Source of the DNA: an uncultured Anaerolineae bacterium
GTDB lineage: Bacteria; Chloroflexota; Anaerolineae; VGOG01
Length of the DNA stretch: 34,370 nt
Reading direction: 5' to 3'
Assembly (NCBI GenBank): GCA_964602575.1
Contig: CAZRSI010000003.1
Span: 1 to 34,370 of the forward strand
A program made the position numbers and the translations under genes. Under the pieces are notes generated by a model. The model had not been told where the DNA came from and did not search any database. It was given only the letters and a program-made list of their open reading frames with translations. This document shows, piece by piece, positions 1 through 34,370 of the stretch (position 1 is its first letter; each line of letters begins with the position of its first letter).

Positions 1-174
1 CTGTAATCATCGCCTCGCACCTACTATTCCCATTCATCGCTTTTGATGAGTTCTACGGTTTGTCAGGTAGTGCCCCCAAGGGACTTTAGACATAAGGCAA
101 GTCGTTACTCTCCGAGCTTTATTATTATAGCGCAATCTGCCCCATGAGTCAACTCCGGCTCTGGAGGAGAGGGC

Positions 175-384
175 TTGATTTTACCCATAAATGTTCAGAC
201 CTTCTTGATAAAGCGGAACTCTTGCTCGATTCCCCAGCGGCGGTTTGAGAGGACGAGGCTATATTGCAACGCTGACATGGATCCTGCTGAGATCAGGGAG
301 TACTGTCGGATAGACAAGGCGGGGCGGAGCTTAGAGCCTATCCGAAAAATGCTCACGGCGGACCTTAGTCCGCCGCTGGACTAA
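175..384 (+). pseudogene. Possible relic of the 3' part of a Mg-chelatase-like (ComM/YifB family) gene; not an intact gene
   Basis: About 30 aa of the 69-aa ORF (RRFERTRLYCNADMDPAEIREYCRIDKAGRSL) resemble the conserved 'NA.M....R.YC.LD..G..LL' stretch near the C-terminus of ComM/YifB proteins as I recall it. The upstream roughly 400 aa and the downstream 'LSARAY.RILKVARTIADL' part are both missing. The ORF runs into the palindromic element at 336-419. Confidence 0.25.
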
Positions 385-419
385 GGCCCAGCGGGAGCAA
401 AAAGACTTTTCGGATAGGC
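336..419. repeat. Composite palindromic element, copy 1: a 13-bp closing inverted repeat around two adjacent hairpins
   Basis: GCCTATCCGAAAA (336-348) is the perfect reverse complement of TTTTCGGATAGGC (407-419). Inside lie hairpin 1, cggcggac-ctta-gtccgccg (356-375), and hairpin 2, cgctggac-taag-gcccagcg (374-393). GCTC (351-354) pairs with GAGC (395-398). Related copies sit at 20451-20494 and 33743-33887. Confidence 0.75.
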
Positions 420-435
420 GCTTTAGGCCATAAAT

Positions 436-464
436 TTGACAATTTACCCAATAATTGGTATAAT
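436..464 (+). promoter_or_regulatory. Sigma-70-type promoter for the TetR gene
   Basis: TTGACA (436-441), an exact 17-nt spacer, then TATAAT (459-464). Both hexamers match consensus. It lies 62 nt upstream of ATG 526. Confidence 0.6.
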
Positions 465-466
465 AC

Positions 467-482
467 AGACAGACCGGTCGGT
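467..482. promoter_or_regulatory. Candidate TetR operator O1, immediately downstream of the -10 box
   Basis: AGACAGACCGGTCGGT contains the palindromic core GACCGGTC. The identical 16-mer recurs in inverted orientation at 1146-1161. Confidence 0.55.
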
Positions 483-525
483 TTGCTTGTTGGTTCTCCC
501 CTTTATCCCCCAGAGAATTTCTACT

Positions 526-1110
526 ATGAGCCTGAGAGAAAGAATAATCCACGAATCCTTGAAGCTGTTCTCCATGAAAGGATTCCTGAATACCTCTATT
601 AACGACGTTCTAGAAGCTGCCAATACCTCCAAAGGCGGGTTTTATAATCATTTCCCCAGCAAAGAGAACCTGTTTTTCGAGGTTCTGGACGAGGCACGAA
701 GGATTTGGCGTGAGAGATGCCTTTTCGGTCTGGATGAGGTCGAAAGCCCAATTGGGAAGATCGAGAAGCTCTTGGAGAATTACAGAGACCGCTATCTAAA
801 AGATACCGACGATTTGCCAGGAGGCTGCATCTTCGTTACCTTCTCGGTAGAATTGCCTGACCAGCTCCCCCACCTGGCCAAAGAGGTGAACAAAGGCTTC
901 GTGGGCCTAAAAAACATGCTCAAGAGACTCCTGGATGAGGGAAAGGAACAGGGCGAATTGCGTAGTGAGGTGAACACCAATGCCGTAACAGAGATGTTGT
1001 TTGCCGGCATGGTGGGGGCCTCTGTTATTTACGGCGTTGATAAATCGGCCGACAGCTTAGACAGGTCAATTAAATCTCTGATCAACTACCTTGAGAATTT
1101 GAAGCCGTGA
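526..1110 (+). CDS. TetR/AcrR-family transcriptional regulator
   Basis: ORF 436..1110 trimmed to ATG 526 (MSLRERIIHESLKLFSMKGFLNTSINDVLEAANTSKGGFYNHF). This is a typical TetR N-terminal HTH followed by an all-helical C-terminal domain. The longer ORF start would overlap its own promoter. Confidence 0.9.
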   Translation: MSLRERIIHESLKLFSMKGFLNTSINDVLEAANTSKGGFYNHFPSKENLFFEVLDEARRIWRERCLFGLDEVESPIGKIEKLLENYRDRYLKDTDDLPGGCIFVTFSVELPDQLPHLAKEVNKGFVGLKNMLKRLLDEGKEQGELRSEVNTNAVTEMLFAGMVGASVIYGVDKSADSLDRSIKSLINYLENLKP

Positions 1111-1145
1111 AATCGCACAGCTTCAAATTTTTTTGACCTTTTAAG

Positions 1146-1161
1146 ACCGACCGGTCTGTCT
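1146..1161. promoter_or_regulatory. Candidate TetR operator O2, between the tetR stop and the first acyl-CoA ligase gene
   Basis: ACCGACCGGTCTGTCT is the exact reverse complement of the 16-mer at 467-482. It is preceded by TTGACC (1133-1138). An extended -10-like TGgTATAAg lies at 1200-1208, upstream of ATG 1237. Confidence 0.5.
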
Positions 1162-1236
1162 CCCCCATTTGAAGACCCCACATGGGTGGTTTGATGGTGT
1201 GGTATAAGAAAATGCTGGTGATCAGAGGAGGCTACC

Positions 1237-2781
1237 ATGTTTTTTGGTGACTGGCTGCAACGGCGGGAAATGCTCACGCCGAACAAGGTAGCCCTTGTTG
1301 ATGCCATCAACGACGACCAGCCCATCACCTACCGAGACTGGAACCAACGCGTGAATCAGCTTGCCAACTTCCTGCGGGACGGGCTGGAGATCCGCAAGGG
1401 CGACCGGGTGTCCATCTATGCCATGAACCGCGTCGAATACCTGGATGCGCTGTTCGCTTGCAATAAGTTGGGAGCCATTCTGCATGTGAACAACTGGCGC
1501 CTGAAACCCCGCGAGTTGGAACCCCTCATTAACGATGCCGCCCCCCGCGTGCTACTCTACAGCCAGGAATTCGCTGGCCAGGTGGACGAGCTGCGCCCTC
1601 GATTGTCTTCGGTGCAGCATTACATTGGCCTGGATCAGGTGACTGATGACCAGGATATACACTGGCCGACGGAACGCAGCAACTGGCCCCAAACCCAGCC
1701 GCCGCCCGTGGAACTGGACTGGGAAGACCCTTGGATCATCTGCTACACCGGCGGTACGACTGGCCTCCCCAAAGGAGCTATCCTGCACTACCGCTCCATC
1801 ACTGCCAACTCCGTCAATACCATTGTCAGTTGGGGGCTGCGCCCCGACGATGTGATCCCACAATATATGCCCTTCTTTCACACCGGCGGTCTCAATTGCC
1901 TCACCCTCCCCTTGGTCCATCTGGGTGGCACGAACATCGTTTGCGCTGGCTTCGACATTGACCAGCTCTTCGATCAGATCGAGAACCTGGGTGTGACTTT
2001 CTTCTTCGGCGTCCCCGCCATGTTGCTGGCTATTATCCAGCACCCGCGCTGGGAATCACTGGATCTCTCTAACGTGCGGCTGGTGATGTCTGGCGGAGGG
2101 AGGTGCCCCACTGTCGTCCACGAGGCGTTCTGGGAAAAGGGCGTCGAGTTTAAAGAGGGCTATGGGTTGACCGAGGCCGGCCCCAACACCTTTTGGCTGC
2201 CGAGCGAGTACGCGAGGAGCAAGATCGGTTCCGTGGGCCGGCCTCTGTTCCACGTTGACGTTAAGCTGGTTAACGAGGCCGGCGAGGAGGTTGGCCCGGG
2301 CGAGGTAGGTCACCTGCTGATCCGAGGTCCCCACGTCTTCGGGGGATACTGGAACCGGCCAGAGGCGACGGCGGAGACGATCGTGGACGGTTGGCTGCAC
2401 ACCGGCGACCTGGCCCGCAGGGACGAGGACGGCGATTATTATATTGTAGGCCGCCTCAAGGACATGATCAAATCGGGTGGGGAGAATATCTACCCGGCCG
2501 AGGTCGAGGATGTGATGCACAGCCACCCCGCCATCGCCGAAGCCGCCCTGATCCCTGTACCCGATCCCAAGTGGGGCGAGGTGGGCCGGGCCATCGTCGT
2601 GCTCAAGCCCGGTGCTACTCTGACCGAAACCGACTTGAGGGACTGGTTGCGTGAGAGAATGGCTCATTACAAAGTCCCTAAGTCGGTTTTGTTTTTGGAT
2701 AGCCTGCCCAAAACAGGAGCCAACAAGGTGGATAAACAACGGCTAATCGAGCAATTTGGTTCGAGTGAGCAAGAGGGGTGA
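1237..2781 (+). CDS. AMP-dependent acyl-CoA synthetase/ligase (ANL superfamily)
   Basis: 514 aa with motifs YTGGTTGLPKGA, GYGLTE and TGDLARRDEDGDYYIVGRLKDMIKSGGENIYPAEVE. The RBS AGAGGAGG lies just upstream of ATG 1237. Confidence 0.9.
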   Translation: MFFGDWLQRREMLTPNKVALVDAINDDQPITYRDWNQRVNQLANFLRDGLEIRKGDRVSIYAMNRVEYLDALFACNKLGAILHVNNWRLKPRELEPLINDAAPRVLLYSQEFAGQVDELRPRLSSVQHYIGLDQVTDDQDIHWPTERSNWPQTQPPPVELDWEDPWIICYTGGTTGLPKGAILHYRSITANSVNTIVSWGLRPDDVIPQYMPFFHTGGLNCLTLPLVHLGGTNIVCAGFDIDQLFDQIENLGVTFFFGVPAMLLAIIQHPRWESLDLSNVRLVMSGGGRCPTVVHEAFWEKGVEFKEGYGLTEAGPNTFWLPSEYARSKIGSVGRPLFHVDVKLVNEAGEEVGPGEVGHLLIRGPHVFGGYWNRPEATAETIVDGWLHTGDLARRDEDGDYYIVGRLKDMIKSGGENIYPAEVEDVMHSHPAIAEAALIPVPDPKWGEVGRAIVVLKPGATLTETDLRDWLRERMAHYKVPKSVLFLDSLPKTGANKVDKQRLIEQFGSSEQEG

Positions 2782-2785
2782 AGCC

Positions 2786-3544
2786 ATGCGCCTGAAAGAT
2801 AAGGTAACTCTCATCACCGGCGGCGCAGCCGGTATTGGCAAGGCCACGGCCGAGCGCTTCGCCGAGGAAGGGGCCCAGGTGGTCATCTGCGACGTGAATG
2901 AAGAGCTTGGCCGAGCTACGGCTGAGACGCTTGGGATGAGCTTTTATAAGGTGGATGTCACCGACCGAAACGCTGTGCAGGAATGGGTGGACGATGTGGC
3001 GCAAAGATATGGGCGGATAGATGTGCTGGTCAACAATGCTGGCATCCTGCGCGATGCCACCCTGGTTAAGGTCAAGGATGGCCAACTGGTCGGGCAGATG
3101 TCCGAGGCCGACTTCGACCTGGTGATAGCGGTCAATCTCAAAGGAGTGTTCAATTGCACCCAAGCTGTGGTGCCCTATATGATTCGGCAGGGCGGCGGGG
3201 TCATCCTCAATGCCACCTCGGTCGTCGGCCTGGACGGCAATTTCGGCCAGACTAACTATGTCGCTGCCAAGGCGGGGGTCATAGGCATGACCAAAGTCTG
3301 GGCCCGCGAGCTCGGTCGCTACAACATTCGCGTCAACGCGGTGGCGCCTGGCCCCACCGCGACCGAGATGATCGCCTCCATGCCTCAGAAGATCCTGGAC
3401 AGGTTCCGGGAGAGCATCCCTTTAGGACGGCTGGGCCAGCCGCGGGATGTTGCTAACGCCTATCTCTTCCTGGCCTCGGACGAGGCAAGCTTTATATCCG
3501 GAGCAGTGCTGCGAGTGGATGGCGGGCTTGTGGTTGGCACATGA
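2786..3544 (+). CDS. Short-chain dehydrogenase/reductase, FabG-like 3-oxoacyl reductase or 3-hydroxyacyl dehydrogenase
   Basis: Trimmed to ATG 2786 (MRLKDKVTLITGGAAGIGKA), 4 nt after the upstream stop. Motifs TGxxxGIG, NNAG and YVAAKAG (YxxxK) are present. Confidence 0.9.
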   Translation: MRLKDKVTLITGGAAGIGKATAERFAEEGAQVVICDVNEELGRATAETLGMSFYKVDVTDRNAVQEWVDDVAQRYGRIDVLVNNAGILRDATLVKVKDGQLVGQMSEADFDLVIAVNLKGVFNCTQAVVPYMIRQGGGVILNATSVVGLDGNFGQTNYVAAKAGVIGMTKVWARELGRYNIRVNAVAPGPTATEMIASMPQKILDRFRESIPLGRLGQPRDVANAYLFLASDEASFISGAVLRVDGGLVVGT

Positions 3545-4581
3545 GCAGAGGGGAGATGAGCACGTCAGATGAGGTATCTGTAGGCATCGTCAGCGCGGGG
3601 ATGTACCTGCCAGAGCGAGTGCTGACAGCGGCTGATATCGCCGAAGAGAGCGGCCTCCCCGAATGGGTGGTTCGCGAGAAGCTGGGCATAAACCAGAAAC
3701 GCATGGCCGGGCCGGACGACCACCCCAATCAGATGGCTGTCTGGGCCGCTCAGGATTGTCTCTCCAAATGCGACATCCCCCCGGAAGAGATTGACGTAGT
3801 GCTCTGCACCACCGAGGAGTGGAAGGAATACATCAACTGGACGGCGGGCATTGACCTGGCCTATCAGATCGGGGCAACCCGGGCCTGGGGCATGGATTTG
3901 CATATGCGCTGCTGTACCACGATCAGCGCCCTCAAGATTACCAAAGACATGATGGTCGCCGACCCCGACATTAACACCGTGCTCATCGCTGGCGGCTACC
4001 GAGTTGGAGACTTGGTCAATCTGAAAAACACCCGTATCTCGTTTGCGTTCAACATAGGCGCGGGCGCGGGAGCGCTGCTGCTGCGTAAGAACTGGCCGCG
4101 CAATCACGTGCTGGGCTCGCACCTCATCACCGACGGCTCCATGAGCAGACACATCATCATACCCGCCAGCGGCACCATCCAGTTCCCCACCGACGAGGCC
4201 GTAGCCAAGGGATTGTTCTATCTTGACCTGGTTGAACCCGAGGCCATGAAGGCGCGGCTCAACGAAGTCTCGATGGACAACTGGATGCGTTGCATTGACG
4301 AGGCGCTGCGCAAAAGCGGCTACACCAGAGCCGATATCGGCTTTCTAAACATGATCCACATCAAACCCTCAGCCTATCGGGACATGCTTCAACGCCTTGG
4401 CCTCAGCGAGGAACAAAGCGTCTACAACGCCGACTACGGGCACATCGGCGAGCAGGACAGCATCATCAATATCATTGAAGGGATGAAACAGGGTCGGCTC
4501 AAGGACGGTGATCTGATGGTCATCGTGGCCGCGGGTGTCGGCTACGTATGGGGTGCGGCTTGCGTGAAGTGGGGGGCGTGA
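3541..4581 (+). CDS. KAS-III (FabH)-like thiolase-fold condensing or cleaving enzyme with an atypical active-site triad
   Basis: 346 aa with an ATGA overlap onto the SDR stop. The FabH-like layout includes DLHMRCCTTISAL (Cys124/125), NMIHIKPS (His273), ADYGHIGEQDS (His301 where FabH has Asn) and a C-terminal GVGYVWGAACVKW. Confidence 0.75.
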   Translation: MSRGEMSTSDEVSVGIVSAGMYLPERVLTAADIAEESGLPEWVVREKLGINQKRMAGPDDHPNQMAVWAAQDCLSKCDIPPEEIDVVLCTTEEWKEYINWTAGIDLAYQIGATRAWGMDLHMRCCTTISALKITKDMMVADPDINTVLIAGGYRVGDLVNLKNTRISFAFNIGAGAGALLLRKNWPRNHVLGSHLITDGSMSRHIIIPASGTIQFPTDEAVAKGLFYLDLVEPEAMKARLNEVSMDNWMRCIDEALRKSGYTRADIGFLNMIHIKPSAYRDMLQRLGLSEEQSVYNADYGHIGEQDSIINIIEGMKQGRLKDGDLMVIVAAGVGYVWGAACVKWGA

Positions 4582-4611
4582 AACGTCGAGCGTAAAACGT
4601 CAAACGTGAGC
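4577..4611. repeat. Five phased CGT heptamers in the KAS-III/acd spacer
   Basis: CGTGAAA CGTCGAG CGTAAAA CGTCAAA CGTGAGC. The upstream TGA stop (4579-4581) lies inside the first unit. Positions 4594-4609 are identical to 7704-7719. Confidence 0.7.
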
Positions 4612-4660
4612 CTCACGCAATACGCAGAATCTCAACATAAACAAAGGAGGTAAATCTCTC

Positions 4661-5797
4661 ATGATAGACTTCACTTTCACCGAAGAGCAGGAACTGTTCC
4701 GGCAAGCAGCTCGCGAATTTGCGGAAACCAAGGTCGCTCCCAAGGTTCCTGAGATGGAGGAGACGGGAGAAGTTAATGACGATGTCGTAAAAGCCCTGGC
4801 TGAGGCCGAGATGATGGCCATCACCATCCCGAAGGAATACGGCGGCCTGGGATTGGGTTACGTGGCCCGCCTCATCGCCTTGGAGGAAATCGCGCGGGTT
4901 TCGGTGGCGACAGCCATGACGCTCCAGATATTTGCCCTGGGCATCGAGCCCATCATCAGATTCGGCACAGAGGAGCAGAAAAAGAAATACCTGCCCGGCT
5001 TGGCCACGGGCGAGCGACTGGCCACGGTAGCAGTAACTGAGCCCACTGGCGGCTCCGATCCCAAAAGCGGCCGCACATCGTACAAGAAGGACGGCGACAA
5101 CTATATCATCAATGGCCGCAAATGCTTTATCACCAATTCCCACATCGCCGACACCATCACCGTCCTGGCCAGAGACGAGGAGGAACCCGACGTTTTCAGC
5201 ACCTTTATCGTCGAAAAAGGGATGGAAGGGTTCAGACCTGGGCATAAAGAGCACAAGGTGGGCATGCGCGGCTGCAATACCGGCGAGCTGATTTTTGAAA
5301 ATTGCCGAGTCCCCAGGGCAAACCTGCTAGGACCAGAGGGCAAGGGCATGCGAGTGGCCATGACTGCCATTAGCGAGGTCGGCAGGGGCGGCATGGTCGG
5401 CTGCGCCCTGGGACTGCAGGCTGCCTGTCTGGAAGCGTCGGTAAAATTCGCCAATGAGCGGATCCTGTACGGGAAGCCGATCAGCAAATTGCAGACCATT
5501 CAGAACAAGCTGGCAGAAATGAAGATTGATCTGGAAGCTGGCCGTCTGTTGGGGTATCGAGCAGCAGCCTTGCAGGACCAGGGCCTACGGGCCAGCAACG
5601 AATTCGCCGTGGCCAAGTACTTCACCACGGAAGCGGCACATAAAGCAGCCAAAATGGCCGTTGACATCCACGGTGGCTACGGTTGCATGGAAGAATACGC
5701 GGTTTCTCGCTATTGGCGCGACGCCGCGGTCCTGGGACCATCGGCCGGTACCTCCGACATCATGAAGGTGATCATCGCCCGCTGGGTGCTTTCGTAG
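4661..5797 (+). CDS. Acyl-CoA dehydrogenase (FAD-dependent, ETF-linked)
   Basis: 378 aa with the RBS AAAGGAGG upstream. ACAD motifs TEPTGGSDP and GGYGCMEEYAVSRYWRDA are present, the latter holding the catalytic-Glu region. Confidence 0.9.
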   Translation: MIDFTFTEEQELFRQAAREFAETKVAPKVPEMEETGEVNDDVVKALAEAEMMAITIPKEYGGLGLGYVARLIALEEIARVSVATAMTLQIFALGIEPIIRFGTEEQKKKYLPGLATGERLATVAVTEPTGGSDPKSGRTSYKKDGDNYIINGRKCFITNSHIADTITVLARDEEEPDVFSTFIVEKGMEGFRPGHKEHKVGMRGCNTGELIFENCRVPRANLLGPEGKGMRVAMTAISEVGRGGMVGCALGLQAACLEASVKFANERILYGKPISKLQTIQNKLAEMKIDLEAGRLLGYRAAALQDQGLRASNEFAVAKYFTTEAAHKAAKMAVDIHGGYGCMEEYAVSRYWRDAAVLGPSAGTSDIMKVIIARWVLS

Positions 5798-5818
5798 AGT
5801 AAAACGTGGAACGTAAGA
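5793..5818. repeat. CGT-phased micro-repeat in the acd/etfB spacer
   Basis: CGTAGAG-TAAAA-CGTGGAA-CGTAAGA, immediately followed by ATG 5819. The TAG stop (5795-5797) lies inside the first unit. Confidence 0.6.
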
Positions 5819-6616
5819 ATGCTCGACATTGTCGTCTGTGTCAAAGCGGTTCCCGACCCTAAAGAGGCCGACAAAATACGAATAGATCCTGTCACCAAAA
5901 CCCTCACGCGGGCCGATGTACCGCTGGTGCTGAACCCGCTGGACAAACACGCCATGGAAGCAGCGCTTCAACTCAAAGAGCGGTTCGATGCGCACATCGC
6001 GGTGCTCAGCATGGGGCCTCCTGAAGCTGGCAAGATAGTGAGGGAATGTCTGGCCCTGGGCGCTGACCAGGGAGTTTTGCTCTGCGATCGGGCTTTTGCC
6101 GGCGCCGATGCCTACGCCACGGCCTACACCCTGGCCAAGGGCATAGAGAAAATCGGCCCGTATGATGTGGTTTTCTGCGGGATGGCCAGCAGCGACGGCA
6201 GCACGGAGTGGGTCGGGCCAGAGCTGGCCACGTTTTTGGGGGTGCCAGTGGTGACCAGGGTGAAGGAGATGGTCGAATTCGGCGAGGGGTGGTGGAAAGT
6301 GAAGGCCAGCCTGGAAGACGGATACCGCCTGGTGCGGGTGAAACTCCCGGCCGTCCTCACGGTAACCAGAGAGTTAAACACGCCGCGAACCCTCAGCTTC
6401 TCAGGAATCATCAAGGCCAGGAAAAAGGAGATCAGAGAGTGGGGTGTCAGCGATCTGGGAGTGCCTTCGGACCTGGTGGGACTGAAAGGGTCGCCGACGA
6501 TTGTTTCCAGCATGACGACCAGGGAAAGCAAACGGGAAGTGGAGATCATCGGCGGCACGAGGGAGGAAAAAGCGGAGCGGTTGGTGCAGAGGCTGGTTGA
6601 GGCGGGAGTGATATAG
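5819..6616 (+). CDS. etfB: Electron transfer flavoprotein, beta subunit
   Basis: 265 aa with the N-terminus MLDIVVCVKAVPD typical of EtfB/FixA. It sits directly between an ACAD and an EtfA gene. Confidence 0.9.
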   Translation: MLDIVVCVKAVPDPKEADKIRIDPVTKTLTRADVPLVLNPLDKHAMEAALQLKERFDAHIAVLSMGPPEAGKIVRECLALGADQGVLLCDRAFAGADAYATAYTLAKGIEKIGPYDVVFCGMASSDGSTEWVGPELATFLGVPVVTRVKEMVEFGEGWWKVKASLEDGYRLVRVKLPAVLTVTRELNTPRTLSFSGIIKARKKEIREWGVSDLGVPSDLVGLKGSPTIVSSMTTRESKREVEIIGGTREEKAERLVQRLVEAGVI

Positions 6617-6632
6617 CCCGCTCGACGGGCGA

Positions 6633-6680
6633 AAGGTTTCTGACCGAGCCCCAAGGTCTCTCGCCTCGGTCAGAGACTTT
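6633..6680 (+). other. Strong intercistronic stem-loop between etfB and etfA
   Basis: AAGGTTTCTGACCGAG (6633-6648) pairs with CTCGGTCAGAGACTTT (6665-6680). That gives 16 bp including two G-U pairs and a 16-nt loop. No T-tract follows. Confidence 0.6.
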
Positions 6681-6705
6681 CAGCAAACGATGTGGTCAAA
6701 GGTCT

Positions 6706-7698
6706 ATGGAAAACACACCTGGCCCTGTATGGGTCATAGCGGAGCAAATTGACGGGCGGATTCTCACGGTGTCGCTTCAGTTGATTGGCCAGGCGCGAAA
6801 ACTGGCTTATGAATTGGGCGCCTCTGTGGAAGTTGTTTTGCTGGGAGATGAGCTGGACGAGCATCCCCAGCAGTTGTTCGCTGCTGGCGCCGACAGGGTC
6901 TACCTGGGCAGCGATCCCAGGTTGGCCTTCTACCAGCCGGAGCTCTACACCGAAATCATCGTCAAGCTGGCCCAGGAGCGGCAGCCGGAGATGGTGCTCA
7001 TTGGTTCGACAGATGTGGGGAGAGAGCTAGCGCCGCTGGTGGCGGCCCGACTGGAAACCGGGCTGACGGCTCACTGCATTGATCTGGCGCTCGGTGAGAA
7101 CGGAATCCTGGAACAGATAGTCCCTGCCTACGGTGGGTTGATCTCGATCATCTGTCCGGAAAAGCGTCCCCAGATGGCCACCGTTGCCAGAGGCGTTTTT
7201 CCTACGCCTGAACTGGACGAGAGCAGAACCGGAGAGGTCATCCTCTTGGACGTGCCGGATGAGCTCCCGCGTCGGGTTCAAACCCTGGAAATCGTCCGCG
7301 AAGAGCCAGAGGGTGTGCCCTTGGAATCGGCTCCCATCGTCGTGGCCGGCGGTGCTGGTGTTGGTGATCTGGAGGGCTGGCGTCAAATTGCCGAGCTGGC
7401 CAAGGTGCTGAACGGAGCACTAGGCTGCACTCGGCCAGCCGTTGACGAGGGTTGGGCCGGGATGGAGACGATGATCGGGCAGAGCGGCAAGATGGTGAGT
7501 CCGGAGCTGTACATCGGGGTTGGGTTGTCGGGCGAACAACAACATATGGTGGGCATCGTTGGCGCTAAAGTCATGGTCGCCATCAATAACGACCCCCACG
7601 CTCCCATATTCGAACAGGTGGACTATGGCATCATTGATGATTGCCGGGAGTTTGTTCCAGTGCTGATTGACAAGATCAGGGAATACCAGGCCATGTGA
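6706..7698 (+). CDS. etfA: Electron transfer flavoprotein, alpha subunit
   Basis: 330 aa with a C-terminal FAD-binding signature PELYIGVGLSGEQQHMVGI. Confidence 0.9.
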   Translation: MENTPGPVWVIAEQIDGRILTVSLQLIGQARKLAYELGASVEVVLLGDELDEHPQQLFAAGADRVYLGSDPRLAFYQPELYTEIIVKLAQERQPEMVLIGSTDVGRELAPLVAARLETGLTAHCIDLALGENGILEQIVPAYGGLISIICPEKRPQMATVARGVFPTPELDESRTGEVILLDVPDELPRRVQTLEIVREEPEGVPLESAPIVVAGGAGVGDLEGWRQIAELAKVLNGALGCTRPAVDEGWAGMETMIGQSGKMVSPELYIGVGLSGEQQHMVGIVGAKVMVAINNDPHAPIFEQVDYGIIDDCREFVPVLIDKIREYQAM

Positions 7699-7721
7699 AA
7701 CGCAAAACGTCAAACGTGAAA
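7694..7721. repeat. Four phased heptamers in the etfA/abfD-like spacer
   Basis: TGTGAAA CGCAAAA CGTCAAA CGTGAAA, then the RBS AGGAG. The TGA stop (7696-7698) lies inside unit 1. This spacer equals the 4577-4611 spacer minus one heptamer. Confidence 0.7.
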
Positions 7722-7732
7722 GGAGTTCAAGC

Positions 7733-9199
7733 ATGACGATCAAGACGAGAGAAGACTATCTGGCAGCACTTCGGAAGCTTAGGCCGAATATCTACAAGTT
7801 TGGCGAGCTCATCGAGGATGTCACCACGCACCCGGCCACGAAGAGAACGGTCGAAAGCCACGCCCGCTGTTATGACGCGGCCAACGATCCGGAACTGGCG
7901 GATATATACACGACTACTTCCGTTTTTACCGGCGAGAAGATCCTGCGCTGGAATTCCATGATGCAAAGCGCGGACGACCTCATCGCCAATATGAAAATGA
8001 AACGCCAGAACTACCGGCGCACCGGGAGTTGCACCGGCGGGGTCTGTGTGGGCTGGAACGCCCAGAATGTGATGTGGGCGATCACCCACGAGATGGATCA
8101 GGAATTCGGCACGGATTACCAAGAGAGGCTGAAAAGCTGGATCCTGTCGGCTCAGGCCCAGGGTCTGACAGTGGCCGGAGCCATGACCGATGCCAAAGGA
8201 AACCGCAGCCTCAAGCCATCGCAGCAGCCAGACCCGGACACCAATTTGCGAGTGGTAGAGGTCAAGGACGATGGCATTGTCATCCGTGGGGCCAAAGTGA
8301 TGATCTGCGGCACGGCGGCCTCGCATGAAATCTTTGTTCTGCCCGGCGGTGTTTACCGAGAGGAGGATCGGGACTACGCGGTGGCTTGCGTTGTGCCCCG
8401 CGACATCGAAGGCCTGACCATTGTTGAAGCCACACACCCCAGCGACCGACGCGAGCTCGAGGAAACCGCTGGTGGCGAGGTTCCGGCCACAGGTATCACC
8501 CAGGGGTGGCTCTTGTTTGAGGATGTCTTCGTGCCCAAGGAACGGGTTTTCATGTGCGGGGAGTATCAGTACACCGCCAAAGTTATCCAGTATTTCACCT
8601 CCAACTACCGGGCCTGCATCGGGGCCTGCGTGGCGGGCCAGGGAGACGTTATGATTGGCGCCGCCGTACTGCTGGCCCGGGCCAATGGCCTTTCGGCCAG
8701 AACATTCAGGAACAAACTGGTGGACATGTCCATCAACAACCAGATCACCTTTGGCCTGGGGGTGGGGGCGTGTGCCATGGGCTCTCGCCATCCCTCAGGC
8801 TCGTGGTTTGCCGACCCACTTACCGCCAATGTCAACAAGGTCATGGTGGCTACCCTGCCCTACGAGGTCAAGAGATTGACTCAGGAGATCGGCGGCGGCA
8901 TCGCCGAAACCGGCTGTATGCCTGCCTACAAGGACCTCACTGACCCGAGGTATGGACACCTGCTCCAGAAGTATTTCAAAGCAGGGTCGTGTTCCGGCGA
9001 GACGCGCTTCAAGGCCGCCCGCTTGGCCGAGTGGCTGACCGTCGGCGCGGGGATACCAGGCTGCATGCACGGCGGCGGCTCTCCAGATGGCGCCAAACTG
9101 GTCGTCAGGTTCACCACGCCGGTGGAGGAGTACGTCGAATACGCCAGGAAGATAATGGGTATCGAGGAGGAGGTTCCCGAACCGCAGAAGCCGAAGTGA
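7733..9199 (+). CDS. 4-hydroxybutyryl-CoA dehydratase / vinylacetyl-CoA isomerase-like protein (AbfD/HpaB superfamily)
   Basis: Trimmed to ATG 7733 (MTIKTREDYLAALRKLRPNIYKFGELIEDVTTHPA) behind the RBS AAAGGAG. Its length and the motifs GAMTDAKGNRSLKPSQQPDPD and GIVIRGAK match AbfD as I recall it. Cysteine patterns are SCTGGVC and YRACIGAC. Confidence 0.8.
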   Translation: MTIKTREDYLAALRKLRPNIYKFGELIEDVTTHPATKRTVESHARCYDAANDPELADIYTTTSVFTGEKILRWNSMMQSADDLIANMKMKRQNYRRTGSCTGGVCVGWNAQNVMWAITHEMDQEFGTDYQERLKSWILSAQAQGLTVAGAMTDAKGNRSLKPSQQPDPDTNLRVVEVKDDGIVIRGAKVMICGTAASHEIFVLPGGVYREEDRDYAVACVVPRDIEGLTIVEATHPSDRRELEETAGGEVPATGITQGWLLFEDVFVPKERVFMCGEYQYTAKVIQYFTSNYRACIGACVAGQGDVMIGAAVLLARANGLSARTFRNKLVDMSINNQITFGLGVGACAMGSRHPSGSWFADPLTANVNKVMVATLPYEVKRLTQEIGGGIAETGCMPAYKDLTDPRYGHLLQKYFKAGSCSGETRFKAARLAEWLTVGAGIPGCMHGGGSPDGAKLVVRFTTPVEEYVEYARKIMGIEEEVPEPQKPK

Positions 9200-9210
9200 G
9201 CTCGGAGACC

Positions 9211-9287
9211 CGTAAACTCGTAAGTTCGTAAACTCGTGAATTCGGGAGCTGATCCACGAGTTTACGATTATACGAATCTACGACTCC
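9211..9287. repeat. Inverted arrays of CGT-phased octamers forming a long imperfect hairpin
   Basis: The left array is CGTAAACT CGTAAGTT CGTAAACT CGTGAATT CGGGAGCT (9211-9250). The right array is ACGAGTTT ACGATTAT ACGAATCT ACGACTCC (9256-9287). The core 12-bp perfect stem pairs CGTAAACTCGTG (9227-9238) with CACGAGTTTACG (9255-9266) around a 16-nt loop. Confidence 0.75.
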
Positions 9288-9321
9288 ACCAACCTACTGT
9301 TCTGTGGATAAGGACGTAGCA

Positions 9322-10947
9322 ATGCCCACCTATGATTTCCAACTCCTGCTCAAACACCTGCTTGAGCACGGCGTAGCATGGGCCCCCGACCAGGAGATCG
9401 TCTACCGCGACCAGATGCGTTACACCTATACTGAGATGTACGGTAGGGTGCTCAGACTGGCCGCTGCCCTCCAAGGGTTGGACGTGAAGCGAGGCACCAA
9501 GGTCGGCGTGATCGAGTGGGACAGCCACCGCTATTTGGAGATGTATTTCGGAATCCCTGGTATCGGGGCTATCCTCCACACCATCAACCCCCGCTTGTCC
9601 CCAGAGAACGTCCTCTACACCATGCAACACGCGGAGGACGAGGTGTTTATCTTCCACGAGGATTTCCTGCCCCTGGTGGAACAAGTTCGCTCCCGGCTGC
9701 CCTCCATCCGCAAGTACATCCTAGTCACCGACCAAGAGAAGAAGCCAGACATCGAATGGGTGGATGCGGAGTACGAGGAACTTCTATCCGGCGCCTCACC
9801 CCTAGACGAATTGCCGAACTTCGACGAGAACACCCAGGCCACCTTGTCCTACACCACCGGCACGACGGGCAAGCCCAAGGGGGTCTACTTCAGCCATCGG
9901 CAACTGGTGCTGCACACCTTCGCCGGCTGGGGCTCCTTGCCCATCCTCTGCAATTACAATCCCATGGGCAAGCACGAAGTGTATATGCCCCTCACGCCCA
10001 TGTTCCACGTTCACGCCTGGGGGGTGCCCTACTGGGCCACCGTCTACGGTCTCAAACAGGTTTATCCTGGTAAATATGATCCAGAGTTGCTCCTCCGCCT
10101 GATCGTGGAGGAGAGGGTGACTTTCAGCCACTGTGTGCCCACCATTCTGCAGATGGTCATCACCGCAGCGGCGGAGAAGGGCCTGGACCTGGGCCATTGG
10201 AGGGTAATCACCGGCGGCGCGCGGCTCACCAAGGGAGTAGCTATGGCCGCTAGGGAACTGGGCATCAAGGTCACCGGCGGTTATGGCCTCTCCGAGACCT
10301 GCCCGTTCCTTACCTGTGCCAACCTCAAACCGTTCATGGAGGATGAATGGGATGAGGACAAACAGTTGGATTGGATGGTCAAGACCGGGTTTGTCATGCC
10401 GCTGGTCAAGATAAGGGTGATAGGACCCGACGGTAAAGACGTGGCCCGGGACGGGACCGAGACCGGTGAGATCGTGGTGCGCTCTCCCTGGACCACGCCC
10501 GGTTACTACAAGGACCCCGAACGGTCTGAGGAGTTGTGGGCCGGAGGGTGGTTGCACACTGGCGACGTGGCCGTTGTGGACGAGTATGGCTACATCCAGA
10601 TTGTGGACCGCATCAAGGATGTCATCAAGAGCGGTGGTGAGTGGATCGTCTCTTTGGAATTGGAGAACCTGCTCAGCTTGCATGAAGACGTGTTGGAGGC
10701 GGCGGTGATCGGCGTGCCCGACGAAAAGTGGGGTGAGCGGCCCCTGGCTGTCATCGTCCCCAGGAGGGGAGCCGAGGAGCGGGTGACGGCTAACGCCATG
10801 CGGGAGCATCTGCAGAAGTTCGTGGCCGATGGGGTGATCACCAAGTGGGCGGTGCCTGAGCGCTACGTCTTCGTCCAGGAATTGCCCAGGACCAGTGTGG
10901 GCAAGATTGACAAGAAAGTGTTGCGCAGTCGGTATAGAGCCGGCTAG
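9322..10947 (+). CDS. AMP-dependent acyl-CoA synthetase/ligase, second paralog (medium/long-chain type)
   Basis: Motifs LSYTTGTTGKPKGV, GYGLSE and HTGDVAVVDEYGYIQIVDRIKDVIKSGGEWIVSLELE. The ORF opens at GTG 9304; I prefer ATG 9322 (MPTYDFQLL), but the start is uncertain. Confidence 0.85.
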   Translation: MPTYDFQLLLKHLLEHGVAWAPDQEIVYRDQMRYTYTEMYGRVLRLAAALQGLDVKRGTKVGVIEWDSHRYLEMYFGIPGIGAILHTINPRLSPENVLYTMQHAEDEVFIFHEDFLPLVEQVRSRLPSIRKYILVTDQEKKPDIEWVDAEYEELLSGASPLDELPNFDENTQATLSYTTGTTGKPKGVYFSHRQLVLHTFAGWGSLPILCNYNPMGKHEVYMPLTPMFHVHAWGVPYWATVYGLKQVYPGKYDPELLLRLIVEERVTFSHCVPTILQMVITAAAEKGLDLGHWRVITGGARLTKGVAMAARELGIKVTGGYGLSETCPFLTCANLKPFMEDEWDEDKQLDWMVKTGFVMPLVKIRVIGPDGKDVARDGTETGEIVVRSPWTTPGYYKDPERSEELWAGGWLHTGDVAVVDEYGYIQIVDRIKDVIKSGGEWIVSLELENLLSLHEDVLEAAVIGVPDEKWGERPLAVIVPRRGAEERVTANAMREHLQKFVADGVITKWAVPERYVFVQELPRTSVGKIDKKVLRSRYRAG

Positions 10948-10966
10948 CTAGTTAAAGGAGGGAGTC

Positions 10967-12022
10967 ATGAGTGTGCCAACAATGGAAGGCGTGACCGCCA
11001 AGACAATTGCGACAGAGCGGATTACCACCCGGGTGTTGTTAACCGGGCCAGAGGATGGTATCCCTGTGCTCTTTTTGCATGGCAACTTCTCTTCAGCCAC
11101 CTGGTGGGAAGAGACCATGCTGGCCTTACCTGCAGGGTATCGAGGCATCGCTCCGGATCTACGCGGGTACGGCGATGCCGATCCAGCGAAAAAGGTGGAT
11201 GCTACACGCGGCGCGGGCGACTGGGCTGATGATGCGGTGGCGTTGCTCGATCACCTGGGCATCGAGAAAGCGCACATCGTCGGGTGCTCCATGGGTGGCT
11301 CCGTCATCTGGCGAATGATGATGGATTATCCTGAGCGGTTCCTGACGGTAACGTTGATCAGCCCCGGCTCACCTTACGGCTTTGGCGGCACCAAGGATGA
11401 GGACGGCACGCCATGTTACCCCGATTTCGCGGGCACGGGGGGCGGCCTGGTGAATCCTGAGTTGATCGAGCGGACAAAAGCTGGGGACCGTAGCCTGGAA
11501 AGCCCGTTTTCGCCACGGGTAGGCATGCGAGGCCTATTCGTTGAACCGTTCATTCCACCCCGTGAGGAGGAATTGCTTTCCTCGTTGCTATCCATCCATA
11601 TCGGCGAGCGGGACTTTCCGGGCGACTCAGTTCCGTCTCCCAACTGGCCCTATGTCGCTCCGGGGGTTTGGGGGCCGGCCAATGCGATGTCGCCCAAATA
11701 CGCCGGAGACGTGAGCAAAATCTATGATGGAAGGCTAAAGGTGCCCGTGTTGTGGATACGTGGCAGCCATGACCAAGTCGTTTCCGATGCCTCAACCTCA
11801 GATCCCGGTTTCCTGGGCAAGATGGGGGTTATACCGGGCTGGCCTGGGGAGGATGTGTTTCCCCCACAGCCGATGCTTCGCCAGACCCGCGCTGTGCTCG
11901 AGAAATACGCCGCCGCTGGTGGCAGTTACCGCGAAGTTGTCATTCAGGATGCGGGGCACATACCCTTTATCGAGAAACCGCAAGAGTTCAACGCGGCCTT
12001 TCATGCGCACATCGCTGGGTAG
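10967..12022 (+). CDS. Alpha/beta-fold hydrolase
   Basis: 351 aa with the RBS AAAGGAGGG upstream. It has VLFLHGN (oxyanion region), the nucleophile elbow GCSMGG and a C-terminal DAGHIPFIE (catalytic His region). Confidence 0.8.
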   Translation: MSVPTMEGVTAKTIATERITTRVLLTGPEDGIPVLFLHGNFSSATWWEETMLALPAGYRGIAPDLRGYGDADPAKKVDATRGAGDWADDAVALLDHLGIEKAHIVGCSMGGSVIWRMMMDYPERFLTVTLISPGSPYGFGGTKDEDGTPCYPDFAGTGGGLVNPELIERTKAGDRSLESPFSPRVGMRGLFVEPFIPPREEELLSSLLSIHIGERDFPGDSVPSPNWPYVAPGVWGPANAMSPKYAGDVSKIYDGRLKVPVLWIRGSHDQVVSDASTSDPGFLGKMGVIPGWPGEDVFPPQPMLRQTRAVLEKYAAAGGSYREVVIQDAGHIPFIEKPQEFNAAFHAHIAG

Positions 12023-12057
12023 TCTCCCTCCTTCGTGTTGATGTCTCTTTGTGCTCT

Positions 12058-12107
12058 GGCAGGATCGCCAGATCCTGCCGACAAGCCATCGGATCTGGCG
12101 ATCTGAT
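12058..12107. repeat. Twin hairpins in which the second is approximately the reverse complement of the first
   Basis: Hairpin 1 is GGCAGGATC-gcca-GATCCTGCC (12058-12079, 9-bp perfect stem). Hairpin 2 is ATCGGATC-tggc-GATCTGAT (12088-12107, one G-U). The two loops are reverse complements of each other. Confidence 0.6.
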
Positions 12108-12207
12108 GGGAGCGAAATACCACAAAAGGCAGCCAGCGATCCATCAACACGGTACAGGGAGACTACCTAGGGTCCAGCCCCAGAGAAACAGGTATTTTGA
12201 GGAGGCT

Positions 12208-12936
12208 ATGCATTTGCGTATCCATTCAGACATTACCACCCAAATTATCGAAAAGGCCAAGGATTTCGGAGCATCGTTGGCCGGCATCGCCAGTGTCGCA
12301 GCCCTCAAGAATTCACCCTCTTACGAAGTCTACGACAAATCACCCTATTACGAGGGCTACGAGGGGGTCGTGTGGCCTGCTCAGGCCAAGTCGGTGCTGG
12401 TATTGGCGCTGCTTCACGATCCGTCTGAGCCCGAGCTGGACTGGTGGGACTATCAACCGGGTAGAACCCGTGGAAACCGCCGGTTGATAAGTATAGCCAA
12501 CGCTCTGAAAGAATGGTTGGGCGAGGATCTGGATATCAATGCTCAACCTTTGCCATACAGGGTCGAGCAGGGTGGGATCCTTCTCAAGGATGCAGCGGTG
12601 CTGGCGGGATTAGGTGTGATAGGTAAGAACAACCTGGTGATCACCCCGCAATTTGGGCCACGTGTCCGTCTGCGTGCCCTCTTTCTTGATGTGGATTTGG
12701 AGCCCACCGGGCCGATAGAATTTGAACCCTGTAAGGGCTGCGATATGCCGTGCCGTCGGGCCTGTCCTCAGAAAGCCTTTAGAAGCGGATCCTACAGCAG
12801 AGCTTTGTGTGATATCGAGATGGGAAAAGCTGAGGCCAACGAAGTGATTGTCGAAAACTGGAAAGACGATGGTTCTCCGGACAGGGTCAGAAAATATTGT
12901 CGGGCTTGCGAACTGGCATGTCCTGTGGCTCGATAA
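12208..12936 (+). CDS. Fe-S protein resembling epoxyqueuosine reductase (QueG) or the reductive-dehalogenase-type ferredoxin domain
   Basis: Trimmed to ATG 12208 (MHLRIHSD) behind the RBS GAGGAGG. The motif LKDAAVLAGLGVIGKNNLVITPQFGPRVRL is QueG-like. Cysteine clusters are CKGCDMPCRRACP and CRACELACP. Confidence 0.6.
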   Translation: MHLRIHSDITTQIIEKAKDFGASLAGIASVAALKNSPSYEVYDKSPYYEGYEGVVWPAQAKSVLVLALLHDPSEPELDWWDYQPGRTRGNRRLISIANALKEWLGEDLDINAQPLPYRVEQGGILLKDAAVLAGLGVIGKNNLVITPQFGPRVRLRALFLDVDLEPTGPIEFEPCKGCDMPCRRACPQKAFRSGSYSRALCDIEMGKAEANEVIVENWKDDGSPDRVRKYCRACELACPVAR

Positions 12937-13111
12937 ACAGGAGTAATGAGAGCACGGAAACTGATGCCGTCTCGCAAGAAAGAAAGACCTGCTATACGGA
13001 GCTAGGGGGAGCGACTCCCCTGGGGAGGAAGTCTATGCAATATGGTACACAAATTAGAGTCATCCCTATCAAGTTTCACCTTCAGTTCAAAACAAAAAGG
13101 AGGAGTAAGTA

Positions 13112-14371
13112 ATGAAATCCAAATATTCCACCCGTGTCTTGACCCTTATTCTGTCGGTGTTGATGGTAGCCGGCTGTGCAACAACCCCAGCCAAGCCAAC
13201 TGAAGCCCCAACAGCTACTCCAACAGAGGCCGCTCCGATCAAGGTGGGTCTGATAGCTGCCTTGGGCGACGTTAGCGGTATCAATGGACAGAATGGGGCC
13301 CTTTTGGCAGAGAAGGAAATCAATGCTGCAGGAGGGGTTTTGGGACGACCTCTAAAAGTGATCGTCGTGGACGACGAGATGACGCCTGAGAAGGGAGCCG
13401 CGGCTGTAGACAAGCTGGCCACCGTGGACAATGTGGATGCATTTGTCATCAACTCCTTCAGCGGTGTGCATATGGCCCAGATACCCGCACTGAAGAAATA
13501 TGGGAAAGTGACCATCGTGACCGGTGCTGCTTCACATCTCTGTGAAGAGGCCATCGGGGAGGATGCTGATTGGTATTTCCATCTGCATTCCTGGGACTAT
13601 ATGCAAGGTGAAGGCCAGAAGGCCGGCTGGCAGGCGTTTGCGGAGAAATACCCGGATATAATGTTTAAAAGCGTGTTCATGGCATACGAGGAAGGCGCGT
13701 TCGGGACCGCATCGTACCAATTCAGCCAGAAGCTCTTTGAAGACATAGCCACCTTGTCCGGGGAATCCTTCAAGAGTGCAGCCATGGGCGGCGGAGACTA
13801 TAGCGCTGTCCTAGAGCATGCAAAGGCGGAAAACCCAGATTGCTTCACTTGGGTTGGGTACGCTGCAGATGCCTTGCCTATTCTAGAGCAAGCCAAAGCA
13901 ATCAACTTTGCCCCCAAGTTCTTCGTAGGTGCTCCCCCGGGCTGGCCACCGGACTTTGGTGAGTCACCGTTGGCCGAGGGGGTCATCGCCTATGAGGTAT
14001 GGGCAGATGCTCTAACCGAAGTGAGTGATATCAGCAAGAGCTTCTATGATGGCTATGTTGAGATGTTTGGCTCCGGCCCAGATAACTACCTGGCGCCTCT
14101 GGTGTACAGTGCTATCCATATCTTGGTTGAAGGGATGGAACGTGCTGGCACCATCGAGACTGAAGCACTGATTGCGGCTTTGGAGCAAACGGAATATAAG
14201 GCCCCAACCATGGAGGTTATCACCTTTTCACCCTCGAGGATCATTTCACATCAGGCCCCCTTGACACCCATGCTTACTCAGTACCAGGGTGGAAAGTTGG
14301 AAGTCATTTACCCGTGGGATAGGGCCACTTCCGAATTGATCTATCCATTCCCTGCCTGGGAAGGTCGCTGA
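13112..14371 (+). CDS. LIV-type (branched-chain amino acid family) ABC transporter substrate-binding lipoprotein
   Basis: 419 aa with the RBS AAAAGGAGG upstream. It has a signal peptide with the lipobox LMVAGC. IKVGLIAALGDVSGINGQNGALLAEKEINAAGGVLGRPLKVIVVDD is typical of the periplasmic-binding-protein type 1 (LivJ/K-like) family. Confidence 0.85.
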   Translation: MKSKYSTRVLTLILSVLMVAGCATTPAKPTEAPTATPTEAAPIKVGLIAALGDVSGINGQNGALLAEKEINAAGGVLGRPLKVIVVDDEMTPEKGAAAVDKLATVDNVDAFVINSFSGVHMAQIPALKKYGKVTIVTGAASHLCEEAIGEDADWYFHLHSWDYMQGEGQKAGWQAFAEKYPDIMFKSVFMAYEEGAFGTASYQFSQKLFEDIATLSGESFKSAAMGGGDYSAVLEHAKAENPDCFTWVGYAADALPILEQAKAINFAPKFFVGAPPGWPPDFGESPLAEGVIAYEVWADALTEVSDISKSFYDGYVEMFGSGPDNYLAPLVYSAIHILVEGMERAGTIETEALIAALEQTEYKAPTMEVITFSPSRIISHQAPLTPMLTQYQGGKLEVIYPWDRATSELIYPFPAWEGR

Positions 14372-14405
14372 GCGTACAAGTCATAGTTTCGCGATGAAAC
14401 CATCG

Positions 14406-14445
14406 GGCACCAAGCCCGAGTATAAATTTACTTGGGCTTGGTGCC
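14406..14445 (+). promoter_or_regulatory. Stem-loop directly after the binding-protein gene (attenuator or mRNA stabiliser)
   Basis: GGCACCAAGCCCGAG (14406-14420) pairs with CTTGGGCTTGGTGCC (14431-14445). That gives 15 bp with one G-U and a 10-nt AT-rich loop. Only TTT follows. Confidence 0.55.
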
Positions 14446-14459
14446 TTTGAAGGTGGAAT

Positions 14460-15395
14460 ATGGAATTGCCAGGCGTACTTAAGCAGAGAAGGAACCAATA
14501 TGCACTCGCTTGTCTGTTCCTTGTGGTCCTTTTGATTCTTTGGAAACCCAGTGTTCTTATCTATGGAGTCCAAAGGGCTGGCTTGTATGCCGCGATCGCG
14601 ATTCCCATGGCCCTCGTTCTCGGTGTAGTGGGCATTCTCAATATTGCACACGGCGATTTTATGATGATCGGGGCTTACCTCGCATACTGGGGGAATGTTC
14701 TCTATGGGGTTGACCCTCTGGTTGCCATGATTCCTGTCTTTGTGGTCATGTTTGTCGTTGGGGCAGTTACTTACAAGACCACCATCAAAAAGGTATTGGA
14801 TGCTCCGGAGTTCAGCCAACTCTTGCTGACCTTTGGCTTGGCAATGATATTGGAGCAGTTGGCAAACTTGTTGTGGACTTCCCAACCTAGAAAATTGCAT
14901 GTGGATTATGCCTCTACATCAGCAACGATTGGTCCTTACAGCTTTGGCGTCTTTGAGTTTGCCAACGCGGCCATTGCCCTCCTTATTCTTATCACTCTTG
15001 TGTTGTTTTTGAGCCGCACCAGAACGGGGCAGGCTGCTCTGGCTGTGGGGCAGAATCCTCGGGGAGCCAGGCTTGTGGGCATAGACGTGGAGCGATCATA
15101 CCTCCTTCTCTTCAGTCTGTCCATTGCCATAGTATCTGCTATCGGTGGTCTCTTTCTCGTTCGCCATTCCATCTTTCCCCTGGTTGGAGGTTCTTACACG
15201 ATGAGATCCTTTGCTCTCATCGCTATGGCAGGCATCGGAAACCTCCCGGGAATACTGTATTGCAGCTTGGTGCTGGGCGTAGCGGAGAGCCTTATCATAA
15301 GCTTTAAAGGATACGGCGGGTGGGCAGATATTGTCTTCTTTGCCTTTATCCTGCTGGTAATCCTCATTAGATCCTATCGGGAGAGACTAACATAA
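14460..15395 (+). CDS. livH: Branched-chain amino acid-type ABC transporter permease (LivH family)
   Basis: 311 aa and polytopic, with the family motif GILNIAHGDFMMIGAY. The RBS AAGGTGG lies upstream. An internal GTG at 14523 is an alternative start. Confidence 0.85.
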   Translation: MELPGVLKQRRNQYALACLFLVVLLILWKPSVLIYGVQRAGLYAAIAIPMALVLGVVGILNIAHGDFMMIGAYLAYWGNVLYGVDPLVAMIPVFVVMFVVGAVTYKTTIKKVLDAPEFSQLLLTFGLAMILEQLANLLWTSQPRKLHVDYASTSATIGPYSFGVFEFANAAIALLILITLVLFLSRTRTGQAALAVGQNPRGARLVGIDVERSYLLLFSLSIAIVSAIGGLFLVRHSIFPLVGGSYTMRSFALIAMAGIGNLPGILYCSLVLGVAESLIISFKGYGGWADIVFFAFILLVILIRSYRERLT

Positions 15396-15478
15396 AAACC
15401 TGGAAGCCTATCCTCGCTGTTGTTGTCCTTATCCTGTGCATAACTTTTCCCTTTTATGCTGGGGCATATCCACAACGT

Positions 15479-16321
15479 GTGGCAACGACCATCATTATGT
15501 ATGCAACACTTGCCTTGAGCTGGGACATGATGTTTAGATCCGGACAGCCCGGCTTGAGTGTCGCAGGTTTCTTTGGCCTTGGGGGCTATGCCGCAGCTTT
15601 GTCCTTTCTTTATTGGGGGGTAAATCCGCTGGTATCTATTGCTCTTGGATGTCTGTTTTCCCTTCTAGTGGCGTTCATTTTAGGCTTGGTGATTCTGAGA
15701 ATCAGAGGATTGTATTTCTCAATTGCAACGATGTCATTGTCCGAGATATTCAGGGTGATCGTGATGAATTGGCACCGCTTCACAGGTGGACCTTCGGGGA
15801 AAGCACTTCCCTCGGCGGTCTTTAATGGAGATTCTGCCAAGATATTCTGGTTGTTTTTGGTGCTCACACTCCTTACGGTCATCGTTTCAGAAATCTTTGA
15901 AAGAAGCAGGATTCACTTTGCCCTCACGTCCATTCGGAACAATGAGATTGTTGCCAAATCAAGCGGAATAGACGTTTTCAAGTATCTGGTCGTTGTATTT
16001 GCGCTGACCTCAGCTCTTCAAGGAATGATCGGCGGTGCTTACGCTCACAGCTATGCGTTTATCTCGCCAGAGGGTAGTTTTAATTTCAATTTTGTTCTTT
16101 TGCCCGTGACCATGGCTCTCTTTGGAGGAATACACAGCACGCTAGGTCCGATAGTGGGAGCGGTGATACTAGGAGTGGTTGGAGAATATCTGAAATTGCA
16201 ATTGCCCTATGGGCACTTACTGGTCTACGGTGTAATCATAGTGATTGTTATTCTGTTCTTACCTAAGGGAATTGTCGGAACAGCCAAGGAACGATTGAAA
16301 CACAAATGGGCTACCATATAG
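15479..16321 (+). CDS. livM: Branched-chain amino acid-type ABC transporter permease (LivM family); the true start is probably upstream
   Basis: 280 aa from GTG 15479, with MYATLALSWDMMFRSGQPGLSVAGFFGLGGY typical of LivM. The in-frame upstream stretch 15392-15478 encodes a credible first transmembrane helix but has no canonical start codon (see findings). Confidence 0.85.
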   Translation: MATTIIMYATLALSWDMMFRSGQPGLSVAGFFGLGGYAAALSFLYWGVNPLVSIALGCLFSLLVAFILGLVILRIRGLYFSIATMSLSEIFRVIVMNWHRFTGGPSGKALPSAVFNGDSAKIFWLFLVLTLLTVIVSEIFERSRIHFALTSIRNNEIVAKSSGIDVFKYLVVVFALTSALQGMIGGAYAHSYAFISPEGSFNFNFVLLPVTMALFGGIHSTLGPIVGAVILGVVGEYLKLQLPYGHLLVYGVIIVIVILFLPKGIVGTAKERLKHKWATI

Positions 16322-16344
16322 GCTCTGCTCTCGGAGTGTGAGTG

Positions 16345-17061
16345 ATGCAAATTTTGGAGATTGAAAATCTGAGCAAATGTTTTGGGGGCTTGACGGCGCT
16401 TAACCAGGTGAATGCCAGATTTGAGGAAAGAGAGATCGTGGGGATCATTGGCCCCAACGGAGCCGGGAAGACAACTTTCATAAATGTCATTTCAGGGGTA
16501 TACCCTCCCAACAGTGGCAGGATCATTTTTGATGGGAGGGACATAACGAAATTACCTGCTCATACCAGATGCAGGCTCGGGATCGGGAGGACTTTTCAAG
16601 TCATTCACCCATTGCAAGATCTCAACTTGCTGCAAAACATCATGGTGGGTTCTCTTTTTGGGCAAGGAAATGGACTGAGAGAAGCTCGGGTAAAGGCACA
16701 AGAAATATGTGAATTTCTGGGACTTGACCAACTCGAAAGAGATACATCGCAACTAGACATCTTGGAAATTAAAAAGATGGAGATGGCCCGTGCTTTGGCA
16801 ACTCACCCCAAGATATTATTCCTAGATGAGATTATGGCGGGTCTGAGCGCAGACGAAACCAAAGAGGTGATTGAAACAATCCGAACCATCCGTGACCAAG
16901 GCATAACCATCTGCGTTGTAGAGCATGTGATGAGTGTAATTGAGGAATTGACTGAGAGGGTCATAGCCCTGGATGGTGGAAGAATCATAGCCCAGGGACA
17001 ATATAAAGAGGTAGCTAACAATCCTAGAGTAATCAGTGCTTACCTGGGAGAAGAAGAGTAA
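16345..17061 (+). CDS. livG: ABC transporter ATP-binding protein (LivG family) with a degenerate signature motif
   Basis: Walker A GPNGAGKTT, Walker B ILFLDE and H-loop VEHV are present. LDILE (16753-16767) stands where LSxGQ is expected. The start ATG 16345 is one codon after GTG 16342. Confidence 0.9.
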   Translation: MQILEIENLSKCFGGLTALNQVNARFEEREIVGIIGPNGAGKTTFINVISGVYPPNSGRIIFDGRDITKLPAHTRCRLGIGRTFQVIHPLQDLNLLQNIMVGSLFGQGNGLREARVKAQEICEFLGLDQLERDTSQLDILEIKKMEMARALATHPKILFLDEIMAGLSADETKEVIETIRTIRDQGITICVVEHVMSVIEELTERVIALDGGRIIAQGQYKEVANNPRVISAYLGEEE

Positions 17062-17763
17062 ATGCTGATCGTAAACAAGATCAACTGTTACTATGGCAAG
17101 TTGCATGTCATCCGAGATGCATCGCTGGAGGTAGGAAACGAGGCAGTGGGCTTATTTGGGCCTAATGGAGCAGGCAAGACCACCTTAATACATACTATCA
17201 TTGGCTTGTTAAAACCTGCGACTGGCAAGATTACTTTTGAGGGCAAATCCTTGCTTCACATGGAAACACATGAAATCATTCGAGAAGGGATTGCAATAGT
17301 TCCACAAGAGAGAGAACTATTTCCATTCATGTCTGTGCGAGGCAACTTGGAAGCAGGCGCCGCTTATATCCCAAGTGCCAAAAATAGAATGGGCGAGAGA
17401 TTGGATTACGTTTTTGATCTTTATCCCTTACTAAAAGAACGATCAAAGCAGCTTGCCGGGACATTAAGCGGAGGAGAACAACGGATGTTGGCGATTGCCC
17501 GCGCTCTTATGGCCTGCCCCAAGCTCCTCATTTTGGATGAACCGTCTTTGGGCTTGCAGCCTTCTTTGGTTTCGGAACTCTTTTGCAAGCTAAAGGAAAT
17601 CAAAAAAGAGGTCTCTATCCTGATAGCAGAACAGAATGTACGCCAAACTTTGAGAGTCATCGATAGAGGATATGTAATCGAGAATGGCAGGATTGTATGG
17701 AGTGATGATGCCGAAGGCCTGGCACGGAGCGAGAAAGTAAAAAAGTCGTATTTGGGTTTGTGA
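17062..17763 (+). CDS. livF: ABC transporter ATP-binding protein (LivF family)
   Basis: Walker A GPNGAGKTT, canonical signature LSGGEQ and Walker B LLILDE are present. It starts directly after the livG stop. Confidence 0.9.
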   Translation: MLIVNKINCYYGKLHVIRDASLEVGNEAVGLFGPNGAGKTTLIHTIIGLLKPATGKITFEGKSLLHMETHEIIREGIAIVPQERELFPFMSVRGNLEAGAAYIPSAKNRMGERLDYVFDLYPLLKERSKQLAGTLSGGEQRMLAIARALMACPKLLILDEPSLGLQPSLVSELFCKLKEIKKEVSILIAEQNVRQTLRVIDRGYVIENGRIVWSDDAEGLARSEKVKKSYLGL

Positions 17764-17771
17764 TCAAAGCG

Positions 17772-19091
17772 ATGAGCGACCTTGAAAATCTGAGAATCAA
17801 ACTCACCCCAGAGGAATGGGATATTCTACAGGGCAAGCAGGGGCCAACCATGCAGAGGGTCATGGAAACCGTGGTGCTCTATGGCGAAGCCTTGGGCGCG
17901 GAAAGGCTAGTGGACATCGAGGGGGCTGGACACTTCGTCATAGCCTGGGCCACCCCCGGAATCGCACCGTCCCTGGAGATGCTCGACGAATTGGTGGCGG
18001 CCGGCCTCAAGGCCAAACATTCTTTTACCTTGGACCCAAAAGCCCCCTTGGATTTTGAGAACCTGTGCTTGCGTCCGGAGCAGGAACGGCTCTTGGAACA
18101 GATGTATCGGGATCAGGCTCGCTACGATGAGAGAATGTTGCAACTGGGGCTCCGCGATGCAGATGCCTACACCTGCAATCCCTACTTGCCGGAAGTAGGC
18201 AACATACCCCAAAGAGGCACTATCCTGGCTTGGTCAGAGTCCGCCTGTGCGATTTTCGCCAATTCGGTGCTGGGCGCGAGAACCAATCGCAATGGGGCCA
18301 TCATGGACCTCCTCTCCAACATCGTGGGCAAGACACCCTTGGTGGGCCTCCTGACCGAGGAGGGGCGGCGGGCTACCTGGCTGGTGGAGGTGCGAACTAC
18401 GAAACTGCCACACCCGCAGTTGCTGGGAGCCGCCATCGGCAAGAAGGTGCTGGAGGGCGTGCCATTCATCGTAGGGCTGGATCGCTTTCTGGGTACTGAA
18501 CTGAGCGAGGAAACCCGCGATTACCTCCAGGACATGGGTGCAGCCTGCGCTACCTACGGGGCCGTCGGACTCTACCACGTGGAGAACATAACTCCTGAAG
18601 CGGTTGAGCAGGGCACCGACCTGCTGATTCCGGATCATGCGACCTACGTGATAGATGACCAGGAACTCCAGGGCCTGTTGGCCTCTTATCCGGTGCTGTG
18701 GCCTAGCGGGAAGACGAAACCTGAGAAGTGCTACATCGGGTGCCCTCATCTGAGCCTGCGACAGTTGTACTGGTGGACCGACAGGATCCACAATGCGCTG
18801 GAGGCCAGGGGCCAGAGCCAACTCGCCGTTGAGACTGTTCTGTTTGCCGCTCCCCAGGTATTGCAGAAGTTTAAAGCCGACACGGAGACCCACAAGCGAC
18901 TGCAGTGTGCCGGCGTCAAGCTCAGCCCAGCCTGCGCTGAGACCCTGTTCGAGGGTGGCGTGAGTGCGGAGGATGCGGTGGTCACCAACTCCAACAAGCT
19001 GCGGGCCTACACTACAGCCAGGTTCTTCCCCGATGAGGAACTGGTGGATATCCTGGTCAGTGGAGAGATAACAGACCCTAAGGGTTTCTGA
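17772..19091 (+). CDS. Aconitase X large (catalytic) subunit, DUF521 family
   Basis: The N-terminus LTPEEWDILQGKQGPTMQRVMETVVLYGEALGAERLVDIEGAGHF matches the DUF521/AcnX catalytic-domain pattern as I recall it. The ORF opens at GTG 17760, overlapping the livF stop, and ATG 17772 is the preferred start. About 440 aa is the expected size. Confidence 0.8.
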   Translation: MSDLENLRIKLTPEEWDILQGKQGPTMQRVMETVVLYGEALGAERLVDIEGAGHFVIAWATPGIAPSLEMLDELVAAGLKAKHSFTLDPKAPLDFENLCLRPEQERLLEQMYRDQARYDERMLQLGLRDADAYTCNPYLPEVGNIPQRGTILAWSESACAIFANSVLGARTNRNGAIMDLLSNIVGKTPLVGLLTEEGRRATWLVEVRTTKLPHPQLLGAAIGKKVLEGVPFIVGLDRFLGTELSEETRDYLQDMGAACATYGAVGLYHVENITPEAVEQGTDLLIPDHATYVIDDQELQGLLASYPVLWPSGKTKPEKCYIGCPHLSLRQLYWWTDRIHNALEARGQSQLAVETVLFAAPQVLQKFKADTETHKRLQCAGVKLSPACAETLFEGGVSAEDAVVTNSNKLRAYTTARFFPDEELVDILVSGEITDPKGF

Positions 19092-19103
19092 AACCCTTAG
19101 GGT
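19075..19103. repeat. 29-nt perfect palindrome straddling the AcnX-L stop codon (copy 1)
   Basis: ACCCTAAGGGTTTC-t-GAAACCCTTAGGGT has 14-bp arms. The TGA stop (19089-19091) sits at the centre. A related copy lies at 22999-23031. Confidence 0.8.
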
Positions 19104-19123
19104 TTCCGAGGAGGAGGAATGAT

Positions 19124-20419
19124 ATGAGCAAATCATCGGAGTTGATCGAACGCGACCACACCACCGTAGCCGCTACCATCTACAGATACACCAATATCGC
19201 CTTCCAGCGGGGCGAAGGGGTGTACCTCTACGATTGCGAGGGCCGCAGGTATCTGGACTTTGTGGCGGGCATCGCCACCATGAACGTGGGACACTGTCAC
19301 CCGGCCGTGGTGGAGGCCATCTGCGACCAGGCCCGTACCCTCATCCACGGCGCCTGCCACGTGGGTTACATGGAGCCTTACGTGGACCTGCTGGAGGCAC
19401 TCAAGGCCGTGGCCCCCGGCGACCTCAAGAACGGCAAAGGCATCCTGATGAACAGCGGGTCAGAGGCGGTGGAGACGGGCATCAAACTGGCCCGCTATGT
19501 CACCAACCGCCCCATGATCCTGGCCTTTACCGATAGCTTCCACGGGCGGGCTATGGGAGCCTTGGCCCTCACCGCCAGCAACACACTCTACCGCCGACGC
19601 CTGGCCGGCCTTCTGACGGGTGTCTATCACACTCCCTACCCCTACTGTTACCGCTGCCCCCTGAAGCACGAATCGCCAGAGACGTGCGGGCTGGCCTGCC
19701 TCAACCTGGTGGAAAAGGCGCTCCAGACAGTGGTCCCGCCCGAAGACCTGGCGGGCATTGTAGTCGAGCCTATCGCCGGCGAGGGGGGCTACATCGTCCC
19801 GCCCGACGGCTTCCTCCAGGGCCTGCGGGAGATCTGCGACCGTCACGGGGCGCTGCTCATTGCCGATGAGGTGCAAACGGGCTTGGGCCGTACTGGGAAG
19901 ATGTTCGCCGTGGAGCATTGGGGTGTGGTGCCCGATGTCTTATGCCTGGCCAAAGCACTGGGAGGCGGTTTGCCCCTGGGGGCGATGCTGGCCAGAGCGG
20001 ACTTGATAGACGCTTGGCCCCCGGCGGCCCAGGGCACCACCTTTGGCGGCAACCCCATTGCCTGTCGGGCTGGCCTGGCCAGCTTGCGGATCATTCAAGA
20101 GGAGAATCTGATGGCCCACGCCGTGGAGGTGGGCAATTACATTCAGAATCGCTTTCGCGAAGCTCAGAGGGAACTGCCCATCATCGGAAACGTGCGAGGC
20201 AAGGGGCTGATGGTGGCGGTGGAATTGATCAACGCCGACGGCAGCCCGGCCAGCGAGATCATCAAGGCAGTGATCAAAGAGATCGGGGCCCAAGGCGTGG
20301 TCATGACCAAATGCGGCGCCAGCTCTCTGCGCATCGCCCCGCCACTCATCATCACCCAGGAACAGGCAGAAGAGGGGGTGGATATCATCATCGAAACATT
20401 GCGCCGTCATCAGTGGTAG
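19124..20419 (+). CDS. Class-III PLP-dependent aminotransferase (omega-amino acid, GABA or acetylornithine type)
   Basis: 431 aa with the RBS GAGGAGGAGG upstream. It has DEVQTGLGRTGKMFA and the LAKALGGGLPLGA Schiff-base lysine region. Confidence 0.9.
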   Translation: MSKSSELIERDHTTVAATIYRYTNIAFQRGEGVYLYDCEGRRYLDFVAGIATMNVGHCHPAVVEAICDQARTLIHGACHVGYMEPYVDLLEALKAVAPGDLKNGKGILMNSGSEAVETGIKLARYVTNRPMILAFTDSFHGRAMGALALTASNTLYRRRLAGLLTGVYHTPYPYCYRCPLKHESPETCGLACLNLVEKALQTVVPPEDLAGIVVEPIAGEGGYIVPPDGFLQGLREICDRHGALLIADEVQTGLGRTGKMFAVEHWGVVPDVLCLAKALGGGLPLGAMLARADLIDAWPPAAQGTTFGGNPIACRAGLASLRIIQEENLMAHAVEVGNYIQNRFREAQRELPIIGNVRGKGLMVAVELINADGSPASEIIKAVIKEIGAQGVVMTKCGASSLRIAPPLIITQEQAEEGVDIIIETLRRHQW

Positions 20420-20450
20420 CGGCATTGTTGCGCCACAGCTCACCTGCTCT

Positions 20451-20494
20451 CGCTGGACCCTAGTCCAGCGGCCTCAGCGGACTAGGATCTGCTG
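20451..20494. repeat. Twin-hairpin element, copy 2 (diverged)
   Basis: The first hairpin is CGCTGGAC-ccta-GTCCAGCG (20451-20470). The second is CAGCGGA-ctagg-TCTGCTG (20475-20494, one G-U). Flanking GCTCTC (20445-20450) pairs with GAGAGC (20494-20499). The core GGACCyTAGTCC / GGACTAGG is as in copies 1 and 3. Confidence 0.65.
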
Positions 20495-20547
20495 AGAGCA
20501 TAAGATGAGCATACCAAAACCCACCAAATAAAAAGGAGGTTCTCGAA

Positions 20548-22056
20548 ATGATAAAACTTACAGAAAGAGCAGCCAGTATACAACCTATTAAGTCGAAACT
20601 AAAGATCAGCGTGCTCGACGATGAGGACATACAGAAGATAAACCAGGCCGCCCTGACTATCTTGGAAGAAGTCGGGGTAGTGATGCCGTCGGAGAAGGCG
20701 CTGAGGATCTTCGCCGATGCCGGGGCCAATGTGGATTTCGACAAGAAGCTGGTCAAGATTCCAAGTCACCTGGTAGTTGATTCCTTGAAGAAAGCCCCCA
20801 GGCGTTACACTCTATGTGGAAGGAGGCCTGAGCTCGATGCCCATATAGGAAGCAATGAGGGCACCTACTTCTATTGCAGTGGCGAAGCGCCCAAGATCGT
20901 GGACCTGGAAACCGGTGAGAGGCGACACTCGATCAAGAGCGACGTGGGAAACATGGCGAAGGTAGCCGACTACCTTCCCATCGTATCACTGGTTTGGCCA
21001 ACGGTCAGCGCAAACGATAAAGGAGTGACTGCGCCGATTCACGGGGTGGAGGCCTGCTTCAACAATACGGAAAAGCATGTCCAGACGGAATCCGTCATGG
21101 ACAAGATCTCAGCTAAGTATACTATTGAGATGGCCTCCGTAATCGCTGGAGGCCGGGACAAGCTGAGGGAGAGGCCGATCTTCTCGCTCCTGTTATGCGC
21201 TATCGCACCCCTTGCTCAGGATAGAGGAGGGATAGAAGCGGCTTTAACCTTCGCCGAAGCCGGTCTGCCGGTAGGGGTAATGTCCATGCCCACCATGGGC
21301 CTGACAGCCCCGCCATATCAGGCTGCTGCCCTGGCTGTGGGGTTGGCGGAAACGTTGAGCGGTTGTACCTTGATCCAGATTGCCTACCCAGGGACTCCCA
21401 ACTACATATCCATCATCCCGGCAATTATAGATCCACGAACGGGAAGCTACTTCATGGGGTCAGCCTTTGCCCAGATCGCCAGTGCTGCCGCCGTTCAGCT
21501 TGCCCATTCCAACGGACTACCTATTACGGCCTGCAAATCCTTCGGTGGAAGCCAGTATAAATTGAATAATTGGCAAGTAGGAATAGAGAATCTTTATGGC
21601 CATATCCTGGCAGTCATGGCCGGGGCGGACATGTCCTTCGGGCCCAGCGGCATGATAGAGGCCGTGAGTTTGCTGGATATGAGAAGGATCCTATTTGACC
21701 GCGAGATCCTTCAGGTCATAGACATCGTCACCGATGGAATCGAGGTAAACAGCGAGACTCTGGCTTTTGACATGGTGCGCGAGGTAGGTCCTCGAGGTAT
21801 GTTCTTAGCTCAACGGCGCACGGCAAAAGAGCTTCGCAAACTCTGGCCCTCCTCTATCCTGCTTGAACCATCCCAGGTTCCAGAGGAAAGATACAGGGAT
21901 CCAGTGGAGGTTGCCCACGAGGTTATTGACTGGATCCTGAAGAATCATAAGCCAGAACCATTGCCCGAAGACGTGAGGGAGGAACTCAGGAGGATAGTGG
22001 CTGCTGCTGATCGGGATAAGGAGCTGAAGCGAGAAGTTGAAGGAGCCCACAGGTGA
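20548..22056 (+). CDS. MttB-superfamily methyltransferase, non-pyrrolysine type (quaternary amine:corrinoid methyltransferase candidate)
   Basis: 502 aa with the RBS AAAAGGAGG upstream. The N-terminus LDDEDIQKINQAALTILEEVGVVMPSEKALRIFADAGANVD and the overall length are typical of the trimethylamine methyltransferase (MttB) family. The reading frame is uninterrupted, with no in-frame TAG. Confidence 0.8.
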   Translation: MIKLTERAASIQPIKSKLKISVLDDEDIQKINQAALTILEEVGVVMPSEKALRIFADAGANVDFDKKLVKIPSHLVVDSLKKAPRRYTLCGRRPELDAHIGSNEGTYFYCSGEAPKIVDLETGERRHSIKSDVGNMAKVADYLPIVSLVWPTVSANDKGVTAPIHGVEACFNNTEKHVQTESVMDKISAKYTIEMASVIAGGRDKLRERPIFSLLLCAIAPLAQDRGGIEAALTFAEAGLPVGVMSMPTMGLTAPPYQAAALAVGLAETLSGCTLIQIAYPGTPNYISIIPAIIDPRTGSYFMGSAFAQIASAAAVQLAHSNGLPITACKSFGGSQYKLNNWQVGIENLYGHILAVMAGADMSFGPSGMIEAVSLLDMRRILFDREILQVIDIVTDGIEVNSETLAFDMVREVGPRGMFLAQRRTAKELRKLWPSSILLEPSQVPEERYRDPVEVAHEVIDWILKNHKPEPLPEDVREELRRIVAAADRDKELKREVEGAHR

Positions 22057-23477
22057 GAATCGAGCACGTGGCCGTCATCGGCGCCGGCACGATGGGACAC
22101 GGCATCGCCCAAGTATTCGCTCTGGGCGGCTTGCAGGTGGCCCTGACCGACAGCGATGCGGAGGTTCTGGGAAAAGCGATTCAGCGCATCCAGGCGAATC
22201 TCGAGACTTGTGTTGAGTATGGCCTCATCGCTGAAGAACAGGCTGCGGCCGTACCAGCCCGTATCGCTTTGACCTCCAATCTGGCCGATGCGGTTGCTCA
22301 GGCTGACTTCATCGTGGAAGCCGTCTTTGAGAACCTCGCCGTCAAGCGCGAGGTGCTTCGCCAATTGGAGGAGTGCTGTCCGGCCCACGCCATCATCGCC
22401 AGCACCACCTCCAGCTTTCGCGCCCGTGACATGGCCGTCGCGCTGAGCCGCCCGGAGCGGTTCCTGGTAACCCACTTTTGGAATCCGCCATACGTCATTC
22501 CGGTCGTGGAGGTGATGCCTGGAGATCGCACCTCCGCCGAGGCTGTCCAGACCACCATGACGCTTCTAGAAGATGTGGGCAAGTATCCAGCGCTGGTGAG
22601 GAAGGACGTGGCCGGTTTCGTCGGTAATAGGCTGCAGCACGCTTTGCGCCGAGAGGCGATTGCCATCGTGGCTGAGGGTATCGCCAGCCCTGAGGATGTG
22701 GACCTCATCGCCAGGCTGAGTTTCGGCCTGCGGTTGCCCGTGCTGGGCCCACTGGAGACCGTTGATCTGGGTGGCCTGGACCTCACGCTGGCCATTCAGA
22801 CCTACCTGCTCCCGGAGCTGGACCGTTCCACCGAGCCCAAGCCGTTGATCCGCGATAAGGTGGCACGCGGCGAACTGGGTGCCAAAGCCGGCCGAGGATT
22901 CTACGACTGGCCCCCAGGCCGGGCTGCGGAGGTCATTCGGCGACGGGACGAGGCTCTTCTGGAGATGGTTCAGTGGTTGAGATCCCGCGGTTTCCTGCAG
23001 ACCCGAAGGGTTTCGAAAACCCTTCGGGTCTCCTTCCAGGGAAGAGCGATCCTTCCAGGCAACCTGGAAGGTGAGGCCCTGGTAACCCACATGGGGTTTA
23101 ACGCTTACGCCAGCTTCTCTACCAGCATCCACGCTCCGGTGGAGTCGGCCCAATGCGCCGACAGCAGCAATCCGGAACTCTACGGGAAGAATCTGACCGA
23201 CAAGATCCTTTGCCTTCCCCAAACCACCGGCTCCACCTCAGCCGGAGCGGTGTGGCAAAGGGTGGCCCAAATGGGGATCGCGCCCAAAGCGGTGTTGTTT
23301 TCCCAACGGATAGACTCCTTGGCTGCTGGAGGATTGATCGTAGCCGATGTGTGGGCTGGCAAGCGAATCGTCACCGTAGACCAATTAGGTGACGAGTTCC
23401 TGGAAACCGTCCGGGACGGCGACCGGATCGTGATACGAGAGGATGGCACAGTCATTGTCGAGAAGGGAGAAGCATGA
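22053..23477 (+). CDS. Fusion protein: N-terminal 3-hydroxyacyl-CoA-dehydrogenase-family NAD domain plus C-terminal aconitase X small (swivel) subunit, DUF126
   Basis: The GTG start overlaps the mttB stop (GTGA). The N-terminal part has the Rossmann motif VIGAGTMGHGIA and HFWNPPYVIPVVEV. The C-terminal roughly 148 aa (GRAILPGNLEGEALV...KILCLPQTTGSTSAGAVW...GDRIVIREDGTVIV) match the DUF126 pattern. The linker TRRVSKTLRVS is encoded by the palindrome at 22999-23031. Confidence 0.8.
   Translation: MRIEHVAVIGAGTMGHGIAQVFALGGLQVALTDSDAEVLGKAIQRIQANLETCVEYGLIAEEQAAAVPARIALTSNLADAVAQADFIVEAVFENLAVKREVLRQLEECCPAHAIIASTTSSFRARDMAVALSRPERFLVTHFWNPPYVIPVVEVMPGDRTSAEAVQTTMTLLEDVGKYPALVRKDVAGFVGNRLQHALRREAIAIVAEGIASPEDVDLIARLSFGLRLPVLGPLETVDLGGLDLTLAIQTYLLPELDRSTEPKPLIRDKVARGELGAKAGRGFYDWPPGRAAEVIRRRDEALLEMVQWLRSRGFLQTRRVSKTLRVSFQGRAILPGNLEGEALVTHMGFNAYASFSTSIHAPVESAQCADSSNPELYGKNLTDKILCLPQTTGSTSAGAVWQRVAQMGIAPKAVLFSQRIDSLAAGGLIVADVWAGKRIVTVDQLGDEFLETVRDGDRIVIREDGTVIVEKGEA
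22999..23031. repeat. 33-nt palindrome (copy 2) lying in frame inside the fusion ORF
   Basis: AGACCCGAAGGGTTT-cga-AAACCCTTCGGGTCT has 15-bp arms. It differs from copy 1 by paired changes in both arms: CTAAG/CTTAG versus CGAAG/CTTCG. Confidence 0.8.
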
Positions 23478-24664
23478 ATATCATTGCACCAGAAGAAGCA
23501 GGTTTTTCATCAGAACGGCTGAAGCGGATTGATGCGGCAATGCAGCGCTACGTTGATCAGAAAAAGGTGGCTGGCATTGTAACGCTGGTAGCGCGTCGTG
23601 GCAAGGTGGTTCATTATGAGAAATTCGGCTACCAGGACCTGGCCACCAGTCAACCGATGGAATTGGATACCATCTTCCGCATCTACTCCATGACCAAGCC
23701 CATTACCAGCGTGGCCTTCATGATGCTGTTTGAACAGGGCCTGGTTCGCCTGACCGATCCTGTAACCAAATTCATACCCGAGTTTGGGCAGGTTAAGGTC
23801 CTCGTTGGCGAGGACGGGCTAACCGATCTCGAACGCGAGATCACCATTCACGATCTGCTCCGGCACACCGCCGGGCTGAGCTACGGCGGCTATAAGGAAA
23901 CCCACGACCCAATTGACAAGCTGTACGATCAGGTGAACCTTTGGGAGCCAGGCATCACCAGCCAGGAGATGGTGCGACGCCTTACCGAGCTGCCTCTGGC
24001 CTTCCAGCCAGGGCAGGGATGGCGGTACAGTGTGGCTACCGATGTGGTCGGCTACCTGGTGGAGTTGATCTCCGGTATGTCTCTGGCCGAATTCTTCGCG
24101 GAAAGGATCCTGCAACCTCTTGGCATGGAGGATACGGCTTTCTCCGTGTCGCCCGACAAGAGGCATCGCTTCGCCACGCTGTATGGGAAGACCGAGCAGA
24201 GCGACTTGGAGGTAATTGACACAGCTACAGGTGGCGACTATTTCAACGTAAGCCTTTATTCAGGCGGGCATGGTCTGGTGTCTACTGCAGCCGATTATCT
24301 GCGCTTTGCTCAATTGATCCTCAACAAAGGCGAGTTGGACGGCGTGCGCTTGCTGGGACCGAAGACCGTGGAACTGATGACCACCAATCACCTCCCGCCC
24401 GACTTATTGCCGATAGCAATGAGCGGGGAACAAATGCCCGGGATAGGCTTCGGACTGGGTTTCAGCGTGATGATGGATGTGGCCCTCTCGGGGTGGATGG
24501 GCTCTGTGGGCCTCCATGCCTGGGGCGGCTGGGCCAGCACACATTTCTGGGTGGACCCACAGGAGCAGCTCATCGGTATCCTCATGCTACAGTACATACC
24601 TAGCGATGCCTACCCGATCAAAAACGATTTCAGGACGCTTGTCTACCAGGCGCTTATCGAGTGA
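23474..24664 (+). CDS. Beta-lactamase-fold serine hydrolase (class C / EstB / D-aminopeptidase-like family)
   Basis: 396 aa with an ATGA overlap onto the upstream stop. It has the S-x-x-K motif YSMTKPITS and WRYSVATD (Tyr motif region). Confidence 0.85.
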   Translation: MNIIAPEEAGFSSERLKRIDAAMQRYVDQKKVAGIVTLVARRGKVVHYEKFGYQDLATSQPMELDTIFRIYSMTKPITSVAFMMLFEQGLVRLTDPVTKFIPEFGQVKVLVGEDGLTDLEREITIHDLLRHTAGLSYGGYKETHDPIDKLYDQVNLWEPGITSQEMVRRLTELPLAFQPGQGWRYSVATDVVGYLVELISGMSLAEFFAERILQPLGMEDTAFSVSPDKRHRFATLYGKTEQSDLEVIDTATGGDYFNVSLYSGGHGLVSTAADYLRFAQLILNKGELDGVRLLGPKTVELMTTNHLPPDLLPIAMSGEQMPGIGFGLGFSVMMDVALSGWMGSVGLHAWGGWASTHFWVDPQEQLIGILMLQYIPSDAYPIKNDFRTLVYQALIE

Positions 24665-24883
24665 GCGCTACTCACCTGTTCCCGCCGGATTCCTTCAACT
24701 ATGCTCTCGCGAAGGGAGGAGCTCGGTCAGGAGACCTTCGCTCATCACTTATAGTGAGTGAAATAGAACTATCCCCGCTGTGGGGCTGACGGAAAGTGGA
24801 GTTATGGAAAGGAGGGATGTCTATGACATGAGAATGTCGGGTTATGGCGGTAGTATTGAGAAGACAACTAAGGAGGTTAAGAA

Positions 24884-26731
24884 ATGACTAGGAAGACTCT
24901 GACCAATCTGGTTCTGGCGCTAGCCATGTTGCTGACCATGTTGGGTGCGGCCAGCGCTGCCCCGCCGGCCCAGGAGGAGATGACCTACACGGTCAAGCTG
25001 GGGGACAACCTGTGGACCCTGGCGGAGAAGTACCTGGGCAGCGGTCCGGCCTACTGGGCCATCGTCGGTGCTACCAATACCAGACATGGGACAGACCCCA
25101 CCTTCGCCCGCATCGAGAACCCCGACCTGATCCATCCTGGCTGGAAGCTCCTCATCCCCAGTGTCGAGGAAGCAGCGAGATATGCTGCTCTCGCCAAGCC
25201 TGTCCCGACCGGCCTCGTCACCATGCGCGTCGGCACCACCTACATCCTGGACACCATCAACGTCAACGTGTCCTGGACGAGCTGGTCCATCTGGCGGCTC
25301 ATCTACGATGCACTGATCGAGACGAGCGCTCTGGGCGTCTATAGGCCCGGCCTCGCAGAGAGCTGGAGCGTGTCCGACGATGGCCTGACCTGGACGTTTA
25401 AGATCCGGAAGGGAGTGACCTTCCACGACGGTACGCCCTGCACCGCCAAGGACGTCGCCTGGAGCCTCAACTGGATGAAAACGGTAGGGAACGACAGCCT
25501 GTCCTATCTGTGGGATGATGAAACCGAGGAAATCGTTGCCCTGGACGACACCACCTTGCAGATCAAGACCCCCTTCCCAGTGGGCAACATGGAGTACCGC
25601 ATGTTCTGGGCCTTCATTGTCCCGAAGAGTGTATGGGGCGGCATTGACAACTACGACGATATGGCAGCCTACACGGAGCTCGATGCTGCCACAGGCACGG
25701 GCCCCTTCAAGGTGGTGGACTATGCCCCAGATGAGTACCTGATCCTGGAGGCCAATGAGAACTACTGGGGGGGCAAGCCTGCCATTGACAGGCTCATCTT
25801 CCAACAGTACGCCACTGAGGATGCCATGGTGCAGGCGCTGCTGGCTGGCGAGATTGACGCCATCGAGGGCGTTCCAGCCACAGCGGTCCAAACCTTGCAG
25901 GAGGCGGATAACATCCACGTGGAGATCCTGCAAGGGCACGCGGTGGATGAGTTGACCATCAACTCCCACGAGAACGGCACCCAGCCGCCCAGCCTGAACG
26001 ATCCCATTGTGCGCCTAGCCATCGAGTATGCCATTGACCGCCAGAAGATCATTGACGTGGCCTACATGGGTTTCGGCACGCCAGCCACGACCATGATCGC
26101 TCCCAGCCTGGGAGACTGGCACAACAGCGAAATCGAGGCCATCCCCTTCGACCCCGACGAGGGCAATCGCATCCTCGATGAAGCCGGCTACCTGGACACC
26201 GACGGCGATGGCATCCGCGAGTGGTCCGATGGCACCCCGATGAAGTACCGCCTGATGGGTGGAGACACTGCTACCGACGCCCGCGTCCTGGAGATCATCG
26301 CCGATGGCTTGGCCCAGATTGGCATCGGCACCGAGATCAACGCCGTGGACTTTGAAACCCAGTCCGCAAAGGCTTACGAGTACGACTTCGACTTGAACTA
26401 CTGGTGGTGGGGCATGGACATTGATCCCGACTTTGCTATGGTGATCTTCAAATGCGAGGAGCGAGAGGGCTGGGGCTGGAATCCCAACGGTTACTGCAAC
26501 CCAGAGTTCGAGGAGTTGTACAAGCAACAGGCCAGGGCCGTGGATCACGAAGAACGGCGCAAGATCATCTGGAAGATGCAGGAAATGATTTACAACGATC
26601 GCCCCTGGATCGTGCTCCTCTATCGGGTCAACATCGCGGCCTATCGCAGCGACCGCTTCACTGGCTTCAGGCCGGAAGCCAAGTATCTGCTGGGGAAGTG
26701 GTCACTGATGCATGTTGAGCCCCTGGTATAG
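24884..26731 (+). CDS. Family-5 (Dpp/Opp-type) peptide ABC substrate-binding protein with an N-terminal LysM domain
   Basis: It has a signal peptide ending in ASAAPPA, with no lipobox. The LysM-like module YTVKLGDNLWTLAEKYLG...IHPGWKLLIP spans about 24986-25159. The remaining roughly 520 aa are SBP_bac_5-like (FKIRKGVTFHDGTP, ANENYWGGKP). The RBS AAGGAGG lies upstream. Confidence 0.85.
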   Translation: MTRKTLTNLVLALAMLLTMLGAASAAPPAQEEMTYTVKLGDNLWTLAEKYLGSGPAYWAIVGATNTRHGTDPTFARIENPDLIHPGWKLLIPSVEEAARYAALAKPVPTGLVTMRVGTTYILDTINVNVSWTSWSIWRLIYDALIETSALGVYRPGLAESWSVSDDGLTWTFKIRKGVTFHDGTPCTAKDVAWSLNWMKTVGNDSLSYLWDDETEEIVALDDTTLQIKTPFPVGNMEYRMFWAFIVPKSVWGGIDNYDDMAAYTELDAATGTGPFKVVDYAPDEYLILEANENYWGGKPAIDRLIFQQYATEDAMVQALLAGEIDAIEGVPATAVQTLQEADNIHVEILQGHAVDELTINSHENGTQPPSLNDPIVRLAIEYAIDRQKIIDVAYMGFGTPATTMIAPSLGDWHNSEIEAIPFDPDEGNRILDEAGYLDTDGDGIREWSDGTPMKYRLMGGDTATDARVLEIIADGLAQIGIGTEINAVDFETQSAKAYEYDFDLNYWWWGMDIDPDFAMVIFKCEEREGWGWNPNGYCNPEFEELYKQQARAVDHEERRKIIWKMQEMIYNDRPWIVLLYRVNIAAYRSDRFTGFRPEAKYLLGKWSLMHVEPLV

Positions 26732-26748
26732 GGAGGTTAGCGTCAATA

Positions 26749-26783
26749 TCCGGTCGGCCCGGCTCGTTGCCGGGCCGACCGGA
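26749..26783 (+). promoter_or_regulatory. Stem-loop directly after the peptide-binding-protein gene
   Basis: TCCGGTCGGCCCGGC-tcgtt-GCCGGGCCGACCGGA is a 15-bp perfect GC-rich stem. No T-tract follows. Confidence 0.6.
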
Positions 26784-26800
26784 ATCCTCACGAGGCGGGT

Positions 26801-27814
26801 ATGCAGCGCAGCGACTATCTGATTCGTAAGGCCTTTTGGGCACTCATCACCCTGGTGGTGGTGATTGTCTTCAACTTCTTTCTCTTCCGCATCTTGCCCG
26901 GCGACCCAGTCAGGGCGCTCATCCAAAGCGCCAGAATGGACCGCGAGGCGCAGGAGAGGATCAGGACCCAGTTTGGGCTGGATAAGCCCATCTGGCTAGA
27001 CGTGGAGCGACTGCGGCAAGGCGACATAAGAGGAACCCTGGACACACAGTTCACTGCCTATGTGAGTAATTTACTGCGAGGAAACCTGGGGGTCTCCTTC
27101 ACCAAGAAGATGCCCGTGAGCAAGCTGCTGGCGGAGCGCGTGTGGCGAACGGTGGTACTGTTGGCCCTCGGCGAGGTGATATCCATCGTGTTGGGCATCA
27201 TCCTGGGCATCGTGGCCTCGTGGCGGCGCGGCTCCAAGCTCGATACTGGCATAATGATGTGGGGGCTGTTCACCTGGTCTATTCCCACCTTCTTCTTCGG
27301 CATCATCCTGGTGATATTGGCCCGTGGGCACCTCCCGACCGGTATGATGGTCACCCCAGGCCTGAAGCCGGAGGACGGCCTGACCTATTGGCTAGATGTG
27401 GGGAAACATCTCATTTTGCCCACCATCACCTTGGGTATTGGGTACGTCAGCATGTACATGATGGTTATGCGCAGCAGCGTGGTGGAGGTGCTGAGCGAAG
27501 ACTACATCCTGACTGCCAAGGCCAAGGGGCTGAGTACCTTCCGGATTCTGCGCGACCATGCGCTCAAGAACGCCATGCTGCCCATGATAACCAACATCAT
27601 GCTCACCCTGGGCTATACCGTCGGCGGGGCTATCCAGGTGGAGACGGTCTTCTCCTGGCCGGGGATCGGGCGGCTGATCTACGACGCGGTGGGCAAGCAG
27701 GATTTTCCAGTGCTGCAGGGCGCGTTCCTGTTGATTGCCGCCAGTGTCATTGGAGCCAACTTCCTCGCCGACCTGTTATACTCGGTGCTGGACCCGCGGG
27801 TGAAGGCGGAATAG
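26801..27814 (+). CDS. Peptide/nickel-type ABC transporter permease (DppB/OppB family)
   Basis: 337 aa with the N-terminus YLIRKAFWALITLVVVIVFNFFLFRILPGDP and the EAA-loop region DYILTAKAKGLS typical of the family. Confidence 0.9.
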   Translation: MQRSDYLIRKAFWALITLVVVIVFNFFLFRILPGDPVRALIQSARMDREAQERIRTQFGLDKPIWLDVERLRQGDIRGTLDTQFTAYVSNLLRGNLGVSFTKKMPVSKLLAERVWRTVVLLALGEVISIVLGIILGIVASWRRGSKLDTGIMMWGLFTWSIPTFFFGIILVILARGHLPTGMMVTPGLKPEDGLTYWLDVGKHLILPTITLGIGYVSMYMMVMRSSVVEVLSEDYILTAKAKGLSTFRILRDHALKNAMLPMITNIMLTLGYTVGGAIQVETVFSWPGIGRLIYDAVGKQDFPVLQGAFLLIAASVIGANFLADLLYSVLDPRVKAE

Positions 27815-27827
27815 GAGTGCTGGGGAG

Positions 27828-28736
27828 ATGAATCTGAAACACGTATGGGACACTTTCCGACGCAAGCCGATGGCCATGGTTGGCCTGTTCATGCTCCTAT
27901 CTGTGGTATTGGTCGCCATTCTTGCGCCCTGGCTGGCCCCCTACGATCCCAAGGAGCAGGTGGAAGTTAGGCCTGAGGACATCCTGGCCCCACCAGATGC
28001 CGAACACCTGCTGGGCCGGGACGACGCTGGCAAGGATGTGTTGAGCCAGCTCATCTACGGCGCGCGGATCTCGCTGCTGGTGGGCTTCACGGCGTCCTTC
28101 ATGTCCATGTTCATCGGTGCCACGGTTGGCTTGCTGGCCGGTTTCTATGGCGGACGCATCGGCAACTTTCTCATGCGCATCACCGATTTCCTGCTGGTGA
28201 TCCCCACCCTGCCGTTGATGCTGGTCATCATCTCGGTATGGGGGCGAGGGATAGAGAAGATCATCCTGGTCATTGGCCTGTTGTACTGGACCTACATGGC
28301 GCGGCTGGTGCGTTCGCAGGTGCTCTCGATCAAGGAGCGTCAGTTCATCATGCGGGCGCGGGCCATCGGCGCCGGCAGCCTACGCATCATCACGCGTCAC
28401 ATCTTTCCCCAGGTACTGCCCCTCATTATCGCCCAGGCGGTGCTGGACATCTCCACCGCTATCATAGCCGAATCGTCGCTTAGCTTCCTGGGCCTGGGCG
28501 ATCCCACCCAGGTAAGTTGGGGCATGATGCTCAACTTCGCCTTCGCTCGCGCCATCAGCCGTGAGGCTTGGTGGTTCTTGCTGCCGCCCGGCTTTGCCAT
28601 CGTCTGGGTTAGTGTGGCGTTGGTGTTGATTGGAACCGCACTGGAGGAAATCGCCAATCCGAGGCTCAAGACCCACCACCTCTTCAATCCACGACAGATG
28701 GTGGCGCTGGCAGAGACAGAGGGAGTGACGGTGTGA
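27828..28736 (+). CDS. Peptide/nickel-type ABC transporter permease (DppC/OppC family)
   Basis: 302 aa with HLLGRDDAGKDVLSQLIYGARISL and RQFIMRARAIGAG typical of DppC/OppC. Confidence 0.9.
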   Translation: MNLKHVWDTFRRKPMAMVGLFMLLSVVLVAILAPWLAPYDPKEQVEVRPEDILAPPDAEHLLGRDDAGKDVLSQLIYGARISLLVGFTASFMSMFIGATVGLLAGFYGGRIGNFLMRITDFLLVIPTLPLMLVIISVWGRGIEKIILVIGLLYWTYMARLVRSQVLSIKERQFIMRARAIGAGSLRIITRHIFPQVLPLIIAQAVLDISTAIIAESSLSFLGLGDPTQVSWGMMLNFAFARAISREAWWFLLPPGFAIVWVSVALVLIGTALEEIANPRLKTHHLFNPRQMVALAETEGVTV

Positions 28737-29698
28737 TGGCCATACTGGAAGTGCAGAACCTCTCCGTCAACTACCTGACTGACGACGGTACGGCGCTGCG
28801 CGCGGTAGAGGATCTAAGTTTTGAATTGGAGCAAGGTCGCTCTCTGGGGCTGGTGGGGGAGAGCGGGTGTGGCAAGACCACAGCCATGCTGGGGGTGCTG
28901 CGCTTGCTCCCTGCCGAAGGCCGCATCGTCTCCGGCGAGGTTCGCTATAAAGGGGTGGACCTGCTGCGTTTGTCCGAGCGGGAGATGCGCAAGTACCGTT
29001 GGAACAGGATAGCCATCGTCTTCCAAGGGGCCATGAACGCCCTCAACCCGGTGCGCAGGGTTGGCGATCAGATTGCCGAAGCGATTCTGCTCCATGGGGC
29101 GGCCCCAGACAAGCAAGCAGCCCACGCGCGGGTCGGCGAGTTGCTGGAGTTAGTAGGGATTACTCCGGAGAGGGCCAAGCAATACCCTCACCAGTACAGT
29201 GGCGGGATGCGCCAGCGGGCGATGATCGCTATGGCCCTGGCCTGCTCCCCCGATATCCTCATCGCCGACGAACCGACCACTGCCCTGGACGTGATGATCC
29301 AGGCCCAGATACTGAATCTGTTGCAGAAATTGCAGCATGAGTTGGGGCTGTCTATCATCCTGGTGACTCACGATCTGGGGGTGGTGGCCGAGCTCTGCGA
29401 TGATGTGCTGGTGATGTATGGTGGCAAGACGGCTGAGTATGCCAGCGCGGACACCATCTACAACGAACCGCTGCATCCCTATACCCAGCGTCTCCTGCAG
29501 GCCTTCCCCGACATTGACAATCCCGCCTCAGAGCTGGCCTCGATTCCTGGCTACCCACCACGACTTGATGCCCTGCCACCGGGATGCCGTTTTGAACCCC
29601 GCTGCCATTGCAAGAGCGACATCTGTGCCGTGGAAAGCCCGCCGTTGCTGGCTGTCAAACCCGGCCACTACGTCGCCTGTCACCAGGTGAGGGGTTAG
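28736..29698 (+). CDS. Peptide ABC transporter ATP-binding protein (DppD/OppD family)
   Basis: Walker A GESGCGKTT, signature YSGGMRQR and Walker B ILIADEPT are present, with a C-terminal oligopeptide-ATPase extension (PGCRFEPRC). ATG 28736 overlaps the upstream TGA. Confidence 0.9.
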   Translation: MAILEVQNLSVNYLTDDGTALRAVEDLSFELEQGRSLGLVGESGCGKTTAMLGVLRLLPAEGRIVSGEVRYKGVDLLRLSEREMRKYRWNRIAIVFQGAMNALNPVRRVGDQIAEAILLHGAAPDKQAAHARVGELLELVGITPERAKQYPHQYSGGMRQRAMIAMALACSPDILIADEPTTALDVMIQAQILNLLQKLQHELGLSIILVTHDLGVVAELCDDVLVMYGGKTAEYASADTIYNEPLHPYTQRLLQAFPDIDNPASELASIPGYPPRLDALPPGCRFEPRCHCKSDICAVESPPLLAVKPGHYVACHQVRG

Positions 29699-29702
29699 TA
29701 AC

Positions 29703-29804
29703 TAACCCTCCCGCAGGTTTGGGAGCAATTTCGAGTAGGGATACGCTTCAACACCAGATTTGATTCCGTTAGTCGGGATGATTCTTGAACCTGTGGGAGG
29801 GTAA
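29703..29804. repeat. Long-range inverted repeat filling the dppD/dppF spacer
   Basis: TAACCCTCCCGCAGGTT (29703-29719) pairs with AACCTGTGGGAGGGTAA (29788-29804), giving about 16 bp with one G-U and one mismatch. It encloses about 68 nt of unique sequence. Confidence 0.6.
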
Positions 29805-29829
29805 CTGGGTAAACACAGAGGTTAATTGA

Positions 29830-30852
29830 ATGGAACAAGAAACGCCGCGAGATGAAATCGTCCTGAAAGTCAGTAACCTACGTACTCTTTTCCCTGTCTC
29901 GCGGGGCATCGTGGGCACTCTGTTATTCAGGCCCCGCCGGTACGTCCACGCCGTGGACGGGGTGAGCTTCTCTGTGGCCCGGGGCGAGATCCTGGGGCTG
30001 GTGGGCGAGTCGGGGTCGGGCAAGACGACCACCGCTCTGAGTATCCTGGGGCTGGTCGAGCCCACCGAGGGGGAGATCCTCTTCAATGGCCAAAGCGTCT
30101 CTGAACTGGTTCATAGCCGCGAACGGTTGAGGCTACGGCAGCAGATGCAGATTATCTTTCAAGACCCGTATGAATCGCTCAACCCTCGCCAGACCGTGTT
30201 TGCCACCGTGGCCGAGCCGCTGGAGGTACACCGCCTGGTCAAGACCCGCGCAGAGACGGTCGAACGTGTAAGGGTTGCTTTAGATGCGGCTGGCCTGAAA
30301 CCACCTGAGGCCTTTTTCCATCGCTACCCCCAGGAACTCTCCGGCGGCCAACGCCAGAGGGTGGTGATCGCCAGTGCCCTGGTTCTGAACCCTCAACTAC
30401 TAGTGGCCGACGAACCCGTTTCCATGCTGGATGTGTCCATCCGCGCCGAGATACTCAATCTATTGCTCCAGTTGCGCGACCAGCGGGGCATCACCATCCT
30501 CTACATCACCCACGACCTGGCCACGGCGGCTTACTTCACCGACCGGGTAGCGGTGATGTACCTGGGTAAGATCGTGGAGATCGGCCCCACCAAGACGGTG
30601 TTGAACGATCCCAGGCATCCTTACACCCAGGCTCTACTCTCAGTGATCCCCGTTCCCAACCCCCGCCGGCGGCGGAAAAGGACGATCCTAGAGGGCGAGA
30701 CGCCCAACCCCATTGATCTACCCCCCGGCTGCCGCTTCCACCCCCGTTGCCCGGTGGCCACCGCCCAATGCTCTCAGGCCGAGCCAGAACTATGCAATGT
30801 GGGCACCGACCACCAGGTGGCTTGCTTGCATATCAAGGACGGCAGGGAGTAG
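29830..30852 (+). CDS. Peptide ABC transporter ATP-binding protein (DppF/OppF family)
   Basis: Walker [10 protein letters not shown], signature LSGGQRQR and Walker B LLVADEP are present, with a C-terminal PGCRFHPRC extension. Confidence 0.9.
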
Positions 30853-30982
30853 GGCTATACAATTCCCCACATGAAACGAATCAGGGAAAAGATCCGCTGG
30901 AGATCGCCTTCGATCTAATTGTGGTCAGCGAGGGGCAGATAGAGTGTGTGCTTTTCAGCATTGTTTTGTTCCTCAAAACTAA

Positions 30983-31013
30983 AAGGCCCCGGCGTAACCT
31001 ACGCCGGGGCCTT
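30983..31013. terminator. Bidirectional intrinsic terminator between convergent dppF and panB
   Basis: AAGGCCCCGGCG-taaccta-CGCCGGGGCCTT is a 12-bp GC-rich stem. It is flanked by AAAA on the left and CTTCTT on the right, and sits between two convergent gene ends. Confidence 0.75.
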
Positions 31014-31068
31014 CTTCGATAAGCACGACGCATTATGTTTGTACCCCCCGCAAAGCTTCCTTTAGCAG

Positions 31069-31932
31069 CTACTCAGGAAATCTCTTGGCCAGTTCTTCCT
31101 GAAGCTTCTCGAACTCCCCCTCTATCATCTTATAGCTATGCTTCGGTTCAGGGAAACGCCCAGACCTAACATCGTCAGCATAGGCTTGCAAAGCATTTAT
31201 GGTCACTTCGGCCAAATTGGCGTACTTCTTCACGAATTTAGGAGTAAAGGCCTGAAAAACGCCCAGCAAGTCGCTCACAATCAGAAGCTGCCCATCGGTG
31301 TTCTCCCCCGCACCGATACCGTACACGGGTATGGTCAGCCGGTCTCGTATGATGCCGCACACCTCAGGTGGAACAGCCTCAACCAGTAGCGCAAACGCAC
31401 CTGCCTCCTGAACCGCCAGGGCGTCCTCAATCAGTGCCAGCGCCGTATCTGCTGTGCGACCTTGGGCCTTGAAGCCTCCCAACTGGCCTGAGCTCTGGGG
31501 GGTCAGCCCGATGTGCCCCATCACCAACATCCCACCGTCTGCGATGGCCCGAATCTGTGGGCACACTCTGACGCCACCCTCCAACTTAATGGCATCCACC
31601 CCCGCTTCTTTGAAAAAACGGCCCGCGTTCCTCACAGCTTCCTCTGCACTAACCTGATAGGAGAGAAAGGGCATGTCACCTATAACAAAAGTATTGGGAG
31701 CGCCGCGGCGAACCGCCTCAGAATGATAGATGCATTGCTCCATGGTAACAGGGATGGTTCCTTCATAGCCATAGACACACATGCCAAGGGAATCGCCCAC
31801 CAACAGCATGTCCATGCCGGCCATTTCCGCGAATTGCGCTGTCCAATAATCGTAAGCGGTCACCCAAACGACTCTCTCCCCAGATTGCTTCATGCGGACA
31901 AGGTCCAAACTGGTCAGTTTCTTCTTACTCAT
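31069..31932 (-). CDS. panB: 3-methyl-2-oxobutanoate hydroxymethyltransferase
   Basis: 287 aa with the canonical PanB motifs VGDSLGMCVYGYEGTIPVT, IKLEGG and GHIGLTPQS. Confidence 0.85.
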   Translation of the reverse strand: MSKKKLTSLDLVRMKQSGERVVWVTAYDYWTAQFAEMAGMDMLLVGDSLGMCVYGYEGTIPVTMEQCIYHSEAVRRGAPNTFVIGDMPFLSYQVSAEEAVRNAGRFFKEAGVDAIKLEGGVRVCPQIRAIADGGMLVMGHIGLTPQSSGQLGGFKAQGRTADTALALIEDALAVQEAGAFALLVEAVPPEVCGIIRDRLTIPVYGIGAGENTDGQLLIVSDLLGVFQAFTPKFVKKYANLAEVTINALQAYADDVRSGRFPEPKHSYKMIEGEFEKLQEELAKRFPE

Positions 31933-31984
31933 AGTTAGCTCCTTAAGATATGATAGTTACCACATCCGACGTCGGTCTTTCGAC

Positions 31985-32620
31985 TTATTCGATCAGACGC
32001 CGGGCAACGTCCACGGCGCTGGGGGCATCGGGCGCATAAGCATCAGCCCCGATCTGCTCGGCGAAGGCCGCGGTCACTGGCGCACCACCAATCATGACCT
32101 TGACCGTGTCGCGCAACCCCGCCTCCTCCAGCGCCTCGATGGTCGCCTTCATGCCTGGCATGGTCGTGGTCAGCAGAGCGGACATCCCCAGCAGTTTCGG
32201 CTGATGCTCCCGCACTGCAGCCACGAAGTCATCAGGCTTCACGTCGGTCCCCAGGTCAATGGTCTCGAAACCACCCCCCTCCAACATCATCTTGACCAAG
32301 TTCTTGCCAATGTCGTGTAAGTCGCCCTGCACCGTGCCGATGACGTACTTGCCCACGCTGGGCACATCGCTTTCGGCCAGCAGGGGGCGCAGGACGTCCA
32401 TCCCCGCCTGCATGGCTCTAGCGGCAATGAGCACCTCAGGCACGTACAACTGGCCAGCCTTGAAGTCCCTGCCCACCTCATCCATGCCGGCGATGAGGCC
32501 GCCGTTGAGGACCTCGGCTGGCGTCATCCCCTGATCCAGCGCCTGCTGGACCAACCCGGCGACTTCCTCGGCCTCGCCTTGGTACAAGTTCGTTGCGATT
32601 TTCTGCAGTATGTTCGCCAT
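31985..32620 (-). CDS. Cobalamin-binding corrinoid protein (MtbC/MttC/MtgC-like: B12-binding cap plus Rossmann domain)
   Basis: 211 aa with the DxHxxG motif GDLHDIGKNLV, then SALLTTT and GGAPV. The N-terminal helical cap is (E)EVAGLVQQALDQGMTPAEVLNGGL. Confidence 0.85.
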   Translation of the reverse strand: MANILQKIATNLYQGEAEEVAGLVQQALDQGMTPAEVLNGGLIAGMDEVGRDFKAGQLYVPEVLIAARAMQAGMDVLRPLLAESDVPSVGKYVIGTVQGDLHDIGKNLVKMMLEGGGFETIDLGTDVKPDDFVAAVREHQPKLLGMSALLTTTMPGMKATIEALEEAGLRDTVKVMIGGAPVTAAFAEQIGADAYAPDAPSAVDVARRLIE

Positions 32621-32670
32621 TGTTTGAAACCTCCTATGTATTTTGATTGCTGATCGCTCTATACATTACG

Positions 32671-33696
32671 TCAAGTCTTAAGCCGAAATCCCTCTGGAAA
32701 CGGATCCCCGACCTCCAACACAAATTGGTGTAACCCCGTGATGTACGCGCTACCTGTGATCCTAGGGATCACAGCGGGGAAAACTTCAGAACCGCCGCCA
32801 ACCTGCGCCTCAGCTACTACTTGAGCCGTGAAGCGCGTCCCGATAATGCTCTCGGTCACAAATGGTTCGCCCAGGCCCAGTTGACCCCGCGCATATCGCA
32901 GTGCAACCTCAGCACAGGTGCCAGTGCCACACGGAGACCGGTCCACCATGTAGTCGCCCAAGATCACCACGTTCCGACTGTCTGCTCCATCGCTGCCTAA
33001 CTCCTCATAGAACCTCACGTCAATGATCTTGTCAATGTGTGGTAGCTCAGGATGCCGGACTGGGACTTGCTCATTGGCTGCTGCCAAGATGCGCATGCCC
33101 AGGTCAGCCAGTCGCGTGGCATTGTCCGAAATAAGCTCGATCTCCAATTGACGGGCATTAACGAGAGCGAAGAAGAGACCTCCAAAGACCACATCCGCCA
33201 CAAGGTCACCTACCTCCGGCACCTTAAGGGTAACGTCCGAGCGATAGACAAAAGACGGCACATTCTCGAAGGAAACCGCTATCACACGCCCACCCTCAAT
33301 CTGCGCACAGGCATCAACAGGGCCAGAGGGAGTATCGAGTGTTATGAGGGTCTCCGGCTCGACCATTTCGAACATCCCTGTTTCGAGCAGGGTGGTCACT
33401 ACGCCGATAACAGCATGCCCGCACATGGGCTCGTAGCCCTTGTTGTCCATAAACAGCACACCGATGTCGGCCGTCGGGGAGCACGGTGGCACCAGAATCG
33501 CTCCGAACAGGTCCTTGTGACCGCGTGGTTCCAACAGCAGCAAGCCTGGCACCCAGGATAGGTGCTCCTCAGCGTAAGCCAGCTTCTCGGCCATTGTCTG
33601 TCCGGGGATGGGTGGCAGGCCACTCATTACCAAGCGGGTGCCCTCGCCAGCGGTATGTGTGTCAATAGTCGAGATATATTTTGAGAATCTTGCCAT
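32671..33696 (-). CDS. Proline racemase / hydroxyproline 2-epimerase family enzyme (Cys/Cys type)
   Basis: 341 aa with DTHTAGEGTR. The first catalytic Cys lies in EPMCGHA and the second in DRSPCGTGT. Confidence 0.85.
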   Translation of the reverse strand: MARFSKYISTIDTHTAGEGTRLVMSGLPPIPGQTMAEKLAYAEEHLSWVPGLLLLEPRGHKDLFGAILVPPCSPTADIGVLFMDNKGYEPMCGHAVIGVVTTLLETGMFEMVEPETLITLDTPSGPVDACAQIEGGRVIAVSFENVPSFVYRSDVTLKVPEVGDLVADVVFGGLFFALVNARQLEIELISDNATRLADLGMRILAAANEQVPVRHPELPHIDKIIDVRFYEELGSDGADSRNVVILGDYMVDRSPCGTGTCAEVALRYARGQLGLGEPFVTESIIGTRFTAQVVAEAQVGGGSEVFPAVIPRITGSAYITGLHQFVLEVGDPFPEGFRLKT

Positions 33697-33742
33697 AACT
33701 TCTTCACTTCCAGGCTATCCACAGCTATTTGTCTACCAGTAT

Positions 33743-33887
33743 TTATTCACCTTATGCTCGCGGCGGACCTTAGTCCGCCGCTCCAGTGGCGACGACCAGT
33801 GCTGAAAACTGTGAAACTTGCACCTGGCCAGGGACACAACGAGGGCCCAGGCCGCTGGACTAAGGTCCAGCGGGAGCAGGTGAATAA
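33743..33887. repeat. Twin-hairpin element, copy 3, with a 74-bp insertion between the two hairpins
   Basis: The closing stem is TTATTCACCT (33743-33752) paired with AGGTGAATAA (33878-33887). GCTC (33756-33759) pairs with GAGC (33874-33877). Hairpin 1 is cggcggac-ctta-gtccgccg and hairpin 2 is gctggac-taag-gtccagc. GCCGCT occurs at both 33777-33782 and 33851-33856, flanking 68 nt absent from copy 1. Confidence 0.75.
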
Positions 33888-33893
33888 TTACGT

Positions 33894-34370
33894 CTACCAA
33901 GGGCGTTGAAGCATCACTTCCGGGGATTCATGTATCTCCATGGCCTGCCATTGCCACCCATTTTCCTTCGCTATTACCCATCCAAGTCCCGGGAAAGGCA
34001 GGTGGGAGCCAAAGACCAGCGCGTTCTCGTCAGCCGCCCGTTTGAGTAGTTGCCGCCGGGTCCTGACCATCTCGTCAGGATATCGTGCTCTATCCCAGGA
34101 ACAAAGCAATTCCGGGTAGGCGATGTGGAGCAGGTGGTGGACGGCATCGCCGATGTGAAGCAGCGTTTCGCCTGCTGAGGTGATGCGCAATGCGCTATGA
34201 CCAGCACTGTGACCACGCCCCCAAATAGCTTGAAAGCCAGGTATGAATTCCGTATCAAGCGCGACCGGTTCGACACGCTCTCTGATGGCCGGGACGACAT
34301 ATCGGATAAAATATTCCGGAGCGTTTTCATTTTCCGCAAGCACCTTTTCCGCCGACCACAGGTCCCACAT
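33894..34370 (-). CDS. MBL-fold metallo-hydrolase, C-terminal part (the gene runs off the window edge)
   Basis: GRGHSAGHSAL and HIGDAVHH fit the later metal-binding motifs of the metallo-beta-lactamase fold. The HxHxDH motif would lie beyond position 34370. Confidence 0.65.
   Translation of the reverse strand: MWDLWSAEKVLAENENAPEYFIRYVVPAIRERVEPVALDTEFIPGFQAIWGRGHSAGHSALRITSAGETLLHIGDAVHHLLHIAYPELLCSWDRARYPDEMVRTRRQLLKRAADENALVFGSHLPFPGLGWVIAKENGWQWQAMEIHESPEVMLQRPW

Follow-up and report, generated by a model that had tools for sequence, protein, structure and literature searches.

Twin-hairpin repeats of an Anaerolineae genome: a probable REP-type doublet within MITE shells of two transposon families

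The window described here is the whole 34,370-nucleotide stretch analysed (contig CAZRSI010000003.1, assembly GCA_964602575.1, from an uncultured Anaerolineae bacterium), and corresponds to contig C3 of the host assembly G000 (2.85 Mb, 403 contigs, 57.7% G+C, 91% complete). Three copies of a twin-hairpin repeat had been proposed by a first-pass annotation, and re-reading of the sequence located all three, at 351-399 (copy 1), 20445-20499 (copy 2), and 33755-33878 (copy 3). The complete element at copy 1 spans 334-422 (~89 bp), contains no open reading frame, and is framed by the terminal inverted repeats of an IS5-type shell, the 16-nt GAGCCTATCCGAAAAA on the plus strand at 334-349, and TTTTCGGATAGGCGCT, the consensus plus one base, on the minus strand at 407-422. 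Read directly, the target-site duplication TTA lies at 331-333 on the left and at 423-425 on the right; the match on the right depends on allowing for a 1-nt indel within the repeat, the triplet at the fixed offset being TTT. The core between these ends (350-399, plus strand) shows compensatory stem changes, and consists of the tetranucleotide tag GCTC (351-354), hairpin A (CGGCGGAC-CTTA-GTCCGCCG, 356-375), hairpin B (CGCTGGAC-TAAG-GCCCAGCG, 374-393), and GAGC (395-398).

To the left of copy 1, positions 175-333 hold only a short ComM/YifB-type protein fragment (..FERTRLYCNADMDPAEIREYCRIDKAGRSL), with a weak match to positions 17-47 of Mg_chelatase_C (E = 0.003). Since the comM fragment ends exactly at the left edge of the element, copy 1 marks a deletion or rearrangement junction. 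On the other side, a perfect sigma-70 consensus promoter of the TetR gene (TTGACA-17-TATAAT, 436-464) starts 10 nt past the right target duplication. In general, members of the family do not sit beside promoters (1-2 of 58 ends). Comparison of positions 1-275 of sequence L120 (ENA ERZ27248285 k141_77329) with window positions 250-425 showed that the TetR gene, the promoter, and the right half of the element are shared. The left arm (TAA/GTACCTATCCAAAAACCTGCTCAAGGTGGGCC..; slashes here and below mark element edges) and the left flank of L120 differ from those of copy 1, with the junction inside the hairpin, and L120 is either an assembly chimera or the product of recombination, in another strain, between MITE copies.

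The element at copy 3 spans 33739-33891, has ends GTA(T/A)TTATTCACC, and is flanked by the exact 8-bp target-site duplication GTCTACCA at 33731-33738 and 33892-33899. Its left terminal inverted repeat GTATTTATTCACC (33739-33751, plus strand), which is of the IS66/ISBst12 type, includes the closing stem TTATTCACCT reported previously; the right one (33879-33891, minus strand) reads GGTGAATAATTAC on the plus strand, and the end pair is GTATTTATTCACC and GTAATTATTCACC. The core (33755-33878, plus strand) contains hairpin A at 33761-33780 and hairpin B at 33853-33872, separated by ~74 nt. This separation had been taken for an insertion splitting the copy, but it is instead a spacer typical of the subfamily, conserved in about nine G000 copies and in the genomes G007, G008, and G013. 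The spacer (33781-33852 in copy 3, also present in C107, C231, C58, L052, L046, and L055) is conserved across genera, and contains a third hairpin, which has apparently undergone a compensatory change (CCAGCGC..GCGCTTGG versus CCAGTGC..GCACCTGG) around a conserved loop, AAAACYGTGAAAC. Copy 2 is a compact, decayed IS66-type element at ~20427-20514 on the plus strand, with the right end GAGCATAAGATGAGCATAC, a core at 20445-20500, and hairpins at 20451-20470 and 20475-20494; no target duplication was recognizable at its edges. The same compact subfamily was found at C30:417-476 and at L047 of G013.

The family proved to be real and far larger than the three copies first reported. The 12-nt hairpin centre GGACYYTAGTCC, allowing at most one mismatch, matched five times in the window versus 0.46 expected (0 of 100 shuffles reached five), and 146 times in the whole assembly, many of these copies being situated at contig ends. 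The motif preceded by GCTC-N5 was detected in 8 of the 11 genera of the host's family and in one further family within the class, with reversed-pattern controls giving 0-1 matches. The copies had all been described as intergenic; this holds for 116 of 127 modules (91%, versus 18% of random positions), and so not strictly for all. Both orientations relative to genes occur, with no strand bias. Modules at C23:14375-14446, C50:13112-13141, and C25:13120 lie within open frames that are very long in the rough gene calls used (900-1200 codons), and represent either in-frame insertions or merged genes.

The core shared by these copies reads TGCTC-N-hairpin ... hairpin-N-GAGCA, with TGCTC-R-CGGC-hairpin on one side and TGCTC-C-CGCT-hairpin on the other, and its polarity is identical in both types of shell. 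The inner stem and loop, GGAC-CTTA-GTCC, are almost invariant across modules. Each hairpin stem has 8 bp, of which the outer four pairs are variable with compensation, as seen in 14 fully complementary outer-stem variants. Paired cells amounted to 91.7%, compared with 80.1% in shuffles (0 of 500), and double-sided stem changes numbered 85 versus 31.5 expected. Single-strand folding bore out the earlier description of a two-hairpin core with alternative folds, giving either a long hairpin or two local hairpins plus an outer stem: the plus strand folds as one long hairpin (-27.4 kcal/mol, z = -5.9), and the minus strand as a three-way junction (-29.5 kcal/mol, z = -8.4).

One of the two readings offered by the first-pass annotation was that of a structured non-coding RNA, in which the closing stem of a three-way junction covaries between copies. 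The compensatory changes in the hairpin stems, and the three-way junction formed by the minus strand of copy 1, speak for such an RNA. Against it, stem mismatches comprised 37 GT and 28 AC; with the two about equally frequent, they give no hint of the wobble tolerance expected of an RNA. The copies occur in either orientation relative to genes, and Rfam gave no match at any copy, whether at the gathering threshold or at E values up to 1. Closing-stem complementarity specific to each locus was also rejected, as mismatched partners paired about as well as true ones (mean stem 5.45 versus 6.2). A function as an intrinsic terminator was considered as well and rejected, given a weak match on the minus strand of copy 1 only and the lack of orientation bias; that terminator-like features are confined to this one strand also counts against a structured RNA. 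The identity of the closing stems, described next, makes the RNA reading scarcely credible.

Closing stems of 13 bp in copy 1 and 10 bp in copy 3 had been reported, and both are as described. However, the 13-bp stem is not a sequence peculiar to its locus: its left arm corresponds to the terminal inverted repeat at 334-349, its right arm to that at 407-422, and the same sequence surrounds dozens of copies. The left part of the compact-type consensus reads TWA/G[ATC][GA]CCTATCCGAAAA-A-TGCTC-R-CGGC-GGACCTTAGTCC-GCCG-CT-, and is followed by the right part, -GGACTAAGGTCC-AGCGGGAGCA-AAAAGAC-TTTTCGGATAGGC-N-C/TWA. Among the G000 shells, the left and right triplets agree in every one of the 15 pairs in which each is TTA or TAA (P = 0 in 5000 permutations of partners). 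Because an extended inverted repeat would give opposite triplets, the TWA triplets are direct repeats. The base that precedes the triplet is C at 28 of 46 and 48 of 60 ends, versus 29% C genome-wide, and this excess indicates the target C/TWA/G. A further 33 modules, which form a group with long arms, have ends of the same kind, TWA/GTACAG..TTCGTTCCG... There is also a second family with IS5-type ends and the TGCTC tag, carrying another twin hairpin (GGGGCGTCCTCGCCCC / GGCGAGGACGCC), at C2:16268-16348, C22:6624, C69:6163-6245, C78:1917-1997, and other G000 sites.

The origin of these ends was indicated by related genomes. The relatives G009 and G010 carry insertion sequences 0.9-1.04 kb long that end in GAGCCTATCCTAAAAT, and GAGCCTATCCGAAAAA matches the GAGCCTATCCTAAAAT of L014, L017, and L019 over 16 nt, except for T in place of G at position 11. 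The full-length IS5-family element at L019:744-1783 is flanked by TTA on both sides, and its sole transposase matches NF033580 (NCBIfam transpos_IS5_3) at 230.9 bits, with a cut-off of 110, in addition to the Pfam families DUF4096 and DDE_Tnp_1/_1_2. Beyond the 16-nt ends, the small element shares nothing with the insertion sequence. The matching ends, the TTA duplication, and the IS5-family transposase in relatives thus identify copy 1 as a MITE derived from an IS5-family insertion sequence.

A corresponding set of observations was made for the other shell. The 8-bp direct repeats at the GTA... ends are exact in C3, C37 (TCGACTTG), and C58 (CTTTTTCC), agree at 7 of 8 positions in C5, and recur at copies of matching type in G013 and G008 (L045, L046, and L055). 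Full-length, single-ORF insertion sequences of the IS66 family (~1.6 kb) in relatives have ends GTAACTGCTCAGSC, to which the MITE ends GTAACTACTCAGCC are close, and the IS66 family is characterized by an 8-bp duplication (PMC3281130, Table 2). On sequence grounds, copies 3 and 2 are classified as IS66/ISBst12-like MITEs, with copy 2 being decayed and compact. One IS66-type element was observed at the identical site in two genera (L053 in G007:C85 and L054 in G008:C150), where it duplicates TCCTCCAC(G/A)A, the reverse complement of the ribosome-binding site directly 5' of a start codon.

The closing stems are, in other words, the inverted ends of two unrelated transposon families, and this explains why they differ in sequence and yet maintain complementarity. 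Each family has its own target duplication, and this, too, counts against the first of the earlier readings, covariation in a three-way-junction RNA.

The second earlier reading, in which a REP/BIME-like element lands inside pre-existing hairpin loops, fared better in part. The core is REP/BIME-like, but its surrounding stems, far from being pre-existing host hairpins, are the ends of MITEs and move along with it. Insertion into hairpin loops does occur, though in the reverse direction: IS5-type members were found in the core's own C-TTA-G loop in at least six cases (GGACC/TTA/GTAC..), and this loop is itself the preferred IS5-type target. At C118:7972-8097, a ~45-nt element with ends GGATTGTGTCAAATGA / ..TCGTTTGATACAATAT is inserted at the TA of a module loop, and constitutes a third kind of hairpin-loop insertion. 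In the chimeric copy C374, an IS66 end immediately adjoins an IS5 end and precedes the core. Such chimeras demonstrate recombination and nesting between shell types.

The REP-like character of the core emerged from comparison with tyrosine transposase genes of related bacteria. Among 29 Y1 transposase loci of the host's family, a single one stood out, L067 of G013, which encodes a 185-aa protein matching NF047646 (NCBIfam REP-associated tyrosine transposase, RAYT) at 82.1 bits (cut-off 80), and is flanked by GCTC-N-stem-GGACGCTAGTYC-stem modules. Orthologues with 44-61% identity, mostly one per genome, are present in ten further genomes belonging to several Anaerolineae families, and the RAYT clade with GCTC-tagged hairpins comprises genes of G013, G007, G001, G084, G133, G083, G142, G134, G121, G091, and G151. 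The hairpin association was observed at 10 of 11 loci of the clade. The flanking arrays consist of GC-rich hairpins with (T)GCTC before and GAGC(A/G) after them, frequently arranged as tandem twin-hairpin units, and the hairpin sequences vary by lineage. Tagged hairpins reach a density of 1.42/kb at RAYT loci versus 0.06/kb at IS5/IS66 loci, 0.23/kb at IS200-type loci, and 0.073/kb genome-wide in G000; the enrichment is ~20-fold.

The units adjacent to the RAYT gene of G007 align end to end with the cores of the window, through GCTCCCGCTGGAC..GTCCAGC and GTCC[A/G]CC[T/G]TGAGC[A/G]. In both G007 and G013, one REP type is found at the RAYT gene and also within IS66-type shells. The genome G040 carries bare, dispersed doublets devoid of a shell, and its locus L043 is a natural hybrid of both hairpin loop types. 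In G142 and G121, the hairpins flanking the RAYT gene are in direct, not inverted, orientation. REPs are defined by a conserved terminal tetranucleotide, the described superfamilies having GTAG or CGTC (PMC3733652), and REPINs as REP pairs in inverted orientation that make use of a RAYT (PMC3337134). By these definitions, the core is a REP doublet with the tag GCTC in place of GTAG/CGTC. Clusters of at least four modules without shells, alternating or in tandem in a BIME-like manner, were noted at the start of contig C359 (1-190) and at L050 of G013, and possibly adjoin a RAYT gene that was not assembled.

The hairpins might, alternatively, be the palindromic filler of plain MITEs, kept complementary by DNA-level template switching, with a likeness to RAYT-associated repeats that arises from MITE-rich surroundings. 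More than 90% of the G000 modules do lie inside IS-type shells, the stem mismatches have no wobble bias, and other hairpin types also occur in shells, namely GGGGCGTCCTCGCCCC in IS5-type and GGAGTTGYACTCC in IS66-type elements (the latter in G010). The lack of a cognate RAYT in G000 and in several module-rich genomes would also fit this explanation. However, the RAYT-adjacent hairpins lack IS-type ends and form tandem arrays; their association spans several families with hairpins that differ by lineage, at 10 of 11 loci and with the ~20-fold enrichment noted above; and the cores of the window align with the RAYT-adjacent units at both ends. An origin as mere filler is considered unlikely.

The missing partners were sought in several ways. 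In G000, no cognate RAYT was found at E <= 1e-8, the best tblastn match being 25% identical (in C199), and the cognate gene is also absent from several module-rich genomes. The search for a REP-associated transposase envisaged in the first-pass annotation yielded a RAYT with homologous GCTC-tagged hairpins in relatives, and two other RAYT-like genes in G000. The first of these (C199:1-900; 103 bits to NF047646) is flanked by a small repeat of its own, GAGGCTTTAGCC, with four copies around the gene and only three elsewhere in the genome. The second (C59:1884-2624) contains a duplicated internal low-complexity insert (..PRHSRESSSPTDAIPSDEPTQSRKQPSGNASPL, twice). A PLD-nuclease/SNF2-helicase gene adjoins the C59 gene, and the C199 gene is likewise beside such a gene. 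Both were rejected as the mobilizing enzyme, as neither is flanked by a module and C199 is associated with the other repeat.

These two genes bear on a stricter form of the second earlier reading, according to which a RAYT-driven REPIN is still active in G000 and prefers the loops of pre-existing palindromes, whether empty MITE shells or host hairpins. In its favour, G000 does contain RAYT-like genes, and the core behaves as a discrete unit, its boundary falling, in either type of shell, exactly where the 16-nt IS end stops on the inner side. Against it, no empty shells were found in G000 (no end pair is closer than 45 nt); no RAYT of the assembly is flanked by a module; and the target duplications lie outside the shells, not beside the core. 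Ongoing REPIN activity of this kind is regarded as very improbable.

Searches for the parent insertion sequences were also negative. The G000 assembly, which is 91% complete and breaks at repeats, gave no PF13340/PF13586 match for an IS5-type parent, and an IS66-type parent was not found in its 403 contigs. The DDE_Tnp_1 matches of G000 were rejected as parents, since they belong to an unrelated IS4-like element with ends CATATGCGTCAACTTAAG. Searches for empty sites had no matches in metagenome contigs, and no presence/absence polymorphism was found; all other assemblies with identical neighbour proteins carry the elements. With an assembly that holds neither the parent insertion sequences nor a cognate RAYT, mobilization in G000 can only be inferred.

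Taken together, the observations are best explained by a composite mobile element, in which a REP doublet sits inside MITE shells of two families and the closing stems are transposon ends; the probability of this reading is put at roughly 0.75. The inner part is a doublet of GCTC-tagged REP-type palindromes, of the unit type that flanks a single-copy RAYT in related Anaerolineae. The outer part consists of IS5-family ends GAGCCTATCCGAAAA with a 3-bp TWA duplication at C/TWA/G in copy 1, and of IS66/ISBst12-like ends (GTAAC/GTAT...) with an 8-bp duplication in copies 3 and 2. The copies would have multiplied as MITEs, through IS5- and IS66-family transposases supplied in trans, which presumably bind the ~13-16-bp ends and treat the REP doublet as a passenger. 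The predicted action of RAYT on the hairpins as single-stranded DNA would be limited to RAYT-bearing genomes. The copies thus most likely spread as cargo of MITE shells. Capture may have proceeded in either direction, with the REP doublet taken up by, or inserted into, MITEs, or with MITE cores gathering beside RAYT genes.

A bolder scenario can be put forward only tentatively, and is thought more likely wrong than right. The REP doublet may have escaped its own transposase, been packaged more than once in IS5 and IS66 MITEs, and now be spreading in genomes that have lost the RAYT, its loop having grown to match the carrier's target C-TTA-G and the family nesting into itself. If true, this would be a documented case of a non-autonomous element, itself a parasite on two further parasites, changing the machinery that mobilizes it. 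Each component is already known; the combination, in which a REP doublet whose loop matches the carrier's target sits in MITEs from two DDE families, seems not to have been reported before. A non-exhaustive literature search returned no paper on MITEs in Anaerolineae, and no report of REP doublets inside MITEs.

REPs and REPINs are usually held separate from MITEs, the former depending on HUH tyrosine transposases and single-stranded hairpins, and the latter on DDE transposases and double-stranded ends. In the present case, a single hairpin doublet occurs within one bacterial class in three forms: bare beside a RAYT gene, in an IS5-type shell, and in an IS66-type shell. The family thereby offers a natural system for studying how non-autonomous elements swap their mobilizing enzyme, and why REP hairpins outlast the loss of the RAYT. 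In practical terms, such repeats break MAG assemblies, many copies being at contig ends, mark rearrangement junctions (such as the one where the comM relic abuts copy 1 from the left), and can be mistaken for structured RNAs. Specialists in mobile DNA should find the results moderately interesting.

The closest known systems are those of REP, REPIN, and BIME repeats with their RAYTs (Nunvar 2010; Bertels and Rainey 2011, PMC3116915; PMC3337134). Like these, the doublets are short GC-rich palindromes with a conserved tetranucleotide tag, arranged as inverted pairs whose linkers vary; they are extragenic and present in high numbers, flank a single-copy RAYT in relatives with arrays on either side, and occur in mosaic or tandem clusters, for example at C359:1-190 and L050. 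Unlike these, they carry the tag GCTC rather than GTAG or CGTC (PMC3733652), most G000 copies lie within DDE-transposon ends and target duplications, the G000 assembly lacks a cognate RAYT, and the flanking hairpins of G142 and G121 are direct.

IS5-derived MITEs are resembled in that the 16-nt ends equal those of 1-kb IS5-family elements but for one base, that the duplication is a 3-bp TTA or TAA, and that the elements are ~89 bp long, ORF-less, and present in dozens of copies between genes. In the IS5 family, the IS1031/IS427-type subgroups (ISfinder) produce 2-4-bp duplications of the TNA type and have GAG ends, and eukaryotic PIF/Harbinger elements have a target preference resembling the palindromic C-TWA-G. 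The interior, unlike that of IS5-derived MITEs, is a REP doublet and not a remnant of the insertion sequence. MITEs of the IS66-family, ISBst12-like single-ORF elements are matched by the GTAA-type ends, the 8-bp duplication (PMC3281130), and the full-length relatives with ends GTAACTGCTCAGSC; in contrast to such MITEs, the elements contain the same REP doublet as the IS5-type ones, and their parent is missing from the assembly.

Some insertion sequences use REPs as targets, and IS1397 inserts in REP loops. Targeting of REP sequences by insertion sequences has been described (Tobes and Pareja 2006, as cited in PMC3733652). The entry of IS5-type members into the hairpin loop, in at least six cases, is similar; unlike the REP-targeting insertion sequences, the inserters here carry that hairpin themselves, and the loop is the exact 5-bp target.

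Follow-up and report, generated by a model that had tools for sequence, protein, structure and literature searches.

Gene content of the locus

The analysed window, a 34,370-nucleotide stretch from an uncultured marine-sediment Anaerolineae bacterium, contains a gene (22053-23477) for a 474-aa protein in which a dehydrogenase of the HADH family is joined to the small, or swivel, subunit (S) of an aconitase X (AcnX) enzyme. The large subunit (L) is encoded separately upstream, and the principal features are as follows:

436-12936, + strand: acyl-CoA block, comprising TetR, two acyl-CoA ligases, SDR, KASIII-like, ACAD, ETF beta/alpha, AbfD-like, alpha/beta hydrolase and RdhA/QueG-like Fe-S genes (Pfam, NCBIfam)
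17772-19091, + strand: AcnX large subunit, uncharacterised type-II subclass (PF04412, 1.4e-79)
19075-19103, no strand: REP-like perfect palindrome, copy 1 (14-nt arms, 100% complementary), with the AcnX-L TGA stop in its loop
19124-20419, + strand: class-III (omega-type) aminotransferase (PF00202, 2e-125)
20548-22056, + strand: non-pyrrolysine MttB-superfamily methyltransferase (PF06253, 3.3e-72)
22053-22997, + strand: HADH-family NAD-dependent dehydrogenase domain, aa 1-315 (PF02737 and PF00725; catalytic segment nearest non-CoA members)
22998-23030, + strand: fusion linker QTRRVSKTLRV, encoded by REP-like palindrome copy 2 at 22999-23031 (DNA alignment, palindrome search)
23031-23477, + strand: AcnX small (swivel) subunit domain of the fusion protein, aa 327-474 (PF01989, 1.1e-10)
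23474-24664, + strand: family-VIII (beta-lactamase-fold) carboxylesterase (PF00144)
24884-30852, + strand: Opp/Dpp-type ABC importer, with SBP_bac_5, two permeases and two ATPases (Pfam)
31985-32620, - strand: corrinoid (B12-binding) protein, likely methyl acceptor for MttB (PF02310 and PF02607; 231 bits against an MtgC-type model, below its cut-off)

Pfam searches upheld all five domain assignments (PF04412, PF00202, PF06253, PF02737/PF00725 with PF01989, and PF00144), those of the earlier note on this DNA among them, and the core proteins all stay below the NCBIfam equivalog cut-offs. The cluster extends beyond what that note had reported: other genomes that have this AcnX also have the acyl-CoA genes found upstream here and the Opp transporter found downstream. 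Almost the same set of genes as in the acyl-CoA block is found around an adjacent L-S pair in loci L020 and L030, and upstream window genes recur around L-S in L012, L020 and L030; the AbfD-like protein of the block reaches 312 bits against 1u8v. The Opp/Dpp importer is syntenic in L001 at 81-85% identity, and most loci have Opp-type genes beside this AcnX.

Immediately upstream of L lies a LIV operon (13112-17763) with a GC content of 0.47-0.49, against about 0.59 in its flanks; among the loci examined, this arrangement occurs only on this contig. Start/stop overlaps at 17760, 22053 and 23474 had been taken to couple the gene set translationally to the LIV importer. The 4-nt overlaps at 22053 (GTGA) and 23474 (ATGA) stand, but that at 17760 is doubtful, as it needs an upstream GTG. 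The start of L is placed at ATG 17772, 8 nt past the livF stop, because homologue N-termini read MxDLENLxIxLT. Coupling with the importer is not conserved and is lineage-specific, because in relatives the place upstream of L is taken by OppBC or by a gene for a small Fe-S protein. LIV and Opp/Dpp transporters are not the usual types for betaines.

The aminotransferase, 84-92% identical across related loci, best matches the P. horikoshii structure 7vno (1.4e-97) and E. coli GabT, and its NCBIfam matches all fall below their cut-offs. The carboxylesterase carries an S-M-T-K motif, best matches the esterases 7pp3 (1e-100) and 4ivi, and comes after S in L001, L006, L018, L028 and L033. The non-pyrrolysine quaternary-amine:corrinoid methyltransferases of the MttB superfamily include MtgB, MtcB, MtyB, MtpB and MthB (PMC13080624, PMC8604678), with which the window protein has in common the PF06253 fold, the absence of pyrrolysine (Gly at that position) and a cognate corrinoid-protein gene nearby. 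It departs from MtgB at all four glycine-betaine-binding residues (Y97, R312, H348 and F356 are G, T, G and V here). Homologues of the corrinoid protein (48-50% identity) directly adjoin MttB in L008 and L028. No characterised MttB system coupled to HADH or AcnX was found in the literature searched.

A genuine and recent gene fusion

Pfam places PF02737 (7e-61), PF00725 (3e-21) and the AcnX_swivel domain PF01989 (1.1e-10, aa 373-433) in the single ORF 22053-23477, which confirms the earlier claim of an S joined to a HADH domain and split from L, here by about 3.9 kb. Five distinct sequences (P0001-P0005), 85-100% identical, carry the fusion and have their synteny and flanking genes in common; the fusion is genuine and inherited, and not an artefact. 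Although every source is a metagenome assembly, the assembly or frameshift error against which the earlier note had cautioned, or a decaying pseudogene, is very improbable, given that the fusion recurs, 85-89% identical and between conserved neighbours, in at least four separate ENA and NCBI assemblies, that linker differences are in-frame indels in multiples of three, and that the S domain retains all catalytic motifs. The best 120 database matches comprise 115 stand-alone proteins of about 307-347 aa and five fused ones, and the fusion is limited to one shallow clade. The architecture had been claimed to be undescribed, and the literature searched indeed holds no description of a HADH-S fusion separated from L. 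The predicted structure of the fusion protein has a pLDDT of 55.9, too low for use.

DNA alignment with L001, the closest unfused relative, places CAG in two fused lineages opposite its TAG stop, and both lack 20-26 nt of the spacer, with the frame preserved. The palindrome that encodes the linker has 15-nt arms that are 100% complementary, and its stem is maintained by compensatory changes in L005, L032 and L033. This REP-like motif occurs five times, against 0.21 expected by chance, and copy 1 has a predicted fold energy of -21.9 kcal/mol. The fusion partners were probably already neighbours, and the event appears evolutionarily recent: a TAG to CAG change, with in-frame loss of the 20-26 nt holding the start region of the S gene, would have allowed the palindrome of the former spacer to be translated through as an 11-residue linker.

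Catalytic residues and class of the AcnX enzyme

The closest structure to L is the AcnX large subunit of Thermococcus kodakarensis (7cnr_A, 8.8e-39), and the S domain aligns to AF0055 (2hi6, 4e-10) and TK1248 (7cnr_B), with the catalytic Ser/Thr in a GSTS motif. Cys135/324/388, Glu156-Ser157, Lys409 and Tyr413 of L are conserved as equivalents of T. kodakarensis Cys110/283/342, Glu129/Ser130 and Lys361/Tyr365. In an alignment of 19 L sequences from the loci, His54 and Asp88 do not vary in any row covering them, and the catalytic residues of L and S are kept throughout the alignments of the locus sequences save for single substitutions (L016 has Phe for Tyr, and L021 has GTTS). As judged from these alignments, the predicted catalytic set of three Cys, Glu/Ser, Lys/Tyr and the S-domain Ser is complete.

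Neither activity known for AcnX enzymes, both of which the earlier note had named, is borne out by the landmark residues. Phosphomevalonate dehydratase was rejected because the T. kodakarensis phosphate-binding Asn53 is Thr/Ile and Asn79 an invariant Asp, with Ala47 replaced by Phe/Leu/Met, and cis-3-hydroxyproline dehydratase because Asp203 is Phe/Leu/Met, Ile206 mostly Ala/Pro, Thr72 Ser and Cys510 Glu/Met. The enzyme scores 141 bits against the NCBIfam LhpI model, whose cut-off is 700, and L is nearer the archaeal type-II enzyme than type I. Lacking the landmarks of both activities, it is therefore assigned to an uncharacterised type-II subclass.

AcnX type-IIb is the (R)-mevalonate-5-phosphate dehydratase of T. 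kodakarensis (PDB 7CNR/7CNS; PMC8184944). Common to it and the window enzyme are three [4Fe-4S]-type Cys, a carboxylate/C3-OH-binding Glu-Ser pair, Lys, Tyr and a swivel Ser-Thr, together with the two-subunit organisation of the ancestral form here. The window enzyme, however, belongs to a bacterial host and a catabolic gene context, not to isoprenoid biosynthesis, and its S is joined to a dehydrogenase and apart from L. With type-I AcnX it has in common the superfamily fold, the general-base mechanism and a catabolic context, and subunit fusion is itself a known theme, type I being an S-L fusion, whereas the partner of S here is a dehydrogenase. Type I holds a [2Fe-2S] cluster with Cys-X-Cys, while the window enzyme carries a Glu in place of the second Cys and has instead the third Cys of type II, and the type-I residues for substrate nitrogen and ring recognition (Asp203, Thr72, Ile206) are not conserved.

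Gene order in related loci

Fourteen of 21 genome loci, drawn from Chloroflexota, Desulfobacterota and Actinomycetota, have L and S side by side, as does L030. The MttB and HADH genes, which overlap by 4 nt in the window, form a pair that occurs in either orientation, within or outside the L-S pair (opposite orientation in L028, outside in L030), and that is accompanied by a corrinoid-protein gene in L008 and L028. HADH and S are adjacent or overlap by 4 nt in L001, L003 and L008. The MttB-linked HADH of L028 and L030 is another paralogue, 33% identical. In a complete genome, the L and MttB-HADH-S genes are about 2.7 Mb apart, and tight linkage is therefore not required. Although L and S do lie about 3.9 kb apart in the window, the reading of an enzyme interrupted by design did not hold: the split is derived, a mobile MttB-HADH module having landed between ancestrally adjacent L and S. 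The aminotransferase gene, along with this module and, in some relatives, the corrinoid gene, would have come between the ancestral pair.

Such mobility could mean that gene order drifts neutrally, with MttB-HADH an unrelated module inserted between L and S, the fusion a tolerated accident and the dehydrogenase active in another pathway. Many loci with adjacent L-S and neither MttB nor HADH agree with this, as do the module's switches of orientation and position, the unlinked L and S of the complete genome and the shallow clade of the fusion (5 of the 120 best database clusters). We nevertheless regard drift as unlikely, because AcnX has become associated with dehydrogenases independently in three phyla, through different HADH paralogues, an aldo-keto reductase and SDRs. 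In L006, L and S are separated by an aldo-keto reductase that carries an Fe-S domain, and in L015 and L016 (Desulfobacterota) a HADH-family gene and a BKACE gene are directly beside L-S, these HADH-family proteins having no canonical catalytic His in the alignment. Distant MttB homologues adjoin L-S in L021, L022 and L025, and a URO-D-family gene is near L-S in L018; the MttB-family genes beside L-S are only 23-33% identical, which points to separate recruitment. The fusion frame has, moreover, been maintained across 11-15% protein divergence with in-frame indels.

Substrate type of the dehydrogenase

Compared with FHMPC dehydrogenase, the HADH catalytic segment reaches 102 bits, and with lambda-crystallin/L-gulonate 3-dehydrogenase 85-90, whereas no CoA-dependent Hbd/HADH enzyme gives more than 67. 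These scores bear out the earlier suggestion that the motif HFWNPPYVIPVVEV resembles that of an NPP-containing subgroup acting on free 3-hydroxy acids, and the domain is of the same free-acid NPP-motif type as L-carnitine dehydrogenase and lambda-crystallin/L-gulonate 3-dehydrogenase. By sequence, the segment groups with enzymes whose substrates are not CoA esters. Against two NCBIfam carnitine dehydrogenase models, the domain scores 171 and 138 bits (cut-offs 592 and 414).

Alternatively, the domain could be an ordinary 3-hydroxyacyl-CoA or 3-hydroxybutyryl-CoA dehydrogenase serving the ACAD/ETF/AbfD-like block, with AcnX feeding that block through a CoA ester. Its top NCBIfam names and several high-ranking PDB matches are such enzymes, and the window has genes for ACAD, ETF, an AbfD-like dehydratase and two acyl-CoA ligases and none for a crotonase. 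The segment, however, aligns to the non-CoA enzymes without gaps and to the CoA-dependent ones only with indels, FHMPC dehydrogenase is the best structural match for the whole protein, both characterised AcnX enzymes use free acids, and the HADH gene moves with MttB and not with the ACAD/ETF genes. We consider a CoA-dependent role unlikely.

Proposed role of the fusion protein and its cluster

Our preferred explanation, which we hold to be probable, is that a genuine, recent HADH-S fusion pairs a (de)hydratase with a dehydrogenase in a couple that works without CoA, as part of a large cluster that breaks down an N-methylated hydroxy acid. The fusion suggests that AcnX and the dehydrogenase act one after the other in the breakdown of a methylated, hydroxylated acid. 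L, encoded 3.9 kb upstream, would join the S domain in trans in an L:(HADH-S) complex, supplying the cluster ligands and the carboxylate- and hydroxyl-binding residues, with S contributing the catalytic Ser. Such a complex would add water to a free 3-hydroxy acid across C2-C3 or take it away, and the tethered domain would carry out NAD-linked oxidation or reduction; the assembly would thereby do without CoA what a hydratase and a dehydrogenase do in beta-oxidation.

At the level of the cluster, the substrate may be imported through the ABC transporters, after which esterases would free an acid, MttB and the corrinoid protein would remove an N-methyl group, AcnX and HADH would process the hydroxy acid, and the omega-aminotransferase would exchange amine and carbonyl before the products pass into the co-conserved acyl-CoA block. 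A pathway for an imported hydroxylated betaine or amino acid, as the earlier note proposed, is plausible, and our best single guess at the substrate class would be a carnitine-like N-methylated beta-hydroxy amino acid. One MttB accounts for one methyl group removed, which would give no primary amine for the aminotransferase.

At 31985-33696, the corrinoid-protein gene has as its neighbour a gene of the proline-racemase family whose product carries a Cys/Cys catalytic pair, and proline betaine is a known MttB-family substrate; MttB might then demethylate a betaine while the racemase-family enzyme handles stereochemistry. This is distinctly unlikely in view of the low LhpI score, the missing cis-3-hydroxyproline-binding landmarks and the type-II affinity of L described above. 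In addition, the trio of proline-racemase, corrinoid-protein and PanB genes occurs, among the loci examined, only on this contig, and the scheme gives a HADH acting on a free acid no role.

The CoA-independent couple that we favour resembles the carnitine route (CdhA/CdhC) in its association with quaternary-amine genes and in the HADH-family and BKACE genes that flank the same AcnX in Desulfobacterota. The known route has no AcnX, however, and demethylation here would be corrinoid-dependent, whereas the known aerobic route uses other enzymes; the window has no BKACE gene to account for the fate of a 3-oxo acid. As in FadB-type enzymes, a hydration/dehydration activity is physically tied to a HADH-family dehydrogenase, but the FadB hydratase is a crotonase that acts on CoA esters and is contained entirely in one chain, whereas the tether here holds no more than the small catalytic subunit of an Fe-S hydratase, and the substrate is probably a free acid.

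Domain Architecture of the Gene Run

A continuous run of forward-strand genes extends from 13.1 to 30.9 kb of the window, and the two subunits of an aconitase X (AcnX), the large subunit (L) and the small swivel subunit (S), lie within it:

13112–17763, forward strand: LIV-type ABC importer, first of the run
17772–19091, forward strand: AcnX L (PF04412, 1.4e-79, above the gathering score)
19124–20419, forward strand: class-III aminotransferase (PF00202, 2e-125)
20548–22056, forward strand: MttB-family protein (PF06253, 3.3e-72)
22053–23477, forward strand: 474-aa fusion ORF, with a 3-hydroxyacyl-CoA-dehydrogenase-family (HADH) domain (PF02737 and PF00725, aa 5–286) and the S swivel domain (PF01989, aa 373–433)
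After the fusion ORF, forward strand: beta-lactamase-fold protein (PF00144)
To 30.9 kb, forward strand: Opp/Dpp-type importer, last of the run

The architecture proposed in the earlier note, in which a DUF521-like L and an ORF joining HADH to a DUF126-like swivel domain accompany an aminotransferase and an MttB gene, is confirmed by Pfam, and the match of the fused swivel domain (PF01989, 1.1e-10) lies above the gathering score. The start and stop codon overlaps reported at 22053 (GTGA) and 23474 (ATGA) are present, but the one at 17760 is a less likely start for L; because the N-termini of homologs begin MxDLENL, ATG 17772 is the likelier start than GTG 17760, which overlaps livF. A promoter and terminator scan of 12000–31500 gave counts not above those in shuffled sequence. 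Equivalog names were considered for L, the aminotransferase, MttB, HADH, the beta-lactamase-fold esterase, and a proline-racemase-family protein, and none could be assigned since every NCBIfam match fell under its curated cut-off. The LIV importer operon (13112–17763) has a GC content of 0.47–0.49, compared with ~0.59 in its flanks, and adjoins L on this contig only among the loci examined, OppBC taking that place in relatives; a recent acquisition or replacement of the operon appears likely.

Origin and Distribution of the HADH-S Fusion

The fusion of HADH with S is a real and inherited joining of adjacent genes. In a homolog search of 5.8 billion protein clusters, the combination was found in five of the best 120 matches classified (P0001–P0005), which share 85–100% identity and originate from Anaerolineae assemblies in ENA and NCBI. 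The fused genes lie on separate contigs with the same neighbors. The other 115 of these best matches are stand-alone HADH proteins of ~307–347 aa with 70–88% identity. A search with the S domain, which gave 427 matches among 1.84 billion cluster representatives, returned no further HADH-S fusion among the multidomain forms checked, these being L-S fusions only, e.g., P0246 (603 aa). The HADH-DUF126 fusions that the earlier note had proposed to look for occur in five clusters forming one shallow clade, to which the fusion is limited, and the fusion is recent. P0246, a single chain within the AcnX subclass of the window, carries L before S, the reverse of the S-L order in characterized type-I enzymes.

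In unfused relatives, the S gene lies directly 3′ of HADH, with a gap of 47 nt at one related locus (L001) and a 4-nt overlap at another (L003). DNA alignment of two fused forms against L001 shows that the TAG stop has become CAG and that 20–26 nt including the S start region are absent, and protein alignment shows in-frame indels in the linker, QT(R/L)(R/K)VS(K/E)T(L/F)RV. Pyrrolysine read-through of the TAG, which would yield a fusion in the unfused relatives as well, was rejected, as the L001 frame past TAG misses the S ORF. An AlphaFold2 model of the fusion from a 30-sequence alignment had a mean pLDDT of 55.9, with the Rossmann domain alone confident.

The DNA of the linker is a perfect palindrome with 15-bp arms (22999–23031) that is translated as part of the fusion, and a second copy (19075–19103), whose loop contains the stop codon of L, encodes the final L residues. 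This REP-like element, AGACCC(T/G)AAGGGTTT-loop-AAACCCTT(A/C)GGGTCT, is present in two copies in the window and also in related contigs (L005 at 254–282 and 4178–4206, L032 at 2376–2404, and L008 at 18244–18273), and compensatory substitutions retain its stem across four fused lineages. A REP-like intergenic hairpin has thus been co-opted as a peptide linker. The fusion is a clear case of the birth of a multidomain enzyme, in which a stop codon changed beside a REP-like palindrome that is now translated.

Gene Order of L and S Across Loci

A scan with the L alignment, taking one genome per species, identified 21 loci from Anaerolineae/Chloroflexota, Thermoflexia, Desulfobacterota, Thermoleophilia, and Actinomycetes, onto which the window proteins were mapped. 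Heterodimeric type-II AcnX is encoded by separate adjacent L and S genes, an arrangement present in most of the orthologous loci (adjacent in 14 of the 21) but absent from the window, where S is the C-terminal domain of the HADH fusion 3.9 kb 3′ of L. Judged from this distribution, the split is derived and not ancestral. The order L-aminotransferase-(corrinoid)-MttB-HADH-S occurs only in relatives of the window (L001/L009, L002, and L008), with the partial locus L005 fitting it. Elsewhere, the corrinoid-MttB-HADH module is inverted between L-aminotransferase and S-esterase (L028), or lies on the opposite strand at the far end of a cluster in which L and S overlap (L030), and in L006 L is separated from S by a different oxidoreductase, namely an aldo-keto reductase that carries an Fe-S domain. 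In a complete 4.87-Mb Anaerolineae genome (CP070818.1; L003/L027), L and MttB-HADH-S are unlinked and ~2.7 Mb apart, the position of L, beside truncated genes for Opp permeases, being ~0.66 Mb and that of MttB-HADH-S ~3.34 Mb.

Catalytic Residues and Subclass of the AcnX

To our knowledge, aconitase X enzymes have just two known functions. The L protein is closer to the type-II enzyme of Thermococcus kodakarensis (8.8e-39) than to type-I cis-3-hydroxyproline dehydratase (2e-24), and was compared with both at the landmark residues that Watanabe et al. (PMC8184944) assigned from structures. In heterodimeric AcnX, three Cys residues bind a [4Fe-4S]/[3Fe-4S] cluster, a swivel-domain Ser followed by Thr serves as the general base, and Glu/Ser and Lys/Tyr of L bind the carboxylate and C3-OH of the substrate (PMC8184944). 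The Cys ligands equivalent to T. kodakarensis (Tk) Cys110, Cys283, and Cys342 lie in TCNPY, GCPH, and ACAE motifs and are invariant across the aligned L sequences, and Glu156-Ser157 (Tk 129/130), Lys409, and Tyr413 (Tk 361/365) are likewise kept, with a single Tyr-to-Phe exception in L016. The GSTS of the S domain aligns with the GSTV of AF0055/TK1248, retaining the Ser-Thr base motif, and is conserved across the aligned loci but for one substitution in L021. These residues show the window AcnX to be a type-II enzyme of an uncharacterized subclass with a complete set of catalytic residues.

AcnX landmark residues (At, type-I cis-3-hydroxyproline dehydratase; Tk, T. kodakarensis type IIb), given as landmark; subclass; window
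At Asp203 / Tk Ala47; Phe/Leu/Met; Phe55
At Ile206 / Tk Ser50; mostly Ala/Pro (also Thr, Ser, Cys); Ala58
Tk Asn53; Thr/Ile and others; Thr61
Tk Asn79 / At Asn233; invariant Asp; Asp88
At Cys510; Glu/Met; Cys388-X-Glu390, versus Cys508-X-Cys510

Neither characterized activity agrees with these positions. The substrate residues and Cys508-X-Cys510 of cis-3-hydroxyproline dehydratase are not matched in a comparison covering Asp203, Thr72 (Ser in the window, within GSTS), Ile206, and Cys508-X-Cys510, Trp35 lying outside the alignment, and the match to the NCBIfam equivalog for this enzyme reaches 141 bits where the cut-off is 700. The phosphate landmarks of mevalonate-5-phosphate dehydratase (type IIb), Asn53(L), Asn79(L), and Ser50(L), are all replaced. 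His54, which precedes the pocket in the aligned L sequences, and Asp88 are subclass-specific invariants, and the acidic residue at the archaeal phosphate-binding position would be compatible with a cationic substituent. Four type-II subclasses, IIc–IIf, have been described as devoid of the landmark residues and of an assigned function (Watanabe et al., PMC8184944), and the window AcnX fits this description rather than either known activity.

Partner Enzymes

As a whole protein, the window HADH matches CoA-dependent and CoA-independent family members alike. Its catalytic and substrate segment is of the H-x-x-N-P-P-(H/Y)-x-I-P-x-V-E type found in the free-acid branch, and aligns gap-free with FHMPC dehydrogenase (4om8, 102 bits) and lambda-crystallin/L-gulonate 3-dehydrogenase (3f3s, 90 bits; 3ado, 85 bits), compared with at most 67 bits, and with indels, for CoA-dependent Hbd/HADH. 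The likeness of its NPP motif to free-acid dehydrogenases, pointed out in the earlier note, holds up in these scores, which place the predicted enzyme in the branch of L-carnitine, L-gulonate 3-, and FHMPC dehydrogenases. It falls below both L-carnitine dehydrogenase equivalogs (171 bits against 592 for NF005716; 138 against 414 for NF005471). At L028 (5412–6419) and L030 (19412–20410), the HADH paired with MttB is another NPP-motif paralog (HPYNPPHLIPIVE), ~33% identical to that of the window; the MttB-HADH pairing therefore formed with two dehydrogenase lineages.

The MttB ORF is uninterrupted and carries Gly at the pyrrolysine position. Together with PF06253 and a corrinoid-protein gene at 31985–32620 (others stand beside MttB orthologs in L008 and L028), this places it among the non-pyrrolysine quaternary-amine methyltransferases of the MttB superfamily, with methyl transfer from a specific amine to cob(I)alamin as the predicted activity. 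Structure matches are nearly equal for trimethylamine MttB (185 bits) and the glycine betaine:corrinoid methyltransferase MtgB (172 bits) and do not discriminate between them. The substrate-binding residues of MtgB, defined as Y97, R312, H348, and F356 (PMC13080624), are all replaced in the window protein, by G, T, G, and V, respectively. The aminotransferase resembles archaeal ornithine delta-aminotransferase and GabT, and the beta-lactamase-fold protein is a family-VIII esterase (PF00144; SMTK, the S-x-x-K nucleophile motif; 1e-100 to the 7pp3 esterase).

Recurrent Genomic Associations

This AcnX is repeatedly associated in genomes with dehydrogenases and corrinoid methyl-transfer genes. In two Desulfobacterota MAGs (L015, 10001–13673; L016, 8048–11735), L-S has as its immediate neighbors a gene of the HADH family and one for a beta-keto-acid cleavage enzyme (BKACE, PF05853), with an ADP-forming acyl-CoA synthetase nearby, and the BKACE-adjacent HADH-family proteins have Asn aligned with the canonical catalytic His. 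A HADH or SDR with BKACE is the signature of routes in which a free 3-hydroxy acid is oxidized and the resulting 3-oxo acid is cleaved with acetyl-CoA, as in carnitine, lysine-fermentation, and deoxyribonate catabolism. Distant MttB homologs (23–33% identity) adjoin L-S in L021, L022, and L025. In L018 (7044–8934), L-S-esterase is preceded, at a distance of a few genes, by genes for a DUF169 protein and a member of the URO-D family, to which methylcobamide methyltransferases belong.

The upstream genes of the window encode TetR, acyl-CoA ligases, SDR, KASIII-like, ACAD, ETF, AbfD-like, alpha/beta hydrolase, and small RdhA/QueG-like Fe-S proteins. They are found again in L012, L020, and L030, where they surround adjacent L-S pairs, and the AcnX is therefore part of a larger conserved catabolic cluster.

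Proposed Pathway and Significance

L would assemble with the S domain that is tethered to HADH, consecutive steps on a free 3-hydroxy acid would be catalyzed by (de)hydratase and dehydrogenase, and the amino group of the substrate would be N-methylated. For this substrate, a carnitine-like compound is the best single candidate, though a doubtful one. In its full form, the proposal is that L and HADH-S may form a CoA-independent hydratase/dehydrogenase complex whose substrate would be a betaine of the carnitine type (crotonobetaine, L-carnitine, or norcarnitine) or a near relative among N-methylated beta-hydroxy amino acids; this complex together with an MttB of new specificity would provide a third AcnX function and an anaerobic route for quaternary amines in marine-sediment Chloroflexota without trimethylamine release. 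We regard this full form as unlikely. Weak points of the pathway interpretation as a whole are that the window has no BKACE gene, that its transporters are not of the types usual for betaines, that the MttB-linked HADH paralog varies by lineage, and that the BKACE-adjacent HADH-family genes lack the canonical catalytic His. A single demethylation step is also hard to reconcile with the aminotransferase.

The literature searched contains no description of an AcnX subunit that is fused to a dehydrogenase or has a link with MttB or BKACE, in line with the earlier note as regards a dehydrogenase-fused small subunit. The enzyme superfamily and the partner families of the locus are known, its architecture is new, and the subclass is uncharacterized; it is not a new kind of system. 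It gives an orphan AcnX subclass a testable context, comprising the tether to a free-acid dehydrogenase, the recurrent neighbors (HADH-family gene, BKACE, MttB with corrinoid protein, and esterase), and the invariant His54 and Asp88, and the architecture provides a specific, testable hypothesis for an orphan MttB as well as for this subclass. Should the connection with methylated amines hold, it bears on the consumption by abundant sediment Anaerolineae of quaternary amines that otherwise would feed methylotrophic methanogenesis.

Other Genes of the Window

The AbfD-like protein (7667–9199), a 4-hydroxybutyryl-CoA dehydratase homolog (312 bits to 1u8v), retains Cys99, Cys103, and Cys299, has Tyr in place of the cluster ligand His292, and carries an additional Cys four residues before Cys299. 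The small protein at 12049–12936, whose likely true start gives ~242 aa, has no Pfam family, contains two Cys-rich ferredoxin-like motifs, and shows weak similarity to the reductive dehalogenase/QueG family (TIGR02486, 44 bits); the protein is among the most constant neighbors of this AcnX (L001, L008, L012, L020, L022, L025, and L030). The acyl-CoA ligase, SDR, and KASIII-like proteins (1237–4581) match NCBIfam models whose numbers are consecutive (PRK06839, PRK06841, and PRK06840, respectively), and with 442 bits against 315 the KASIII-like protein passes its cut-off, which hints at a conserved three-gene unit. On the reverse strand, a convergent operon (31069–33696) encodes the proline-racemase-family protein, the corrinoid protein, and PanB, a trio not found in the other loci examined. 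Assignment of the first of these as a trans-3-hydroxy-L-proline (T3LHyp) dehydratase was rejected because it has a Cys/Cys and not a Cys/Thr pair, which makes it a racemase or epimerase. Between the convergent oppF and panB lies a perfect GC-rich hairpin with 14-bp arms (30983–31013), probably a bidirectional terminator.

What the first reader, a model, noticed from the sequence alone, without database searches (positions are those of the whole stretch)
20548..22056. Non-pyrrolysine MttB-family methyltransferase without a local corrinoid partner, MT2 or reductive activase
Seen in sequence: a complete 502-aa MttB-family ORF has no in-frame amber codon. The only B12-binding corrinoid protein in the window is 10 kb away on the opposite strand (31985-32620). 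I could recognise no pterin-binding methylcorrinoid:THF methyltransferase and no RamA-type activase in the window.

Established knowledge: non-Pyl MttB homologues are substrate-specific quaternary-amine demethylases. Examples are MtgB for glycine betaine, MtpB for proline betaine, MtcB for carnitine and MtyB for gamma-butyrobetaine. They normally work with a cognate corrinoid protein, an MT2 and an activase, and these are usually clustered.

Inference: embedding between AcnX halves, an aminotransferase and a hydroxyacid-dehydrogenase domain suggests a substrate specificity not yet described for the family.
Basis: partly seen in the sequence, partly recalled or inferred. Interest (0 to 1): 0.65.

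Follow-up and report, generated by a model that had tools for sequence, protein, structure and literature searches.

The report
Uncharacterised MttB-family methyltransferase in a catabolic operon
This gene encodes a vitamin-B12-dependent enzyme that strips methyl groups from a nitrogen compound; it belongs to a large untested branch of its family in uncultured Chloroflexi, its B12-carrier partner is the protein 10 kb away, and its neighbours suggest a GABA-like compound rather than any known betaine.

Summary
ORF 20548-22056 is a full-length MttB-family protein without pyrrolysine (PF06253, E 3e-72). It has no internal stop codon. The window has one corrinoid protein (31985-32620, minus strand) and no MT2 or activase.

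The "orphan" status is only a matter of gene order. The protein belongs to a dense Chloroflexota orthologue group (65-100% identity). In 20 of 36 informative loci a corrinoid-protein gene lies within 200 bp of the MttB gene. In L007 and L034 a 75-78% orthologue of the window's corrinoid protein sits between the aminotransferase and MttB genes. Three relatives carry the full set: corrinoid protein, pterin MT2 and RACo activase.

The group is not MtgB. It is 27% identical to MtgB. The four glycine-betaine-binding residues (Y97, R312, H348, F356) are replaced (G112/E113, T327, G365, V373). It is equally far from Pyl-MttB (28%).

Conserved neighbours are a 3-hydroxyacyl-CoA-dehydrogenase-type enzyme, a GabT-like aminotransferase, split aconitase X, a family VIII esterase, and a block with an AbfD-like 4-hydroxybutyryl-CoA dehydratase, ACAD and ETF.

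This points, by inference only, to an N-methylated GABA-type or carnitine-type amino acid. It is a new member of a known kind, of moderate interest.

The parts
20548..22056 (+). Non-pyrrolysine MttB-superfamily methyltransferase (MT1). It belongs to an uncharacterised Chloroflexota orthologue group.
   Evidence: PF06253 E 3e-72. PDB 7xcl E 2e-53 and 9yce E 2e-49, both over the full length. 120+ orthologues at 74-97% identity. Active-site mapping.
31985..32620 (-). Corrinoid (B12-binding) protein, the probable cognate methyl acceptor.
   Evidence: PF02607 + PF02310 and a DxHxxG motif. It is 75-79% identical to corrinoid proteins encoded directly upstream of clade MttB genes in L007, L034, L046, L054 and L055.
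19124..20419 (+). Class III aminotransferase resembling GABA aminotransferase.
   Evidence: PF00202 E 2e-125. E. coli GabT 1sf2 E 5e-89, with residues aligned to GabT R141, E211, K268 and R398 conserved. An AT3 gene lies within 5 kb of the clade MttB in 10 of 15 well-flanked loci.
22053..23477 (+). 3-hydroxyacyl-CoA-dehydrogenase-family enzyme fused to the AcnX small-subunit (swivel) domain. Its start overlaps the MttB stop by 4 bp.
   Evidence: PF02737, PF00725 and PF01989. PDB 4om8 E 4e-54, then Hbd enzymes. The 3HCDH gene lies within 900 bp downstream of MttB in 19 of 44 loci with enough flank, including minimal MttB-3HCDH pairs.
17760..19091 (+). Aconitase X large subunit (type II), a presumed Fe-S dehydratase for a beta-hydroxy acid.
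   Evidence: PF04412 E 1e-79. [quoted passage not shown] It is conserved upstream of MttB in L024, L025, L026, L007, L034, L042 and L111.
23474..24664 (+). Family VIII (beta-lactamase-fold) carboxylesterase-like hydrolase. Its start overlaps the end of the upstream gene by 4 bp.
   Evidence: PF00144. PDB 7pp3 esterase E 1e-100 and 4ivi carboxylesterase E 7e-89. Conserved in L024, L025, L005, L007, L034, L042 and L111.
24884..30852 (+). Opp/Dpp-type ABC importer: family-5 binding protein with a LysM-like N-terminus, two permeases and two ATPases.
   Evidence: The same block lies downstream in L024 and L111.
13112..17763 (+). Liv-type (branched-chain amino acid family) ABC importer. Its last gene overlaps the AcnX_L start by 4 bp.
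   Evidence: It is specific to this window; relatives have Opp-type permeases at this position.
7667..9199 (+). AbfD-like 4-hydroxybutyryl-CoA dehydratase / vinylacetyl-CoA isomerase.
   Evidence: PDB 1u8v E 4e-92. C99, C103 and C299 are conserved, and H292 is replaced by Y. It is contiguous with AcnX_L-MttB in L042 and lies in the MttB operon of L066.
4661..7698 (+). Acyl-CoA dehydrogenase plus EtfB and EtfA (Bcd/Acr-type complex).
   Evidence: The same block lies upstream of AbfD-MttB in L042.
9304..12022 (+). AMP-forming acyl-CoA ligase and an alpha/beta hydrolase.
   Evidence: Both are conserved next to AbfD in L042. Ligase orthologues lie next to MttB in L054, L064 and L110.
12049..12936 (+). 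Small QueG / reductive-dehalogenase-like protein with two 4Fe-4S cluster motifs. Role unknown.
   Evidence: PDB 4uqu E 2e-9 and 5d6s E 2e-6. TIGR02486 and TIGR00276 score below their cut-offs. Cys motifs. Homologues lie near clade MttB genes in L024, L026, L042, L002 and L054; an unannotated 278-aa gene occupies the same position directly upstream of MttB in L111 (homology not tested).
436..4581 (+). TetR (TetR_C_13) regulator, AMP-ligase, SDR and KASIII-like genes at the head of the plus-strand gene array.
   Evidence: Orthologues of the TetR, AMP-ligase and SDR lie downstream of the MttB operon in L065 and L066.
31069..33696 (-). Minus-strand operon that now holds the corrinoid protein: Cys/Cys proline-racemase-family gene (32671-33696), corrinoid protein, and PanB (31069-31932).
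   Evidence: Neither ProRac nor PanB is found near clade MttB genes in any other locus, so the association with MttB is uncertain.

Best explanation
What it is: the ORF encodes the substrate-binding methyltransferase (MT1) of a corrinoid-dependent N-demethylation system. The host is an uncultured Chloroflexota bacterium, probably an anaerobe related to the Anaerolineae.

How it works: like its solved relatives, it should be a TIM-barrel protein that holds an N-methylated amine in its central pocket. The Co(I) form of a small corrinoid protein attacks one methyl group. The acceptor is the protein encoded at 31985-32620. A pterin-binding MT2 then passes the methyl group to tetrahydrofolate, and a RACo-type activase repairs oxidised cobalt. 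Both of these are encoded outside the window.

Where it sits in the family: it represents an uncharacterised orthologue group, distinct from MtgB and from Pyl-MttB.

Inference on substrate and pathway:
- The carbon skeleton is an omega-amino acid of the GABA type.
- Candidates are gamma-butyrobetaine or its partly demethylated forms, and carnitine-type 3-hydroxy or O-acyl derivatives.
- The demethylated product is deaminated by the adjacent GabT-like aminotransferase.
- The carbon then flows through an AbfD-like 4-hydroxybutyryl-CoA dehydratase and an acyl-CoA dehydrogenase/ETF.
- The 3HCDH enzyme, the split aconitase X and the family VIII esterase would handle a 3-hydroxy or ester function.

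Shown versus inferred: family membership, the corrinoid link and the conserved context are shown. The substrate and the order of steps are inferred.
For: Family and fold:
- PF06253 E 3e-72.
- Full-length homology to solved MttB (7xcl, E 2e-53) and MtgB (9yce/2qne, E 2e-49).
- MttB G110 and M249 are conserved.

Corrinoid dependence:
- Of 36 non-redundant clade loci with at least 800 bp on both sides, 20 have a corrinoid-protein gene within 200 bp.
- L002, L054 and L110 carry corrinoid protein(s), MttB, a Pterin_bind MT2, a B12-activation-like protein and RACo.
- L007 and L034 have the window's exact architecture (AcnX_L-AT3-[CoP]-MttB-3HCDH-AcnX_S-esterase). Their corrinoid protein, between AT3 and MttB, is 75-78% identical to the window's.

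Distinct subfamily:
- 27-28% identity to MtgB and to Pyl-MttB, which are 30% identical to each other.
- At least 150 cluster representatives at 50% identity score higher than either solved enzyme.
- The MtgB ligand residues Y97, R312, H348 and F356 (PMC13080624) align to G112 or E113, T327, G365 and V373. These are invariant or nearly so in the clade.
- Glu113 is invariant in 119 of 120 members and absent from the nearest representative clusters.

Pathway context:
- Within 5 kb in 15 well-flanked loci: AT3 in 10, and 3HCDH, AcnX_L, AcnX_S and esterase in 6 each.
- Minimal MttB-3HCDH pairs occur in L009, L035, L040 and L043.
- AT3 keeps GabT R141, E211, K268 and R398.
- The AbfD-like enzyme matches 1u8v at E 4e-92.
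- It is contiguous with MttB in L042 and inside the operon CoP-MttB-CoA transferase-MaoC-AT3-MttB2-TetR-AbfD in L066.
Against: - No substrate was tested, and no docking or reliable model was possible. The AlphaFold model had mean pLDDT 47.5.
- Characterised non-Pyl MttB enzymes remove only one methyl group from a quaternary amine. The product is a tertiary amine that an aminotransferase cannot use. The aminotransferase link therefore needs further demethylation steps or a mono-methyl substrate, neither of which is shown.
- 3HCDH, ACAD, AMP-ligase and CoA-transferase are generic families. Their best NCBIfam hits are all far below the curated cut-offs.
- AcnX and 3HCDH have no obvious place in the classical GABA fermentation route.
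- The window's corrinoid protein is co-operonic with a proline racemase homologue and PanB. That points in another direction.
- MT2 and activase were not found in about 41 kb of contig sequence. Their presence in this genome is assumed from relatives.
Confidence: 0.6

Rival explanations
1. It is functionally an ordinary, already described quaternary-amine demethylase. It would remove a single methyl group from glycine betaine, gamma-butyrobetaine, carnitine, proline betaine or phosphocholine, in a divergent sequence lineage. The product would be excreted or handled elsewhere, and the neighbouring genes would be merely co-located catabolic genes.
For: - All characterised non-Pyl members act on quaternary amines (PMC13080624, PMC8604678, PMC12155760).
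- The clade is clearly corrinoid-dependent and in some loci sits in a canonical CoP-MT1-CoP-MT2-activase cluster with MTHFR and GcvT nearby (L002, L110).
- Gamma-butyrobetaine or carnitine as a quaternary substrate would still fit the C4 context.
Against: - The glycine-betaine ligand residues of MtgB are all replaced.
- The Arg equivalent to R312, reported as conserved in MtgB, MtcB, MtpB, MtyB and MthB (PMC13080624), is Thr in 109 of 120 clade members. No invariant basic residue lies in that loop.
- The aromatic-cage positions are Gly/Glu and Val.
- The tight linkage to a GabT-like aminotransferase is conserved across several gene orders. That is hard to explain if the product is a tertiary amine.
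Confidence: 0.2
2. The system acts on an N-methylated proline derivative, such as proline betaine, N-methylproline or a hydroxyproline betaine. [quoted passage not shown] The aminotransferase would act on ring-opened 5-amino-2-oxopentanoate or on 5-aminovalerate.
For: - ProRac (Cys/Cys type; 7pb3 E 4e-93) is co-operonic with the corrinoid protein.
- The only characterised bacterial AcnX function is cis-3-hydroxy-L-proline dehydration (PMC5144071, PMC8184944).
- An enolase-superfamily (MR_MLE) gene occurs in the L025 and L005 clusters.
- The AbfD-like enzyme has an altered cluster ligand (H292 to Y), so it may take a different chain length.
Against: - ProRac and PanB are not found near clade MttB genes in any of the other loci.
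- AcnX_L is closer to archaeal type II AcnX than to the hydroxyproline dehydratase. Bacterial type IIc-f AcnX enzymes lack the hydroxyproline landmark residues (PMC8184944).
- No D-proline reductase or Pyr2C reductase is in the window.
- The Arg conserved in MtpB is missing.
Confidence: 0.1
3. The substrate is an N-methylated beta-amino acid, such as beta-alanine betaine, N-methyl-beta-alanine or a 3-aminobutyrate derivative. The product would be deaminated without CoA: aminotransferase to a 3-oxo acid, 3HCDH to a 3-hydroxy acid, and AcnX to a 2-enoate. The enoate would then be activated and reduced by the ACAD/ETF (acryloyl-CoA or crotonyl-CoA reductase).
For: - The trio AT3, 3HCDH and AcnX matches this chemistry step for step, and 3HCDH is physically fused to the AcnX small subunit.
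- The ACAD's best NCBIfam hit is acryloyl-CoA reductase AcrC (378 bits, below cut-off) with EtfAB adjacent.
- The ADP-forming CoA ligase in L026 best matches 3-hydroxypropionate-CoA ligase (far below cut-off).
Against: - It does not explain the conserved AbfD-like 4-hydroxybutyryl-CoA dehydratase.
- All family hits are below their curated cut-offs.
- AcnX and AT3 are absent from the minimal MttB-3HCDH loci.
Confidence: 0.08
4. The protein is a true orphan. It would not use a corrinoid protein in this organism: it would be inactive, moonlighting, or would transfer methyl groups to a different acceptor.
For: No corrinoid protein is adjacent, and no MT2 or activase lies in the window or in about 41 kb of matching contigs.
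Against: - An orthologous corrinoid protein lies 10 kb away (75-79% identical to those adjacent to MttB elsewhere).
- 173 positions are invariant across the clade, which includes corrinoid-linked members.
- Positions contacting the corrinoid or active site in MttB (G110, M249) are conserved.
- The ORF is intact and translationally coupled to downstream genes.
Confidence: 0.02

Closest known systems
MtgB, glycine betaine:corrinoid methyltransferase of Desulfitobacterium hafniense (PDB 2QNE/9YCE)
   Same: - Same superfamily (PF06253) and no pyrrolysine.
- Full-length alignment, E 2e-49.
- In relatives, the partner set is the same kind: small corrinoid protein, pterin MT2 and reductive activase.
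   Different: - Only 27% identity.
- The ligand residues Y97, R312, H348 and F356 align to G112/E113, T327, G365 and V373.
- The gene context is different.
MttB, pyrrolysine-containing trimethylamine methyltransferase of Methanosarcina barkeri (PDB 7XCL)
   Same: - Best solved-structure hit (E 2e-53).
- G110 (cis-peptide Gly) and M249 are conserved.
- TIGR02369 is the only NCBIfam hit.
   Different: - No amber codon. Gly334 stands at the Pyl position, with a two-residue insertion (Ser-Phe) in that loop.
- Tyr364 is replaced by Phe, and Thr111 by Glu.
- 28% identity, and the TIGR02369 score is below cut-off.
MtyB and MtcB, gamma-butyrobetaine and L-carnitine methyltransferases of Eubacterium limosum
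   Same: They are non-Pyl MttB members acting on C4 omega-trimethylammonio acids. That is the skeleton class the window's context suggests. MtyB shows trace activity on the secondary amine 4-methylaminobutyrate (PMC8604678).
   Different: - The E. limosum enzymes remove one methyl group and excrete the product.
- They share the common MtqC/MtqA partners and are reported to keep the R312-equivalent Arg (PMC13080624). The clade has Thr there.
MtgB/MtgC/MtgD split system of Ruegeria pomeroyi (PMC12478193)
   Same: It is a precedent for an MttB-family MT1 whose corrinoid protein, pterin MT2 and RamA-type activase are encoded at separate loci.
   Different: It comes from an aerobic alphaproteobacterium, acts on glycine betaine and doubles as a methionine synthase. 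There is no evidence for that here.
4-aminobutyrate fermentation pathway of Clostridium aminobutyricum (GABA aminotransferase, 4-hydroxybutyrate dehydrogenase, CoA transferase, AbfD; own knowledge plus PDB 1U8V)
   Same: The window encodes a GabT-like aminotransferase, an AbfD homologue (E 4e-92), CoA-activating enzymes and an ACAD/ETF.
   Different: - Here these genes are linked to a corrinoid methyltransferase, split AcnX, a 3HCDH and an esterase.
- AbfD ligand H292 is replaced.
- No Fe-type 4-hydroxybutyrate dehydrogenase was recognised.

Membership tests
MttB superfamily (PF06253) | Significant full-length match to the family HMM | tested here: met
   243.6 bits against a cut-off of 25, E 3.3e-72, profile positions 24-493 of 500.
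MttB superfamily (PF06253) | Homology over the whole TIM-barrel plus C-terminal dimerisation region to solved members | tested here: met
   7xcl covers residues 19-489 at E 2e-53. 9yce covers 19-492 at E 2e-49. The independent AlphaFold model was too poor to add anything.
MttB superfamily (PF06253) | Works with a cognate small corrinoid protein (genomic association) | tested here: met
   20 of 36 clade loci have a B12-binding protein gene within 200 bp. The window's own copy is 10 kb away but orthologous to those. Biochemical transfer was not tested.
Pyl-MttB (trimethylamine methyltransferase, TIGR02369) | In-frame UAG / pyrrolysine at position 334 | tested here: not met
   No internal stop codon. 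Gly334 aligns with Pyl.
Pyl-MttB (trimethylamine methyltransferase, TIGR02369) | Score above the equivalog cut-off; conserved Tyr364 | tested here: not met
   366.7 bits against a cut-off of 525. Phe364 occurs in 116 of 120 clade members.
MtgB (glycine betaine methyltransferase) | Glycine-betaine-binding motif Y97, R312, H348, F356 (PMC13080624) | tested here: not met
   The motif aligns to G112 or E113 (depending on the alignment), T327, G365 and V373, conserved in the clade.
MtcB / MtyB / MtpB / MthB (E. limosum quaternary-amine methyltransferases) | Arg equivalent to MtgB R312 binding the acidic group of the substrate (reported conserved in all, PMC13080624) | tested here: not met
   Thr327 occurs in 109 of 120 members, and no invariant Lys or Arg lies in the loop. 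This rests on alignment to MtgB only.
MtcB / MtyB / MtpB / MthB (E. limosum quaternary-amine methyltransferases) | Phylogenetic clustering with the characterised sequence | not testable with these tools
   The sequences are not in any accessible library. The paper supplements held no sequences.
Complete corrinoid methyltransferase system (MT1 + corrinoid protein + MT2 + reductive activase) | MT2 (pterin-binding, or homocysteine- or CoM-binding) encoded with the system | tested here: not met
   None is in the window or in overlapping contigs. A Pterin_bind MT2 is present in relatives L002, L054, L110, L041 and L076. The rest of the genome could not be searched.
Complete corrinoid methyltransferase system (MT1 + corrinoid protein + MT2 + reductive activase) | RamA/RACo-type activase encoded with the system | tested here: not met
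   None is in the window. RACo is present in L002, L054 and L110. The rest of the genome could not be searched.

The most novel reading that the evidence does not exclude
This Chloroflexota MttB clade is a pyrrolysine-independent demethylase for secondary or tertiary N-methyl omega-amino acids, such as 4-methylaminobutyrate, 4-dimethylaminobutyrate or norcarnitine. An invariant Glu113 would replace the aromatic cage and hold the protonated amine.

Together with paralogues, it would allow complete demethylation of gamma-butyrobetaine or carnitine to GABA-type amino acids. These would then be transaminated and fermented through an AbfD-type 4-hydroxybutyryl-CoA pathway.

That would supply the unknown sink for the 'dead-end' products excreted by gut and sediment acetogens (PMC8604678). 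It would also be the first physiological non-Pyl MttB acting on a non-quaternary amine.
Probability: 0.18. Interest if true: 0.8.

Novelty: new member of a known kind. Interest (0 to 1): 0.48.

Why it matters
Only six substrate specificities are known for the MttB superfamily: TMA, glycine betaine, proline betaine, carnitine, gamma-butyrobetaine and phosphocholine. The superfamily has thousands of sequence clusters; this search found 6121 representatives at 50% identity.

This clade is abundant in sediment Chloroflexota. It has a distinct pocket signature and a conserved, interpretable operon, which makes it a well-defined target for assigning a new substrate.

If the aminotransferase link is real, some anaerobes strip all the methyl groups from osmolyte- or carnitine-derived amines and use both the nitrogen and the carbon skeleton. 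That bears on methylamine and methane-precursor budgets in sediments. It also bears on the unknown fate of 4-dimethylaminobutyrate and norcarnitine.

The practical lesson for annotation is that "no local corrinoid partner" is not evidence of an unusual mechanism in this family.

Tried and rejected
- **Structure prediction.** An AlphaFold2 model built from a 28-sequence alignment of close orthologues had mean pLDDT 47.5. It was too poor for a fold search or pocket analysis, so I did not use it.
- **Sequences of characterised enzymes.** I tried to obtain MtcB, MtyB, MtpB and MthB sequences from paper supplements. The supplements held none, so a direct phylogeny against them was not possible.
- **Looking beyond the window for MT2 and activase.** The contigs carrying ProRac are 3 kb or shorter and show only a metallo-beta-lactamase and an unknown gene upstream. 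The contigs carrying the TetR gene extend 4 kb upstream to a prolyl-tRNA synthetase. Neither contains MT2 or an activase.
- **A closed Anaerolineae genome.** It carries an AcnX_L homologue (L114), but there the cluster is degraded and has no MttB.
- **RNA and signal scans.** Rfam gave no hit at gathering thresholds, so no cobalamin riboswitch was found. The promoter and terminator scan found no more sites than in shuffled sequence.
- **PanB as MT2.** I considered that PanB, which binds a folate substrate, might substitute for MT2. I rejected this because it scores above the curated PanB cut-off and is not conserved with the system.
- **DMSP-type sulfonium substrate.** DmdB-like ligase hits prompted this idea. 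The hits are far below cut-off, and the idea would not explain the aminotransferase.
- **The second MttB paralogue in L066.** I tested whether it keeps the quaternary-amine motif. It is too divergent (18-24% identity) to say.
Full report
**1. Observation**

ORF 20548-22056 (+) is intact. It runs from ATG to TGA and encodes 502 aa with no internal stop. An AAGGAGG ribosome-binding site precedes it, and the nearest upstream in-frame stop is at 20506.

It matches PF06253 at 243.6 bits (E 3e-72) over almost the whole profile. The pyrrolysine-type equivalog TIGR02369 scores 366.7 bits against a cut-off of 525. TAG terminates 12 of the 30 genes in the window, so it is a normal stop codon here.

The only B12-binding protein is 31985-32620 (-). 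It has PF02607 and PF02310 and a DxHxxG motif.

No pterin-binding MT2, RACo/RamA activase or B12-activation-domain protein is present. I checked this with Pfam annotation of every gene and with tblastn using such proteins taken from a related locus. The factual part of the finding is confirmed.

**2. Gene map**

The plus strand carries one long array:

| Coordinates | Gene |
|---|---|
| 436-1110 | TetR regulator |
| 1237-2781 | AMP-ligase |
| 2756-3544 | SDR |
| 3541-4581 | KASIII-like |
| 4661-7698 | Acyl-CoA dehydrogenase, EtfB, EtfA |
| 7667-9199 | HpaB-fold protein, in fact AbfD-like (1u8v E 4e-92) |
| 9304-10947 | AMP-ligase |
| 10967-12022 | Alpha/beta hydrolase |
| 12049-12936 | Small QueG / reductive-dehalogenase-like 2x[4Fe-4S] protein |
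| 13112-17763 | Liv-type ABC importer |
| 17760-19091 | AcnX large subunit |
| 19124-20419 | Class III aminotransferase (AT3) |
| 20548-22056 | MttB |
| 22053-23477 | 3HCDH fused to the AcnX swivel domain |
| 23474-24664 | Family VIII esterase-like hydrolase (7pp3 E 1e-100) |
| 24884-30852 | Opp-type ABC importer |

LivF/AcnX_L, MttB/3HCDH and 3HCDH/esterase each overlap by 4 bp.

The minus strand carries PanB, the corrinoid protein and a Cys/Cys proline-racemase homologue (31069-33696). A truncated metallo-beta-lactamase gene follows.

**3. The protein belongs to a large orthologue group that depends on a corrinoid protein**

A protein search returned more than 120 clusters at 74-97% identity. 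The few that carry a source name are from Anaerolineae or other Chloroflexi MAGs. Genome and metagenome scans added loci at 65-100% identity from Anaerolineae, Ardenticatenales and Dehalococcoidia MAGs.

I searched all loci by tblastn with the window's proteins and with the MT2, activase and other proteins of locus L002. Counts for non-redundant clade loci:

| Flank on both sides | Loci | Neighbour counts |
|---|---|---|
| At least 800 bp | 36 | Corrinoid protein within 200 bp: 20. 3HCDH within 800 bp: 14. One or the other adjacent: 30. |
| At least 5 kb | 15 | Within 5 kb: corrinoid protein 9; MT2 3; RACo 3; AT3 10; AcnX_L, AcnX_S, esterase and 3HCDH 6 each. |

L002, L054 and L110 show a canonical set: corrinoid protein(s), MttB, pterin MT2, a Met_synt_B12-like protein and RACo. 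MTHFR and GcvT lie nearby.

L007 and L034 have exactly the window's architecture, AcnX_L-AT3-[CoP]-MttB-3HCDH-AcnX_S-esterase. The difference is a corrinoid-protein gene between AT3 and MttB, and that protein is 75-78% identical to the window's 31985-32620 product. L046, L054 and L055 have the same orthologue (76-79%) directly upstream of MttB.

Three conclusions follow:
- The enzyme is a corrinoid-dependent MT1.
- The window's distant corrinoid protein is the cognate type.
- The gene was displaced in this lineage, as it also was in L024, L025, L005 and L006.

Absence of MT2 and activase within 5 kb is the rule in this clade (12 of 15 loci). Dispersed components have experimental precedent in Ruegeria pomeroyi (PMC12478193). 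The "orphan" aspect is therefore ordinary.

**4. It is not one of the characterised groups that could be tested**

Identity is 27% to D. hafniense MtgB and 28% to M. barkeri Pyl-MttB. Those two are 30% identical to each other.

In the library clustered at 50% identity, at least 150 representatives score above 200 bits. The two solved enzymes score 172-185 bits. The clade therefore lies in a large unexplored part of the superfamily.

Picking et al. 2026 (PMC13080624) showed by mutagenesis and a ligand-bound structure that MtgB binds glycine betaine through Y97 and F356 (cation-pi) and R312 and H348 (carboxylate). They state that R312 is conserved in MtcB, MtpB, MthB and MtyB. In three independent alignments these positions map as follows:

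| MtgB residue | Window residue | Conservation in the clade |
|---|---|---|
| Y97 | G112 or E113 (alignment-dependent) | E113 in 119 of 120 |
| R312 | T327 | Thr in 109 of 120; no invariant basic residue in the loop |
| H348 | G365 | invariant in all 120 members |
| F356 | V373 | 113 of 120 |

Relative to Pyl-MttB (PMC9842639):
- The cis-peptide Gly110 and Met249 are conserved.
- Thr111 becomes an invariant Glu113.
- Tyr364 becomes Phe.
- Pyl334 aligns with Gly334, next to a two-residue insertion.

Glu113 is specific to the clade. The nearest representative clusters (55-40% identity) have Cys, Val, Ser or Thr there.

Direct comparison with MtcB, MtyB, MtpB and MthB was impossible because their sequences could not be obtained.

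**5. What the context says about the substrate (inference)**

The most persistent partners besides the corrinoid protein are the following.

(a) The 3HCDH enzyme.
- It is often the only other conserved gene (L009, L035, L040, L043).
- In the window, L006 and L025 it is fused to the AcnX small subunit.

(b) The class III aminotransferase.
- It appears next to the MttB gene in several different gene orders and at several levels of divergence: 83-93% identity in window-type loci, 63% in L065-L068, 41% in L052, and 32% with an alanine dehydrogenase in L109.
- It is GabT-like (1sf2 E 5e-89).
- It keeps the residues aligned with GabT R141, E211, K268 and R398. The roles of these residues are from my own knowledge of GabT. 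They argue for an omega-amino acid with a distal carboxylate.

(c) The AbfD-like 4-hydroxybutyryl-CoA dehydratase with ACAD/ETF and CoA-activating enzymes.
- In L042 the block ACAD-EtfBA-AbfD-ligase-hydrolase-QueG-like runs straight into AcnX_L-MttB-AcnX_S-esterase.
- In L066 the operon reads CoP-MttB-CoA transferase III-MaoC hydratase-AT3-second MttB paralogue-TetR-AbfD.

Taken together, these resemble the Clostridium aminobutyricum GABA fermentation route (own knowledge; PDB 1U8V) preceded by N-demethylation.

The 3HCDH, the AcnX dehydratase and the family VIII esterase would fit 3-hydroxy or O-acyl derivatives such as carnitine or acylcarnitines. Bacterial type IIc-f AcnX enzymes have unknown function (PMC8184944), and this one is closer to archaeal type II.

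None of this is shown. Every neighbour scores far below the curated equivalog cut-offs. Characterised non-Pyl MttB enzymes remove only one methyl group from a quaternary amine (PMC8604678).

**6. Alternatives**

- **An N-methylated proline derivative.** The proline-racemase homologue beside the corrinoid protein and the known AcnX function suggest this. However, ProRac and PanB accompany the system in no other locus.
- **A beta-amino-acid route.** The sequence would be AT3 to a 3-oxo acid, 3HCDH to a 3-hydroxy acid, then AcnX to an enoate. This matches the fused enzymes but leaves AbfD unexplained.
- **A known quaternary betaine with unrelated neighbours.** This cannot be excluded without assays.
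- **A truly partnerless protein.** This is very unlikely.

**7. Novelty and verdict**

This is a new, uncharacterised member (subfamily) of a known kind of system.

The feature that drew attention, the lack of local partners, is ordinary.

The most novel reading not excluded is a Pyl-independent demethylase for secondary or tertiary N-methyl omega-amino acids. It would complete the breakdown of gamma-butyrobetaine or carnitine to GABA. I put that at roughly 0.18.

Overall interest is 0.48.

Noticed in passing
window 12049-12936 (+): A small protein, probably about 240 aa from an internal Met. Its C-terminal half resembles reductive dehalogenases and epoxyqueuosine reductase QueG, which are B12/Fe-S enzymes, and it has two 4Fe-4S Cys motifs. 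No Pfam or NCBIfam model reaches its cut-off. Homologues sit near clade MttB genes in L024, L026, L042, L002 and L054, often next to an ADP-forming acyl-CoA synthetase; L111 has an unannotated gene in the same position. It could be a redox helper for the corrinoid system.
   Followed up: partly
window 7667-9199 (+): The protein is annotated by Pfam as HpaB-like but is an AbfD-type 4-hydroxybutyryl-CoA dehydratase (1u8v E 4e-92). Cluster ligands C99, C103 and C299 are conserved. H292 is replaced by Tyr, and an extra Cys lies three residues later. This may mean an altered Fe-S ligation or a different substrate.
   Followed up: partly
window 31069-33696 (-): The corrinoid protein is co-operonic with a Cys/Cys proline-racemase-family gene (7pb3 E 4e-93) and a bona fide PanB (above the TIGR00222 cut-off). 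This is an unusual combination, and it was not seen in any related locus.
   Followed up: partly
window 22053-23477 (+); L006, L025 versus L024, L026, L111: The AcnX small (swivel) subunit is fused to the C-terminus of a 3HCDH-family dehydrogenase in some genomes and is a separate 147-157-aa gene in others. In L042 the MttB gene lies directly between the AcnX large and small subunit genes.
   Followed up: partly
window 19075-19103: A perfect 13-bp-stem palindrome (ACCCTAAGGGTTT CAG AAACCCTTAGGGT) spans the stop codon of the AcnX large-subunit gene, just before the aminotransferase gene. A second hairpin with an 8-bp stem lies at about 20459-20486, in the 128-bp gap before MttB.
   Followed up: no
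window 24884-26731 (+): The family-5 solute-binding protein has an N-terminal LysM-like segment (residues about 25-93). This may anchor it to the cell wall.
   Followed up: no
L066 14600-16009 (also L065, L067, L068): The operons of the 65-68% subclade contain a second, very divergent MttB paralogue (18% identical to the window protein). It lies after the CoA-transferase, MaoC hydratase and aminotransferase genes. This hints at stepwise demethylation by different enzymes.
   Followed up: partly
L020 3358-12922: A Chloroflexia MAG carries five MttB paralogues on one strand within about 10 kb, four of them in two adjacent pairs (30-42% identity to the window protein).
   Followed up: no
L002 6377-7210; L110 6014-6916: Homocysteine S-methyltransferase-domain (PF02574) genes lie near the canonical MttB clusters of two relatives. 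Methyl groups might therefore also be routed to methionine, as in the Ruegeria split methionine synthase.
   Followed up: no
window 33894-34370 (-): This ORF is the C-terminal part of a metallo-beta-lactamase-fold protein cut by the end of the window. The complete 287-aa gene is visible in L107.
   Followed up: yes

Follow-up and report, generated by a model that had tools for sequence, protein, structure and literature searches.

Domain fusion in bacteria involves adjacent, coupled genes, with loss of a stop codon and adjustment of frame, the spacer being kept as a linker. REP/BIME and SPRITE-type hairpins are stable palindromes of ~30-40 nt that are present in multiple copies and are mostly extragenic, at the 3′ ends of genes or between cistrons, and REP families are normally species- or genus-specific. 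SPRITEs are terminator-like mobile hairpins; REP sequences and SPRITEs are both named in PMC10969869. The Rickettsia palindromic elements (RPEs) are a palindromic family whose in-frame copies are translated as extra peptide segments, with stop-free frames only being so used (Ogata et al. 2000, as summarised in PMC10969869). Pertinent to the protein involved here, Type-I AcnX is a fusion of the large and small subunits of Type-IIa (PMC8184944, PMC5144071).

The case dealt with here is in a stretch of 34,370 nt from an uncultured Anaerolineae bacterium (the window), in which a single ORF encodes a 3-hydroxyacyl-CoA dehydrogenase (hbd) domain and, after a translated 33-nt hairpin, the AcnX small subunit (AcnX-S). 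As with RPEs, the hairpin belongs to a palindromic repeat family with translated in-frame copies. However, RPEs are ~100-150 bp, restricted to Rickettsia and inserted into pre-existing ORFs, whereas the unit here is 33 nt and occurs in several phyla as well as in viral contigs; RPEs interrupt one gene, whereas the hairpin here appears to have been captured from an intercistronic spacer, so joining two genes. Classification as an RPE was rejected on the size of the unit and on its being older than the ORF that now contains it (from loci L135, L007 and L006, below). Like REP/BIME sequences, the family consists of short, stable palindromes, apparently multi-copy, that are chiefly extragenic at gene ends. 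The differences are the absence of a conserved 5′ GTAG-type head, the lack of a RAYT link in 8-kb neighborhoods, and recurrence across phyla as against the species or genus specificity of REP families. With stop-loss fusion there is the likeness that co-transcribed neighbors become one ORF and their spacer its linker; here, though, the spacer is a hairpin of a repeat family, and pairing has been kept at synonymous sites long after fusion (dS 0.3-1.0). Type-I AcnX is a parallel in that the small subunit (domain 4, swivel) tolerates covalent fusion at its N-terminus, but there it is joined to its own large subunit, and here to an unrelated NAD-dependent dehydrogenase with the large subunit (AcnX-L) being separate. 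A full-text literature search for the arms turned up nothing but primers or oligonucleotides that are unrelated, and one for REP-mediated fusions had nothing relevant. Translated RPEs and REP-like repeats are the closest precedents, and the fusion route, while tidy, is not unprecedented.

The fused gene and its setting

The dehydrogenase part matches 3HCDH_N (PF02737) over residues 5-185 (205.7 bits against a Pfam cut-off of 22) and 3HCDH (PF00725) over residues 188-286 (76.1 bits against 22.1); with both above gathering score, it is a member of the 3-hydroxyacyl-CoA dehydrogenase family. Alignment with stand-alone AcnX-S genes has the AcnX-S part beginning at residue 328 (FQGRAILPG...), directly after the palindrome, and residues 373-433 match AcnX_swivel (PF01989; 41.6 bits against a cut-off of 27). 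Its identity as AcnX-S is given by that score, by orthology to stand-alone genes (79-84% nucleotide identity to the separate AcnX-S genes of L006, L007, L009 and L135) and by the presence of AcnX-L in the window (Table 1).

Table 1. Positions, within the window, of the fused gene, its neighbors and the hairpin-associated features
Feature	Position	Strand	Basis or remark
Fused gene, 474 aa	22053..23477	+	Pfam matches; fused orthologues P0002-P0005; fused loci L131-L133
hbd (3-hydroxyacyl-CoA dehydrogenase) domain	about 22053-22997	+	N-terminal part of fusion
AcnX small-subunit (swivel) domain	23034-23474	+	C-terminal part of fusion
AcnX large subunit gene	17760..19091	+	Pfam AcnX, 268 bits
Class-III aminotransferase	19124-20419	+	Pfam; between AcnX-L and AcnX-S
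MttB-family methyltransferase	20548-22056	+	Pfam; between AcnX-L and AcnX-S
Hairpin copy 1, full element including conserved ends	19073..19105	+	AcnX-L / aminotransferase junction
Hairpin copy 2, 33-nt element	22999..23031	+	15-nt arms, loop CGA; interdomain linker
CAG (Gln) codon at site of ancestral hbd TAG	22998..23000	+	Comparison with L006, L007, L135
Deletion scar GTC TCC TTC	23028..23036	+	Comparison with L135

Many relatives have AcnX-L immediately ahead of AcnX-S, the two genes overlapping at GTGA. AcnX-L and the fused AcnX-S domain of the window are now three genes apart (aminotransferase, methyltransferase, hbd), and the gene order of the window is also that of L003, L006 and L007. 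The swivel domain of the fusion would presumably still have to pair with AcnX-L encoded three genes upstream, and purifying selection, together with a TTGSTSAGAVW motif identical across fused and unfused AcnX-S, suggests that the fused domain may form an active [Fe-S] dehydratase with it. Its tethering to a dehydrogenase suggests physical coupling of two steps; going only by the neighboring genes, the probable pathway is catabolism of (hydroxy)proline or betaine. The AlphaFold2 model built from an alignment of 15 sequences had a mean pLDDT of 43, which is too poor to judge linker flexibility or domain compatibility.

An earlier reading of the window, made from its letters without database searches (the sequence-only reading), had pointed out that the C-terminal part lacks an internal start ahead of the Met in VTHMGF. 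That is so, there being no in-frame ATG, GTG or TTG from the palindrome to this Met, and the Met itself is Thr or Val among the fused orthologues. As the ORF reads, the product is necessarily a single 474-aa polypeptide, and expression of a fusion product of ~52 kDa would be expected from sequence conservation alone.

The fused arrangement is present on eight contigs from separate assemblies and projects (the window, L001, with L131, L132, L133, L002, L003, L004 and L005), in all seven others of which the palindrome is also in frame. The fused AcnX-S domain has a dN/dS of 0.05-0.16 at a dS of about 0.3-1.0. This bears on a possibility that the sequence-only reading itself had raised, namely that a sequencing or assembly error of 1-2 nt conceals a stop and a separate start, with there being two genes in reality. 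The window is a metagenome-type assembly, and palindromes are sites at which local assembly or polishing errors can arise. Against this, the same in-frame junction is in seven contigs from other samples and assemblers, with AcnX-S nucleotide identity among fused contigs of 81-99%; the SD site and the start codon upstream of the AcnX-S part are both gone, and the segment missing is 22-28 nt rather than 1-2 nt. Eight independent assemblies plus purifying selection on the fused domain exclude sequencing error, and an artefact of any such sort is scarcely credible. The fusion, judged by these comparisons, is real, old and conserved.

The ancestral junction and the probable route to fusion

In close relatives hbd and AcnX-S prove to be separate genes, which is the outcome that the sequence-only reading had sought in orthologous loci. 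At the unfused L135 locus, hbd ends with CTG-TAG and is followed by a perfect hairpin, then GAGAGGGAG...GTG and AcnX-S. From the right end of that hairpin the sequence is GGGTCT-TGAGAGGGAGAAACTGAAGTGAGCAGATCATTC, and AcnX-S, whose frame is +1 relative to hbd, is preceded by an SD site and starts with GTG-AGC-AGA-TCA. The hairpin has decayed in L007/L008, with folding lost (z = +1.0), and in L006 only a stub, TAG-ACCCTAA, is left. More distant relatives have either a hairpin-less hbd/AcnX-S overlap or AcnX-L directly upstream of AcnX-S. Where L006, L007 and L135 have CTG TAG ACCC, the fused forms have CAG instead of TAG (CGG in L132), and the AG of the ancestral hbd stop constitutes the first two bases of the hairpin element. 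On the other side, the scar joins the right end of the hairpin to ancestral AcnX-S codon 4-5, the ~28 nt that held the SD, the GTG and the opening codons being gone. SD site and start are missing from all eight fused contigs, with L003 and L133, in which GGATCA is retained, being intermediates. Frame is restored by a deletion of 22 nt (L003/L133, ...RVSGSFKG) or of 28 nt (window type, ...RVSFQG).

Capture of an intergenic hairpin as a linker, via stop loss and deletion, is very probably how the fusion came about. This is in essence what the sequence-only reading had proposed, a former intergenic hairpin having turned coding and so created the fusion, and the ancestral state in L135, with the CAG and the deletion shared by fused forms, gives it support. 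An ancestor in an Anaerolineae-type lineage would have had one hairpin copy between the hbd TAG and the SD/GTG of AcnX-S, and a second at a homologous, duplicated junction after AcnX-L. A T-to-C change would have made the hbd TAG a CAG, and a 22-28-nt deletion would have removed the SD, the GTG start and the first AcnX-S codons while correcting the +1 offset, this order of the two mutations being the presumed one. The T/A variant of the element has a single stop-free frame (T-L-R-V-S-E-T-L-R-V), and read-through in it would have joined hbd to AcnX-S, the hairpin becoming a linker of 11 residues. The hairpin is then seen as a passenger, its single stop-free frame having allowed read-through, and its peptide is presumably a passive linker only. 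Mediation by the hairpin, as in the term 'repeat-mediated' used earlier for the fusion, is not demonstrable, and the fusion needed a point mutation as well as a deletion whose length is not divisible by 3. The wider relevance is that a repeat of selfish or regulatory kind can become a linker if one of its frames is free of stops, and that a pathway from operon neighbors to a multidomain protein is documented by natural intermediates that survive in metagenomes.

A different route is in-frame insertion of a hairpin, which was also put forward earlier; in an RPE-like event of this sort, a mobile hairpin would have entered a pre-existing dehydrogenase-AcnX-S fusion or linker. Its attraction is that the element forms a discrete unit of 33 nt whose flanks are unrelated, occurs in numerous genomes as well as in viral contigs, and in two other instances is in frame, and in the same reading frame, within real genes (L023, L087). 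However, a hairpin-less fusion is represented by 0/8 of the fused forms, unfused forms do have the hairpin after TAG (perfect in L135, decayed in L007, a stub in L006), and the ancestral stop codon includes the element's AG. For this locus such insertion is highly improbable.

Capture of the hairpin may have occurred more than once, with a hairpin junction predisposing hairpin-bearing unfused ancestors to several independent fusions. In the hbd nucleotide tree fused and unfused forms are interleaved as sister pairs with 96-99% bootstrap, and there are two junction subtypes, ...RVSGSFKG and ...RVSFKG. Yet the scar, GGGTCTCCTTC, is identical in six contigs, the second subtype is a simple 6-nt deletion difference, and mosaic identity, from recombination or chimeric assembly, is able to explain the tree. 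In sliding-window comparisons L004 and L006, for instance, share a tract of about 450 nt at 100% identity, against 79-88% in the rest, although with both being from one sample chimeric assembly is possible for that pair. Due to such mosaic tracts the hbd tree is uninformative on the number of fusions and was rejected as proof of multiple events; the AcnX-S protein NJ tree is without resolution. Several origins seem rather unlikely, and a single origin followed by recombination, though not proven, is what we infer.

The two copies in the window and their family

Copy 2, AGACCCGAAGGGTTT-cga-AAACCCTTCGGGTCT, has arms of 15+15 nt that are 100% complementary and is read as T-R-R-V-S-K-T-L-R-V-S (11 residues, with (Q) just before). 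The core of copy 1 (19075-19103), ACCCTAAGGGTTTC-t-GAAACCCTTAGGGT, has 14-nt arms, also 100% complementary. Its loop contains the TGA (19089-19091) at which the AcnX-L ORF terminates, and the last AcnX-L residues (TDPKGF) are encoded by its left arm; an SD site, GGAGGAGGA, and the aminotransferase ATG come next, 19 nt on. Both copies are thus as first portrayed, one a palindrome with the AcnX-L stop at its center and the other an in-frame TRRVSKTLRVS at the domain junction. The compensatory difference between them (T/A in one and G/C in the other, at paired positions) was likewise confirmed, but as G/C is one of the four common family variants, that in copy 2 may derive from conversion by another copy instead of two point mutations. 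Two sites with the core pattern were found in the window where 0.08 are expected, which puts the pattern beyond chance. The predicted RNA fold of copy 2 has -25.9 kcal/mol (z = -6.8); that of copy 1 has -21.9 kcal/mol (z = -4.8). In relatives, the element at the AcnX-L / aminotransferase junction is present in L003, decayed in L007, and absent in L006 and where AcnX-L directly precedes AcnX-S. At gathering threshold there were no Rfam matches in the whole window, and a permissive Rfam scan over the hairpin had generic miRNA-hairpin models, at 12-17 bits, as its matches of best E-value.

The two copies belong to a family with the consensus A[G/A]ACCC[T/G]AA[G/A]GGTTT-NNN-AAACC[C/T]TT[A/C]GGGT[C/T]T, for which at least 131 copies are present at 120 GTDB loci in Chloroflexota, Bacteroidota, Desulfobacterota, Gemmatimonadota and others; the sequence also recurs in phage-like contigs. 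The suspicion that the palindrome was one of a repeat family is thereby borne out, with most copies being at gene ends. Outer bases that were not in the search pattern (three on each side) are nonetheless conserved (A in 127/131, A in 116/131, T in 120/131 and T in 127/131 of the copies listed), while beyond the 33-nt unit the flanks of the 131 copies listed are unrelated and without conserved bases, and no pairing extends past 33 nt. Flanking direct repeats of 2-6 nt, as would be left by target-site duplication, are no commoner than in shuffled pairings. A MITE was rejected on the absence of target-site duplications and on the whole unit being one hairpin.

Of the copies listed, 72% are no more than 60 nt beyond a stop that closes a frame of 80 codons or longer, against 29% of random positions, and for the arrangement stop-hairpin-SD-start the values are 17% and 2.8%. 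For 98/131 copies listed, an open frame on one side is either lacking or shorter than 60 nt. Only 2/131 of the copies listed were confirmed to be inside real coding sequence: that in L023, read as ETLKVSETFRV, is in a length-variable segment adjoining an Ig-like (Glucodextran_B) domain, and that in L087, read as QPLRVSETLRV, is in a T9SS-sorted protein. A 36-kb viral contig (IMGVR_UViG_3300033405_000047) has 11 copies, mostly as stop-hairpin-SD-start, and several draft genomes have 3-6 each, on different contigs, the window having two in its 34 kb. What is exposed is a sharply delimited, uncharacterised family of 33-nt hairpins that distant phyla share and that is densely represented in one phage-like contig. 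An intrinsic (Rho-independent) terminator was rejected for the + strand: neither copy in the window was called as one, the U-tract being missing at both, and only 27/131 copies listed have a run of T4 or longer in the 12 nt that follow.

Pairing constraint within coding sequence

Non-complementary arm positions occur in 0/131 and 2/131 of the copies listed, where independence predicts 29% and 50%, and four arm variants coexist within genomes. The few arm mismatches (L066, L129, the base of L132 and the base of window copy 1) are all G-T combinations. A palindromic protein-binding site, in which symmetric variation of the half-sites would mimic covariation, was rejected, four variants existing side by side with almost perfect arm matching; this suggests pairing within a strand, or templating of one arm by the other, and not recognition of a single fixed half-site. 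Of the 10 third-codon positions in the stem, none varies among the fused genes, whereas 57.5% of those in the flanks do (P about 2e-4); the linker peptide does vary (TRRVSKTLRV, TLRVSETLRV, TLKVSETFRV). At two paired positions both partners have changed, and 95.8% of all stem cells are paired. Pairing inside the coding sequence is, on these counts, constrained at the nucleotide level, so that the same bases have two layers of constraint, with that for hairpin pairing being stricter than that for the encoded peptide. Gene callers and codon-based analyses of selection need to be used with corresponding caution.

The pairing would be kept by selection at the RNA level or by conversion from other copies. 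In the former case the hairpin would still be a functional RNA element in the fused mRNA, acting in processing or stability, as a translational pause or as an attenuator. In keeping with this are the invariance of stem third-codon positions while the encoded residues change, the compensation of double changes, mismatches being of the G-T type that RNA tolerates in one orientation, and the usual niche of the family, stop-hairpin-SD-start within operons, of which one phage-like contig has 11 copies of the element. On the other hand, translating ribosomes unwind the stem, and a processed 3′ fragment would find no downstream start. Gene conversion from family copies could equally keep the pairing, given that variants co-occur and that both L003 copies are of the AAAGG variant; repair of a palindrome in which one arm templates the other would act likewise, and L004 has an uncompensated change beside the loop. 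A continuing RNA function is, on balance, possible but doubtful. A broader proposal is that the hairpin is an undescribed RNA or single-stranded DNA module, cross-phylum and phage-carried, that is positioned between a stop and the following ribosome-binding site, sets intra-operon mRNA processing or stability and is still selected within coding sequence; the 33 bases in the fused gene would then be protein linker and RNA element at once. This we regard as unlikely.

Genes for mobility were sought by all-vs-all clustering of 1245 ORFs around the 120 hairpin loci. No RAYT or transposase link was evident in the 8-kb neighborhoods, for which the two largest recurrent families were scanned; these families, seen at 17 and 12 loci, comprise response regulators with related signaling proteins, and ABC ATPases. 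In three genomes the hairpin is inside local repeats of 60-110 nt that differ between the genomes.

The palindromes and the fused gene

Both palindromes lie where the sequence-only reading placed them, with the TGA of the AcnX large-subunit gene AcnX-L (ORF 17760-19091; AcnX domain match in Pfam) in the loop of copy 1, and with copy 2 translated, as claimed, as TRRVSKTLRVS within ORF 22053-23477. In the latter ORF, Pfam assigns 3HCDH_N to residues 5-185, 3HCDH to 188-286 and the swivel domain of the AcnX small subunit (AcnX-S) to 373-433, and an in-frame codon check agrees that no ATG, GTG or TTG intervenes between copy 2 and the Met of VTHMGF. The core palindrome pattern has two sites in the window versus 0.08 expected by chance, with RNA folding giving -25.9 kcal/mol (z = -6.8) for copy 2 and -21.9 kcal/mol (z = -4.8) for copy 1. 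Copy 1 is itself partly coding (window 19073-19091), its left arm specifying the AcnX-L C-terminal residues TDPKGF and its loop the stop; in a fused (L003) and an unfused (L007) relative AcnX-L is closed by other stops within the element (…DPKGLGNL-stop, …DPEGFRNF-stop).

Coordinates of palindromes and other repeats
Feature	Location	Strand	Sequence or remark
Copy 1	19075-19103 (19073-19105 with conserved ends)	+	ACCCTAAGGGTTTC-t-GAAACCCTTAGGGT
Copy 2	22999-23031	+	AGACCCGAAGGGTTT-cga-AAACCCTTCGGGTCT; 15-nt arms, perfect complementarity
Other coding copy	L023:4948-4980	-	Deltaproteobacterial protein; ...DDN-ETLKVSETFRV-YAFD...
Other coding copy	L087:1200-1232		Gemmatimonadota T9SS-sorted protein; QPLRVSETLRV
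Duplicated AcnX-L 3′ piece 5′ of AcnX-S	L009:10945-10993; L010:1196-1290; L137, L140, L143, L153-L155		
Repeat cluster, hbd-AcnX-S spacer	L006:4470-4560		Short direct and inverted repeats, CACGAATT / AATTCGTG-type
Second palindromic pair	350-399		Upstream of ORF starting at 436; TGCTCACGGCGGACCTTAGTCC...GGACTAAGGCCCAGCGGGAGCA
Second palindromic pair	20445-20500		Aminotransferase-mttB spacer, operon of fused gene; TGCTCTCGCTGGACCCTAGTCC...GGACTAGGATCTGCTGAGAGCA
Spacer repeat cluster	9202-9282		Short direct and inverted repeats, CGTAAACTCGT-type
Strong hairpin	14406-14445		GGCACCAAGCCCGAGTA...
Strong hairpin	26749-26783		Just 3′ of stop (26731) of ORF 24884-26731; TCCGGTCGGCCCGGC...
Strong hairpin	30983-31013		AAGGCCCCGGCGTA...

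ENA contig ERZ27248120:k141_246141 carries a gene for the identical fused protein, and a protein search returned four further fused proteins (P0002-P0005, 85-89% identity) as well as many close relatives, of ~315-347 aa, that consist of the dehydrogenase alone. Linkers of the fused proteins are again the translated palindrome (TLRVSETLRVS, TLKVSETFRVS or TLRGSETLRVS), which is in frame in their DNA (contigs L002-L005). Three more, L131 (98% amino-acid identity), L132 and L133, came from a metagenome scan using the AcnX-S part, for a total of eight fused contigs from eight assemblies. Among these, dN/dS for the AcnX-S domain is 0.05-0.16, with dS from 0.02 to ~1.0; the fused gene is thus old, and purifying selection acts on it. 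A 1-2-nt sequencing error as source of the fusion is ruled out by the number of independent assemblies together with the dN/dS values, and the single-ORF fusion holds.

Junction states and origin of the fusion

Junctions 5′ of AcnX-S in relatives were sorted into four states. In state L (~20 loci) AcnX-L is directly 5′ of AcnX-S, its stop overlapping their shared junction start as GTGA (...GAGATAAGGGGGAAAGCTGAAGTGAGC). In state T the 3-hydroxyacyl-CoA dehydrogenase gene, hbd, is 5′ of AcnX-S, and DNA for its tail (...RPPSDQRRDK...) is homologous to the AcnX-L 3′ end (GATCAGCGGAGAGATAAGAGGGGAAAGCTAAAGTGAGC); one unfused relative, L010, still has ~80 nt from the AcnX-L 3′ end downstream of hbd. 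This homology and remnant indicate that genes for an aminotransferase, an MttB-family methyltransferase (mttB) and hbd entered the space between AcnX-L and AcnX-S, the junction segment being duplicated. In hairpin-less relatives, the duplicated AcnX-L piece encodes the hbd C-terminal tail in another frame.

State H has CTG-TAG at the end of hbd, with the hairpin directly behind it, then a Shine-Dalgarno (SD) site, then GTG-AGC-AGA-TCA. The hairpin is perfect in L135, decayed with loss of folding in L007/L008, and reduced in L006 to a remnant, TAG-ACCCTAA, beside an unrelated spacer of 144 nt. State F comprises the eight fused contigs, which run from CTG-CAG-ACC... via the hairpin to ...AGG GTC TCC TTC AAG GGG. 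As the AcnX-S frame in L135 is +1 relative to that of hbd, and read-through alone leads to a TGA stop 16 codons later, fusion needed both a TAG to CAG change and loss of either 22 nt or 28 nt, in which the SD site, GTG start and initial codons disappeared. With 22 nt deleted (L003, L133), GGATCA is kept and the reading is RVSGSFKG; the 28-nt form (the window and five others) reads RVSFKG or RVSFQG. Stop loss with a spacer turned linker is a standard fusion mechanism. The earlier proposal that a former intergenic hairpin between separate genes became coding is supported by states H and F, and orthologous loci in states T and H do have hbd and AcnX-S as separate genes.

Copy 1 in L003 has a right flank (GGGTCTCGAGAGGAGAAAGCTGAAGTGAAC) that matches that of copy 2 in L135 (GGGTCTTGAGAGGGAGAAACTGAAGTGAGC), which argues that the operon's two copies stand at homologous points in the duplicated junction; they probably did not arise by separate insertions.

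In a nucleotide tree of hbd, fused L004 and unfused L006 are sisters (96% bootstrap), as are fused L133 and unfused L007 (99%). In sliding windows, L004 and L006, both from sample ERZ24794676, are 99-100% identical along a ~450-nt stretch of hbd and 79-88% identical outside it, with similar mosaic tracts in the pairs window/L002, L133/L003 and L004/L132. Such mosaics would reflect either recombination between co-occurring populations or, for contigs of one sample, chimeric assembly, and they make the tree unusable as a count of fusion events. Given a scar identical in six fused contigs and differing in the other two by a simple 6-nt deletion, a single origin is favoured, though not proven.

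A widespread 33-nt hairpin family

With the pattern CCCKAARGGTTTNNNAAACCYTTMGGG, a search across GTDB, one genome for each species, yielded at least 131 copies in at least 120 loci. Hosts among the matches listed are mostly Anaerolineae and other Chloroflexota, with Cytophagales, Microscillaceae, Desulfobacterales, Geobacter, Gemmatimonadota and others also present; several draft genomes, including those of L003 and L007, have 3-6 copies on separate contigs. Three bases on each side, outside the search pattern, are conserved (AGA...TCT in 72 and AAA...TTT in 33 of the 131 copies listed), and beyond the 33-nt unit no conservation, extra pairing or target-site duplication was found in these copies. 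Though the pattern allowed two variable arm positions to differ independently, they are non-complementary in only 0/131 and 2/131 listed copies, versus 29% and 50% if independent. All four arm variants (T/G x G/A) are common among the copies listed, and the G/C state of copy 2 is thus a standard family variant.

An open frame is absent or under 60 nt on one side of 98 of the 131 listed copies. Of listed copies, 72% are within 60 nt after a stop closing a frame ≥80 codons long (29% of random positions), 17% have a stop-hairpin-SD-start arrangement (2.8% of random positions) and 18% are between convergent gene ends (versus 3.3%). The abundance in GTDB species genomes and the preference for sites just after stops bear out the repeat-family reading. 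Two of the element's three frames contain TAA and TAG, and many stops fall within it. Viral contigs contain 12 stretches matching the pattern; the 36-kb IMGVR_UViG_3300033405_000047 (L211, L214, L215, L218) has 11 copies, ~1 per 3 kb, mostly between a stop and the SD site and ATG of the next tandem gene.

Just two of the 131 listed copies, in L023 and L087, are in frame within real genes, both in the identical stop-free frame, as in the window. The L023 protein, found at full identity in NCBI/ENA (P0121), has its copy in a length-variable segment adjoining an Ig-like (Glucodextran_B) domain. These instances show that translation of the element, always as (T/P)L(R/K)VSET(L/F)RV, is tolerated repeatedly. 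The two proteins are unrelated, multidomain and from phyla other than that of the window; in the L023 family the hairpin-coded segment varies in length and is missing from some homologues.

No Rfam family matches the hairpin, a full-text literature search for its sequence gave no relevant context, and the two largest ORF families around 120 hairpin loci include no recurrent neighbour suggestive of a dedicated transposase.

Pairing, precedents and neighbourhood

Among the eight fused genes none of 10 stem third-codon positions is variable, versus 57.5% for 200 flanking codons (P ~2e-4). Changes in the stem hit the first or second base of a codon; they alter the peptide, and the opposite arm carries the compensating change (T-A to G-C for both the window and L131; G-C to A-T in L003, L133 and L135). 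L004 has one uncompensated change, adjoining the loop, and in L132 the stem base has a G-U pair through substitution of G for A. Together these point to conservation of the pairing, not the peptide. The compensatory substitutions reported earlier are real; selection on RNA or DNA structure, conversion from other family copies and arm-to-arm templated repair fit the data equally.

For the window copies a canonical intrinsic terminator on the + strand is rejected. A MITE is rejected for the family, target-site duplications being absent from the copies listed. Size, stability and location resemble those generally known for REP-type elements, but the data examined reveal neither a RAYT-type signature nor species restriction. 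In-frame translation within genes is the outcome shared with Rickettsia palindromic elements, which are 100-150 bp and inserted into existing ORFs (PMC10969869), in contrast to the 33 nt here. The AcnX small subunit can also be fused to its own large subunit, converting Type-IIa to Type-I (PMC8184944), whereas the partner in the window is a dehydrogenase. The original observation is confirmed and its interpretation as a hairpin turned linker supported; translated palindromic repeats and stop-loss gene fusions are both already known, but this fusion is unusually well documented via natural intermediates and exposes an undescribed cross-phylum hairpin family.

The second palindromic pair, unrelated to the first, looks like another intergenic hairpin family, and the three strong hairpins in the table (arms 94-100% complementary) are unrelated in sequence to the 33-nt family. 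Genes in window ~12000-34000 include two ABC importer systems, AcnX-L, a class-III aminotransferase, the MttB-family methyltransferase and hbd-AcnX-S, with beta-lactamase-fold, corrinoid-binding, pantoate-transferase-like and proline-racemase-like proteins, a neighbourhood that suggests catabolism of (hydroxy)proline or a betaine-type compound.
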